A stretch of DNA of 63,628 nucleotides, the filler included, from Stramenopiles sp. TOSAG23-3 (Eukaryota): the NCBI GenBank assembly GCA_900128585.1. It is 14 parts of 14 records of this genome, joined end to end, with 100 filler letters (N's around TTAATTAATTAA, not from the genome) between each part and the next. Parts side by side here need not be neighbours in the genome. Positions count along the whole stretch, not along the records: positions 1 to 19,392 come from LT642402.1; 13 more parts are not named here. One strand, written 5' to 3'. The notes under the pieces were generated by a model. It had not been told where the DNA came from and did no database searches. It saw nothing but the letters and a program-made list of their open reading frames with translations. Both the position numbers and the translations under genes were made by a program. Shown here piece after piece: positions 1 through 63,628 of the stretch. Numbering within the stretch: position 1 is the stretch's first letter; every line of letters begins with the position of its first letter.

Positions 1-147
1 AGAGGTGTGTCAAGTGTTCTAGGGAATCCACTCAGTTGCTTTCTGAACACAGTGTCTATCTCTCTAGCACTCTTTTCTTCATATTCTTTTCTTTCTAATA
101 CATTATTACAATATATTATACATAGTATATATATTGATGATCATTAA

Positions 148-398
148 AAGAAGAGAAGGGGAAGAAGAAGCAAGAAGAAGAAGAGAGAAAATAATATAAT
201 TTAATAATAAACTTCGTGGTACTTATATAAGAAGAAAGAAGAAGAAGAAGAAAGAAGAAGAAGAAGAAGAAGAAGAAGAAAGAAGAAAGAAGAAAGAAGG
301 AGAGAAGAAGAAGAAAGAAGAAGAAAGACAAAGAAAGAAGAAGAAAGAAAAAAGAAAGACAAAGAAAGAAAACGAAAGAAGAAAAGAAGAAGAAAAGA
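148..398. repeat. Imperfect (AAG)n / purine-rich microsatellite
   Basis: Long runs of aagaag interrupted by aaag; it generates the spurious Phe/Ser/Leu ORFs on the minus strand. Confidence 0.9.
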
Positions 399-1003
399 TC
401 ATCATTCATTCATCTCTTTTTTTTTTTAAATATGTTGTAATTAGAGCTATAATACAAGAGGATACCACCAAATAATACGCAAGTGGATGGATACGATGTG
501 ATAGTAGTCTAACAATTACAAATATATAAAATAAATAGGAATAATAACATATATATTACACAGCAATAACCAAGGTTGTGTCAATCTTTTTCGCCTCCGT
601 GTGCAACAGTACATTACGAGGAGTTACTCCTCGTATGCTTTATGTTATAATACAATATAGAAGATCAGAAGAAAAAAAGAAAACAACAAGAAAAAGTGTG
701 ATCAAATCCCCATAAATTCCTTAAATGTTACCAATATTACCAAGTATTAAGGCAAGAAATCCTACACTATTGGTGGGGCGAAAAATGATCTAGCTGAAAA
801 CACAAAGAAGGGGCATGAAAAGAAAGGGGGGAAAAGTTAAATTTGACAATAGACACTACGACTTTCTTTTGAATCAGTGGAATCTGGAATTGTTTCCGGA
901 ATTTTAGGAGCTTTTCTTTCCTTTCGTGGTTTCGCTGTCCTTTTTTTTTTTTGAAATCGGTGTCTTCTTTCCTCGGGCCGGGAGGTGACGACGGGCGAGA
1001 CTC

Positions 1004-2599
1004 ATGGCTTCGTTGGTCAGCGGCGAGCCGTCGCCGGAGAAAATGGTGCATTCATGGTTGCGCTTGAGGGTGCCCCAGCTGACGGCAGAAATGATGGAAT
1101 TTCTTGGAAAGGACAAGGGTTGGAAGACGTTGTTGAAGTATGTCGTCAGACCAGAAACGTCGAGAGAAAAACAAGTCCCCGATGGGTTCGTCGAGGAGTC
1201 TGTGAAATACTCGTACAAGGCGACGATGCTCCTGGCGGGCGACGGGGTGGACCACGGGGACTCTTTCGTTCCTTCGTTTCGAGACGTTGACAAAGACTTT
1301 GTTGAAATGGTTGTAGATGGCTTTAGCAATGGATTTCCGGTATGCATGCCGCACCTTTGCCTAATCATTAGGCGACTGCTGGAAAAGAAAGCGGGTGGCT
1401 TCAATATCGGACTGCTTGACTTGCTTTCAGACGACGACGGCGTGCTGCTGAAGCGGTTGTTTATGAAGGGACTGTTCCCCAATATCCATGTTGGGTGTGT
1501 AAATAATTTAATGGTCGACCTCATGTGCATTCCTCAGCCCGTCGGTTTTGTCAGCCATACGAATGATCCTGGAGATTTTTTGTGTAGACCAAGTAATATC
1601 GTGAAATTGGACCGGTCGTTAGCCAGCATGGACATTCTGTCGTCGTTCCTTCGTCTCTTGGACGACCCGGGCGCCTTCGACCCGTTCCGGGCGTCCGTAG
1701 CCGTGGAGACGCTCAAACAATTTTTAGAGCGCTTGTCAAAGTCCCCCCACCACGATAGCATGGTGCAGTACATCGAACAAAACACCCAAGGGGTAGTCAA
1801 CCAAGTTCTCCGAGTCTTCTTCAGGGCAATGGAAAAGGTTGAAGCTGGCGTCGACGCTCTCCTGGAAAAAGAGCGCGCCACCGTCGCTTTGGAGTTCTTA
1901 AATGGTTTTGCCCGGCACGTGTTTCCCCGGAACGTCGAGGGGTTCAAAAACCAACCGTACCGGTCGTTTACGACTAATGTAGCCCCACTTGTAGACAACA
2001 ACTTGAGGCGCATTTGTGGAAAGCTTTTGGATTCGCTTTTGCCGCACGTGACAGAGCTTTCCAAAGCTGTATTTTCTCGGGCCCAACCCCGTGGGCGGCC
2101 AGTAAAGCACACGGCTTACACCGTTTGCGACCCATTCACCTATTACAGGATGCAACAGTTGACCATTTTGTTAGCAATTTTGACAGAAAGCGTTGCGGTA
2201 GGCTGCAGCGACGATGTCCTGGACTCTTTGCCGACGGGTGGCTTTAGCCAAATGTGCCACTGGTGTTTTTATTACTCCCATAGCAACATGTACCACCACC
2301 TCTACCTGCAGTTCCTTGACGTCATTTTGTCTACTAACTACGAGCGGTTCGCTTTGATGGTGATTCAGCCGCCGGGCCACGTTTTGGAATCTCCCGATGC
2401 GGAGGACTTTGTGACCCTCGGAGTCGACGACTATTTGGAAGGCAAAGCGAACAAAAGTAACGTAGGATTTACCCTTTTAGCACTCGGGTGTGTGTACCAG
2501 CACCGTCAGCAACATCTGGAGGCCCACCCCAAGTGGAACGAACTTGGTGAATCGGGCAGGGAACGAGTCCTGAAATTCAAAGAGCAACCAGGTTCTTGA
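1004..2599 (+). CDS. Divergent SAPS-domain protein (SIT4/PP6 phosphatase regulatory subunit-like), 531 aa
   Basis: Intronless GC-rich ORF. Motifs KYSYKATMLL, KHTAYTVCDPFTYYRMQQL and WCFYYSHSNMYHHLY parallel the recalled SAPS motifs KYPNISCELL, KTTWGVLDPPVGNTRL and FFKYPWNNFLH. Confidence 0.55.
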   Translation: MASLVSGEPSPEKMVHSWLRLRVPQLTAEMMEFLGKDKGWKTLLKYVVRPETSREKQVPDGFVEESVKYSYKATMLLAGDGVDHGDSFVPSFRDVDKDFVEMVVDGFSNGFPVCMPHLCLIIRRLLEKKAGGFNIGLLDLLSDDDGVLLKRLFMKGLFPNIHVGCVNNLMVDLMCIPQPVGFVSHTNDPGDFLCRPSNIVKLDRSLASMDILSSFLRLLDDPGAFDPFRASVAVETLKQFLERLSKSPHHDSMVQYIEQNTQGVVNQVLRVFFRAMEKVEAGVDALLEKERATVALEFLNGFARHVFPRNVEGFKNQPYRSFTTNVAPLVDNNLRRICGKLLDSLLPHVTELSKAVFSRAQPRGRPVKHTAYTVCDPFTYYRMQQLTILLAILTESVAVGCSDDVLDSLPTGGFSQMCHWCFYYSHSNMYHHLYLQFLDVILSTNYERFALMVIQPPGHVLESPDAEDFVTLGVDDYLEGKANKSNVGFTLLALGCVYQHRQQHLEAHPKWNELGESGRERVLKFKEQPGS

Positions 2600-3046
2600 A
2601 CGCAGAGGGGGTTTAGGAAAAACCAAGATTATTATTACGTTTTGGGGGAGAGTTAAAAGAAAAAAAACTAGTTTCTCTCGGTTTATCTCAATCTACCGCG
2701 AAAGCGAATCTGCTCCTTTTGTCAATAATCTATCAATCTTTAAAGTTAATATTAAAGTTTTTATTTAAAATGAGAGTCTTAAAACATATACTCTAATACA
2801 ATTTGTTTTTTAAATAAACTGGTGCCACACACAATCCCAAATGTTTCCATTTTGATTAAAAAAACAAAATATTATTTTTTTTTTTTTAAATTATTATATA
2901 CTACCGGTAGTATGCCCCAAAATATAAAAAAAGAGACAGAAAAGCTAACTCGGTAATTCTTAAAAATGTTTTCTCCACTTAAAATCTTAAAATACTACGA
3001 CACGAGTAAATATTAATTGCACCCCTGGAGTATTTAACTCCAATTT

Positions 3047-3957
3047 TTAGTGGGCAGGTTTCCCTCTCTTCCGCCTGCGACGTTCTTCGTCGCTCAGCAG
3101 ACATTTCGGCTTTTTCATACGCTTCATTACAACGTTGGGAAGGTGCATGGACTCTTGGTACCGTAACGATTTCCATATATTTTTTCTAGTTTCTAATATC
3201 AAAGCTTCGTTCTGTAAAATCTTTGACGATCGCTTAGTTGAGGGGCGAATGTACGCATTGAAAGATCCCCCTAGCGCAGAGTTGTAGTCAAACTTATCAT
3301 TTATCATGTTTCTTCTTAATTGTGGCATTTTCAACGACGGGAAGTACCCCCGCTTTCTGCCGTAAGTTCCAGCTTTCACAGACGACGATCCAAACTCGTA
3401 GTTCTTTGGTCTCCATCGTTTCATCCAATCTTCATGGCTTACCGTCTGACAAATACTTCGCGGCGCAGTTGTAAACGGGACAGCAATCGGACTATGGGAA
3501 TAGTGTCTATATTTGGACGGGGTGCAAGGCTTTGGATACGCTTGAGATTTCCTGTCTGGTACGACTGCGGAACAAATTTATCATCGTTTGGAATTGGCGC
3601 GGAAAAGGATACGGACTTACGATTGGGTGACAAAAAAGGCATGCTGCTATTCAAGTTAGACGTCGATGCCCGCTTGAACTGGTCCAAACTCAGTGGCGCC
3701 CCGCTAGTCATGAGTCCAGGAGATGATTGGGACCCTGCCATTCTTCTACGCTTTGCTCCCATTTCAGGGGTTTTCATGCCGCTGAGAACAATCTTTTTCT
3801 CTGTCCAGGGCAACGGGAACACCTGGTCCGGCACCGCACGGCCAACCACCTCTTTCCCGTCTACAATAAACCGTCGCCGGTCGCGCTTGACCTGTCTCTT
3901 GTTCCGAAACATATATGTTTGAGCCCATTGCGACTCAATAATCTGAATGTCGGCCAT
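3047..3957 (-). CDS. Hypothetical basic protein, 284 aa, two exons (3621..3957, 3047..3564)
   Basis: A 56-nt intron at 3565..3620 (GTAAGT...TTTGTTCCGCAG) joins ORFs 3439..3957 and 3047..3424 in frame (...SPN-L-VPDRKSQAYP...HEDWMKRW...). Confidence 0.7.
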
Positions 3958-4944
3958 GATTCAATAGAACCCGGACCGGTAAGGACGAACAAACGCTTTT
4001 TTCTGTCAGACTATAGATTATACATTATGATAAATGCAAAAAGTGAATTGAATTAGTATAGTAAGTGCGAAAAAAGTATAATAGTCTGTATGCATTATAA
4101 TGAATGAAATATTTATTAGTTCTAAATAAAAAATACCAACAAGCATATATAAATAAAAAAGTGTCAAAAATATATAATTTAAAAAACATGAGGAGAAGAA
4201 GAAGAAGATGTGAGAAGAAAGAATCGGTATGTTTATAATTTAAAATATAATAGTCTACCACCGACCATCTCCTCATTTATTATATTCACAAAAAAAAAAA
4301 GAAAGGAATATATATTTTATTATTATTACAACCAAACACCACCACACCACCAACAACAAAAAAACAAAAAAACAAAATTTTAAAATTATTAAAAAAAAAA
4401 AACGGATGATCAATCAACAAATCAACAACAACAAATAATATCACAATATGACGACACCAAATAGTCGTCCTCCAGCAAAATACGAAAAATAGCAATAAAG
4501 AAAAATAATGAAATAGAGAATCCTGAAGAAAGAAAGGTGTGAAGAGGTGAAAAATACAATTTAAAACATACTCTATACAATTTTGTTTTTTAAAGCTCAA
4601 TCAATCTAATACTCCGGATTGTTTTTTAATGATCGCTTTTGCAACGTAGCTAAGGCGTCTCCCTATATCAAGATCATTCACGTCTTTCTGTCAATGGGGG
4701 ATGGGCCCGTCAACCCCATATTGCGAGCGTGGCGCGATAGATTTCCGGAACGTAGCAGCAAACGACATTTCGTGGTTCCGTGGTTCCTTTTTCCAACATG
4801 GGCGCATTCCCGCACGCCTTTTTCACACCTTGCAACATCAATTAAATTTAAAAAACTTTCAATCACGAAAATTATTTTTATTATGTTTCATAGGTAAAAT
4901 TATGTACGGGGGAGTAAAAAATACTCTGGGTGCGGTCGATTTTA

Positions 4945-6258
4945 CTACTTGTTCCTCAATTCAAACTCCGCTTCGGCGCTCGCCTTGGCGTGCTTCTGCC
5001 ACGTATTGGTAATCAACTTCTTCGCCTTTTCCCTATTAGAAGTTGCTAACACTTCTTTCGTGGCGACGTCATCAAATTTAGGCGCTGGAGGTTTTCGTAC
5101 CCCGCCTGCTTTGTCGGCCGCTATCGTGTCCTTGTTTGCAAGGGTGTTTTTTACTACCATCAAGCGTTCCATAATAGATTCCTCCGTACGGGCAACGTGC
5201 TTGATTTGGTCCAAACGGTCCTTGCGTTGCGTTTCGAACCATGATTTTCGTGTTTGGCACTCGCTCTTCCACGCTTCCAAATCAGCTTTGGTCATGTCTA
5301 CGTCTTCCTTTGTGACGGAGTGGGGCACGCCCACCATGGAGTGGTTCCCCTTCTTGCTGCTTCCGTCAAGTCCGAATTTTTTGCCGTCGGGCGAGAAGCC
5401 TAGCTCCCGCATCTCTTTCGCAATGCTTGTGCTGGTTGCGTTGATCTTCTTCTGGAGGTGTTCCAGGCGTTCCTTGGACGCGTCCCGCGTCGTGTGCGAC
5501 TCCTCGTACGAAACGTACGCGGCTTCTTCGATGGAGTGCTCCCGTGCCTGCTCTCGGTCGAACTGCGACAGTAATTCAGAAAGGGTGCTGTGGACTTTGT
5601 GCGCGTCTGGCGACTCCCACTCTAATGTATCCTTGTCGCCGCCCACTTCGAGCAACGAGGCCCCCTCTTTGGGCTCTTCCTTGGCCTGCGCAAAATGCTT
5701 CTCCATAACGGACACCATGCTTTCTAACACGCGACCGTACTGGTTGTACCGAGACTGATGCTCGACGAACTGGGAGTGGGCGGCGTCGCGGACGTTGGCG
5801 CTCAGGGAGTAGGTCTCCATGTCCGCCGTGTAGCCCTCGTTCAACCGCTTCGCCAGCTGCTGCGTGCTCTTGTACTGGATCCAAAGCCTGTCCCCCTTGC
5901 GCTTCTTCATCATGCGATCAAGTTTGTGCGCCGCGTTGGCGGCCTTGGTGGCCAGGTCTTTGTTGCCTTTGCTTTCGCTGTCGTCGCCGGCACCTAACTT
6001 GGCCTTCAACGTGGCGACCTTGTCTACCAAGGCGCGCTCGCGGCGTTGGCAGTGGGCTTCCGAAGAAGTTTCCCGTGCAGACGCAGACGCGTCGGCGCGC
6101 TCCAAGTTATCTTTAACCACTTTCAAAAGGTCTAGAATGTTGTTGGCGGGCGTCCCCGCCTCCGTTGCTGCACGAACTTGTTCAGAAACGGATACAGCGT
6201 CCAGGGACGCGGCACTAAGCCCTAACGCGCATACCGTAAGAATCCAACTAGACTTCAT
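4945..6258 (-). CDS. Secreted coiled-coil protein resembling trichocyst matrix (TMP/Grl) proteins, 437 aa
   Basis: N-terminal signal peptide MKSSWILTVCALGLSAA, two long helical halves, two mature-region Cys, central SLLEV motif. Confidence 0.55.
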   Translation of the reverse strand: MKSSWILTVCALGLSAASLDAVSVSEQVRAATEAGTPANNILDLLKVVKDNLERADASASARETSSEAHCQRRERALVDKVATLKAKLGAGDDSESKGNKDLATKAANAAHKLDRMMKKRKGDRLWIQYKSTQQLAKRLNEGYTADMETYSLSANVRDAAHSQFVEHQSRYNQYGRVLESMVSVMEKHFAQAKEEPKEGASLLEVGGDKDTLEWESPDAHKVHSTLSELLSQFDREQAREHSIEEAAYVSYEESHTTRDASKERLEHLQKKINATSTSIAKEMRELGFSPDGKKFGLDGSSKKGNHSMVGVPHSVTKEDVDMTKADLEAWKSECQTRKSWFETQRKDRLDQIKHVARTEESIMERLMVVKNTLANKDTIAADKAGGVRKPPAPKFDDVATKEVLATSNREKAKKLITNTWQKHAKASAEAEFELRNK

Positions 6259-7918
6259 CGTTTTACTACAACACTGTTACTATGCACAATAAGTAGAGGG
6301 ATCCAAGAACCAAACAGACGAGGACGCTATTTTCTTTCTTAATATATAATAATAAAAAGAAAAGACAAACAACCAGAACCGTCAGTTGAGTCAACAGAAC
6401 GAGAAACACTTGACGAAGTATGACGTTCCGTTTCGTTTCGTTTCCTTCCTTCCTTTTTCAACTTGTTGGCCTTTCCCCTTTCTTTCTTTCTTTCTTTCTT
6501 TCTTTTCTTTTCTTTCTTGCTTAATATACTCCTTGGATTCCAATGAAATTGTAAAAATAAGAGAGTAATAAAAATTGTATTCAAGCGACCTTTTATATAG
6601 ATAATAATTATAGTTTTATTATTATAAATATATCGCTATGATATATACTTATTATAACATTAGAATACAATTATAAATAGGTAATATATATCATCTGGAT
6701 TGTACTTTCATAGGATAATAATAAGTATAATATATCATAGTATACATCCCCCCCACTTTTTTAGTTAAAAAATGAATTTGATCTCCTACGACGACACCTC
6801 AGAATTCAGAATCTATTTCTACTTTCTATTGGTTTGGTGTACATTAATAATGTAATCTCCATTACGTACTTGTTATGTATTTAGATTACCTGAAACTGAA
6901 ACACCTTTTCTTTTTTTTTATACTTTGAAAATATTATTGATTTTGTATTTTGTATAACACTTTTAAGATCTGTGTTTGTGTTTGTTTGTGTTAGATTTAG
7001 TTAGAGATTTAGACCGACTACTTCCAACACACTTTCTTTGTTCTACTTAAATGAATGATACATGTAGTGTAATCATAGCCTTTAATGATTCTCGTATAAT
7101 GATATAATTCAGTATACTTAATGAGTTATATTTGTATTGTAATTATAGATAATATTTTTAATATTGTATGAATTACATAATTGTTATATATAGGAATAAA
7201 TACAATTTTATATACTTGAATAAATAATAGATTACATGATTTTTTCTTTTTCTGTGCGTTTTTTCCACCGTTAAACTTGTTCGGTTATACTGTCCATAGA
7301 TAACATCTATACAGCATTGTCAAAAATGAAATCTTCCATCCTTTCTTCTTTGATTGAGTTCAAAGCTAAGAGCTTTGCTTTCTTTCTTTCTTTCTTTCCG
7401 TTAATTTAATTAGTGTTGTGTTTATGTTAAAAAATGACAGAAAACATTCTTTCTTTCTACCCCAACACCTCTTATGTAATACATCTAAGGGAAGTAGATT
7501 GTTTTACACTGAATCAATTGAATCATTTAAATTAAAAATAACTATAATTACAATGTGTAAATAATATAATATTTAAATTATATTTAAATACTAATCCTTA
7601 ATAAGAAAAAAGTGTGTTTTTTTTTAATAATTATTTTTTTATTTTTTATTTAGCAGAAGATGTACTGATGATAATAGGTAGTCGTAGGAAGAAGAAGTAA
7701 TATAAAAGTAGTAATCCATTTTCCCAAATTTCCAATTTCTTCAAGACAGTAGACAAGAAAGATAAATTGAATGATTCAACAAAGAAATGTTTTTAATGTT
7801 TCTGACGAATAGATTAATGAGCCAGGAAGTATATTTCTAACTGAGATTAGTTATTTGCGTTTTGAGGGAAGAAGAACACGAACGTATATATATATAACAT
7901 ACTTGCGAATAGGACGCC

Positions 7919-10900
7919 ATGGCTGGAAAAGCGAAGAACCCGATGGAGCCAACGACAGCGGTGACCCACCACTATATGTTCGGTTTGGAGGTCGACGTGT
8001 CGCCCTCCATTTTGTATTTAGACGAAGGAAATGTTGTACACCCAGTAGGTCATAATGTTGCAATTTTTAACGTCGAGAACAGGCGCCAGAAACTAATCCA
8101 TGGGATGCCGTGGGACGGGACCGGGGTCCGAGGTATCACCGCAATGGCCATGCCACCGCGGCGAAACGCCATTGTTATTGCCGAACGCGGCGAGCGCGCG
8201 TTGCTTCACATTTACGACACCCAATTTTTCCGGAAAAAAAAGACCCTCGTGACGTCCGAAGTCCTCAGCAATGAGTATGTGTCCGTGTCGTTCTCGGACA
8301 ACAAGACGATCATTTCACAAGGTGGTGCGCCCGACTGGACGCTCGTGCTCTGGGCGTACGACAAGGGGAAAGTCCTCGCGCTGGCCAAGGTGTCGAACGC
8401 GCAGAACTCGCCGATTTACCACGTCAGTTTTTGCCCAGAAGACCCCAGCATGGTCCTTGTCACCGGTGACACAATCATCAAGTTCTTCAGGGTTCAGGAC
8501 GGTGCATTCAAGCCCGTGAACCCGAACCTTAGCAAACGGGAACCACAGAACTATCTGTCGCACAGCTGGCTCCCAGACGATCAGGCCATTGTCGCGACGG
8601 ACGACGCGCAGCTGCTGCTGTTCGAAAACGCAGAACTTCGAACGCAGTGGACGACGGGGGACGACGGGGGCGTCGTAAACTGCATCGTTGCGTACTCGAA
8701 GGGGTTCATCTGTGGGGGTGAGAACGGAGTCGTGCGAGTGTTTGAAAAGTCGGAAGATGGCAGGGAGCCGTACAAGCGCTCCACCACGTTAGAGATCGAC
8801 GACAACCGGTCCCAGATCAAGAGCATGGCGGTCAGCTTGAACGAGGAGACCCTCGTCATTACGACCCAGGACCGGCAAATATACGTCCTTCAGCTGTCCA
8901 ACTTGGACATTTTGAAAGGGGCGGACACGAACTTTGAACTCCTGGCGACCCCATTGCACGAGCCGAACTTGAGCGGCCGATCGATCATCACCGGGATGGA
9001 CGTTTGCGTGCGCAAGCCGCTCATGGCCACGTGTGCCGCGGACAAGTCCGTGCGAATCTGGAATTACGTCGACAAAACCATGGAGCTGATGCGGGTGTTT
9101 GAGGAGGATCCGTGCAGCGTAGCAATGCACCCGTCTGGTCTGCACATCCTCGTGGGTTTCACGGACAAGCTTCGCCTGATGAACCTTTTGATGGACGACA
9201 TTACCTCGATCAAAGAGTTCAGCATCAAAGCGTGCATCGAGTGCCGGTTCTCGAACGGGGGCGATTTGTTTGCCGCGGCGGCCGGGAACGCGATCAACGT
9301 GTACAATTTTTACACCTTTGCGTGCATTGCCCAGTTGCGGGGCCACAACCAAAAGGTCCTTACCATCAACTTTGACCCGATTGGCCAGGGCCTTCTCAGT
9401 GCAGGCATGGACGGCGGCGTTATATTTTGGGACTTGACGAAGGGCGTCCGAAGCGGCGAGCTTAGCCAGAAGGGGGTCGTGTACACCAGCGCGATTGTCG
9501 GGCCGAACAAGGAAGTCTTGGCGACGGGCACGGACAAACTAGTGAAATCGATCGAGTACGACACGGAGGGCGTGGGCTCTGTGGTGAAAGAATTAGAAAG
9601 CAATACCGCCCTTGGTCAAATATGCCTTTCGAACAGCGGGAAAACCCTGTTCGCTGGGGTCACTGACGGGGGTCGCCCCGGCGCCATGCGGGTGTACACT
9701 TACCCGATTACCGGGCATTTTGTCGAGTACCAGGCGCATGCTGGGCCCATCACCCGCGTTCGCATATCGAAGGACGACAAGTGGCTCTTCACGTGTGGCG
9801 AAGACGGGATGGTTGCCGTGTACAACGTGGCCGAGGCGGTCATCTCCAGCGATAAGAAAAAGTCTGGAGGCAAACAAAAGACAGACCACCTGAACTTTGC
9901 CGAGGAGATCTTGGTGACCAAGAGTGACCTGGAAGAGAAGCAGATTCGCATGAACGAGCTAACGTCCAAAGTGGAAGAGCTTACGCTTCACAACGAGTAC
10001 CAGCTTCGCCTTAAAGACATGAACTACGCGGAAAAAATCAAGGAAGTGACGGAAAAGTTTACCCAAGAGCTTGACGCGGATAAGCGCAAGTACAACCTGC
10101 TAATGGAAGAGAAGGACGACATGAAGCTGGAGTACGAGTACAAGATCAAGACCCTGCAATCTCGGCAAACGCGGGAGACGGAGGAGCTCGAGACGAACTA
10201 CCAGCACAAGGTCAAAGCCGAGGTCGATAGGTATGAAAAGCTGGTTCAAGAGCGCGACGAAATGAACCAGGAGTGGGACGACAAGAACGAAATGTTGATC
10301 GAAGCCCACCAAAAGTACATGGGGGAGCTCACGGAAGATTATGAGCAGAAGCTTCAGGAGGAAAGTGAGAACCAACAGCGCATCGACGAGGAGAAAGGCA
10401 ATATGATCAACTCCTTCGAAGAAAACAAGGGGAACGTGGAGGACGATGCAGATAGTGAAATTGAAGAGCTGAAGCGAAAGTACCAGGGAAAGTTAGCGGC
10501 GGAGAAAAACGCCACACTTCGCCTGAAGGGAGAGAACGGTTTGATGCGAAAAAAATTTAGCGCCCTCCAAAAGGATATCGAAGACCAACGGGATGAGCTC
10601 AAGTCCATGCTGGAGAAGCAGCAGCAGTTGTACGAAAAGATTAAGGGGTTAGAAAAGGACATTCAGGGTCACAAAAAGGAAATTAACGAGCGGGACGAAA
10701 CGATACAGGACAAGGAGAAGCGAATTTATGATTTGAAGAAGAAAAACCAAGAATTGGAGAAGTTCAAATTTGTGCTTGACTATAAGATTAAGGAGCTGAA
10801 GCGTCAAATCGAACCCCGGGAGAACGAAATTGCCGACATGGCCCAGCAAATCAAGGAAATGGACCAAGAGCTGGAGCAGTACCACAAAAGCAATGCGGCG

Positions 10901-11599
10901 CTAGACTTAATGATAGGAGAACTTCGTCTCAAAATGGAAGGCATGCAAGTGGAGCTCGACGAGCAGAAGAAGAAGTTGAAAGAAGCGGAGGACATAATTG
11001 CAGTCTTCTCCACGGACTTGCACGCTTTAAATTTAGACATCGACAACTACAAAAAGCTGAAAGGCGGCATCACAAAAATGTACAAAAAACACGTTCAAGA
11101 CGTAGGGCTAGTCGGCGGGAAAGAAGTTGGCACGGGCAGTGCTGCGGCGCAGCAAGAATTCAATCGCCAGAGGGAGTACTTGGAAAAGAGCGTAGAAAGC
11201 TTAAAGAGAAAGCTTGCGAAAGACATGGAACTTCACCGCGCGGACAACATGAGGCTGATGCGAGAGGGCGTGGTGCTGACGGCTGAAATCAACCAGTTGA
11301 GGAGGGAGCTGAAGGTTGCCAAGGCAATTCGCAGCAATCGCAACCCGGGCGGAAACCCGAACGCGCCGCAGTCCGATGAATCGATGGCTCCTTCGCCGCC
11401 GCCTGGAGGCCCAGCGCGGAATGGCGGGCGCGCTGGCATGATTGGATCGAGGGATTCTCAACGCGAGTTTGACATGCAAACCCAACAGCTTCATCGTTTG
11501 CGGGCTCATATTGCCAGGATAGAGGACAATTTAGGTGGTCCACAAGGAAACAAACCCCCAAAATTTGACCGATCCCAGTACGTTGGTGCAGCAAACTAA
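7919..11599 (+). CDS. CFAP57: Cilia- and flagella-associated protein 57 (WDR65), 1226 aa
   Basis: N-terminal WD40 propellers ([51 protein letters not shown]) followed by a long coiled coil with [28 protein letters not shown]. Confidence 0.95.
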   Translation: [1226 protein letters not shown]

Positions 11600-11946
11600 T
11601 GTTTTTATTTTTTTAAATAATTATTTTGTTATAAATAACAGCCAATTTTCTTGTTGTTTTTAATAATATGATACAAATTTTCAATTAATTTTCTTTTCGT
11701 AGTGTCTTGTGTACCGGTACCTACCTGATAATACCGGTACCTGTACGGGTGGTATATACCTGGTAATATATAAGTAAAAACTTTTGTTGTGTTGTATTTT
11801 TTCGCTTAAGCCGCACGCTTGAATAGAAAACCTTGATGACGGAAAGATTTATGCTTTGTGTACATCATACTAAAAAAAGAAAGATGTTTCCTGTTTTCAG
11901 AGCCCAAGAGAATTTCCGAACGGATCAAAGACTTGAACATAACGCC

Positions 11947-12987
11947 ATGAAAAAGGTCGGTTCTGCCCTAATTGGCGGCGGAAGTCTCTCTGCTGCTTCA
12001 TTCAACGAAAATGAAGGCTGGCTGCTGATAAAGAAACGGAGCTCCAAGACTTTTCGGACGAACGCATGGAAGAAAAGGTATGTTAAGATAGATGAAGAAC
12101 AAAACTGTGTTTTGCTCTATAATTTTCCCAATGACGTGGGAGTACTGTCTCCTAAATACTCATTTCCGTTGACTATGGTAGGAGAAAATGAAGGAATAGT
12201 ATGTAAAGTATTTGTAGATGGAAAGTCGAAGAAACACTGTTTTACGCTCCAAAATAGCCTTGACCCATCGAAAAAAATTACTGCCGCAGCCTATAGCGAA
12301 GAAGAAGTCGGGCAATGGGTGGATGCGATAGAGCTTCTCTTGTCCGATAAACGAAGCAATGGCAACTCTGGAAAATTTCGTAGAAGCAGACCCGGTGGAC
12401 AACGGGAGGAAGCACGGGAAAAAACTGCCACCCACCCAGTTGTATGGCAGGACGTAGCAGTAGAGGAAGACGACCCTTTCCTTGATAAGTTTTTGGGGTC
12501 TGAGAAGAACATGCTCTCTGACCCGGAAACCGACCTTTCCAACCCCGGCGCCGACTCTGTCTGCTCCCTGGACCCTCTTGGGCTCTTGGGGAATGAAGGA
12601 AGCCAAGAAGTAAAGGTACGGAGAGAATTGATGAAGAAGATGTTTTATGCAAAACCATTTGATCCCAAGACGTACCTGGAAACGTTTTACCGCAATGCAA
12701 CGCGAAAGGATTTAGTTTCCGCGTTGAGAAGAATGAAAGACAATCAAGTGAACATTGACCAATCTGTAGCGAACATTGTGAACGAAAATTTTGTATCGGT
12801 TGTCTCTGTGAACGAGCTTGGGGACGAAATTTGTTCTGAAAGGCTCTTTGAAATGCCCGCAGCGAAGAAAAAATTAAGGGCCTACGAGCGTGAAAACTCG
12901 ACATTGGTGGGTGAACTCAATCAATTTGCGGAAGAAATGACGGGGCTGAACGAACTGACCGCCGCCCTTAAAAAAATAACCAGCTGA
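11947..12987 (+). CDS. PH-domain protein with a C-terminal Sec5/Vps51-like N-terminal-type segment; start uncertain (in-frame ATGs also lie upstream, e.g. 11851 and 11884)
   Basis: PH motifs EGWLLIK...WKKRYV...EEVGQWVDAI, then DPLGL...FDPKTYL...DL..AL..MK...IVNENFVSVVS, resembling the Sec5/EXOC2 N-terminal helical region. Confidence 0.6.
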   Translation: MKKVGSALIGGGSLSAASFNENEGWLLIKKRSSKTFRTNAWKKRYVKIDEEQNCVLLYNFPNDVGVLSPKYSFPLTMVGENEGIVCKVFVDGKSKKHCFTLQNSLDPSKKITAAAYSEEEVGQWVDAIELLLSDKRSNGNSGKFRRSRPGGQREEAREKTATHPVVWQDVAVEEDDPFLDKFLGSEKNMLSDPETDLSNPGADSVCSLDPLGLLGNEGSQEVKVRRELMKKMFYAKPFDPKTYLETFYRNATRKDLVSALRRMKDNQVNIDQSVANIVNENFVSVVSVNELGDEICSERLFEMPAAKKKLRAYERENSTLVGELNQFAEEMTGLNELTAALKKITS

Positions 12988-13207
12988 TGTGAGTATTCCT
13001 TGCCGTATTTGTTTAAAAAGGTAAAAGACCGCAAGGTGGAAAACATGGACCTTCGAGGGTGCTGACGCTTCATGGTAACTATGCAATGATTTTAAGAGAC
13101 TATTTTTGACACATTCAATACTCAAGAGATATACTCTTAATTAAATTACGAAGCACAACACACGAGCGGCGCGCACACTTTCACCCTCTTCTCCCCGGTA
13201 TTCACCT

Positions 13208-13945
13208 TCAAATACCATCCTCGTCTTCAAAAAACTCCACGTCTGGTATTTCCCAATCTTTCTTATTATCGCAACACCCACGCATTTGAAGGGTTTTCCC
13301 GCTCGAAATTAGAATAAAAAATACGTAAAGGGTGTAACGAACCAGCAGCAAAGAGAACGAAAAAAGAGTGTCCCCTTCGGGACCACTGTTTACGCCAGGT
13401 ATGTCTGGCTCCAAAGCATAAACCAAGAGTGCGCACACGCACAAGACCATGACTGTAAACTGAAACCAATTTCCAACGCACTTCAGGTACTGCAGCGTGT
13501 TGCTGGCATTTTTGTGTCCTTGGCGGGATTCAGAGGCTGCTCTATCGACAAAAAAATAAGCCCTCCAGCCATCATAATTAATCTCCAAGATGACGTCCCC
13601 GACGACTGCAAAAGTGACGAATGTTTCTATCAAAAAAAATAAACGACTCCTTGGGTTGTGCCCTTTGTCTTGCACAACCCACGCCACTAGAAACGTAGTG
13701 AGCAACAGGACAAAAATATTAAATATAAAGTACCAGCGAGAATGCCGCACCTTGATGGCAAAGTTGTACTTTCGCAGCTCTGCATTCCTTGGGTGGTTGT
13801 GCCCCAAATGGGGATCCAAATGATGGCGCCCATCGCCATCTCGGGGGCCTCCATAGTGCCCAACAGATTTTTGCCCTGCCGCCGTGAACGGGGTCCTCTC
13901 GTCGACATACTCGTCCTCCCCTAATACCTCTCGTTTCCAATCCAT
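13208..13945 (-). CDS. Four-TM membrane protein, stand-alone voltage-sensor-like (Ion_trans S1-S4) domain, 245 aa
   Basis: S1 (SRWYFIFNIFVLLL), S2 (FLIETFVTFAVVGDVILEI...GWRAYF), S3 (GNWFQFTVMVLC), S4-like (LLLVRYTLY); no pore segment. Confidence 0.55.
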   Translation of the reverse strand: MDWKREVLGEDEYVDERTPFTAAGQKSVGHYGGPRDGDGRHHLDPHLGHNHPRNAELRKYNFAIKVRHSRWYFIFNIFVLLLTTFLVAWVVQDKGHNPRSRLFFLIETFVTFAVVGDVILEINYDGWRAYFFVDRAASESRQGHKNASNTLQYLKCVGNWFQFTVMVLCVCALLVYALEPDIPGVNSGPEGDTLFSFSLLLVRYTLYVFFILISSGKTLQMRGCCDNKKDWEIPDVEFFEDEDGI

Positions 13946-14138
13946 GTTTAGTTCCTACAAACGCTCATCCACGCTGAAACAATTACGTAATAAAGAAATA
14001 AAACACCTTCTATTTATATTCTAATAATATACAATGATATCAATCGTTTCTTTGATAACATTTTTTTCTCCATAGGAAGTGGATTTGATCCTCATTCTGC
14101 CGTTTGCTCAATCCTGGTGAAGGGACAGTCATCTAACG

Positions 14139-14171
<33 letters not shown>

Positions 14172-14352
14172 ATTATTATTATTTATTATTAGCGAGCTAT
14201 TAATATTAGCTTCTTATTTTTTTTTATAATATGATGTGATGTTGTTGGATGATAATAATATGAAGAAGAAAGAAGGAAAAGTAAATTCGGTAGGGTTCCC
14301 CCGTACAGGTACATACGGTTAACTGCTATTACCCGTAGTACAGGTGACACGT

Positions 14353-14482
14353 AGAAGAAGAAGAAGAAGAAGAAGAAAGACGAAGAAAGAAGAAAGAAGA
14401 AGAAGAAGAAGAAGAAGAAGAAAGAAGAAGAAGAAAAAGAAGAAGAAGAAGAAGAAAGAAGAAGAAGAAGAAGAAGAAGAAG

Positions 14483-14512
<30 letters not shown>
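14353..14512. repeat. (AAG)n microsatellite, ~160 bp
   Basis: Near-perfect aag triplet run in the spacer between two divergent genes. Confidence 0.95.
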
Positions 14513-14513
<1 letters not shown>

Positions 14514-14907
14514 TGAGCAGTTATTTTTTTGCTGCTTGCTGTATCGATATTACATTAATATTATTATTATCGGCATCAGTTTTTTCAATCAGCCTCCCAA
14601 CACCCCAACCGTATTGCACTACACAACAACGAAGACAGTTGTTTTTAAATATAAAATAAAAAGAGAAGACCATCTCGTCAAGTAGTAAAAAATGAGCAAA
14701 CGAACCTTGGATTTCAATTGACATTTGTCTAAAGTAGGTTAACGTACCTGCTCAATGCTGCAAATTGCACTCCCATTTTTTTAAATTAAACAGTGCGTTG
14801 CTTACACAAACAAAACCGAGATAATACATCTATAAGTTGCGATAGCTCTAGAAGCCAAGCAGTTTCTTGATCAACCTTACGAACGACGCAGGTTTACCTA
14901 TTTCAAA

Positions 14908-15558
14908 ATGGCTGACGCGGATGAGGCTGACGGGGGCTACCACTTTTCTTTCAAAGTTGTCATATGTGGCGACAGTGGCGTTGGAAAATCTACTTTATTG
15001 GACGGAGAAGGGACATCCGCGTACGCGCGAGCAAGCGGTGATAATACAAGCGGGATAAACTTTCGCGTTAAATTTTATGAAGTGGAAGGGAAAACGTACC
15101 GTGTTCAATTTTGGGATTGCCCCGGTGCAGAAAGGTATTTGAACCTGACGGGGCGCTTTTGTGCAGGCTCCGCGGGGGCAATTTTAGTTTTTGACGTCAA
15201 CAATCGGGATACATTTGAAAATATAGAACGTTGGGCGCAAGAAGTGGACAAATTTGGAACCATGATAAAAGTCCTCGTAGCGAACAAGGTCGATCAGATG
15301 GACGGCACGAAGCGAGAAGTCGCAAAAGAGGAAATTGAAGAAGTAGGAGCTCGACTTGGAATGGACCATTTCGAAACCGCCGCGTTAAGCAGTCGAAACG
15401 TAAACGAAGTCTTTCAAAATGTTTTCACCCAAATAGTCGAAAACTTGCCAAAACCTCCCGAGCCCTCCCTTTTGCTGCGCAAGGGGGTGAAGTTAGGAGG
15501 GAAAATGCTGTCCGACCCGGAATTTAGGCAATCCCTGTTCAAGCGAGAGAACTCGTGA
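14908..15558 (+). CDS. Rab-like small GTPase lacking C-terminal prenylation cysteines, 216 aa
   Basis: G1 GDSGVGKST, G2 TSGINF, G3 WDCPGAE, G4 NKVD, G5 ETAAL. Confidence 0.85.
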   Translation: MADADEADGGYHFSFKVVICGDSGVGKSTLLDGEGTSAYARASGDNTSGINFRVKFYEVEGKTYRVQFWDCPGAERYLNLTGRFCAGSAGAILVFDVNNRDTFENIERWAQEVDKFGTMIKVLVANKVDQMDGTKREVAKEEIEEVGARLGMDHFETAALSSRNVNEVFQNVFTQIVENLPKPPEPSLLLRKGVKLGGKMLSDPEFRQSLFKRENS

Positions 15559-15708
15559 AAAGGCTTGCGCGGACCCGAGAAGAATTCTGGCGTGGGGGAG
15601 GGGTGTATATAAAACACACACTAGCGAAAAGATAATAAATACTTACTTCGTAAATGTGTTAAAATATGAATGATTTGTACTCAGCTCGTATCATACGAAG
15701 TTTTTTAT

Positions 15709-18700
15709 TTAACAATTCGTCATCGATATTTTCGGCACAATATTCATCGACTGCAGTTCCTGGAACAGCAGCTTCGCGGCGTACGGCAACTTCAACGTGG
15801 TCAGTTCATAGTCGACGCCAACGTTCTCGCAGTAATTGCACTTTCCCGGGTACGCCAGCAGACCGCAGGTCTGCGCGTTCAGATTTAAAAAAAACGTGTG
15901 TTAATAATAAGCCCTTCCAGAAAACAAAATAAAACACGAAGAGAAAGAATCAAATTACTTACTTGACAAACAGTTGCGTTGTAAAGGTCGCTCGATATCA
16001 TCAAACGTTCCATAAGAAGAGACGAGGCCCCGTACCCGATCAAACAATCCCTTTCCATTTCCCCCAGTCGCAGACCACCCTCCCGAGCACGACCTTCTGT
16101 GGGCTGACGAGTCAGCACTGCCCTTGGTCCCCGGGGCCGGGCGTGCATTTTGTCCAACACCATGTGCTTTAACTTTTGGTAGTACACGGGCCCCATGAAA
16201 ATGTACGCTTTCAACGGTTCCCCTGTCAGCCCAGAGTACAGCATGTCTTTCCCAGCGTAGTTGTAACCATAGTCGATCAGCGTCTTGCTGCAGTCGTCGA
16301 TTGTTACCGCGCCACCGTAATCTTCTCCGAACGCCGTGCCGTACATTCTTTCCCCGGAAAGAACGCTGGCCTTGGAGGCTACCAGTTCGATCATTTTCGC
16401 AACCGTCATACGCGATGGAAAACCGTGGGGGTTCATTATCATGTCGGGGCACAGACCGCTGTCTGAAAATGGCAAATCTTCTTGGGGAACAATTATTCCA
16501 CAGACGCCTTTCTGGCCGTGCCGACTACTGAACTTATCCCCTAGCTCTGGAATTCTCATCTGCCGCACCAATATCTTTATTATCGTGGTTTCGGTGTCTG
16601 GGTTCTGGGTTAGCAGCACTTTGTCCACGACGCCGCTTACGCCAACCGGCGCCTTATACTTCAAATTGGCTGGTTGATACTCAATATCAGAGCTTGCGCC
16701 TCCGCCAGCCGGGATGCCACCGTCGATGGTGTTCTTCGGGGTATCCTTTCGGATCAAAAATTGGTCGGGTTTTACTTTCATCCCTGCGCCGCAGATCCCA
16801 TCGTACTCCATGGCCCCAAACTTGTCGAATCCTGTGCTAGACTCACTGTTGGGCCAGCCCTCGCCCTCTGCCATCTCCCGAATCCGATCTCGGGTATGGT
16901 TTGCATAACGCCGAATCGTCGTTGCGAACTTTTTCATGACCATGCAGCGGCCGTAGCCACGATCAATACTGGCTTTATTCAAAACCAACGCATCCTCAAT
17001 GTCGTAACCCGAGTAACTCATGACGGCGATAATGGCATTCTGGCCCGCCGGCAATTTGTCAAAATTGACCAAATCCAGCACCCTGGTCGTTACCAAAGGC
17101 TTCATAGGGTACACCATGAGGTACAGAAGGGTGTCCAGCCTATTGTACTGGTTGTACCCGATCGTCCCGATCGCTTGCTTTCCCATAGCACACTGGTAGG
17201 TATTGCGAGGGCTTTGGTTGTGGTGTGGAAACGGGATCAAGCCCGCGACCGTCCCAAGGATTGTCATGGGGTCGATTTCCATGTGCGTGTGTTCCTTCGT
17301 AACGTATCGTTCGTCCAAAGCAATGTAGCAATTGTTCTCTTCGTTCACATCTATAAATTCGACCACGCCTTCTTCGACCAAATTCCAAAATTCCGCGGGG
17401 TCTGCAGGATCCTTAATCTCCTGTATGTGCTTCATCTGCAATTTTGGCTTGCCGTTTTCCACAATGATCAGAGGTCTGCACACGCGCCCAGCGTCTGAAG
17501 AAATGTACACGCACCGGTGCAGCGAGTGTGAGTGAATGCTAATGTATCGCCCAAAATGCCGTGCTCGCCGCAGCATTTTTAGGTCCTTTTCGAATTTCGC
17601 AGGGTTGCGGTGAGCCCCCAAAATTCTACCGTTCAAAAATACCATGTAGTTTTCTTCGGCGTACAGCTCCTCGCCGGAAAGTTCGCAGGCGTCAACGACT
17701 CCCAAGGCGTACGCAACGTCCGCGACCTGGTCCTCTTCCTCGTCCGCCGTGACGTGAGTCAAGAGGGCCAAATTTTTCACAAGACCACAGGATTCCCCTT
17801 CTGGTGTATCGCTTGGACACAGCATTCCCCACTGCGACGACTGAAGGGACCGGGGGCCACTGACCTTTCTGGTCTTTTCAAACTGACTCGTTATCCGCGA
17901 CATATGCCCCAGGCACGATATGTAGGACAGGCGCGAGAGCTGCTGGGTAACGCCTTGGCGGTCCATGCGGAAGCGCTTCAGGCTCCAGTTCCCCGTCGAT
18001 ATCATCTGGACGAACCCGTTAGATATCGTGTCCTGCCTAATTAGCTTGCTCGCGTCGAACTCTGCTGCCCGGTTCACCTTGGTGAGAATGGCGTCTGCTT
18101 GCCGCTGTATTTCAGAGTTGAACCGTTTGAAAAGGTCTTCGAAAAGCAGGGAAACCAACTGGCCGGCCAGCTCCAACCGTTTGTTTCCGTAGTAATCTTT
18201 GTCGTCTAAACGCTTCTTGTCTAGTTTTGCGGACAAAGCCATTCGCGTCATGTACGCGACGTACACGGCTTTTTGACTAAAGTTGTACGAGGGGGAAGGA
18301 ATGTGCGGGAGCACAACGCTGGCAAGAACTTCCCGGGATTCGTCCTCCGGCGCCCTGTCCCGGCCCCACCCGCGGCGCCGTGTGCTCCGGGCTTTCATGC
18401 TCTTGATCCGCTGGCCTATGAAGTGGTTTGCTTGCGAAGAAGAGTATATGTCTAATTCGTGAGCCTCTTGGAACGATGGGGTCAGTAGTGAGGCTATCTT
18501 GGAGTCGGAACCTGCAATCAAGGAAACTATTTCGGCATCGCTCTCGACACCCAAGGCCTTCAGCAAAATGATGATGGAGACTTCTTCGCCCAACGTGTTC
18601 TGCTTCATGTACAGCTTCCCATTCTTCAAAATCACAGAACACCGACTTTTACGCTCGTGCGTCGAGCTCATCACCGTCGAGCTAATAAACCCCTTGCCGT

Positions 18701-19280
18701 CAACTTCTACAATGACCCGATTTTTTGAGAGCTGCTCGTGAATTAGCACTACTTTTTCCTGCCCCTTTACGATGAAATAGCCTCCCGGGTCCAAAGGACA
18801 CTCACGAAGCTGGGCCAGCTCTTTTTCGGATTTTCCTCGCAAGATGCACCTGCAGCTCTTCAGCATTATGGGGATCCGGCCAATGCACACCCCAGTTTTC
18901 GGCGTCATGGTTTGCCCCTTCCTGTACCTAATGTCAACGTAGACCGGGGCGCTGTACGTCATGTCCTGCAATCGACACTGGTTCGGTTGCGTGGCCTTTA
19001 CCTGTTCGTACCCCATTTCCGCGTTCGGCAGGCCAACGCGTATAGCGTCGTACGCAATTACGGTCTTCCCGTCAGCCGTGCTCTTCACCTCTGCGTTCGC
19101 AGCGATAATTTTGTTCATCTCTACCCGAATAAAATTGTCAAAAGAGTCTATGTGCTGCCTTACCAGCCCCCTCACGCGGAGGTAGGACGGCACCAGGCGC
19201 CATTTGTCCGTCAAGCGCTTCACCGACGCCCCAGGGTGGCGCGCCGTGCTAGTGCTGCTGTTCTTCCCGGAAAACGGCAT
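15709..19280 (-). CDS. POLR3B: RNA polymerase III second-largest subunit (RPC2), two exons (15963..19280, 15709..15870)
   Basis: KWRLVPSYLRVRGLVRQHIDSF, DDKDYYGNKRLELAGQL, GDKFSSRHGQKG, GGLRLGEMERDCLIGYGAS. Removing the 92-nt intron 15871..15962 restores the zinc-binding tail VCQTCGLL...CNYC...LPYAAKLLFQELQSMNIVP. Confidence 0.95.
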
Positions 19281-19392
19281 CTCCGTTTCTCACACGCGGG
19301 CGAGTATGTGGTTACAACTTACTTCCACGGGTCCGAGGATTTCCGTGTCGTCGCTGCGTTTTGAATTTACACTTGGCTTTCAATTTGGTCAT

Positions 19393-19492
19393 NNNNNNNN
19401 NNNNNNNNNNNNNNNNNNNNNNNNNNNNNNNNNNNNTTAATTAATTAANNNNNNNNNNNNNNNNNNNNNNNNNNNNNNNNNNNNNNNNNNNN
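19393..19492. other. Artificial contig-joining spacer
   Basis: N44 + TTAATTAATTAA (stops in all six frames) + N44. Confidence 0.98.
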
Positions 19493-20106
19493 GTGTTATT
19501 AGTGGTGACTACAATCATGCTTACTTGAATTGTCTTTGTTTGATAGACCACCAGTAGCTACCAACCAGTACGAGGAGTCCGTCCTAGTCTGGGCGGTCAA
19601 TACACACAGCATTGAGTATACAAACAACATACATATAGGAAGGGTGCGATCGTGTTCAAATTTGAAATGAAGACGACAAGAAACAAAAATGAATAATGAT
19701 GGAGGAAAGTAATAACAGGTAAATACAGTGCTACATGTAAAATAAATTTTAATAATAAAAGAGAAAGATGATTTAATTTTAAACGTGGAGAAGAAACAAA
19801 AAAGCTGGAGGCTGGAGGACGTTTGGTATTCTTCCCACGTGGACCTTGGTAGTACCAAGGTATATAGAATGTGGTGTTATTAAGTACAAAAATTGTTTGT
19901 AAAATATAATATAAGCAAGCGGCATTATTTTAATACAGTTTTGAATTATAATACTTGGCTTATAATAGAATTATTTTCTGTATGATGCACCTTAGCTAGA
20001 TGCTGCTTTTAAAAAAAAGAACAATAATTTAGTTGCAAAACAATGTGAATAGCGTTGTAGTAGTGCTGTGTCGCCTCGTGGAAGAACAATAATTTAGTTG
20101 CTATTA

Positions 20107-20221
20107 ATAGTTGCTATTACACAGCATCGGTAAAAAAAAGAAAACAATAATTTGTTGATAGTTGCTATTACACAGCATCGGTAAAAAAAAGAAAACAATA
20201 ATTTGTTGATAGTTGCTATTA
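20107..20221. repeat. 51-bp tandem repeat (2 full copies plus a partial third)
   Basis: ATAGTTGCTATTACACAGCATCGGTAAAAAAAAGAAAACAATAATTTGTTG at 20107 and 20158; the related AGAACAATAATTTAGTTGC occurs at 20018 and 20083. Confidence 0.85.
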
Positions 20222-21038
20222 ATACATCACAGCATAGGTATGACCAAGTTTCTGACTAAACCGAAAAACTGATGGCGTGACGCAGTTGGAGTATAGGAAA
20301 CTTTCTTCCTCTGAAGAAGAGGAAGAGAAAGCAAAGAGCATTATCAGCAAGGAAAAACAGAGAGTGTACAACCAAAAATTTGTCTTTAACCATTTCGTTG
20401 GGGCGAACCAATTCGTTGATCTTACTTTGGGAGACTTGCCACCTCCATCTTCAGTAAAACAAGGCTATAACGATTTGTGGGCCTCTCCTCTCTCTCTTCT
20501 CTTTCTTTCTTACGAGACGTTATGAATTTCGGAGTTACCGGCGTATAACTACCGTATACATAGGAACATTACCTTACTTAAAAGAATATTAAACTACAAT
20601 ATCGACGATGTGTATTCAATTGTATTGAACTTCGTTGCCTTTTATTTATATATTAATTAATACAACAATAATATATCGTGGCCAATTTTTTTTCATTGTT
20701 GTTGTTATGTAATAGTTTTTATTTTTATTTACCCAAAAAAGCTGTAGGTCTCAATTTTCTTAACATAATAATATTAACACAGCATCAGCAGTGGAATCGC
20801 AGCAGCAGCACGCAGATGATGATGATATAAAATATTTTTTCTCTCTTTCTTCTTTCTTATCATACTTCTTTGTTGCTTCTTGGTGGGGGGGGAGTGGTTG
20901 AGAGAGAGAAATGGAGATAGAATCATTCTATTATTTCCATTCTTCGTTTCTTTCACGTTCGCGTAGTAATTTAGGTCAAGGTTTTATCTTAACTGTCGTT
21001 TCTTCCTCCATATATAACAGAGGGTTGCGGAAATAATA

Positions 21039-22031
21039 ATGGCCAAAAAGAAGAGTGTGAAGGATGCCGAGGGCACTGGCAACAAAATGCGAAACCAAAT
21101 TATAGCTTTTGTGGTAATTGCATGCGTATCCTTTTCTGGGGCGCACTATTACATTACGAATGGTCCTGCCCTTCTGGATTATGAATCCTGCGAGAGTGCA
21201 GCCAGGCTGCGGGTGATAGATTTGCCGCTGACGGTGGTTTCCGACGGTTTTAGGAAAGCCGACAAAACGCTAAACGTCAATTCATTCACGTCATTTTTCT
21301 CCACAGAGCGGTCCGTGGAAGACTTGGCAAAGAGTTTGATGAGCTGCGGCGAAGCCCTGGACAAAACGTATGTCACGGGCGTGTTTGTGACGGTGTACGT
21401 TCTACTACAGACGTTTGCCATACCGGGCCCAATAATTCTGAGCGTCCTCGCGGGTGTGTTTTACGAGAATATTTTCTTTGGGGTAGGCTTGGTGGCGACG
21501 TGCTGCACTGTCGGGTCCTCGCTATGCTACATGCTTTCTTACTTTCTCGGTAGGTTGGCTGTGAAGAAGCTTGTTCCTGGAAAGATCCAAATGTTTGAAG
21601 AACGAATAAACTCGAACCGAGAAAACTTGCTATGGTACATGCTGTTTTTGAGGCTAACGCCAATACTGCCAAATTGGTTTATCAATGTTGCGAGTCCAAT
21701 CGTGAAAGTTCCATTGAGCTATTTCGCGATCGCTACGTTTGTCGGGACAACGCCTGCCAATGTAGTGTATTACTATGCCGGTAAAGTCCTCAAAGACTCC
21801 GGGAAGTTTGACTCTTCCAAGGGGTACAAGACCGCTGGGATAATGGTCCTTCTGGCACTCCTGTCGTTGCTACCGACCATTTTCAAAAAGCAACTGAGCC
21901 AAATGGAGCAAGGCATGGGGGGCGCAAAAGCATCGAATCCGACTGGTGGCAAAAAACAAATTGCAAAATCAACGCCAGCTGTGGGTATTCGGAGGTCGGC
22001 ACGGTTGCGTACAGCTTCGAAACGCCGTTAG
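21039..22031 (+). CDS. TMEM41: TMEM41/VMP1/DedA (SNARE-associated, VTT domain) membrane protein, 330 aa
   Basis: YVLLQTFAIPGPIILSVLAG and FLRLTPILPNWFINVASP are TMEM41-type signatures. Confidence 0.85.
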   Translation: MAKKKSVKDAEGTGNKMRNQIIAFVVIACVSFSGAHYYITNGPALLDYESCESAARLRVIDLPLTVVSDGFRKADKTLNVNSFTSFFSTERSVEDLAKSLMSCGEALDKTYVTGVFVTVYVLLQTFAIPGPIILSVLAGVFYENIFFGVGLVATCCTVGSSLCYMLSYFLGRLAVKKLVPGKIQMFEERINSNRENLLWYMLFLRLTPILPNWFINVASPIVKVPLSYFAIATFVGTTPANVVYYYAGKVLKDSGKFDSSKGYKTAGIMVLLALLSLLPTIFKKQLSQMEQGMGGAKASNPTGGKKQIAKSTPAVGIRRSARLRTASKRR

Positions 22032-22329
22032 GGGTGTTTCAAAGTGTTTTCTCTGACGCGAGGCTTCCCAAACGCGAGTAGGCTGGTCGTAACACTCGAT
22101 GAAGGAAAAAAATTTAAAATGATTTGTTGAAAAATCTTGAGTGGTTAAACATCAAATTGAAACATTTACCTTGTAAATTTAGATAAACTGAATTAGGCCT
22201 TACAGATAAAAAGCAACATCCGGGGGTTAATAAAAATTATACGATTTTTGTACGGAAGCTAAGAGGTGTATCTTAATTCTTGTTAATTTACTACTGTGTA
22301 TTAGCGGTGTGTAAAAGTTTCCTGGCTTC

Positions 22330-22698
22330 TTACTCGTCGCCTTTTTCTACCTCGGTTCTGTTTGCACGATTGTTGCTGTTCTCGTTCAGGGTAATAGCCT
22401 CCGTTCTTGTGACCAACAATGAGTCGTCACTGAGCGTCCGGGGTGGAACGGTCATGGTTGCCAAGTTCAACCCTTCCGATTGCTCTCCCCTCCATTTGTC
22501 AAATAAATGTGCATCCGTCCCAAAATCTTCTCTCAACTTAAACCGCTTGTCTTGGGACTTCTTTATTTCAACGTTTAATTTTGTCCGAACTCGCAGGTTC
22601 TTTTCGAAAAACCGCCTGGTGCGTTCTTCGTCGCTTATGGAAGCCGGCCCAGGTGCTTCCGCTGCAGCGACGTTTCCCGACGCTGCTAACTCTGCCAT
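22330..22698 (-). CDS. Hypothetical protein, 122 aa
   Basis: ATG-initiated ORF that coincides with a GC-rich island; no recognisable domain. Confidence 0.55.
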   Translation of the reverse strand: MAELAASGNVAAAEAPGPASISDEERTRRFFEKNLRVRTKLNVEIKKSQDKRFKLREDFGTDAHLFDKWRGEQSEGLNLATMTVPPRTLSDDSLLVTRTEAITLNENSNNRANRTEVEKGDE

Positions 22699-23511
22699 AC
22701 TGCCAATAGAAACTAAACTCCAGCCGACGATGACGATGAACGTTTATATAATGAGACAAAGGCTATAAATTCAACGTTTAAGAACCGTTTTTTTCCCCTC
22801 TGAACAATGATTTTATTATTATCTTGTCATTCAGTGTTTACAATTTATTGTATCAATCGCTTTTTCTTTTCTTCATCATATAATATATTATATATAATAA
22901 AAAAAATTCATCAAAAAAAAAAAAAAAAAAACATTTTTTTTTTATTAATTATTAATAATTAAAAAATTAATAATAATAATAGTAGAGTAAACGACAACTT
23001 CACAAACTCGGCCTGTGTGCCTGCTAATTTTAGTATGGGGTTATCATTGAGGTGTTTTTAGTCTATATTGTGTTCATGTATATTCTCGTGTAATCCTTTA
23101 ATAATAATAAATAAAAATACCTTGGTTATTTATTATTATAGTAACACTAAATAAACAGGATGGTATTATATAATATATTATAGGAAGTAATGTACTATAA
23201 GTACAATAATAATGTAATCTTTGAACAATGATGAATTAGGGTTTATATACTACCACTATAGGTATACTAAGTAAAATAATGATACACACACACGCACACA
23301 CGCAACAGCCAGCATCGCAGCAAGATAGAGAAAGAAGACGATGATCACAAATGTGTGGACTTGGTCTTGTTTATATGATATATCAAACAACGCTGATTAG
23401 ATTATTCCCGAAGTGAACAACCTCCGAAAGGAGAGCAATTAAAATTAATAAAGAGATATAAAAGTAAGATCCAAGATTATAAAAAAACAATGATACAGTT
23501 GGATTATATAT

Positions 23512-24528
23512 TTACAAATAAAAGGTTTTCCGGTCCTTGCCCATCTCTTTCTGCTTGTAATACCATTCGTATTCTCCGCCCTTTGTGTCAAAAGCGCAAC
23601 CTTGCAACCATCTAAGTTTCAAGCAGAACTGAGGGCCCAGTTCTTGCATTTTGGCACGAACCTTTTGGCCTTTTCTCCGTTTTTTGTCGTCCTCGTTGGT
23701 GTCTTCGCTTCCGATGCCCATTTGGGGCTTTTTCAGATTACGCTTGTCTTCTTCGAATATGTACCGATGCTGCCGGACGAATATAAAGTCACGCTGGTTG
23801 TGAAAGGTCACGACGCGGCGCCCGACAAACTCGGGGTCGTGCTGGAACAGCGATCCAAGGAACCTGCCGACGCGGTGCCCGAGCCGGGTGGTGAAATTGT
23901 TCAAAATGATTTCTGGCAGATGGTTCGTCACCCTCCCGTGGCCCTTGATGTGCTTCTGGTCTACGTGGCTGGTTACTTTGAACTGGGCCGTTGGGCCTTC
24001 CGGTAAGTGAGTAATTATCATCCCGTTGCACACCTTTGACTTTTCGCTCAAAACAACCAAGTGCGTGAACTCCTTATTCGACGCAAACTGGCAAATTTGC
24101 TTTATTGTGAACTGTCGCCGAGGATAAAAGAACATGTTTGGCACCAAGTCTACCAGGCCACCGATAAAGGTGAAAAGCTTTTTCGATGGGCGAGGGCGCG
24201 TCGTGATCATAATTTTAGGCTTCTTCTCGTTGCGAAAGTAGGGCGAGAATTCATCGTCTTCTTCGTCTGCTTGCACTTCCTCATCGTCGGCCGCGACGGT
24301 GGTCTCGTCCGGACGCCGCATGCTGTCGATGGTATCCGGCTTTTGCTTCTTCGGCGCTTTGTCTCCCAGCGCCTCGCTCTCCCTCGCCCTCTTCTTCTTT
24401 TTGTCCTTCGCTAGCTTTGCCTTTTCTTTCTTTAACTGTGCAAAGATTTCGCTTCGCTTCGCCTTGTTCCGTATATTCGAGGCGCGTGCAAGACGCTCCT
24501 CCAAGGAGTTGGGGTCATACTCGGACAT
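23512..24528 (-). CDS. RPF1: Ribosome production factor 1 (Brix domain), 338 aa
   Basis: IRNKAKR, DEFSPYF...PKIMITT, HLPEGPTAQFK, PEIILNNFTTRLGHRVGR, VVTFHNQRDFIFVRQHRYIF, MQELGPQFCLKL. Confidence 0.93.
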   Translation of the reverse strand: MSEYDPNSLEERLARASNIRNKAKRSEIFAQLKKEKAKLAKDKKKKRARESEALGDKAPKKQKPDTIDSMRRPDETTVAADDEEVQADEEDDEFSPYFRNEKKPKIMITTRPRPSKKLFTFIGGLVDLVPNMFFYPRRQFTIKQICQFASNKEFTHLVVLSEKSKVCNGMIITHLPEGPTAQFKVTSHVDQKHIKGHGRVTNHLPEIILNNFTTRLGHRVGRFLGSLFQHDPEFVGRRVVTFHNQRDFIFVRQHRYIFEEDKRNLKKPQMGIGSEDTNEDDKKRRKGQKVRAKMQELGPQFCLKLRWLQGCAFDTKGGEYEWYYKQKEMGKDRKTFYL

Positions 24529-25955
24529 AATCTGTAGAACTACCTTGTAGAACTGTACCTCGTGTATCTATCTCACAATATGTGGTGGAGGGCTATATAA
24601 AACAGAATGTTGTCTTTCGAAACAGGCACGGACGAATTACTACTATTCTGAATAGTTGCATTACTCGTGACTTATACCAAGTAGACCACACCTGAAGAAC
24701 TCTTCTTTTTCTCCTTCATCACTTCTTTTTTTTTTTTGTTTTGTTGTTGTTTTTTCTTTCTTCGCAACATTTTTATTATTAACATAAACACAGCATCTGT
24801 ATAATTGATTAATGGTGAGCAAACACCAAACAACAACCACCCACCCCACCCCATCCGTATAACGTCCTAGTACATATTGAGTTATTAAATATAATATCGT
24901 AATAGTAAAAAGAATGAGTATAGCGTTTAATTGTATTTAACTGAACTATAGTCCTATACCTATATAACTATTTAAAGTATTTATGGTGGCGCCATTTTCA
25001 TGGTTAGAATACCCTATGTATTTTAATTATAATATTATGTATTGTTGTTTTTTGAATTTAGAAGCTGCAGCTACCAATAGAATGGATAGAATAGAACTAG
25101 AACGACTATCAAAGACACTGTATTATTATTACATAGAAAGACAAGAGATTACTAATATGATATATTTGTACAATATCAATTAAATAGGTATTTCTTCTGT
25201 TCTTCTTCTTTCTTCCTAGTAGTACTACTATATTACATAGGTATTTATAATATAATGATACTATTATTACGTACTTGGTATAATTAATGTACTTTTATTT
25301 TCTTTCTTTCTTTCTTTATACTCCATACTGTCATACTGTATAATAATAACACATTGTACATTATTTTATTTCTTTTTTTTTTATTTTATCCTCCTCACCA
25401 CCACTATATTCTTCAGTATAATTAATAATTGGAAAATACCTTTGGTATTGGGGGTATTGTAAAATACATTTTATTTTTATTTCTTTTATAAAAATACTCG
25501 TACTCGTTCGTTCGTTCTTCTTTGTTCGTACTCTCACTCTGTTCTAGTAGTCTGTCTAGCATATTTATTAATATAGAAGTAGGAAGGAGGTAATCTAGAA
25601 AGTATGAAAATAATAATAAATATAATAATTATTTTTTTTAGATTTTAATTAATTTTTTGAATTTAGTATTTACAACAACAACAACAACAAAAAATTCTAT
25701 TTTATTACCTCCTACTACTATACCTTTTGGTATTCATAGTAAACGACGATGGAACTACCACCAGGTGTATTATTGTGTGTGTTTACGCAGGACTTTTAGC
25801 TTTTTAATATGCCTACAAGTGTTTGCATTTGTGTGTGCTTTTTTTTGAACAGACAGTCTATTATTTAATATTAAATAATTGTTTGGTTGTTGTCTCATTT
25901 GTTGATTCATTCACCTTTACCTTTCTCGCTGTAGGAAACAATTGACCGACCGACG

Positions 25956-28283
25956 ATGGCAGACGAACAAACGGACCAGGAACGGGAGCAGGACGAAGCA
26001 AACAAGAACGCCTTCAAGACATTTTTAGAAAACGAAGATGGCGACTATTTTGACAAGGTTCGGGCGCTGATCGATAGTAAAAAGCAGCGGGTCATGGTCA
26101 ACCTGCATGACCTGCGCGCGTACGACCCTGCTCTCGCCAACGACGTAATCAACAAACCGCTCAAGCACATCCTTCCCTTTCAAGAGGGGCTTGGGGAGGT
26201 CGTCGAAAGCATGGACCCCACCGAGTACCAAAAGCAAGCCGCCAAGGGCGGGCCAAAGTCGGAGATTTACACCGTTGGTTTTGAGGGAAGCTTCGGGACC
26301 AACCACGTCACCCCCCGCGGCCTTCGGAGCCACCTGCTGGGCCGCATGGTCTGCGTCGAAGGGATCGTTACCAAGGCGTCGCTCGTCCGCCCCAAGGTCA
26401 TGAAAAGTGTCCACTACTGCCCGATCACGAAGAAGCAAGTGAACCGGGAGTACCGGGACGCGATGTCGCTGGGCGGTGCCGGCCCTACCACCACGATCTA
26501 CCCCACCAAGGACGAGGAGGGCAACCCTTACGAGACGGAGTATGACCTTTGCGTGTACAAGGACCACCAAACGGTCACGCTGCAGGAGATGCCCGAGTCT
26601 GCCCCCATGGGGCAGCTGCCCCGTTCGATCGACATCATTCTCGAGGACGACCTGGTGGACCGCGTCAAGCCGGGGGACAGGGTACAAATGGTTGGGATCT
26701 ACCGGGCGCTCGCGGGGAACGCGAGTGGGAGCGCGTCCAGCATTTTTCGAACCGTAATCCTCGGGAACAACGTCATGGAGATCGGGAAGGACATCCGCGG
26801 CCTTGTCATGACGCCGAACGACATCCAAAACATTCGCGCGGTGTCGAAGCGCGACGACGTCTTCAACCTGCTGGCTCGCTCGTTGGCGCCCTCGATATAC
26901 GGCCATACGTTCATAAAGAAGTCGCTGCTCCTGATGCTCTTGGGCGGGGCGGAGAAGAACTTGGAAAACGGGACGCACCTGAGGGGTGACATTAACATCA
27001 TGATGGTGGGGGACCCGTCGACCGCCAAGTCGCAACTCTTGCGTTTCGTCCTGCGCCTCGCCCCCCTCGCCATCAATACCACGGGCCGAGGGTCGTCTGG
27101 GGTCGGTTTGACGGCCGCCGTAACGTCCGATCCTGACACTGGCGAGCGGCGCCTGGAAGCTGGTGCGATGGTCTTGGCGGACCGTGGCATCGTGTGCATC
27201 GACGAATTCGATAAAATGAACGACGCGGACCGCGTCGCGATCCACGAAGTCATGGAACAGCAAACTGTGACCATTGCAAAGGCCGGAATCCATACCAGCC
27301 TGAACGCACGCTGCAGCGTGCTCGCGGCGGCCAACCCGATTTACGGGGCGTACGACCGCACCCTGAGCGCCCAGCGCAACGTCTCCTTGCCCGACTCCCT
27401 GCTCTCTCGTTTTGATTTACTATTCATCGTGCTGGACACCATGGACCCTGTTATTGACCGGGCGATTTCTAGCCACGTCATTAGAATGCACCGGTACCAA
27501 AGGCCAGGGCAAGAGGGGATTCCGCTCCCACTCAGTGGGGGTGGCTTTGCGGAGATGCTCGGCGGGGACGACGACGAGGACGGGGATGACAGGGACGAAA
27601 ACACTCCCATCTTCGAGAAGGTCAACCCATTGCTGCACGGTGGAATTTTGGAAGAGCTTGAAGCGGAAGAGCGACGGCGCGCGCCGAGCCCGGGCTCGTC
27701 CGCGCCCCGCCGGGCCTCAATGGCCTACAGCGAGAAACTAGTGACCGTCGACTTTGCGAAGAAATACATTCACTACGCGAAAAACCGCATCAAACCCCGG
27801 CTAACGGACGAAGCGACGGAGAGAATATCGACAGCGTACGCAGAGATGCGCTCCGGGGCGACCAGCGGGAACCGGACTATCCCAGTCACCGCGCGTGCGT
27901 TGGAGACCATCATCCGCTTGTCGACGGCCCATGCGAAGGTTCGTCTCAGCTCAGAAGTGCGGATCGTGGACGTCGAATCGGCGCTTTCGATTATGACGTT
28001 CGCGTTGAACAATAATGCCGAAGCGGTGCCGAAAGGGAGTGAACAGAATGTTGGCGACAAACGAGGCCTAGAGCCGGAGAGTGCCGAGAGCGCGGAATTT
28101 GGGGATAGTGCGAGTGGAGCTGATGGTAGAGCGGAAGGAGAGAACAGTGCGAGTATGGAGGGTTCAGACAGACCTGCAAAGAAGGCTAAGGTGGATGGGC
28201 AAGGTAGTGACACGCCCGTGGTCGACGAGAAGGAGCGAATAAGCTTTGTCAAGAAGCAGCTTATGCGACTTGAGAGGATGATG

Positions 28284-28315
<32 letters not shown>

Positions 28316-28466
28316 AATTAGTGTATCCACGCTTTTGGAAGAATTAAATAATAATTTGATCGCTGACTCCCCGAAATTCAACATGACAGAGCTGGACACA
28401 ATTTTGAAAACGTTGGAAAACGAGAACAAAATTATGTATCGTGATTCGGAGATCCATTTGATCTGA
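25956..28466 (+). CDS. MCM3: DNA replication licensing factor MCM3, 836 aa
   Basis: MCM3-specific GSFGTNHVTPR, SLVRPKVMKSVHYC, YPTKDEEGNP; Walker A GDPSTAKSQ, IDEFDKM, arginine finger SRFD. Confidence 0.96.
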
Positions 28467-28628
28467 GGAGGGAGGTCTTTTCAGTCAACATATGATATCA
28501 TATTATAACAATTGTATGCTGTTAGCGCCAGGCTAAGCTAATGAGAGAGACACACGCGTAAATTACGAGGAGGGTATCTTTAATTTTTTTAAGATAAACA
28601 AAAATGTGTGCGTTTCTTACTTAACATC

Positions 28629-29681
28629 TCATGGAGTTGATTCGATCCCCCCTTTGGCAAACCAGTACGCTTCCAGTCGTTCTTGACCGTACGTTAAAAA
28701 GTCAAAGTCAATCAAGGAATGCCGTGCCTGCACGATCGCCCACAGCCCCCAGAAAATATGAGATGCAAGCGCATAGCGGTTGACTTCTATATACATAGCC
28801 GGTAAAAGCCGGGGGATTTCACTGTCACTCTTCCCTTCTGCCTTTAAATACTCCGTTAAAAACAGCATCTGGGCATCTTTCTTTGGGTACTTTTCCGAGT
28901 AAAGCTTGTAATCAAAACCCGCAAACTCGTTGAAATGGTTCCCAATGTCGAAGCCACGGCAATTGTATCCGCCATACTCAAAGTCAACGAACAGCATCGT
29001 CTCGTCCCCGTCTCTGTATAAAATGTTCCCCGCCAGCAAATCGTTGTGGCAGAACACTACGGGAGACGGCGTTTTGCCAAGAAACGCGTGCAGCCATTCA
29101 ATTTCGCCGCCTATTTCGTCCATCGTGTTCATTGCTGCAAACTGCAGCTGCTTCGATCCGTTGTCCTCGAAGGAAATGCCCCTGCACACGGTTAGCCACT
29201 CTTGCAACGTTGGAAACAACACGGGTGCCCTTTCCCCCGGAATCTGCAACGAATGCATTTTTTGAAGTTCCTTCGCAATCATTACGGATAACTTCGGCGC
29301 CGCCATGTCATCCGGTTCTAACGTCTTTGCGCCTGAAAAGAACTCTTCGATTCTCCCGTTTTGAAAAGTGCCTAAAAGCTTCGGACCAAAGTTGTTTTGG
29401 GTCAACGCCGCGAAATTCTTCACGTCGCTCTCTCTCGAAATCAGTACTTCCGTGTTTTCACCGTACACTCTTACTATCACAGACGGCAGGCCCTTCGCTT
29501 CGACAAGATACAACCGGTTCGTAATACCGCCTTGAATCTGCACGACCGTGACGTCCTCTGGGTTTTCCCACTGCGACGGCAGCACGGACGCCAAAGCCTT
29601 TGGAACATGATCCACTTCCTGGGCACCAGTAGGAATGGAGTACGGTGACGCTACAGGGGCTTCTCTACTTTGTTCGTCCAT
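28629..29681 (-). CDS. Ethanolamine/choline kinase, 350 aa
   Basis: GGITN, RVYGENTE, Brenner motif FCHNDLLAGN, VDFEYGGYN.RGFDIGNHFNE. Confidence 0.93.
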   Translation of the reverse strand: MDEQSREAPVASPYSIPTGAQEVDHVPKALASVLPSQWENPEDVTVVQIQGGITNRLYLVEAKGLPSVIVRVYGENTEVLISRESDVKNFAALTQNNFGPKLLGTFQNGRIEEFFSGAKTLEPDDMAAPKLSVMIAKELQKMHSLQIPGERAPVLFPTLQEWLTVCRGISFEDNGSKQLQFAAMNTMDEIGGEIEWLHAFLGKTPSPVVFCHNDLLAGNILYRDGDETMLFVDFEYGGYNCRGFDIGNHFNEFAGFDYKLYSEKYPKKDAQMLFLTEYLKAEGKSDSEIPRLLPAMYIEVNRYALASHIFWGLWAIVQARHSLIDFDFLTYGQERLEAYWFAKGGIESTP

Positions 29682-30069
29682 GGCTGGAGGTCTTCTTTCG
29701 ATGCTCTGTTGAAAAGGGGTGGGGCTCAGGTATTCTCAGACGTGAATGCAATGTTTCTAAATTATCTCGGGGATCACGTGTTCATCTCAGTCTGGAAACA
29801 ATCAACAGATAATTACATTTTAATATTATCACCTTCTTTGATATAATACGGCAGTAGTGATTTAAAAGTGTTGTTTGTTAGTCGTCGTCCGTCGTCTCTC
29901 TCGAGTGCTTGATACTACGGTACCGGTACGGGTACCAGTACCAGTATAATACCTGGTATTCTACCTGTACGGTATAATAACTACGCATCATTGTAAAATA
30001 CTTAATAATAATTCTTCATATCACCACAGATCAGGTACGGTACCTGGTACAACAACAACAACAACAAAA

Positions 30070-31260
30070 TCACAATCCAGTCCAAGTCATCAGCACGACC
30101 AATACCAACACTCCTGTCAAAATCATGCTGATCGCGACAACCACGCCGAGGTAGCTCTGGCAGTTCCGGCTGCATCTGTTGCCCTCCTCGTCGCCCCGTT
30201 CGTTACTATCGTTTTCGTTGTTATCTAGCAATTCCTGGTCCTCTGCTTCTATTTCGTCTGAATCATTTTCATCCCCGTCAACATTGGCACTGTTCAGGGG
30301 CGTGAGCAAAGGGTTGGCGTCCGTCTCCAGGGAATCGCTGGTGCTGGCACTCTTCTTTTCCGGACGAAAGGATTGTTTACAAACAGGGCATAAATTAGAT
30401 TTCTTCAACAGCCACGGCCCTATGCAGTCTTTGTGAAACTCGTGGCCGCACGGCAGGACCACCAGCTTGTCTCCCTTTTCAAAATCGTCCAAGCAAATTA
30501 CACAGCTCTCCATTCCAAACGCAGACTTGCCGTGCTTGGAATTCCCCCCCCCCTCTTCCAACGCACTGCCGGACTCGTCCGCTGCGTTTCCATCGCTGTC
30601 CACGGGGTCCTCCAACGGACGGTACGATTTTGTTTCCAAGTTCTGAAAATCCCGCTGCCTTTCGTTGACTTTGCAGCACTTTTGTATATAGCTGATGATG
30701 TAGCAGACAAAAATTAGGCACCAAATGGCGCAGATGGAGATGAACAGAATCCTGGTCAGGTCGTTGTTTAACTCCTGGGGTTGGACCTGCCCGGTCCCGT
30801 TGATAGACACGACGACGCGCTCTTTCGCCTGGAGCTGCTTCCACAACGCCAAGCCGTCGCTCTCGCCAATAAATATGGCTGGAATTATTATCGGGTAGGC
30901 ATAGTTCTCGGGCATGGGGAGCAGATCGTCCCCTTCGTTGTTGAATACCACAACGCCCCCCGCGTTGCTAAGCTGTGCGTTCATCGCCTTGATGGCAAAA
31001 GTGCAGCCCGAGTCACCCCTTGGGCCACGGGCGATCAGGGCAATCGAACCGTTCAAGTCTGGGCGATAATTCGGGCGGCAGCCATGAACATCGTCCAAAT
31101 CCACCAATGGGGCGGTATATGTCTGTCCCTCCAAGTCCAACCCAAAGTATGCGTTCATGTGCTGGTAAACTTTGCAGCATGGCACGTCCACTACGAGCGA
31201 AGAGGCAAGGGCAGGCAGCAAGCCAACAACAAGAAACAGCCTTGTTGGCAAAGGCAGCAT
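30070..31260 (-). CDS. PA-TM-RING-H2 E3 ligase (RNF13/RMR family) with an extra C-terminal TM helix, 396 aa
   Basis: Signal peptide; PA domain (IALIARG...CTFAIKAMNAQ...VVVFN...IPAIFI); TM; RING-H2 CVICLDDF...LPCGHEFHKDCIGPWL...CPVC. Confidence 0.9.
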   Translation of the reverse strand: MLPLPTRLFLVVGLLPALASSLVVDVPCCKVYQHMNAYFGLDLEGQTYTAPLVDLDDVHGCRPNYRPDLNGSIALIARGPRGDSGCTFAIKAMNAQLSNAGGVVVFNNEGDDLLPMPENYAYPIIIPAIFIGESDGLALWKQLQAKERVVVSINGTGQVQPQELNNDLTRILFISICAIWCLIFVCYIISYIQKCCKVNERQRDFQNLETKSYRPLEDPVDSDGNAADESGSALEEGGGNSKHGKSAFGMESCVICLDDFEKGDKLVVLPCGHEFHKDCIGPWLLKKSNLCPVCKQSFRPEKKSASTSDSLETDANPLLTPLNSANVDGDENDSDEIEAEDQELLDNNENDSNERGDEEGNRCSRNCQSYLGVVVAISMILTGVLVLVVLMTWTGL

Positions 31261-32664
31261 GGTGGTGGTGTGTCGAAACGGACGAACGAACAAATGAACA
31301 AACGGTACAACGTCTTCTTTGTTGGTTTCTTGAACGAAAACTTACAACGAAAAGTTTCGTACTAACGTTTCTTTTGTGTGATGATTGATGATCATCAGAA
31401 TCAGAATGATCTCTTTATCCTTTTTCTTGTTGAGCAAGTAGACTCTCTGCTGTATATTTTATTATATTACTATTAATAATTTTTTTTTCTTTTTTTTTTC
31501 TTTTTAATTTATTTTTTTATTATTATACCACACTGTGCTGTTGTTATTTTTATTTTATTGTTAATAAACACTATTATTATAGTCCTAATAACCGACGATG
31601 ATGATGACGTTTAGAACAGTGTACTTTAACAGGGAATTAATAAGGAAATGGAAGGATGATGGAGGTTTTTGCGTTGGATTATATATATATTATAATACAA
31701 GGTGTTTAGTATTGGAAGAAGGAGTGAATAAATAAATCGAATTAAAGAATGTTCTTCTTTTATCTGCATTCATTTTTTTATTATTTTAATTCATTTATTT
31801 AATGTTATTTCTACTTCTTCTTTCAGAAAAACCTTGAATATTATATTATTCATTTTTATCCTATTTAAATATGTATAAGACTATAACAAACTGTCTATAA
31901 ATACATCATTCGTCCACTAAATTTTAAATCCAGTCGTCCTATACTTAATATTTGTATAATTTAGATAGAAACCTCTTTTTACCTTTCTATTCCTATGTAT
32001 TTTATATTATATGAATAATTCAAAGTTGATTGAGTATATTACCTATTGGCTTTTATATTATAAGTACATTCAAATATAGGATTAATTAATATTAAGACTA
32101 TTTAAATATTTTTTATTATTTTTTATTTCGCAATAATAATATAAAAATGATGAATAATAATAAATCCAACTTCAATCAGCTGATTCGAGTTAGAGTCCTT
32201 CTTCTTCTTCTTCTTTATTTTTTATTAATTATTTATTATTATTATATTATTATTATAACTTCTTCTTCTCCTCTATGCTCTCTGATAATCTCTCTGTCAA
32301 ATATAATAAAATATCTCCTCTCATCATAATAAAATCATAGAATTCTTCTCCTCCTTTTTTTTTTTCAACAAAAAAACTATTATAATACCTCCTATAAAAC
32401 TCAACACCACTATATAGTGCAACAACTTTTTTTTTTTAGCCACACATGGTGTTTTGTACTTTTGATAACTATACATACATCCTCGTATGGTCGTACACAC
32501 ATAAAATAAATTGTATAACCGCAGATATCAATTTAAAAAACAAATTCACAACTTATATGCACTTATACCTCCGTATCTACTCCCGTTTCAAAGAAGAAAC
32601 CCCGTATTGTTTGTTCTCTCTCTTTCTCTGTGTGCGTGTGTGCTCGATAGTTATCTCCCTCAGC

Positions 32665-34014
32665 ATGACCTCCTTGCTTTCCGTGACACCTCCGCGAGAG
32701 GGGGGGTTCCTTGTCCAGACTGGAACCCCGACTTCAAAGGCTGCAGCGACTCCGCTGATCGATGTCTCTGAAGATTTTCTCCGCGATATTCCAAAAACGG
32801 ATTTGCACGTTCACTTGGACGGGTCGTTGCGCATTTCTACCCTCATCGAGCTGTCCAAGAAGATTGGCCAAGAGCTGCCCGCGTACGACGAGGCGGGGCT
32901 CCGAGAAAAAGTCTTCAAAGACACGTATAATAGTTTAGAGGAGTATTTGCGGGGCTTTATGTACACTGGCGGGGTCATGCAAAACGCTGAGAACATGGAA
33001 CGAGTGGCGTTTGAGTTTGCAGAAGACAATTACAACGAGGGGGTCAGGTATTTTGAGGTCCGCTTTGCCCCCCAGCTTCACGCGGACGCCGGGAGGGCCG
33101 GGAAGGCCGCCGGCGGGACAGGCGCGTTCGACATAGTGCAAGTCCTGACGGCCGTGAACAACGGCTTGAAGCGCGCGAGGGAGCAGTTCAACGCCACGTT
33201 GGCCACGGTGACTGAGCCCCCCTACGAGTACGGGATCATAGTCTGCGCAATGCGAATGTTTGAGCCTTTTTTTAGTCGCTACTTTTCCGAACTGTGCAAG
33301 ATGCACCCGTTCGAGGACAAAAATGGCGTGGCGAGCATCGCGTCCATGGCCCTGGTGCGGTCGGCGCTGCACGCCCGGGACGACCTTGGCTTGCCAATTG
33401 TTGCGCTGGACATTGCTGGCGCAGAGTACGGGTATGAAGCCACTGTTCACAAGGCTGCGTACGACTTGGCCCATACGAACTATTTGAACAAGACGGTCCA
33501 TGCGGGAGAAGCGTATGGGCCGGAGAGTATCGCCCAAGCGGTCAAGTACCTGCACGCCGAGCGGATTGGGCACGGGTACCACATTTTCAGCGTTGACAAA
33601 GTTGTTGGAAAACACAACAAATTGAAGGCAAAGCGGTACGTAGACCAGTTAGTTGAGTACGTTTCTGACAAGCGGATTACCCTGGAAGTATGCCTTACCA
33701 GCAACATTCAAACAATGCCAGATTTGGCCGCGGCCGGCTTGAAAGCCCACGCCTTCAGAAAAATGGTAGACAACCGGCTCTCGATCACAATTAACACAGA
33801 CAACCGGTTGGTGAGCAACACTACAACCGTGAAGGAACTGCGCCATGCAATTGAAACGTTTCAACTGACAGGGAAGCAGCTCAGGGACATCGTCATCACT
33901 GGCTTCAAGCGAAGCTTCTTTCCAAGGAAATATGTGGAGAAAAGAACTTACTCCAGAAAGGCAATGAACTACTACGATGCAATTTGCGCAAAGCATGGCA
34001 TTCCAAGCAAATAA
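32665..34014 (+). CDS. ADA: Adenosine deaminase, 449 aa from the likely ATG
   Basis: PKTDLHVHLDGS, EVRFAP, TVHAGE, ERIGHG, EVCLTSN, INTDN. The upstream AT-rich ORF extension (32446-) is probably non-coding. Confidence 0.88.
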   Translation: MTSLLSVTPPREGGFLVQTGTPTSKAAATPLIDVSEDFLRDIPKTDLHVHLDGSLRISTLIELSKKIGQELPAYDEAGLREKVFKDTYNSLEEYLRGFMYTGGVMQNAENMERVAFEFAEDNYNEGVRYFEVRFAPQLHADAGRAGKAAGGTGAFDIVQVLTAVNNGLKRAREQFNATLATVTEPPYEYGIIVCAMRMFEPFFSRYFSELCKMHPFEDKNGVASIASMALVRSALHARDDLGLPIVALDIAGAEYGYEATVHKAAYDLAHTNYLNKTVHAGEAYGPESIAQAVKYLHAERIGHGYHIFSVDKVVGKHNKLKAKRYVDQLVEYVSDKRITLEVCLTSNIQTMPDLAAAGLKAHAFRKMVDNRLSITINTDNRLVSNTTTVKELRHAIETFQLTGKQLRDIVITGFKRSFFPRKYVEKRTYSRKAMNYYDAICAKHGIPSK

Positions 34015-34190
34015 TTTTATTAAAAAATGTTTTAAAACAAGAAAATCGGCTGTTATTTAAAAAATGTTATTTAATGTTAATGTTTTAGAGGTGGAAGACA
34101 AATTTTAATAAATTATAGCGGAATTACCTCGGTAAGTACCTTTAAAAAATAACAGCCAATCGAGTGTACATTGGAATAAAACTTCAATGG

Positions 34191-36938
34191 TCAGACGGCC
34201 GGGGTAAATAGTCTCTGGTTGCGGCCTTTCGATGTGGAAGGGGGTGGCATGTACGGCATGGACGGGCGAGGTGTTTGAGGCCCGTTGCTGGATGGCCCGT
34301 AACGCCCACTACTGCTTCCCGTGCTGCCTCTGTAATTATGACGCATGGGTGATGGTCTTGGGGCGTTAGTGCTCGATTGCATCCAGCGTGGGGACTGCAC
34401 GGAGATGTCCGCACCATTTAGACCCAACACGCCCCCCCCTTTTCCCTTCGCTCGAACCGGTCGTGCAGTTTTAGGGCCTCCGTCCATCCACGAAGGCGTA
34501 TCTTTCGACGTAAACGAGCTATGATTTCCAGACCCAAATTGGTCAACCCGCAACCGGGCCCCAGGCTTGTTCCCAGCCAGGTCCGCAACGCCGACCTCCC
34601 TCGAGTCCAGACGGCTCTTCATCATGCGCCTAGCACGGGGTGATATTGTGCTAGAGGGACCCCACGTTCTCATAGGCATTCTATCTAAATCGTTCTTTGC
34701 AAATGACACACTTCCTTTCATTTTTGTTTGAGGCCGAACCGATGAGGGGCCCTTTGCATTTCCTCCGTACAACAGAATTCCATGCGGAACCTCTCTCTGT
34801 TCGCGGGCCAATTTCGTAATTCGGGGACTGAGATGTTTGCTGGTCCTAACAGTCGCAGGGTTTCCGAACGTTATCGCCCCCTGCATTCCCAGGGGAAGCA
34901 TGTCACCGTCCGCTTTTGCGTGGGATATGGGCCCTTTCATGCTGTCTACAGGAGCCGTTTCAACCGAAGTTTTCTTTATTGAACCCCCCAGAGGAAACTT
35001 GTGCGGAACCTGGGTCTCTGGAGGTTTTACCATCTTGCCGAGACTGCTTGACCGGGTGTTTTTGTAATGGTTGTCGGCCATGGTACAAGGCTGTTTGAAC
35101 ACTCGGGGGTCGCTTTTTAACCCTTTTCCTACTTCGCCTCCCATGAATGTGTGCTTGCTTACGCCCCAGTCGGTGTATTCGTCCCTGGCAATAGGCACGT
35201 GCTTGTTGTGCCGCATCCAGTCCGGTGCACTGTTGGATATAGTAGAATCGCCCCCTTGGCAATGGGAATCAAAGTTAACGGATTTCATCATAAGCTCGCG
35301 CTGGGACTTGTCTTTAACATGGGGAATGCCAGGAATGTGCATGAACGCAGGTGCATTTTCGGAAATTGCTGTGTCTGTAAAGTCTGTCTTCAGATTTTTG
35401 TTCGCGTACCCCCCAAAGGTTCCATTGCCTTGAAATCCGTCCAAAGGCTGCCTTAATGTGCCTTTCTTGGTCGTGGGAATGCCAGGTATATGCATCCACT
35501 GTGGGGCGAGCCTTGATATGGCAGAATCGTCCGGGCAGCTCCCCAATGCTGCTCCTGCTGCACCTTGGAAATCCCTAACTTCGTCCCTCTGGTGGTGAGC
35601 TTTCTGCGGGGCCGGTCTATACATTCGGGGAACGCCAGGAATGCACATGAAATCGGGGACATCGTCGCTGATTGCGCTATCGTCGTTTGCGGCAAACGTT
35701 CTCATACCTGCGCCCGTCGAGGGCGTAAACTCCGTCTTGTGGCCAGTTTTTTTTGCTCTCATCTTACTTTTGGGTACACCCTTGATATGAAAGAAGGATG
35801 GCGCGTCCCCACTTACGGCGGAGTCGTCTAGAACGGCCCCAGACCGTACTCCTAGTCTAGATGGCGTGTAGTCTCCCAGAAAATCTCGCTTCGCCTGTTT
35901 TGTGTTCGGGTCATCCCTAGGGTCTTTGCTGCGCCCCACGCCGGGTATAAGGCGCATCCACCGGGGGGAGTCGCCACTCTCTGCAGTGTCGTCTAACACT
36001 GCGCCCGTCCGCATGCCTGCCGCCCCGACAAAGCATTTATCTCCAAAGTCTGTTTTCCAGCCTTTTTTCGCGTCCCTGATCGGGGGCCGAGGTACGTGCG
36101 GAAGCCGTGTCATCCAATCGGGGCCGTCGCTGGACTGTGCGGAATCGTCCAAAAGGGCCCCAGTTTTGTACCCGGCGGCACCAACAAAAAAATCGTCGCC
36201 AAACTCTGTTTTAAATTTATTCTCTTTCGGTTTCGTTTTGTTTATTGGGATGCGCCGGTTCGTCATCCACCAATTGGGCCCCTCCTCAGACACTGCACTT
36301 TTAGCTAAGCCAAACGTTTGTATAGTACCGGACTTTTTTCCAGCCGTCTTGTTGACTCTCCATTTTCGTATATTGTTTATTTTGTAAGGCGACTCGTAAG
36401 GCGTGTTGACCATGGGGTGCCTCTGTTCCCGAGGTGCCCTCTGCTGAAAGTAGGATTCGCCCGGGGCACCCCCCCTGGGAGACAGGTTCATTGCATCTAT
36501 TGCTGTACTTCTTTGGTGGGGCTTTCTTGCTCGCTCGTGTTGCCATCCTTGGCCGCTTGATGTCGAGGGCGCGTCGCTGTGCCCAGACGACCTCGGGGTA
36601 CTCTTGTTGGACTGGTTTGAGCCATAATACTGCTGCTGCATGTGCTGCCGTTCCTGCCGCAGTCGCTGCTGGTAATGGTGCCGTTGCGGAGGCGTGTAAT
36701 CATGGGCCGATGATTCAGCATTACGTGTGCGTCTGTACGGCCCGCTTGCATTGGAAGGTGGATAAGCTGGTGGAGGGGGACGTTTGCGCTGTGTATTGTT
36801 AAATTGATTCGTCAAAGTTTTATAATAGTTCGACTTCTTCACGGGAGAATTGTAGCTTCCGTAATTGTTCTGGTCGTAGTCCCCAACCGACTCTGCATTG
36901 TGACGATAAAACGACGATAGGTTATCCGTCCGAACCAT
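34191..36938 (-). CDS. Hypothetical low-complexity protein with ~8 internal ~50-aa repeats, 915 aa
   Basis: Long intronless ORF with the recurring motif DD[ST]AxSxxxPx[WF]MxIPG[VI]P. Confidence 0.8.
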   Translation of the reverse strand: MVRTDNLSSFYRHNAESVGDYDQNNYGSYNSPVKKSNYYKTLTNQFNNTQRKRPPPPAYPPSNASGPYRRTRNAESSAHDYTPPQRHHYQQRLRQERQHMQQQYYGSNQSNKSTPRSSGHSDAPSTSSGQGWQHERARKPHQRSTAIDAMNLSPRGGAPGESYFQQRAPREQRHPMVNTPYESPYKINNIRKWRVNKTAGKKSGTIQTFGLAKSAVSEEGPNWWMTNRRIPINKTKPKENKFKTEFGDDFFVGAAGYKTGALLDDSAQSSDGPDWMTRLPHVPRPPIRDAKKGWKTDFGDKCFVGAAGMRTGAVLDDTAESGDSPRWMRLIPGVGRSKDPRDDPNTKQAKRDFLGDYTPSRLGVRSGAVLDDSAVSGDAPSFFHIKGVPKSKMRAKKTGHKTEFTPSTGAGMRTFAANDDSAISDDVPDFMCIPGVPRMYRPAPQKAHHQRDEVRDFQGAAGAALGSCPDDSAISRLAPQWMHIPGIPTTKKGTLRQPLDGFQGNGTFGGYANKNLKTDFTDTAISENAPAFMHIPGIPHVKDKSQRELMMKSVNFDSHCQGGDSTISNSAPDWMRHNKHVPIARDEYTDWGVSKHTFMGGEVGKGLKSDPRVFKQPCTMADNHYKNTRSSSLGKMVKPPETQVPHKFPLGGSIKKTSVETAPVDSMKGPISHAKADGDMLPLGMQGAITFGNPATVRTSKHLSPRITKLAREQREVPHGILLYGGNAKGPSSVRPQTKMKGSVSFAKNDLDRMPMRTWGPSSTISPRARRMMKSRLDSREVGVADLAGNKPGARLRVDQFGSGNHSSFTSKDTPSWMDGGPKTARPVRAKGKGGGVLGLNGADISVQSPRWMQSSTNAPRPSPMRHNYRGSTGSSSGRYGPSSNGPQTPRPSMPYMPPPSTSKGRNQRLFTPAV

Positions 36939-37760
36939 CGCTCGGGACAACTCCAAAATTCTGCAATAAAGTCCAACGAACACACGTGGTAAATAATGTC
37001 CTGAATTGACAAAATCCCATTGTAAAAGACAAAACCTTTCTTTTCACTAGTAAATGCAACGTGCAACTATCTCTACATGACACGAATGGGCATACATTCA
37101 CTCATTCGCATATTATTGATTAATCTATCTACCCAACAACACCGACCCATCCAAACCACCATAACAATAGCACCGTGACCAACGAACATCACTTCTCTTC
37201 ATTGCATTGCGTAGCTGTGGTGGTGTGGTGTGGTGGGTGTGTTAGGTGTAAAATCATTTTTATTAAGTATACATTTGTATAGTCTAATTTCAACGAAGAA
37301 TGAATGTTTACAAGGAGTTTGGAGTTTGGAGTTTACCCTCCCTTTCCTTTTTTCCTTACAATAGATGTTTAAATAGGTAATAGAAAATACAAGTATACAA
37401 AATATTTTCGGAAGGCGGTGTGAAACGGTTGTAAATGGCATATAAATAATAATACAATAGCATTGTCGATGTATTAGTATACCATTCTTCGTACTTGATG
37501 ATAATTAACCTCCTTCGTTGATGTGTTTGATTGTGGATGGTGTGTGGTTCATATAGTGTTTTATATTATTATTATTAATTAGTTGGTAGTCGGTCTAGTT
37601 AGCCCCTATTTAGTAAGTAAAATAAATAAATTAAAAAATAATATTCTACTCTCTGCTGGAAGTACCGTAATGCATATACACAGTAAGTAGTGTACAATAA
37701 CAACAACAAAATAATTAAAAAAAGGATGATGATCATTTTCTCCTTTCGTGATTTTCGATT

Positions 37761-38851
37761 TTATTGTTGGTAATACTCTTCTTCCTCTTCCTCATCATCT
37801 TTCGGTACAAATTTGGGATACCCTAGAGTGCTAGAGAAGTAACTAAACGCTGGAGGTTCTTGCACATGCAGTTTCTCCATAAGCAGTTCTCGCTCACGTT
37901 CACGGACCATAATCGCTTCTTCCCGTTTCTTTGCCCGCAAGTATTCGGCCTGGACTTGTTTCCGCTGCCGTTCTGCCCGTTGGGCAGCCATAAGGTCCGC
38001 TTTCCGGTGGCCACTGGCCTTTTCCAGACCAAGCAACGCTTTCAAACGTTTCTCTTCGATGGCTATCAACCGCTTTTCCTTTCGCAGTCCGTCTAAGTCG
38101 GAGGCTTCCGCCAGTGCCTTCAAAATTATCTCATTTTTTATTTTATTCTTTCGCTGCGTCAGCAACCGCTCTCGTTGCTCCTCTTGCTGTATCCTAACCC
38201 TATTCTCTTCGTCGATGCGCTCGTTTTCAGCCAGCTGGTCGACCAAGAAAGGGGACCGTTCCATTTTTCGCCTCCAAGCGTTTTCCTTCTTTCGCTTCGC
38301 AGTGAGGGACTTGCGGTAGCGCTTTTCCCTCTCCATCAGCATCTGCTGCTTCACCGCGTGCCGCTGCATGAACCGGTTCGACATGATCCGGGCCGACTCC
38401 ATTCGGACGGCCATCCGCGGGTCGGGCATCCTGTCCCTGGGGTCTACGTCGTAATCCCCCTCTTCTAAATAGGAGTCGCCGTCAGATAACTGTTTCTTCT
38501 TCTTTTTCTTCTTCTTTTTACCTCGGCGTTTTTTGAACTTCTTTTTCTTCTTCTTCGTTGTTCCAGTTGTGCTTGACACAATGGAAGACGTCACGCTTTC
38601 CCCGTCGTCTATGAACTCTTCGTCGTCGGAATAGCGCTCGTCTCTCTCTACATATTGGTCTTGTTTGCCTTCCACCGATTCTTCGTAATCCTCCTCTTCA
38701 TCGTCGAAGCCTTCGTCTTCGTAATCGTCCTCTTCTTCTTCTCCCGCCTTTCCTTCTCCCTTGGTTTCTTCTTCTTCGGCGTCAAACTCTTCCTCAGAGT
38801 ACCCTTCCTCCTCCGCCTCAGAACCAATACGTTCCTCAGCAACCTCTTCTT
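37761..38851 (-). CDS. Coiled-coil protein with an acidic N-terminal region, 5'-partial
   Basis: The frame stays open from the contig edge (EEVAEERIGSEAEEEGY...). Contains a poly-Lys tract and RSPFLVDQLAENERIDEE...IILKALAE. Confidence 0.75.
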
Positions 38852-38951
38852 NNNNNNNNNNNNNNNNNNNNNNNNNNNNNNNNNNNNNNNNNNNNTTAAT
38901 TAATTAANNNNNNNNNNNNNNNNNNNNNNNNNNNNNNNNNNNNNNNNNNNN
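38852..38951. other. Artificial contig-joining spacer
   Basis: N44-TTAATTAATTAA-N44. Confidence 0.98.
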
Positions 38952-39712
38952 GTGCCTATGTATTTTTCATCGAATCCAGACTAAATTTATTAATCGTTTA
39001 GCTACCTACCTATACCTATATAATACCTACCTAAACGCACGCAAATTTTTAGTAACAGTATTATAATGTGAATAGGCCTTCAATACTACGCTGAGCCTGC
39101 TGGAATATTTATTTATCCAACACTAAAGGAGAAGAGAGCATCTGAAAAAAAGAAATGCGGTTGTATTGTGCTGTATTTTTGTTTACCGGATAAAAAAGTA
39201 AGCCTGACCTCTACATCTTTACCTGTTCTCTATGTTATTAATCTGAGTAATTTCTTTTCTTGCACCTTGTTATATACGTCGTAGTATTCTATTAATTAAT
39301 CAATATAATAGTCTTTTAAGAAAAATTTCAACTTATATTATTTACGAAAGCTTGTTGGTAATTCCAATTAAAATAAGGCGACTGATGGAGTTGAAACTCA
39401 CCACTCTGTACTTGGTAGAACCACACCGTATTCTATTGATGTTCGAAGTACCGATAGTACCTGTATACGGTACCGGTATCATATTACTGATAAAATATCA
39501 AGGAAGCAGTCGAAAAATAGCCCGATTGCCACATACAAGAGGCATGCAGCATTAATGACTTTTCTATGAGAATACTAAGTAGTATCATATGATAAATATT
39601 AAGAGAAAATCAAAAAAATCTAATAATAAAAATTCGTAAGAATATTGAGAATGACGGTTTTTACATTTTTCGTTCGCTAAAATAAGGAAACAAAGCCCAC
39701 ACTTTCACCGTT

Positions 39713-40921
39713 TTAATTGTCCACCTGAGGAGAGTACCGTGTCCCATCCGCATTTGGACTGGAGCCTTCGGCACCGGGGCTTGAACCATCCGGGCTTGCG
39801 CCATCTGGCGAGGTCCCGCCTGGGCTGAGAGGGCTCGTGGGCGAGTACGCTGGGCTTGTGGGCGAGTACGCCGGACTCGTGGGCGAGTACGCCGGGCTCG
39901 TGGGCGAATACGCTGGGCTCGTGGGCGAGTACGCCGGGCTCGTGGGCGAGTACGCTGGGCTGGTTGGCGAGTAGGCCGGGCTCGTGGGCGAGTATGCCGG
40001 GCTTGTAGGCGAGTAGGCAGAATCTTGGACATCGTCACTTCCCGGCGAATAGAGCGGCGAAGCTTCACCTTCGGTGCTTGACCCGCTGCTTATATCGCTG
40101 TACGCTGGTGAAACTCCAACACCGTAAGTGTCGGGACTAAGCTGAAACCCAGGGCCACCATCGTCATCCGCGCCACCTTGCATATTGGGCGTAATGCCCC
40201 CTTCGCTTTCGTAAGTTGGTGTAACACCACCTTGTCCGTCATATCCAGGCGTCGCACCACCGTCACCATTGTATTTCGGCGTAATATGCCCATAAATGTC
40301 TTCCTCGTCGTCTTCTCCTGTGTCATACTCCATCTCGTCTCCTTTGCCCGGTACCAAATTCGTCGTCTCAATGGTTTCCATCAGTTTTTGTTCGTCTAAC
40401 ATTAAATCAAAAACCCCGGTTCCAAATGGACAAGCTTGGCCCATAAGGATGTTTTCCGATACCCCCTTCAGGGTGTTGCTTTCGGCAAGCGCCGCTGCGT
40501 CAAACAGAATCTCCACCGTCTCCTCAAAGGTGGCACGCTGGATCACACCATGATCGACACGGTTGATACCATTGCGCGGAATCGCCATGAGGTGTCCCCT
40601 GCTGGTCATTGCATCGACTAATGTCGCCAAGTGGCGGTGGTTTACGTACAAACCATACGACTGCAAAATGGTTTGGATCTCTTTAAGAATGGACCCTCGG
40701 CACGCCTCGATCCCCAACACCGCCCCAATTTCACAGATGTCATTGGACACGGTTCTTCTGTGGTCGATGGACGGATGAGCCAGTAAGTCGAGCAGGTTCG
40801 TTCCATCGGTTTCAAGCACCCACTCGTCGTGGCTCTTAAAGCCTTGGCCATGGACGTACACGTTCCTTTTCTTTTCAGACGTGTACACCTTTGTGATCCC
40901 TTGGACCCCACAGAGCTGAAT
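39713..40921 (-). CDS. RPB1: RNA polymerase II largest subunit, C-terminal part including the CTD, 5'-partial
   Basis: EWVLETDGTNL, VLGIEACR, YVNHRHL, FEETVEIL, GVSENILMGQ..PFGTG, followed by heptad repeats. Confidence 0.95.
   Translation of the reverse strand: MQLCGVQGITKVYTSEKKRNVYVHGQGFKSHDEWVLETDGTNLLDLLAHPSIDHRRTVSNDICEIGAVLGIEACRGSILKEIQTILQSYGLYVNHRHLATLVDAMTSRGHLMAIPRNGINRVDHGVIQRATFEETVEILFDAAALAESNTLKGVSENILMGQACPFGTGVFDLMLDEQKLMETIETTNLVPGKGDEMEYDTGEDDEEDIYGHITPKYNGDGGATPGYDGQGGVTPTYESEGGITPNMQGGADDDGGPGFQLSPDTYGVGVSPAYSDISSGSSTEGEASPLYSPGSDDVQDSAYSPTSPAYSPTSPAYSPTSPAYSPTSPAYSPTSPAYSPTSPAYSPTSPAYSPTSPAYSPTSPLSPGGTSPDGASPDGSSPGAEGSSPNADGTRYSPQVDN
39827..40015 (-). repeat. CTD heptad repeat, 9 x 21 bp (8 x YSPTSPA plus 1 x YSPTSPL)
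   Basis: Counted directly in the DNA and the translation. Confidence 0.92.
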
Positions 40922-41021
40922 NNNNNNNNNNNNNNNNNNNNNNNNNNNNNNNNNNNNNNNNNNNNTTAATTAATTAANNNNNNNNNNNNNNNNNNNNNNN
41001 NNNNNNNNNNNNNNNNNNNNN
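40922..41021. other. Artificial contig-joining spacer
   Basis: N44-TTAATTAATTAA-N44. Confidence 0.98.
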
Positions 41022-41571
41022 ACACGAGCACCCATTGAAGAAACAGTCCCACACCCACGAAAACGCCGAGCAGCGACAGCGCAATATTGCTTTGCACATA
41101 CACCTGTTGGTGCATGCAAGTCAGTGCAGGAACGACAAGTGTCCATCTGGAAATTGCAAGAAAATGAAGAACTTGTTGCGGCATGGGCAGACGTGCCAGA
41201 AGAAGGTGCGGGGCGGCTGCAATATTTGTCGTCGCATTTGGGCCTTGTTGCAAATACACGCCCGTGGGTGTCGAGCTCCGTATGGGAAATGTCCGGTTCC
41301 CCGGTGCAGGCAGCTCCGGGACTTTCAACGAAAAGCTAGGATTCAGGAGCAAAACAGGCGTCGCAACCACTTCACGGGTCTGGTGAACAGGAATGCTACT
41401 GCTGCGGCCCAGTCGCAGGCAGCAGCAAGCAGCAGTAGTACCACGACAAAGGAGACAAAAACATCAAAGGCGAGCAAGGCGACCAAGACAACAAAGACTA
41501 AGTCGACAAAGGCCCCGAAGGGAAAGGCGAAAGCTTCCAAAACTGTCCCGAAGAGTAAATCGAAAAAGTGA
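41022..41571 (+). CDS. TAZ zinc-finger C-terminal fragment, probably a CBP/p300-type histone acetyltransferase, 5'-partial
   Basis: HEHPL (end of a ZZ finger) followed by LLVHASQC...CPSGNCKKMK...HGQTC...GGCNICRR..ALLQIHARGC...CPVPRC. Confidence 0.85.
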
Positions 41572-41800
41572 ACGAGGTGTCTTTTGGAAGTGTTCCTTTC
41601 TAATCAATTCGATCGTGTCGTACTGCAATTAAAGGATTCGCGGTACACCGTGAACGTTAGTGTTTCAAAACTAGGAGCGAGAGAGTTTGAATATTTGTTT
41701 TTGTACAAAAAATTAAATAATTAAAACAAAACAAAGTGCATCTAGTACGCGTTTTAAATTTATTAAGGTAGAGAGGGTATTAAATGTACATTTAAAAACG

Positions 41801-41900
41801 AAAAATTGGCTGTTATTTTGTTTTTATTTTCAGTATATCATATGATGATATCATATGTTTTAAAATTTATTATTTACTTAAAAAATGACAGCCAATTTTT
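41801..41900. repeat. Inverted pair of the dispersed AACAGCCAATTTT element around an ATCATATGAT palindrome
   Basis: AAAAATTGGCTGTTATTT at 41801, TGACAGCCAATTTTT at 41886, ATCATATGAT at 41837. Confidence 0.6.
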
Positions 41901-42185
41901 CATAAATAATATATAAAAAATCAAATTTTATATATCTATCATAGTATAATATAGGAGCACTGTAAACTTTTTCTTTTAGAACGAAAACTAAACCATGGTA
42001 TTGGGGGAAACCGAAAATCCTGGCATAAAATAGAAATAAAAAACAAGGAGTTTAAGGCGATTTTCAGAGAGATCAATAGCACAGAAAAAGAAAATCGCTC
42101 CTCGCTGCGTTTTCCCGCTCGCCACTTTTAGAACTCCACGGTTTTTTTCACCTCTCGCACAGGCCAAAATGGAACACGCTCTTTC

Positions 42186-42803
42186 TTAAATTAACTCTAT
42201 TTCATCGAACTCGCCTTCATGATTTCCATGATCCCTTTTCGCATTTTTAAATTTGGACCCCCCTGCAGAATTCCCCGATATTTTGTGCCCTTCCCACGAC
42301 TGTAATATCGCGCTGCTGCGTAACCACATCAGCAGTGAAATGGAAATGTAGCAAGCTGCAAGGACAATGGCAAATATGGACACCCCGCTTTCCGCAGCAT
42401 CTGGGACGTCGTCCTTGTCCTGGACGGCCAAGTCGTGCCCTGTGATTATGGAGATCAAAAGCATTTCACTGGCCAGCATTGCCGAGCTGCCCACGAAGTA
42501 GCCGTACGAAAACCTGTTACGAAGCGTCTTGGAAAATAGGGCTATGGATCCAATGACAGAGTACACGACCGCTGCAAACGTCAAGGCAAACAAAGCCAAG
42601 GATACCGCCCCGATGGTGTCCTTTGCTGAAATGAGGACGAACGCAAAAATTAGAAAACCAATCAGCAGCAATTGAATCGCTGCCCACATGAACATGTACG
42701 AATTTTCTGGAACATAAATTTCCATCCATTCCGAAGCTCGACGGAACCAGCCCGCCATGCAAGCCGCCGCCCCACCGTTTGCAGTTGGTTCCTGACCTTT
42801 CAT
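42186..42803 (-). CDS. Hypothetical four-TM membrane protein, 205 aa
   Basis: Four hydrophobic helices; complete ATG-to-stop ORF in a GC island. Confidence 0.75.
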   Translation of the reverse strand: MKGQEPTANGGAAACMAGWFRRASEWMEIYVPENSYMFMWAAIQLLLIGFLIFAFVLISAKDTIGAVSLALFALTFAAVVYSVIGSIALFSKTLRNRFSYGYFVGSSAMLASEMLLISIITGHDLAVQDKDDVPDAAESGVSIFAIVLAACYISISLLMWLRSSAILQSWEGHKISGNSAGGSKFKNAKRDHGNHEGEFDEIELI

Positions 42804-42991
42804 CCGTGTTAGATTGGATAGTTAGTATACACTGTTGTGGTTTGCAATAGAATTGAGTTCCTTTCCCCTCTTCTTCTTGTTTAAAATTACTATTTTGCTG
42901 TTGTTATCTCGATACGCATTTTCTTTACTAAATTGATTCATTTACTTGCCTATACCAACTTTATTTAATTAAAAGTATACAAGTCAATAAA

Positions 42992-43091
42992 NNNNNNNNN
43001 NNNNNNNNNNNNNNNNNNNNNNNNNNNNNNNNNNNTTAATTAATTAANNNNNNNNNNNNNNNNNNNNNNNNNNNNNNNNNNNNNNNNNNNN
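42992..43091. other. Artificial contig-joining spacer
   Basis: N44-TTAATTAATTAA-N44. Confidence 0.98.
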
Positions 43092-43509
43092 TTCTTCTTC
43101 TTCTTCTTCTTCTTCTTCTTCTTCTTCTTGTTTTTGTTATTATTATATATTATACTAAATAGCAGGCGCCTGTCAAAAAATCCCCTTTTTTTTTTTATTA
43201 AAATTTTATTTACTGTCAGTCGTCGCGTCGTCGCCTTTTTTTTTTTGTCGTTGCGCCTCCTTTTCCTCCTGCCGCCTATCAATCACATCTCAATTTTGAA
43301 TTGAATTAATAAATGTAAGTTTTTATTGTTTGAACTAATTACTTCATATCCGTTTTAGTAGACAAAGTCTTTCTTTCTAAAAAGTATATATTGTTTAGTG
43401 AAGCGAGCCTCGTACGGCGTTGGACGGTGACCGGTGACGATAGGAGCATTTCTTCTTCTTCTTGTGTGCATACATACGAAAACCATAGTAGGTGGTGGAG
43501 GGAGTGAAT

Positions 43510-44799
43510 ATGGGGAACCGTTCGAGCCAACACGACTCTGCTAATACCGGTGCATCGCAGCGGCAACAGGAGCAACGGCAAGAACCGCCAGGAGAGCAGC
43601 AGCAGCCCCCGCGTCCGTCTTACTGGCAGATGGCAAAAGATGGGTACGACGAACTGGTAAACGCTATTATACGCCCGCCGCGAGCGGATTACGACGCTAG
43701 GGAACTTGGCCCCAAAACGTTCTCGGTGCGCAACCGCCGGTTTAAGAGGACCGATTTTGAGTTGCAGAATAAAATGTTTTTAAAAATTCAGTGCTCCCAC
43801 TGGGAACCGTACGAACGCACCGAAGCCCAGGCACAGTTGCCGTGTGTGGTGTATTTGCATGGGAACTCGTCGTGCCGGTGCGAGGCGTTGGAGTACGTAG
43901 AAACAGTGCTCTCCTTGGGGGTTACGCTCTTGTCCGTGGATTTTGCAGGGTGCGGGCAGAGCGAAGGCCAATACATATCTTTGGGGTACTTTGAACAGGA
44001 CGATGTGGCTACGATTGTGAAACACTTGAGGCAATTGGGGACGGTCTCCACAATAGCACTCTGGGGCCGGTCCATGGGAGCCGCGACTGCCCTTATGTTT
44101 GGTCATCGCGACCTGACCATTGCTGGGATGGTGCTGGACTCGCCCTTTTCAAATTTGAGCGTGTTGTGCAAGGAGCTGAGCTCGAAAGTAAATATTACGA
44201 TCCCAGGGTTTATGGTCAGTGGGGCTCTGTCGCTCATACGATCGACGATTAAAAACCGCGCTGGGTTTGACATCTACAAAGTGTCGCCGATTGAAAACGT
44301 GGACACGTGCTTCATTCCCGCCGTGTTCACGGCGGCGGACGACGATGACTTTATACTTCCGTCGCACACGCAGGCCATTCACGACAAATACGCCGGCGAC
44401 AAGAACTTGATGATGGTTCCGGGAGACCACAACACGCGGCGCCCACAGTATTTTCAGGATAGTGTTTCTATATTTTTGTTTTCCAGACTATGCCAGCCGA
44501 TGGGAGTAGACAGCAGTACGCTGAACAATTCGCTGTTGCCCAGTGCATCGATGGGGGCGTTGGGCCTTGGCAGTGACGGTCAAGCAGGGAGTGTCTCGGC
44601 GAGAGCGGCCAACGCTGGCGGGTCTTCGTCAACCCAGCTGGATTGGGGATGCCCAGCGTGTACATTCATCAACCAGCATCCTAGCGTGTGCGTAATGTGT
44701 CACACAGACAGGCCGGCGCAAAATACAGCTGTCAGCGCCTCCTCTGTTGTTTTGAACGGGGGCGGGGACAAGAAAGAAATAGGCGAGGATAAGGATTGA
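43510..44799 (+). CDS. Alpha/beta serine hydrolase with a C-terminal RanBP2/NZF zinc finger, 429 aa
   Basis: IIRPPRADY, YLHGNSSCR, DFAGCGQSEG, nucleophile GRSMG, DDFI, GDHN; finger WGCPACTFIN...CVMC; N-terminus MGNRSS. Confidence 0.88.
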   Translation: MGNRSSQHDSANTGASQRQQEQRQEPPGEQQQPPRPSYWQMAKDGYDELVNAIIRPPRADYDARELGPKTFSVRNRRFKRTDFELQNKMFLKIQCSHWEPYERTEAQAQLPCVVYLHGNSSCRCEALEYVETVLSLGVTLLSVDFAGCGQSEGQYISLGYFEQDDVATIVKHLRQLGTVSTIALWGRSMGAATALMFGHRDLTIAGMVLDSPFSNLSVLCKELSSKVNITIPGFMVSGALSLIRSTIKNRAGFDIYKVSPIENVDTCFIPAVFTAADDDDFILPSHTQAIHDKYAGDKNLMMVPGDHNTRRPQYFQDSVSIFLFSRLCQPMGVDSSTLNNSLLPSASMGALGLGSDGQAGSVSARAANAGGSSSTQLDWGCPACTFINQHPSVCVMCHTDRPAQNTAVSASSVVLNGGGDKKEIGEDKD

Positions 44800-45061
44800 G
44801 AAAATGTTTATGTTTGAAAATAAATAAATGTATAAAACCTTTTTTATTTTTAAAAACTTACTTTCGAGCTTTCTCACGATAAGGTTTAAAGTCTACGTAT
44901 CCCCTCCACCAGAGAGCGGGTTCCCCATATTATGAGTCAAAAACATGTGTTCAATTTCTTAAAAGTCTTTACAGGTTGTCTTACATGTGTGTGCGTTAAT
45001 AAGAAATTGAAGAGATTATAAAAGTGCGAGTACTTAGTAAATTATTTTCGCGTAATAATTA

Positions 45062-45161
45062 NNNNNNNNNNNNNNNNNNNNNNNNNNNNNNNNNNNNNNN
45101 NNNNNTTAATTAATTAANNNNNNNNNNNNNNNNNNNNNNNNNNNNNNNNNNNNNNNNNNNN
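45062..45161. other. Artificial contig-joining spacer
   Basis: N44-TTAATTAATTAA-N44. Confidence 0.98.
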
Positions 45162-47130
45162 GTACACCCAGTCCCACGCTGCTACCTTGCGGAGTGCACG
45201 AAATGTACTTGTGGGCGAAATGGAAGAGATGCAGCGTTCGGCGGATGCACGCATTAAATTGCTGGAGGACAAAGTTGCAGATCTGAAGCCGATAGAAATC
45301 CCCGAAGACAAAGAGGAAAAGAACGAATCGAACGGCAAGGTTGGGAGGTACACACTTGCAGCGCGCCAACGCAACAGAGAAATCAATTATTCCGCAGCTT
45401 CGCGACAGCTCCAGGATTTGTACACCAAGATGATGGACGGCAAGAACGACCCTGGCAAGAAAAAAGGAAAGCGCAGTCGCCTAAAAGCTCGCACAAAAAT
45501 AACAGGCGAAGGCACTGGAAATGCTCCCAACATGGACGTGATAATGAAAAACCGTAATCCCGCAGAGCGTGCTTCAATGTTAGAGCAAGTTTATAGAAGT
45601 TTCAACACGGCCGAGAAAGTGGACGTGGTGGCCTCCATGATGAGTGAAATGAACGAGGGGGAGAGGAAGCACCTGAATGCAGATTACATCACGGACCTTC
45701 CCGAAGACGAGAAAGTCGAAATACTGCGTGCGATGACGAAGGGGGTCGACGTGGATGAGCGTAGTATGATGATCGAAAATTTGTTGGAAGGGTTGACTGG
45801 CGATGAAAGAAGTGCGATGATCGTCGAAGAGCTCGATACGCTCCCAGACAAACAATTGCTGAAGCTCGTCACTACGTTGCTCTCGGAAAGTCTGAAGGAG
45901 AACGATCGGAAAGATATCATCAATGGCGTGCTCGAAGAGCTCAGCCAACGGGAAAAGGAGGAAACTGTGGTCGAATTGGTTGCTATGGTTGGGGACGCAA
46001 AATTGCGAAAGAAGTTGTTCCTCGCCTGCATTTCTGGGTTTCCCGAGAACGAACGGTCGCAGATTACCAACCAATTCGGGAAGCGAGAAACTAAGGAAAT
46101 TGGAGTGAACACGGAGGCCTTGTCGAAGAAAAGTCCCAAAGGCAAAAAGAAGAAGAAGGGCAGCGGGACAGCGAAGCAGATCCAGGAGCTGCCATCGTCC
46201 GTTCGGAATATGAACTGGGCAAAGTACTTGGTGGTGCGCCCATCGCATGTGAAGCATCGGGCAATTTCTGTCAACCGGGCGGAAAAGCTGATCGGGCACA
46301 TTTACAAGAAAAAGATTCTAGGGGACAAGATCGACGACCGCGAAGGCGCAAACCGGGTGTCGATGTGCGAGAACGTCTACCATTACTTTAGCCAAAAGTA
46401 TGGTATGAAGAAAATGGCAGAAGAATTCATTTACGGCATGGTAGACATCGCCCACAAATCGCGAGATAGGCACAAACGAGTGCACACGTTTGGGGTGCTG
46501 ATAGGCAAAATTGAGACGGAGTCATATTCTCCCGTAATTACTGATGCTGTCATGGCATGGTTGCAGCATGTGTACCCCCCCGAAAAGATCGGGTCCGCCA
46601 TGGATGATGGAGACGGAAAGACCTGGGCCCTCTTGTCGGCGTGTCAAAGTGCGTTCCGTAAGGTGTTTGTCCCAGTGGGGGGAGAAATACGCGAAGACGA
46701 GAAGAAGGACCTGGGAAAAAATAAATTTTACTTGCCAGCGCAGTCGTTCACAAACGCGGACAAACAGTTTCGGGAGTGGGCGAAGCCCGCTAAGGACATC
46801 GACGTGAAGGCAACGAAGAAAATGGGGTCGAAAGAAGTTATTGACGTGGACGAGGCCATGCATTACCTTATGGACGTGTACTTGCAGTACAATGACAGGA
46901 GCAGGCAGGAGCTGGTAGAGGCGGTCACCGCGTTTGATACAGATGGGGACGGGCAGATCAATTATCACGAATTCACGACCTTTATTAACGCTTGCTATAG
47001 CCCATACGTTCCCATCACGGACAGGCTCATCTCCAAATTGTGGATGGAAATGCAGGAGATTTTGGATCATATGGACACGGAAATGTTCTCCCCGCAGCTT
47101 GCGGCAGAGGTGTTTGCATCTGCGTCCATG
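45162..47130 (+). CDS. Large coiled-coil/helical-repeat protein with a TSNAXIP1-like region and an EF-hand, partial at both ends
   Basis: ORF open across the contig; IYKKKILGD...VYHYFSQKYGMKKMAEE...RVHTFG; EF-hand FDTDGDGQINYHEF. Confidence 0.6.
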
Positions 47131-47230
47131 NNNNNNNNNNNNNNNNNNNNNNNNNNNNNNNNNNNNNNNNNNNNTTAATTAATTAANNNNNNNNNNNNNN
47201 NNNNNNNNNNNNNNNNNNNNNNNNNNNNNN
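47131..47230. other. Artificial contig-joining spacer
   Basis: N44-TTAATTAATTAA-N44. Confidence 0.98.
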
Positions 47231-49198
47231 ACTAGTAAGTTATAACAATTTTCTTGCAGTCCATCCGTGCCTGTAGCGATTGCACTGGTGGCAATTAATA
47301 AATCCAGGTTGCCATTTACAAAATGGTCCAAATGTTCTCGCTTCTTTTCTGCAGTTTCATCGCCTGTGTAAAAATTCAACTTGATGTTAGAAATATTTTC
47401 TTTCATACCACTTTCTAGTATTTTTCGAATGCGCTTTCTTCTGACATCAATGTACTGTGTATACAACAATGTTTTAAGTCCTTGCTCTTTATTCTTTTTC
47501 ACTATTTCAATTAACTTTGGCAAACGTGCTTCTGTCAAAGCTATCTCAAGTTGCATGTTTGAAAATTTCGGAAATTTATTTTTTAGTTCGGTAAGAATCG
47601 TAGTACCATCAACTAGTTCAAATTTCAAATTTTCGGGTTTCACATTATTTTCAGGAGCTATTCTCAGTCCGCATTTCATTAATTCTCGATGTACAGCAGC
47701 GCAGTTTTCCGGCTTGAAATCATTTTTAAAGACGCTTTCATCCAGTTTCACCTTCCTGTCTGCAATAATGTTCATCAACGATTTTGCTTCTCGAAGTTTG
47801 TTGATTACCGGTGTGCCAGAAAGCCCCAAGACGAACATACGATGTGGAAATGTTTTGTTCTTCGCGCTTTTTCGACATTCGCGTACAAGTGTTGTTGCGG
47901 TTTCAACGCGATTTACATTTGTCGTGCCATCGTCATTCTCTGCTTCCTTTATTTGTTGAATTTCATCGAATACAACCAGTTCTATCGGAAACCCACCTTT
48001 TGCACAGCCCCGTACAAGGCTTTTTATCGCCCTTAATGAGTCAACTTGATCGTCTCCATCTTCTTTGGCTTTTTGCTGTAGCATCCCAATGCTTGCAACT
48101 ATGTACCGTCGATGTTTGGGTATAGTTTCACTCCATTTTTGTTTCCCGTTTTTTGCTTTGCCTAAATCTTTCGTGTTTTTAATAACACGTACATCGACAT
48201 TCTTGTACACCGATTCAATAACACCAGGCACAAACACTACCTGTCTTCTATCATTTTTTTTGTTGCACCCACCCCAGTAATCTACAACGCTGGAAGGACA
48301 TATTATAAGAGTGGTTTTCGCATTCATCTGTCTGCTTGCTAAAATTGCAGCAAGCGTTTTGCCTGTACCAGGGCGGCACCAATTTCCGACACCAGGGCGG
48401 TATTTTTTATTTGGGCATTCTCGTCGGTGCGAATTATTGGTCACACTATCTGCCTGTTTATTATACTCACATGCTTCGCATTTCGGTTCGTAGCATGGTA
48501 AACGCTCTGTTGTCATACATGCGGTTCGAGCTTGCATAAGAAACGGTACAACTTTCGCGCCTTTTCGTGTGTATTGATAGTTTGCTTCATCCGGAACATT
48601 TTTTTGAAGCTCTTGAGCTTTTGAAAACTCGGTCAGAAAACGGTTTTGAACTTCCCTGTCCCAAACATCATCCAATGTCGGCTGCGCTGCTTTTAATTTG
48701 TCAATAAATGTTATCTGGTAATCCTGATCGTTCAGCTGACGTTCAAGGGCGTTTATTTTATCTTGTGCAACATTAGCTTCTCGAATGTCACCAATTTTAT
48801 TTTTTGCTTTTTGAAGGTCGCCAATTTCTTCTCTCAATTGATGTTGCCGTTTTTCTAATTTTAGCACTTCCATCCAAAGCTTGTTTTTACTTGATTCAAC
48901 CAGGCTGTTTACCATATTAATGTCATCGGCAAAATATTTGCCACGACCTATGGATTCCATTACCTTGCGCACTAGGCTAGGAGTTTTCGATATAGCGACT
49001 GGTGATTGTTGATTTACCACTTTCAACTTCCCACCACTTCCTATTCCAGTTAGTGCTTCGACACTATACTCGATGCCGCAGGTAATACCATTTTGCTGCT
49101 GTTCGTCTGAATCAAAACGAGCGTCGATAATTTCTCCATTTGTTCCAACATGATCAACGATTAAATTAAACGTTTTGGAATTATCGTTTGGGTCAACA
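47231..49198 (-). CDS. Superfamily-2 helicase/ATPase of prokaryotic or viral appearance, partial at both ends
   Basis: One frame is open over the whole contig. Motif I PGTGKT, Ia IICPSSVVDYW, II VVFDEIQ, III GLSGTP, IV LLYTQY, V TSAIATGTDGLQ. Confidence 0.85.
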
Positions 49199-49298
49199 NN
49201 NNNNNNNNNNNNNNNNNNNNNNNNNNNNNNNNNNNNNNNNNNTTAATTAATTAANNNNNNNNNNNNNNNNNNNNNNNNNNNNNNNNNNNNNNNNNNNN
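49199..49298. other. Artificial contig-joining spacer
   Basis: N44-TTAATTAATTAA-N44. Confidence 0.98.
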
Positions 49299-50794
49299 AG
49301 GTGGCTAACTCTCTTCAAAAAAAGTGGTATCGCCAATTGATTACTCATACAAATACGAAAATGAATGTGTTGTTCGGACACTTCCAACCCGGCCTGAACC
49401 AGAGTTTTTCCTGACTTTTCCTCTGGGCTGCTCAACAGGCTGTGCGCTGATCCTCCCGAGGTGCGCAGGTATTCGGGGCCTCCCCAAGGTGGGGCCAGAA
49501 ATACAATGTCTCCCTGAATAGTAGGGGCAAGCTCGTAAAAATCCCCAATTAAAAATTCAATTTTATGTTCTACGCCATAAACGGAAGCATTTTTCTTTGC
49601 GCATTCAATCTTTCGCGGGTCGATATCGATGGCAATCACCTTGTCGCAGACTTCTGCGAAATGGATTGCATTCCCGCCAATTCCACAGAACCCATCTACT
49701 ATAATTTTACATTTACATTTTTTTGCTAAGTAAACTGCAATCGCTTCTGGGGTAACTGAGAAAAGCCCCTGAGCGTCCGTTTCGATCCCCTCGTCAAACT
49801 TACTAAAAAAGCGATACCGTTGGTCCCAATACTTTTCCATTGAGTCCCCGTACGGATTTTCCCGGTCTCCTTTTGTACGGGACTCGCCGATGCCATCATC
49901 TACTTCCTTTTTGTCCTTTCGGCTCGCGATTGCCTGTTCAAGCAACCGTTGTATGACGCTGCGGGAACTACCGCCGGGGCTCAGGTCTACATCGACGTCT
50001 ATCATGTCAATGTCGCTCGATCGAAGTACGGAAGACGGGTACAAGTATTGTGGTGTCTGCAGGTCCGTTACATGAAAATTTTCCAGTTTACCGTCCACGG
50101 CACTCAACCTGCCACGGACAGCAAGGTTTCCCGCCATGTGAAAAGTTGATTGGCGATTGAAGCCCTTGTCTTCAATTGCAAGAGTAAGTTCGTTCCAAAA
50201 CTGAAGACCTTGCAAGCGCTGGGATACTTCGGCACACCCTCCGCCATATCGTGGCTTGTCCAAAAAATTGTCAGACAAATAGATGTGCCTGGCAGTGTGC
50301 GAGTCCGGTCCACGCTTGGTTGCGCCAGAAACCGGTGAACCTCCGGTGCGCTCTTTTAATTGTGCCGCTAACATGCTATTTTCTATTTCCAGCTGCCGTA
50401 TTCTTCTTGCGCTACTCAGTGATTTTGGTGACGATGACGCTGACCAAACTGGTGAGCGTGAGGGAGATCGTGTGGGACTAGAGGCGTTGCTGTTCTTCCC
50501 TCCCGTTGAATTTTGTTTCACTTTCCATTCGTCCCTCAAGTGTCTCCACTCCCCGCTGAGAAACAACTCACGACATGATTCACAAAGGCCTGGGCCAGAA
50601 GAGCATTCATGACACCGAAGTACACTTCTTACACGTGTATCTATATGACCGTCCATGTTAGTGTCCAAAGAATCAATCTTTCCGTCCCCCGTTGTATCAA
50701 GGCCGTAAGCGTCTATTTTCCCGTCCCCAGTGGTGTCCAAGGGAACCCCTTTTGGGGAGGTATCCACGTCGCCATTATTCCCGTCACCGCTCAT
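49299..50794 (-). CDS. TGS1: Trimethylguanosine synthase with an N-terminal Gemin7-like domain, 3'-partial
   Basis: TGS1 signatures KYWDQRYRFFSKFDEGI, FSVTPEAIA, DGFCGIGGNAIHFA, IDID, NASVYGV, FLAPPWGGP; upstream NFHVTDLQTP...SVLRSSDI. Confidence 0.9.
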
Positions 50795-51266
50795 CAAACC
50801 CCGCCTTTTGCCGTATATCCTATTGCCTCTTTGTCTGCATTAGTTAAATGCGCACTAATGTTAATTCTTAATTTGGAGAATGTTCTTTTTACTGTGTACA
50901 CGCCATTGCTTTTCTCGTATTTATTGTATGCATGTGTGAAACATCTTCTTCTTTATAGTAGTTTTTTTCTTCTACCACCGACCAGTCGTCCTTGTATTAT
51001 TATTATTTGTTATGACCTTCCCTCCAACAAGGACACAACAGGAATCAACAAAGGGAAACAAGAGGGAGGAGAGGCGAGAAGAACGGCGATCCGATTCATT
51101 CTTCCGTGGTTCGATTTGGTCTATTATATTCGTACGGTACAGGAGTACAGCAGGAGGGTTTTAAATGAACAACTAAAAGCCTTGTCTTTTTTTTTTTTAC
51201 ATGTGTTTTGTTTACGGATTAGATATGTATTTCATGATCTATTTCAATTTTTCCAGGACTGGAAAG

Positions 51267-51366
51267 NNNNNNNNNNNNNNNNNNNNNNNNNNNNNNNNNN
51301 NNNNNNNNNNTTAATTAATTAANNNNNNNNNNNNNNNNNNNNNNNNNNNNNNNNNNNNNNNNNNNN
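51267..51366. other. Artificial contig-joining spacer
   Basis: N44-TTAATTAATTAA-N44. Confidence 0.98.
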
Positions 51367-51447
51367 GACTCCCTTGCGTTCGAGCGGAACGGTGAAAAGG
51401 GCATGTTTCTCCTGCAAAAGCAGGATGGCAGGTGGAAGAGAGGCTGA
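51367..51447 (+). CDS. Probable 3' end of a truncated gene (DSLAFERNGEKGMFLLQKQDGRWKRG*)
   Basis: GC-rich open frame at the contig start, ending in TGA just before an AT-rich spacer. Confidence 0.4.
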   Translation, partial: DSLAFERNGEKGMFLLQKQDGRWKRG

Positions 51448-51534
51448 ATTAAAAAATTTAATTTTTGTAGCACATAAATCGTAAATTTTAAAGAGATATC
51501 ATCATATACCTATGATAAAAAAACATTGGTATCA

Positions 51535-51594
51535 TATGAGGAAGCTAAATTTAATTACTTAGACTAAATAACAGCCAATTTTCTTGCTTTAAAA
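51535..51594. repeat. Dispersed non-coding element, well-preserved copy
   Basis: TATGAGGAAGCTAAATTTAATTACTTAGACTAAATAACAGCCAATTTTCTTGCTTTAAAA is near-identical to the reverse complement of 61491..61544. Confidence 0.8.
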
Positions 51595-51719
51595 AAAAAC
51601 ATACCTAAATAACAGCCAAATTTACTTTGTTTTTCAAGATATAAAGATATCATACTATGTATTTACTGTGTGTCAATTTAGATTTATGATTTCAAATATT
51701 ATTTCCTGTGATCTTTAAT

Positions 51720-53331
51720 TTACGCCCCCCTGGATAAGAAATTTTTCATTCTCCCAAAAAGTAGGGTCAAATTAATTCGACGATTCTTGTAGCCCTTCTT
51801 AAACACAAACCTATCCGATTCATGAAATAATTGAGAATGAAAGACGACCGCTCTATTTTCTCTGAACGGGACTACCCTCTTTTCTGCATTCACAGAGTCT
51901 AAAAACTCATAAATTTTTCCTTTACTGTCCAAAGCGTTGAAACTTGCAAAATCCCAGGTAACTGGTGCAGACGTCAAATACACAATCAGCCCTCCGGATG
52001 ATTCGTCTAAGTTTGCATCATTTTCCGTAATCCATATGTTAAAATTGACTTGTGCTGCGTCCGCGTGCACGTTTAAACCTTCTACATAACGTTGGTCGCA
52101 TTTGTAGGACCACATGTTAATCAGGGGCAGTTCCTTACGAAAAATACGGGGCATAAAGTGCTTCAGTTCTCGCTCGATCTGGCGCAGCAACGGCCCGTTC
52201 AACCCTTCGTCGTGGTAAGCTCCGAGGTATCCTGTTTTTACATCAAAATATATGGTGGACTCCAGTAGAAAGGATCGCAACTGCGACAAAGCCCCAAGAG
52301 ACAAAAGATTGTCTATAAATGTAAAACCAGGGGCATTCATAAAATAGTCTTGTTCAATTGCTGCAAAATTTAGCAGCGGGTTTATGGCATGCGGCGAAAC
52401 TGTAGTCAGCGTTGGAAGAGGCATGTACAACAGCATATTGTAGTACATTCCAATTTTGTCGATGTACTTTGGTCCAAGATATATGTACCTATCCTTCGTC
52501 TTGTTTGGCTTGTCATATTCCATCCCATAGACCTCCGTAAAATTTTGAACCACCAAAGAAAATGATGGTGGCAGCTTTCCAAGATCGATCAGATAATTCA
52601 TTTGCTGAATGTCGTGCTCCAACTTGTGCAGTGTAGTGAGAACAAACGTCCCTCTCGTCTGGCTGGCTATTGGAGACGACCCAACTACCTTCGGGTACGT
52701 TAACCTGGGCGTTGTATTTGGATTGGCACTCCTAGTTAAATCGAGATACTGTTCAGTGGAAAAGTTTTGATAGTAATCCATCGATATTTTCCTTCGCAAT
52801 GAAAACCACTTTTGCCAATCTTCGCCCATCTTTAAGGCACAGTTACCGCAGCAACATTCGTTAAGTGGAATACCCCCGTGGTTGCGAAGGCGCCGGTTCC
52901 TTAGGAACCACGCTTTGTGAACACTGATGTTGGTGCTGAGGCGATGCGCGCTACCTAAATTAAACGCCAAAACGCCCTCCGTGTCGCGAGCGAGTACACT
53001 CATACGCCGACGGTGGTCCATCGTCTGTTGCGGAAGGCTGTTCAGTAATTTACAGTACAGCCGTTGGAACCTGGCAGCCATGCCCTTTACCGTCAACATA
53101 TTGTCCTCTGCATACTGCTTTCCCCGCAGAGCAATCCCATTTTTACGATCATTCAGCGCATTCAATGCCGTATCGACTAAACTCCCAAGAGATGGTTCTG
53201 GGGCCACATACCCGATGTCAGCATTGTTGAGCGGCAAGTAATCGGCAATCCCTCCTACCCCGTAGGTAACCACTGGTAATCCAGCAAGTAGGCCCTCAAC
53301 CACGGCTAGCCCAAACGTCTCATTCAAGAGT
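51720..53331 (-). CDS. GT4/GT-B glycosyltransferase fused to a C-terminal 2OG-Fe(II) oxygenase-like domain, 5'-partial
   Basis: E-x7-E motif NETFGLAVVEGLLAGLPVV; later HAD...GGLIVY...VPFRENRAVVFHSQLFHES...RINLTLLFG. Confidence 0.75.
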
Positions 53332-53431
53332 NNNNNNNNNNNNNNNNNNNNNNNNNNNNNNNNNNNNNNNNNNNNTTAATTAATTAANNNNNNNNNNNNN
53401 NNNNNNNNNNNNNNNNNNNNNNNNNNNNNNN
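53332..53431. other. Artificial contig-joining spacer
   Basis: N44-TTAATTAATTAA-N44. Confidence 0.98.
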
Positions 53432-53741
53432 AAGAAGAGAAGAAAGAAGAAGAAAAGAAAGAGAAGAAGAGACGATGATGATGATGATTGCATTCCTTTC
53501 TTTCTTTCTTCCTTTCTTCTTCTTAACCTTCTTTCTTTGAAGACTAGATTGCATTTTCATTGAACAGTTTATATGTTCAATAATGATTCCTTCCGTTTAC
53601 ACAATTTGATTTGAATTTCTATTGTTTCAATATCTTATTTATTCACACACGGCTAGTCAGACACTTCTTTCTACCTCCCCCTCCCACGCTAACACACACA
53701 CAGACAGACACTAAGTTACTTCCGCACGAGAACGGAAAACA

Positions 53742-55331
53742 ATGCCTTCGGACGACGATGACGAGTTTGGGGAAGGTGGTTCGGGGGAAGATTCGGAAGT
53801 GGAGGAGGTCACCCAAGAACAGAAGGACCTTATGCTGTTGGAGGCATGCAAGGTTGGGGACGTCAAGGAGGCGAAACGGTGCGTAAAGGACGGCTCGGTC
53901 GCGACGGCGGTTGCCCCGGACGGGTGGACACCCTTGCTCTGGGCGGCGTGCAACGGCCACGTCGCCTGCGTCCAGTACTTGCTCGACCAGGGGGCCGGGC
54001 AGCAGTACGTCCGGCGGGGGGTTCCCCAAACGGTCGCCCGGGACTCGATGAAGCCGAAGGCAATGGACAAGAACGACACCGTGAACTCCCCGCTGCACTG
54101 GGCCGCGTTCAAGGGGTACCTTCGGATCGTCTGGATCCTCCTCAAGGCCAAGTTCAGCCCGTACGACATCGACGCCTGCGGGAACACCTCCCTCCACCTG
54201 GCCGCCACGGGGGGGAGCGTGGACGTCCTCAAGTGCCTGATGTCCGAAGGTTTCGACCTTTCGGTCCGGAACTGGTACGGGAACACCTCGCTCGACCTTG
54301 CCGACAAGCCCGAGACGAGGGAGCTGCTCCAGAAGGCCACGCGGCAGAAGGAGTGCTACGCGAGCGGGACCGGGTTCTCCGCGGCGGTCCTCCGGTACTT
54401 CTGCACCCACTCCGGGCGGTTCTACTGCGAGGCCGAGACGGTCAGCGACCAGGTCGTCATCGAGGTCGGAAAGGCGGACACCAAGCCCGTCCGGTACTGC
54501 AAGGAGAGCCTTCGGGTCATCATGGGCATCGAGAAGAACCTGACCGAGGCCTGCAAGGGGAAGCTGGACAAGTCCCACCTCGAGGGCCTTCGGCGGAGCG
54601 TCAACGAGGCGGACGCGAACGGGTGCAACGCCCTCCTCGTCCACAAGGGGCGGCGGACGCTGGCCCGCCTGGTCGCCGAGTGCAACCTTCGCGCGGAGAT
54701 GGAGCGCTTGGAGAGCATCCGCCCGCTGAAGAAGCGGGGGGACGTCAAAGGCCTGGTCAAGCTGATCCGGGTCGGCCGAAAGGAGGGCGTCCGGGACGAG
54801 GACGGCATGGAGGAGGCGGACGGGATTCTGGCGGCCCTGGAGGCGGAGGTCACCCTCTCCGGCGCGTTCAGCATGTTCGAGGGCGTCGAGTGCGCCTCGA
54901 ACCAGCACAGCAAAGAGCTTCACAAGCTGGACATGGCGATGGAGGAGGCCGAGGCGTGCGGGTCCCACCCGGGCTTCGTGGGGGAGGTGAAGGCCGTCCA
55001 GAACCGCCTGCACGCGGAGCTGGACCTGGGGAACGTCGTGGCCGCACCGAGCGAGGAAGCGATCGTCGACGAGGAGGGGGAGCCCACGGATTTTGTAAAG
55101 TACGAGATGTGGGACGGGACCGTGTTCAAAACGGACGTCCCCGGGACCTCCGTCAAGTTCTGGGAGTTTCGGTTCAATTTTTTGCTCGGTGCCATCGAGC
55201 GGGGGACGGAGTGCGGCGCGTTCGCGAGCCTGCTCGAGAAGGCCCAGGCCCTCGAGCCGGAGTGGGCGGAGACGGTGAAGGAGGAGCAAGCCAAGGAAGT
55301 GGAGCGGTTGGAGGAGGAAGAAAAACGATAA
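53742..55331 (+). CDS. Ankyrin-repeat protein, 529 aa
   Basis: GWTPLLWAACNGH, NSPLHWAAFKGY, GNTSLHLAATGG, GNTSLDLA. Confidence 0.88.
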   Translation: MPSDDDDEFGEGGSGEDSEVEEVTQEQKDLMLLEACKVGDVKEAKRCVKDGSVATAVAPDGWTPLLWAACNGHVACVQYLLDQGAGQQYVRRGVPQTVARDSMKPKAMDKNDTVNSPLHWAAFKGYLRIVWILLKAKFSPYDIDACGNTSLHLAATGGSVDVLKCLMSEGFDLSVRNWYGNTSLDLADKPETRELLQKATRQKECYASGTGFSAAVLRYFCTHSGRFYCEAETVSDQVVIEVGKADTKPVRYCKESLRVIMGIEKNLTEACKGKLDKSHLEGLRRSVNEADANGCNALLVHKGRRTLARLVAECNLRAEMERLESIRPLKKRGDVKGLVKLIRVGRKEGVRDEDGMEEADGILAALEAEVTLSGAFSMFEGVECASNQHSKELHKLDMAMEEAEACGSHPGFVGEVKAVQNRLHAELDLGNVVAAPSEEAIVDEEGEPTDFVKYEMWDGTVFKTDVPGTSVKFWEFRFNFLLGAIERGTECGAFASLLEKAQALEPEWAETVKEEQAKEVERLEEEEKR

Positions 55332-55396
55332 GCCCGTTGACCCCCAACGCCAAGACTACACAGCATATGGGGGTTAGTCAAGGACCGGACCGGACC

Positions 55397-55496
55397 NNNN
55401 NNNNNNNNNNNNNNNNNNNNNNNNNNNNNNNNNNNNNNNNTTAATTAATTAANNNNNNNNNNNNNNNNNNNNNNNNNNNNNNNNNNNNNNNNNNNN
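55397..55496. other. Artificial contig-joining spacer
   Basis: N44-TTAATTAATTAA-N44. Confidence 0.98.
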
Positions 55497-56585
55497 ATTC
55501 TCACTCGGAGTATCTGTACTCCATGTAGCATTTTCAACTCCATCTTCATAAAAACCGTGTGGGCACCCATAATGAACTTTGACTTTAAATTCGTGTTTTA
55601 AAAAAACATTATCACCAAAACCCTGCCAAAATATGTGGTTTATCCTGAGCGGAGATGATGCATCGTTTGGTGCGTAAAATCGAATAGGACCCATTAAATA
55701 ATAATAATATTGGGGGGGGGGGGGATCCTGCGAGTTAGGGTTAAAGTTTTCAAAAACGTCTTCATCGCGACCCATGTACTTCCACCCGTGGGAAATATAG
55801 CATTGCTCCGAATATCGCAAAGGTCTAATATCCCAAGGGTGTTCCCAAATTAACTCCTGGGGCATGGGAAAACTTATTGACTTGTCAAAAACCCACGAGC
55901 TATTATCGTGAGGGGTTGTGCTGCAACTGGGTGAACTTGACACATTTTGGCAGCCTAGGCCGACGCAATATGGGTCGTACTGTCTCTGCACCATCGTCAG
56001 GTTAGTTCCATTTCCTTCCCACAATTGCAACGTTCCCGACCGTAAAGGATCCCACTGCGCGTTCTGTACATCTTCGCAGGTTATAGTTGTTGCCGGTGGA
56101 ACTGTTGTAGTTGTTGCAGGTTGAACTGATGTAGTTGTTGTAGGCTGAGCTGTTGTAGTTGTTGTCGGTTGAACTGTCGTAGTTGCTGTCGGTTGAACTG
56201 TTGTAGTTGTTGTATTTTGAACTGTTGTAGTTGTTGTATTTTGAACTGTTGTAGTTGTTGTATTTTGAACTATTGTCGTTGTTGTCGGTTGAACCGTTGT
56301 AGTTGTTGTAGGTTGATCTGTTGTCGTTGTTGTCGGTTGAGCCGCTGTAGTTGTTGTTGGTTGAACTGTTGTCGTTGTTGTAGGTTGACTGATGTCGCAC
56401 TCATCCGGGGCAGTTTCGCTTTTCACCCATATAAAAAAGTCGTCGGTGTAGCCAGATGCCCTCGTCCACACCTCATCTGGCGGATTTGTAAAAAAAGGAT
56501 CATCGATGATGCCGTGGGAAAAATAAAAATGGCACGTTACACAGAGCACGGCGAAGCACAGGCCGCTGCTTCTACAATAAACCAT
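55497..56585 (-). CDS. Secreted or surface mucin-like protein, 3'-partial
   Basis: Signal-like N-terminus (MVYCRSSGLCFAVLCVTCHFYFSHG), Thr-rich octapeptide array, then a Cys-containing globular region. Confidence 0.75.
56080..56387 (-). repeat. 24-bp coding minisatellite, ~13 x Q[PN]TTTTTV
   Basis: Read directly from the translation. Confidence 0.9.
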
Positions 56586-57422
56586 GGTTGGTGGTAAAAT
56601 AGCGTGGCACGCCCTGGTATGGAAAGACGTAAATCCAGCAGTCACCCTACGAACAAATAGTTGCAATTAACGGTTTGCGAACGGTTGCATATCTAATTAA
56701 AACGTCGTTTGCCTTTCGGTTGCAATGCATGACTCGAACGGCAAAGTAAAATAATACACTCCTCTCTTACTAACTTTTTTTGTTTGTTTTAACAAACACA
56801 ATATATATATCTCATCATCATCATCGGGGATAAATAGATCTCCGCTCCATCCTCCTTTCTTTCTCCTTTTCTCCTTCCTTCTCTCTCCTTCTGTCCTTCA
56901 GAGGAAGGAGGAGGTTTTGGACTATAATCGTGGAATACTTTTATAATATTTTAAATTGTAAATGGATACCTCCTGTCTTAAACTATCGAATAAATAATAC
57001 AATTAAATAACAAAAACAAAACAAGAGACACCTAGCAAGTCCAAATCAACAATATCAATATCAAAATTATTTACAATTTACAATGAACTAACTATAATGT
57101 ACACCTAACAAAACAAAACAAAACTAAACTTCCGTCCCCCTTTCTTCCCGTCGTCCCGTCCCTCTCCCTCCCCCCACAGGTTTTTAAATCTAAATTACAT
57201 TCATTACATAGTCGTTCTACTTAAACACGGTGTCTGGCTGGTTAACATAAAAACCGACATTCTTTTTCGTTCTTCCTTTAAAATATTTTTGAAGGAAGCA
57301 AGTGGTCCATCCATCATCATCGCATCGACGCGATGATGGTATTATTATATAATTATTATATAATTATAATTATTACTTCTTCCTAATTTCCTTTTTTTTA
57401 TCTGTTGTATATTTTCATCGAA

Positions 57423-57458
57423 GTTTTAGTTTTAGTTTTAGTTTTAGTTTTAGTTTTA
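57423..57458. repeat. (GTTTTA)6 hexamer repeat at a contig end
   Basis: Perfect hexamer run that abuts the spacer. Confidence 0.85.
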
Positions 57459-57558
57459 NNNNNNNNNNNNNNNNNNNNNNNNNNNNNNNNNNNNNNNNNN
57501 NNTTAATTAATTAANNNNNNNNNNNNNNNNNNNNNNNNNNNNNNNNNNNNNNNNNNNN
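57459..57558. other. Artificial contig-joining spacer
   Basis: N44-TTAATTAATTAA-N44. Confidence 0.98.
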
Positions 57559-57794
57559 GTGTTGTCCTGTTGTTGCTCCGCTCAGGCACAATCGGAACAA
57601 ACAACAACAAAAAATTGAAGATTTCTTTCAGAATTTGATCATCTAAAGAAGCAGTACTTACGCCAGCGACGCGGTACAGTACAAAGACAATAGTCAAATT
57701 TTAGGAACGCTTTGTTTCTATTCGTCTATTAACATATTAAACTGGACGGGTCGTTAACTCTTCGTCGTTACTCTTGTCGCTCAGCAAACATAAA

Positions 57795-58490
57795 ATGGCA
57801 AAACGCTCCATTGACATGATCGTATTTGGTGGGGGGGGGTACATTGGTTCCGCGATAGTAAGGGAAGGGCGGAAACGCGGCTTGACCATGATTCCATTGG
57901 GGAGGCATGTTAGTGAAAAAGAAGGCCATACTGCGGATGCTCTCGAACCAGAACAGTACCGGGATCTTCTGAAAGAAGCGAAAGGAATCGCTGTCAGTAT
58001 TGGGACACCACCGTTTCCGTGGCCCATCAGTAGAATATCAAATGAACAAAGAATACTAATTAATGGGCATGCAAATCGTATTCCAATAGAGACGGCCGCG
58101 GAAGAAGGTGTAGAAAATATCGTGTTGGTGAACGCTGCGATGCCATCTTGGTTGAACTCTATGGTACCCGGGTACTATCAAGGCAAAATGCTCGCAAGGC
58201 AAACGTGCGAAAAGCTGGAGGCGGACAAAGCTTACAGTGAGAAAACCAAGATTCACGTGCTTCAACCCGGCGCAATCTACTCCAACAGTAGGATGGACAG
58301 AGCCCCAGGGCTACTGTTTGGGCCTCTGCGCTTCTTTTTGACGTCTTCCGTAGGGATCAGTTTTTCCTCCTTTTTGATCAATATTCTGCCTGGTGTATTC
58401 AAAGGACTTCTAGACGCACCGCCAGTCCACGTTGATGACTTGAGTAAGCAGATCATCGATGCGTACCTTGCCAGTGCGTCCAAAGCTTGA
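57795..58490 (+). CDS. NAD(P)-binding Rossmann-fold protein (atypical SDR / epimerase-like), 231 aa
   Basis: IVFGGGGYIGSAIVR, INGHAN, GYYQGK (YxxxK), LQPGAIYS, PPVHVDDL. Confidence 0.8.
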   Translation: MAKRSIDMIVFGGGGYIGSAIVREGRKRGLTMIPLGRHVSEKEGHTADALEPEQYRDLLKEAKGIAVSIGTPPFPWPISRISNEQRILINGHANRIPIETAAEEGVENIVLVNAAMPSWLNSMVPGYYQGKMLARQTCEKLEADKAYSEKTKIHVLQPGAIYSNSRMDRAPGLLFGPLRFFLTSSVGISFSSFLINILPGVFKGLLDAPPVHVDDLSKQIIDAYLASASKA

Positions 58491-58674
58491 GACATTTGTA
58501 CAGTATATTTTCTGCTGCAAAGCACGGCAAGACCAGTAAATCGGCATCGTCAGTACTTGAAGGATCTAAAATAAAAACAAAACAATGACTGTTATTTTTA
58601 AGATTGAAAAAAATTCGCTTTACGATATACTGCTAGTTACTTTTTTTAAGTTTTGCGTTGTAATTAATTTCTTA

Positions 58675-59145
58675 GATTTCATTTTCGCGGTATATGATGA
58701 AGATAAATTTTAATTACTTAAATATTTAACAGCCAATTTTTGTTTTTAAATAAAATTACTTTTATATAATTGAGATAGTCAAGACTAAGTGACAAGGGTG
58801 TATTGATAAGCAAAATCTCGGGAGCAGAGATAAGTTCGCAGTATATAAAGGATATAATTTATCATAGATAAACCGAGAAGAAGAAAGATCTATATCAATA
58901 TATTATCAGCTCATTTTTCTTATTTTATTTTATGCGATCAAATGGAAACATATTTTTTTAAAAACAAATTATATATTATAGTACATATTTACTTTAAAAA
59001 CAAAAAAATTGTCTCAGTTATTTAAAAGTAAATTTAAATTTTCTCTTTTTCATATACCACACGAAAGTGAATCTGCTCCTTTTGTCCATTAGATTAGAGG
59101 TTTACGATCCTTCATATAGCCCCATACTGCGAATTTATCTCTGCT
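58675..59145. repeat. Cluster of degenerate fragments of the dispersed element in both orientations
   Basis: 58693..58750 matches 51535..51594; 59062..59086 matches 2699..2723 (24/25); 58823..58844 is an inverted match to 59124..59145 (21/22). Confidence 0.7.
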
Positions 59146-59268
59146 TTCTGTAATATGTTATTCAAGATACACTGAATTTTGGTTTTTTTTCTTCTTCGGA
59201 AGACGAGGATATACGAAGTATATAATACTACCCGATCTCCTGGATCTTTGCGTTTATTTTTCCCTCTG

Positions 59269-59517
59269 CTACCCGCCTGACCGGCGGGCTCCCCGTCTCA
59301 GTTTGGCGTAAGCACTCATTATGCGTTGAAACCTGTCGGAACATTCCTTCCTTTTTTCTTCGGACAGCTGCATGTTATGGTCGGGATGCCATCGATGCGC
59401 ATTTTTTCTAAATGCCCCCGAAATCTCTTTTACGCTTGGAGCAGGTTGTTTCGCTAACCCGAGTATCTGGTAATCATCTAAATGCTTCCAATTGCGGGGC
59501 GGGGGTGGGGGGGGGGG
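59269..59517 (-). CDS. C-terminal DnaJ (J-domain) protein fragment, 5'-partial; absent from the ORF track
   Basis: Manual translation gives DDYQILGL...KEISGAFRKNAHRWHPDHN...RFQRIMSAYAKL, with an intact HPD. Confidence 0.85.
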   Translation of the reverse strand, partial: PPPPPPPRNWKHLDDYQILGLAKQPAPSVKEISGAFRKNAHRWHPDHNMQLSEEKRKECSDRFQRIMSAYAKLRRGARRSGG

Positions 59518-59617
59518 NNNNNNNNNNNNNNNNNNNNNNNNNNNNNNNNNNNNNNNNNNNNTTAATTAATTAANNNNNNNNNNNNNNNNNNNNNNNNNNN
59601 NNNNNNNNNNNNNNNNN
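59518..59617. other. Artificial contig-joining spacer
   Basis: N44-TTAATTAATTAA-N44. Confidence 0.98.
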
Positions 59618-60926
59618 TATGCTTACTTTTAATTTTTTCAATGGCTACCTTGTGCGCTTCTTGTAACTTTTCAGCAGTCAAATTTCCCTTTGAGGCGCTC
59701 TTTTTCACTGCTTCAACTTGCTTTTCCAAATATAGTTTTTCTTCATTTGCTGCTTGAAGTTTGTCCGCCATTTTCTTCGATGCAGAATCGGCTTTTTTCT
59801 GTGCCTCTTGTTGCTTCGCGGTGAGCCCGTCAATTTCTTTCTTGTGCGCAGCTATCAGCTCCTGCTGCTTGCTATCATGACCATTCGACAACGATTCGTT
59901 TGCTGCACGAGATCGTTTGAGTTCTTCCAGGCATTTTTGGTTTTCTTCCAAGAGACCTTTCACTTTCTTATTATGGCTTATCAAAACTGTCTCTGCCTTT
60001 TCAGCGGCCTGTTTTCCAAGCAGCTGCATTTGCTTTTCGGCGTCTTCTTTTTCACGAGAGATTTCAGTGTGCTTGTCTTTCAGCACACTGATCTCAACTC
60101 GCAACTCTGATATTGTATTCTCGGCCTTGATCATCATTTCTTTTATCTCCTTGCCGGTGTGCTCAGTGGGTGGGGGGGGGCTGCTGGATGCGCTCGCCAA
60201 CGCTGCTTCTAAATCCTCGATTTTTTTCTGAAGAGCGGTTTCCTTTCTTTCTACTTTTTTCTGGTTCAACCGCTGCACTGCTGCCACGTCTTCCTTCACG
60301 CGCTTCGCACGTTCCAACGATTTCTTCTGCTTCTCTTCCAACTTATGCATTTCCTTTCTTTGCGAAGCTATCGTTTCATTAGCGGCGTTAAGATCGCTCT
60401 CTAAAACATGTGCCAACTTAATTTTTGAAGCCAAATCTTCCTTCACCCTTTCCAGGTCTGGCGACTCCACGGGCGCTAAGTCCTCCGTATTCAGGCTGCT
60501 GCCTTCCCCCGGGGGGGGCGGGCTGGTTTGGGACGTTGCGGCTTCCAGCTGCGCTTTCATTTCTTCGTTCTCCTTTAAAACGTTTTTCATCATATCTTTC
60601 AAGGCTTTGTTTTCTTCTTTGTAATAGTGTCGTGGCGACATACTGACAGGTTCCTCAGCCACGTTGGAAGGCACTTTCTCGGAGTTCGCCGAAACTTGTT
60701 TTTTCCCGTCCGTTACTCCTTCGCCCTCTTCTTCCAGCTCGTCCTCGTCCTCTTCGTATTCATATTCTCCATTCAGCATGTTTGCCGCTTCTTGATCGGC
60801 TGCATCCAGCAAATCTACCGCACTATTTGCCAATGCCGAGGCTGTGTCTTTCAACGGCGTGGTGTAAGCCGACACGGACTCGCTTATTTGGTCAAGCCCA
60901 AGACCACTTGAAAGTGAGCTCCACAT
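59618..60926 (-). CDS. Golgin-like long coiled-coil protein, 3'-partial
   Basis: N-terminal LANSAVDLLDAADQEAA resembles the golgin-84 N-terminal motif; the remainder is E/K/Q-rich heptads. Confidence 0.6.
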
Positions 60927-61490
60927 TATAATTACCTACTTCACTTTGCCAATTGAATTCTATAATAGTGGACAAATCAACGAATTACCAGAATTTCAAT
61001 TCCTATCTTTATTGCTTTATTTTTCACAAGTGTATTGCTAACATTTCTAATAAATTGATCAAACGTGGGTCGATTTTCGGTGGAACAGGCGTACCCTTTT
61101 AGTAACCGTGTAGACGTGTGCAATTAATAACTTCGAAGAAGAACATTAAAAATGTGCAGCCAGTGGTGGTGTTTTTGTTGTAGACGACTCCTCTAAAATA
61201 TAATAAAATATTATTATAAATTAATAATTTAATTGATCAACAATCATTCCTCATCCATCATCATCATCACTCACCACTCTTTTTCGTCATCCCGAAGTCC
61301 ATAGTGTCCATTAGAACGACTAATACTTAATACGGTAAATACCTGGTATTAAAATACCAAAATAGGAAAGCGTTCGTACTTGTTAGCGCACGGACCATAC
61401 GAGGAATACGGTTTTAAAATACCTAAAAAAAAATAGTCGCGGCGTATAACGAACAGCCATTATTTCTCATTATTAGTACTATTATTATAT

Positions 61491-61544
61491 TTTTAAACAA
61501 GAAAATTGGCTGTTATTTAAGTAATTAAATTTAGCGTCCTCATA
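61491..61544. repeat. Dispersed non-coding element copy
   Basis: TTTTAAACAAGAAAATTGGCTGTTATTTAAGTAATTAAATTTAGCGTCCTCATA, a reverse-complement match to 51535..51594. Confidence 0.8.
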
Positions 61545-61573
61545 CCCTAATCCTAACTTGGTTCTGTAGTTTT

Positions 61574-61673
61574 NNNNNNNNNNNNNNNNNNNNNNNNNNN
61601 NNNNNNNNNNNNNNNNNTTAATTAATTAANNNNNNNNNNNNNNNNNNNNNNNNNNNNNNNNNNNNNNNNNNNN
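61574..61673. other. Artificial contig-joining spacer
   Basis: N44-TTAATTAATTAA-N44. Confidence 0.98.
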
Positions 61674-62011
61674 ATTTTTTCCGTCGAAATAGGGAGAGTA
61701 TGTATTTTTTATTAAAATAAAAGAACCCAGTCTCTACCGTATATCTATATAGTAATAGTACATATTAGACTATACGTAAAAGAAGAAGAAAGAAAAAAGC
61801 AAAGCAAAGCTCATATAACATATAACCAGCGTAGTAAGCGAGTAAGTATTTATATCAAAATTCCACTAAATAAAAGATCAAAGAAGAAGAGAGATGAGAT
61901 GGACTGACGCTTCTTTATTCCACTACCCGGTACCGTACCAGTACTCCGTCATAATAATAATAATAATTATTAATATAATACGAAATTCTTCTTCCCCAAA
62001 AGATGAAAGAA

Positions 62012-62012
<1 letters not shown>

Positions 62013-62051
<39 letters not shown>
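62013..62051. repeat. (GA)n microsatellite
   Basis: Perfect dinucleotide run. Confidence 0.9.
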
Positions 62052-62053
<2 letters not shown>

Positions 62054-62349
62054 AAAAGACAAATTTTAATTTAATTCTATCAACTCCATTTTCAGCTTTC
62101 ACACTGTGCGAGTTCGGGATTTTAACGCGGGTCGACCGATTATAGTTGGTAATTTTTTGGGGGGTTTCGCTCGTACACAGGTTTCATTCGTTCATTCCGT
62201 GAGAGTGGGGGAAGGGAAGGCTTTGCATCGTATTATATTTGACCGGTAGCGTGGGTGTTAGAACATACCAGAGGGACGGTGGTGGGGTCACTTCAGAGAG
62301 AAAGTGGTAGAAAGTGTGTGTGTGCGCGCGCGCGAGCTAGATTGTCGGG

Positions 62350-63628
62350 ATGGAGAAGAGCGTAGCAGGCAGTGGAAATAGTAACACGGGGGAGGTGCAA
62401 CAGCTTTTGAACGCGGACGTTCCCTCCCGCTTTATTGATTACGTGGTAGTGTGTACCAAGAGAGAGGAAACCATCGGCGACGGGTCCGACGACCCGTGCA
62501 ACGGGGGTCGGTGGGAAACCAAGTTGAAGGTCAACGCAAGATTCCCCGAGGAGGATTGGGACGACGCTCCGTTCCCGAACGCCCTCCCTCTTTTTTGCCT
62601 CCCGACCACGGAGGAGACGGTGGAGTCGTGCCTCTCGGGGGGGGACGGCTCGAAGGACATAGCAGCCAACGAGGCGTTGACGTTCCCGTTCGTGCTCACC
62701 CAGGCGGACGGTAGCCATGTTTTTGGCACGTGCCTGCTGCATGCTGTTGCCAACGGGGAGGGCGAGGAGAGGGCCTCGGAGGCGCTCTGCATCGTTTCGA
62801 AGTGGCCAATGTTCAGTCTGTTTGAGTCTTGCCTTCGCTGGTCCCACGACGTGGCGTTCAAGGCGGAAAGTTGGGGGTCGGTGCAAGCCCTCCGTGTCGT
62901 AGAAGAGTTTTTCTCGAAACTCGTTGCCCTCGTGCTGCCTCCAACCGCCTTGCGCGTTCAGATCAACCTGAAGAGTGACGGACTGGCGACCGTGCAAGAG
63001 TCCATCGGCCGAGACAGAATCGGGCACTCGTTGCCCCTTGTCGACCATTCCTGCTACTACGTGCTGGCCGACCATTTTGACGAAGACAACATCGTGCACA
63101 TCTTGGAGTCGATGATCATGGAGCAAAAGATCCTGATCCACGGAGAGGTGCTGGGGGACATCACGAAGATTTCAGAAGCGCTGCTGTCCCTCTTGTACCC
63201 CCTCCAGTGGCCGTTCGTGTACATTCCGCTGGTGCCCCCGTCCCTTGTCGATTACCTGCACGCTCCCCTCCCGTTTGTCATGGGAATCCATAGCAGCAAT
63301 TTTTTAATGGAGAGCGTCATTCCCGTCATGCCCCAGTGCGTAGTTGTCAATTTAGATCAAAAAGTCGTCATCGACCCGATGCAGCTTCGCCCCTTGCCCG
63401 GGGCAAAGACGTGGAACAGGGAGAACGACACGGAGACGATACCCTCGTTCCCGCCGGAGCTGTCCGCGGCGGTGAAGAGCCACCTAAAAAATGCGATCCG
63501 CACGATTAGAAACCGAAGCGAGGCCCCCGCGCAGTCCATCGTGGACGAGGCGGTCCGGGTGATGCGCAGCGCTGGCCTCTCGCTGATCATATCCCTCCTG
63601 CACGGCGCGAGCGAGTGTATGAAGGCCC
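62350..63628 (+). CDS. DENN-domain Rab GEF, 3'-partial; absent from the ORF track because it runs off the window
   Basis: Manual translation: RFIDYVVV, RFPEEDWDDAPFPNALPLFCLP, FVLTQADGSHVFGTCL, LCIVSKWP, MEQKILI, SLLYPLQWPFVYIPLVP...DYLHAPLPFVMGI. Confidence 0.92.
   Translation, partial: MEKSVAGSGNSNTGEVQQLLNADVPSRFIDYVVVCTKREETIGDGSDDPCNGGRWETKLKVNARFPEEDWDDAPFPNALPLFCLPTTEETVESCLSGGDGSKDIAANEALTFPFVLTQADGSHVFGTCLLHAVANGEGEERASEALCIVSKWPMFSLFESCLRWSHDVAFKAESWGSVQALRVVEEFFSKLVALVLPPTALRVQINLKSDGLATVQESIGRDRIGHSLPLVDHSCYYVLADHFDEDNIVHILESMIMEQKILIHGEVLGDITKISEALLSLLYPLQWPFVYIPLVPPSLVDYLHAPLPFVMGIHSSNFLMESVIPVMPQCVVVNLDQKVVIDPMQLRPLPGAKTWNRENDTETIPSFPPELSAAVKSHLKNAIRTIRNRSEAPAQSIVDEAVRVMRSAGLSLIISLLHGASECMKA

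Follow-up and report, generated by a model that had tools for sequence, protein, structure and literature searches.

Do flagellates outside the alveolates make secreted proteins of the trichocyst matrix (TMP/Grl) kind, and what might they build with them? The question is raised by one minus-strand gene in a 63,628-nucleotide stretch of DNA from Stramenopiles sp. TOSAG23-3 (here called the window, meaning the whole stretch that was analysed), which a first-pass annotation had read as a TMP-like precursor in an apparently non-ciliate flagellate. The assembly comprises 28.4 Mb in 7088 contigs; positions 1-19392 of the window are a single contig (C6669) and the remainder comes from other contigs, with ORFs that end in X runs (e.g., 45220-47178 and 47179-48960) being cut by the contig joins. 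Our answer is that the gene probably encodes a transcribed, TMP-related secreted rod protein, P0001, in a MAST-4-type stramenopile—a protein with atypical charge and copy number. The gene and its surroundings are laid out as follows:

4945..6258, minus strand: TMP/Grl-like secreted precursor P0001, an intron-free ORF of 437 aa (ORF, RNA contigs, relatives)
4929..6384, minus strand (taken from the ORF): span under one RNA contig
6196..6258, minus strand: signal-peptide-like segment, residues 1-21, with a putative cleavage site (hydropathy; similar starts in relatives)
7919..11599, plus strand: CFAP57-like flagellar WD40 protein, the neighbour (domain and chain matches)

The ORF is a conserved, transcribed gene. 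It opens with ATG, closes with TAG and reads through 437 residues in the standard code, and all of the motifs quoted in the first-pass annotation are present: GTPANNILDLLKVVKDNL...EAHC (containing Cys70), SLLEV (201-205), KVHSTLSELLSQF...EEAAYVSYE, and EC...WFETQRKDRLDQIKHVARTEESIMERL (containing Cys334). RNA mapping used four runs out of 24 listed; in all four, each from a different study, the whole ORF lies under a single RNA contig of 1456-1506 nt (bounded at 4929-6384 in two runs, ending at 6390 in one, and spanning 4914-6419 in one). These runs contain mRNA of this organism, because a 92-base intron at 15870-15963, towards the 3' end of RPC2 (the gene for the second-largest subunit of RNA polymerase III), is spliced in two of the four and the bin 3020-3649 has zero depth in every run; the listed ORF ending at 15885 runs into this same intron. 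In each of the four runs the RNA contig of the TMP-like gene is the deepest on the stretch (35.7-132.6, versus at most 14.7 per bin outside its own bins), which we do not take as evidence of high expression since contig depth, by the mapping tool's own statement, cannot rank genes.

A signal peptide had been proposed, and the hydropathy profile is consistent with one and with the absence of a membrane anchor: the 9-residue average is about 2.0 over residues 5-17, and the 19-residue average downstream of the N-terminus never rises above 0.54. The hydrophobic start and non-hydrophobic remainder fit a soluble secreted protein, of which 416 residues remain past the predicted signal—a size within the 40-45 kDa range for a secreted precursor, slightly long owing to the tail. 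Charge is less typical. Acidity (a pI of about 5) and Ca2+ binding would be expected of a TMP/Grl protein, and P0001 has a pI of 8.4 and a net charge of +3, its halves carrying +7 and -4; we therefore class it as TMP-like, a variant and not a typical member. The eight close relatives have pI values of 6.6-8.6, and the seven distant relatives are acidic (pI 4.5-5.2), in part because of their tails. Two further secreted-looking proteins were seen in this genome: one at 55449-56585 (minus strand) with Thr-rich, mucin-like QPTTTTT repeats, and a small one on contig C6037 (L010:3163-3717, minus strand) that has Cys-rich C..GCC segments as well as repeats of GDGGYVKIDFTHKWD and resembles a peptide precursor.

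A word search gave 10 relatives with identities of 51-99%, and a profile built from eight of them recovered the same 10. With HMMER, 1.84 billion representatives yielded 19 hits with E no higher than 0.001: two known before, 10 short fragments, and seven distant, long proteins (about 20% identity, E between 6e-30 and 5e-12). As far as the 19 can be named, no ciliate or dinoflagellate protein is among them, nor did the other sequence searches return one. Such an absence is expected, since the TMPs of a single ciliate species share only 23% identity; Paramecium has about 100 such genes (accessible text of bioRxiv 10.1101/607622). The alignment joins the eight full-length close relatives to the seven distant ones in 15 rows, with fragments and near-duplicates excluded; in the tree one tight clade includes the MAST-4-type proteins, six others group together in a second clade, and P0016, for which the word search found no relative, sits on a long branch. 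The two clades align at 99.7% probability across 345 columns.

Modelling of this alignment with AlphaFold (mean pLDDT 69, pTM 0.30) gave four long helices joined by poorly predicted linkers, with pLDDT below 50 at residues 195-209, and a separate job on a member of the distant clade (P0020) gave the same four helices. The proposed all-helical layout of two halves about a flexible linker is thus borne out in both models, with the following parts:

5989..6150, minus strand: helix 1, residues 37-90, with the motif P-x3-[IVL]-x2-L-L and Cys70 exactly 33 residues past the Pro (model, alignment)
6049..6051, minus strand: Cys70, invariant (15/15 aligned rows)
5680..5964, minus strand: helix 2, residues 99-193 (model, alignment)
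5611..5679, minus strand: low-confidence central linker, residues 194-216, which holds SLLEV, net charge -6 (model, charge)
5404..5610, minus strand: helix 3, residues 217-285 (model)
5110..5310, minus strand: helix 4, residues 317-383, with W330-x3-C334-x13-R348-x3-I352 (model, alignment)
5257..5259, minus strand: Cys334, candidate disulfide partner of Cys70 (14/15 rows; register presumed)
4948..5109, minus strand: basic C-terminal tail, residues 384-437, pI 9.9, with two short helices (model, charge)

The opening motif with its spacing to Cys70 is kept in 14 of the 15 rows (the sole miss, P0023, lacks the N-terminus), the pattern that ends helix 2 (R157...F164...Y171...M185-E-K-H188) in all 15, and the W330...I352 pattern in 14, the exception being P0019, which ends early; these patterns were derived from the same alignment, and hence the counts show conservation, not significance. 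Other elements are more local. A basic KKRKGD (118-123) in helix 2 belongs to the close clade, and SLLEV is kept only in the eight close relatives and P0016, being absent from the other six aligned proteins. The central linker in which SLLEV lies is a candidate processing region.

How the four helices pack is suggested by comparison with solved structures. The VIA alignments include one of residues 34..373 to an SMC coiled coil (121 aligned, rmsd 3.4), with further ranges of 98..301 (187 aligned) and 154..248 to 159..249. Against solved antiparallel hairpins, most rows for P0001 have end positions that sum to about 402-408, some such as 49..383 lying outside, and for P0020 the rows that span both ends give sums of 393-408. 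These ranges suggest one antiparallel hairpin in which helices 1 and 4 pair, as do helices 2 and 3, with the cysteines roughly facing each other; the Cys70 and Cys334 positions sum to 404 in P0001 and the corresponding pair to 397 in P0020, values that lie among the alignment end sums and make a disulfide across the hairpin plausible. A homodimer prediction for residues 34-378 scored 0.00 and speaks neither for nor against pairing of two chains.

In the distant subgroup (P0020, residues ~415-526; also P0015, P0018, and P0023; loci L006-L008) the position of the tail is taken by a confidently modelled helix-plus-sheet domain. The P0020 domain resembles tarocystatin 3ima_D (Z 9.2, rmsd 1.8, 74/85 aligned), a phytocystatin (Z 8.7), and latexin (Z 8.5), and the models point to a fusion of a cystatin fold with a TMP-like rod. 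At one of these loci, head-to-head with the distant TMP-like gene, two consecutive minus-strand ORFs (L008:2961-4919 and 838-2760) encode a UDP-glucose:glycoprotein glucosyltransferase that is probably split by an intron; this neighbour of the distant subgroup gene had no match in the TOSAG23-3 genome.

The link to trichocyst matrix proteins comes from a language-model search and from residue spacing. In the ESM Atlas, 29 of 30 hits to P0001 fall in clusters that carry PF27870, the T1-F trichocyst matrix family, mostly from Ciliophora, the top hit scoring 0.94 with 211/256 features shared (205-211 in the three rows shown); 170 shared features are reached by nine in ten true family members and by one to two in ten chance hits. 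The MAST-4-named relative described below (residues 22-380) gave 28 of 30 such hits, with a top score of 0.93, and is not independent, being 60% identical to P0001. Recognition stood at 2184, under the tool's mark of 2300, in a search that gives no alignment or E-value and in which one third of shuffled proteins likewise get ten hits of one family. The one remaining hit to P0001 is an unnamed 53-member cluster at 0.87 whose commonest label is Foraminifera (five labelled), which may represent TMP-like proteins in Rhizaria or prey and contaminant transcripts.

TMPs have a Cys in each half, a terminal R..E...I motif, and sequence likeness between the halves. In the P0001 family the first half begins with 33 residues from Pro to the first Cys and ends with an Arg followed by an aromatic at +7 and a His at +31, and the second half ends with a Cys, an aromatic at +7, and an Arg at +14; these spacings presumably agree with the TMP layout of ciliates and dinoflagellates. 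A repeat between the halves went undetected by hhalign in this shallow alignment (probability 0.1-0.5%). With the same shallow alignment, the half-to-half offset of 181 that would be expected comes second among 324 when residues 37-75 are compared (z 3.1), and for residues 150-190 no offset near the expected value is among the top six. The TMP-like assignment is supported by the Atlas hits, by the Cys pair and terminal motif conserved within the P0001 family, and by the four-helix model; the protein is not acidic, and four queries found no paralogue. We consider it quite likely that P0001 is homologous to TMP/Grl proteins.

In whose genome does the gene sit? Its CFAP57-like neighbour (1016 bits versus a Chlamydomonas chain, at most 498 versus entry 8tid, which we take to be from Tetrahymena) ties it to a flagellated host, and the two genes have similar composition (GC 0.56 and GC3 0.70, versus 0.53 and 0.70 for CFAP57). 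In EukProt, g5784.t1 and g5785.t1 are near-identical to the query and to CFAP57 (99.8% each), consecutive, and both on 41,820-base contigs, so the adjacency is probably no chimera of this assembly—although the second genome may be identical or very closely related to this one. TAA, TAG, and TGA each terminate genes in this genome, which is unlike Paramecium and Tetrahymena. A member of the P0005 cluster in EukProt, 'Stramenopile-MAST_4_protein_2508', shares 60% identity with the query across 432 columns, and from this name the host is probably a stramenopile. A search of the assembly for SSU rRNA found none, so that the label MAST-4 hangs on one protein name; a search for the TPI-GAPDH fusion found a stand-alone TIM only, an uninformative result with one candidate scored. 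We hold a stramenopile host to be very probable and, from sequence, a MAST-4 host probable, and the non-alveolate host that had been supposed is upheld by the named relative, the standard code, and the adjacency to CFAP57 in a second assembly. Other genes in the window include an ORF at 11827-12987 (plus strand) encoding a PH domain and then an N-terminal stretch of exocyst Sec5 (positions 2-126 of the 837-position profile, E 3.6e-8), an ORF whose early stop may reflect a split, spliced, or truncated gene, and an AT-rich, 593-aa helicase-like ORF at 47179-48960 (minus strand), unlike its neighbours in wording and possibly a mobile or viral insert.

The reading that we favour, with about even confidence, is that P0001 is a divergent TMP/Grl homologue native to a MAST-4-type stramenopile and that it makes up most of the structural cargo of a small granule with regulated secretion—an extrusome of the mucocyst or trichocyst type. 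The predicted signal peptide would take it into the ER, and the predicted fold is a long antiparallel coiled-coil hairpin, roughly 20 nm long with about 140 residues on each side, with a Cys70-Cys334 staple that would join the halves. The later steps are modelled on the ciliate granule system (accessible text of PMC9159632 and PMC4978903): proteases may trim a short pro-segment, the central linker, and the tail to leave a disulfide-linked two-chain rod, and the rods may pack as a dense core in a small cortical granule and extend on exocytosis. Trichocyst decondensation has been described (bioRxiv 2024.08.22.609204, in part). Extension of the core here might deter grazers or serve in handling prey or in attachment. 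Because P0001 is non-acidic and seemingly single-copy, such a core would be simpler than a ciliate one and might be triggered by something other than bulk Ca2+ binding.

Less probable, yet the nearest competitor, is a true TMP/Grl homologue that makes no ejectable core and is instead a constitutively secreted or surface rod or filament—a cell coat, an adhesive thread, or a luminal scaffold—perhaps nearer the ancestral role of the family. The neutral-to-basic charge suits this account, as does copy number: a paralogue family was expected, and four queries found one locus in the fragmented assembly, where they reach 23-28% identity and score only 4-11 candidates, paralogues being perhaps about 23% identical. 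(The only extra match, at E 0.35, is an unrelated ORF and was ruled out as a paralogue.) A search of the incomplete assembly for the beta/gamma-crystallin domain (PF00030) gave no match, weak evidence that a crystallin-domain co-cargo is missing, and the docking complex of ciliates is reported to be restricted to alveolates, the mucocyst cargo, Grls included, being lineage-restricted (accessible text of PMC9159632). Against it, the members characterised in the accessible parts of the cited literature are all granule-core cargo, and the modelled protein appears to keep the precursor layout, with disordered linkers where processing would fall.

It is improbable that P0001 is an unrelated secreted coiled coil, its likeness to TMPs a convergence of signal peptide and long amphipathic helices caught by a language model. 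The sub-threshold Atlas recognition and the undetected internal repeat would fit this, and a Pfam set that does not include PF27870 gave no family for P0001 and no more than sporadic weak coiled-coil matches across 15 members. Foldseek against PDB and BFVD and the wide VIA search returned generic rods only (SMC, chemoreceptor, and similar; best Z 10.7) and no TMP entry, and thus do not test the fold; a PDB sequence search gave just two chance matches (E 0.2). However, the Atlas hits point to one family, not to mixed coiled-coil families, with 205-211 shared features, and a Cys pair with fixed spacings kept across about 20% identity is not a generic trait. That the gene is alveolate, whether as a ciliate or dinoflagellate contaminant, a chimera, or a sign of an alveolate host, is highly improbable and largely refuted: the environmental assembly is fragmented and yielded no SSU rRNA to fix the host, but the gene shares the GC and GC3 of CFAP57, its near-identical counterpart is again next to CFAP57 in EukProt, its 60% relative is named MAST-4, all three stops end genes, and alveolin (PF12314) had no match in the incomplete assembly, itself weak evidence.

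A bolder proposal, which we regard as tentative and rather unlikely, dates the TMP/Grl lattice extrusome to before the split of stramenopiles and alveolates (perhaps reaching across SAR). In it, MAST-4 grazers of 2-3 micron would make a pared-down extrusome that is non-acidic and encoded by one gene, and the rod plus cystatin fold of the sister subgroup would be a projectile with a protease-inhibitor-like payload. Extrusomes have been proposed in the ancestral chromist (PMC5756292, in part), and a stramenopile homologue would give a molecular handle on whether extrusomes across SAR have a single origin; either vertical inheritance or acquisition from alveolate prey could account for it. It would also imply that a very abundant marine grazer has an organelle yet to be seen: MAST-4 is uncultured, abundant, and largely unobserved, and the accessible text of the same three reports describes no MAST-4 extrusome (PMC6492006, PMC13768787, PMC11412368). 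If really single-copy, the gene would offer a one-protein system for lattice assembly and springing, which is hard to study in the Paramecium family of about 100 genes. The hint is of a secretion system that is older than ciliates and their relatives and reaches beyond them, although no dart has been seen in this cell.

Among known systems, TMP distribution has been treated within ciliates only (accessible text of PMC13096750), and in a reciprocal-BLAST survey the extrusome proteins of dinoflagellates showed no homology to those of other protists (accessible text of PMC5375639). In the literature found, stramenopile TMP/Grl homologues are unreported, most subscription journals lying outside its scope, and supplements or InterPro taxonomy could list members. 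The TMP candidates of Oxyrrhis marina (Rhiel et al. 2018, as cited in the accessible text of PMC8285334) take the family beyond ciliates already, were found only by sensitive search, and are likened here by description; Oxyrrhis differs from this host in being an alveolate with visible trichocysts. Tetrahymena has a second granule cargo family, of crystallin-domain proteins, which the weak PF00030 search did not match in this genome. Grl1p is acidic, calcium-binding, and needed for lattice expansion (accessible text of PMC2133959); P0001 is not acidic, but like Grl1p and Grl3p it is predicted to be a secreted coiled-coil precursor and would be bulk cargo of a lattice core. Ciliate TMPs are coiled-coil proteins of 370-377 aa with a signal peptide and a pI of 4.9-5.0, cut to 15-20 kDa (accessible text of bioRxiv 10.1101/607622). 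Compared with the TMPs of Paramecium and scuticociliates, P0001 is longer (437 aa, with a basic 54-residue tail), has a pI of 8.4 against about 5, and stands as one gene found against about 100, in a stramenopile host and with no sequence-level match; what it shares with Paramecium T1/T2/T4 (PF27870) and scuticociliate TMPT2A/TMPT4B is a predicted signal peptide and a predicted all-helical coiled-coil core of about 350 residues, with Atlas scores of 0.93-0.94.
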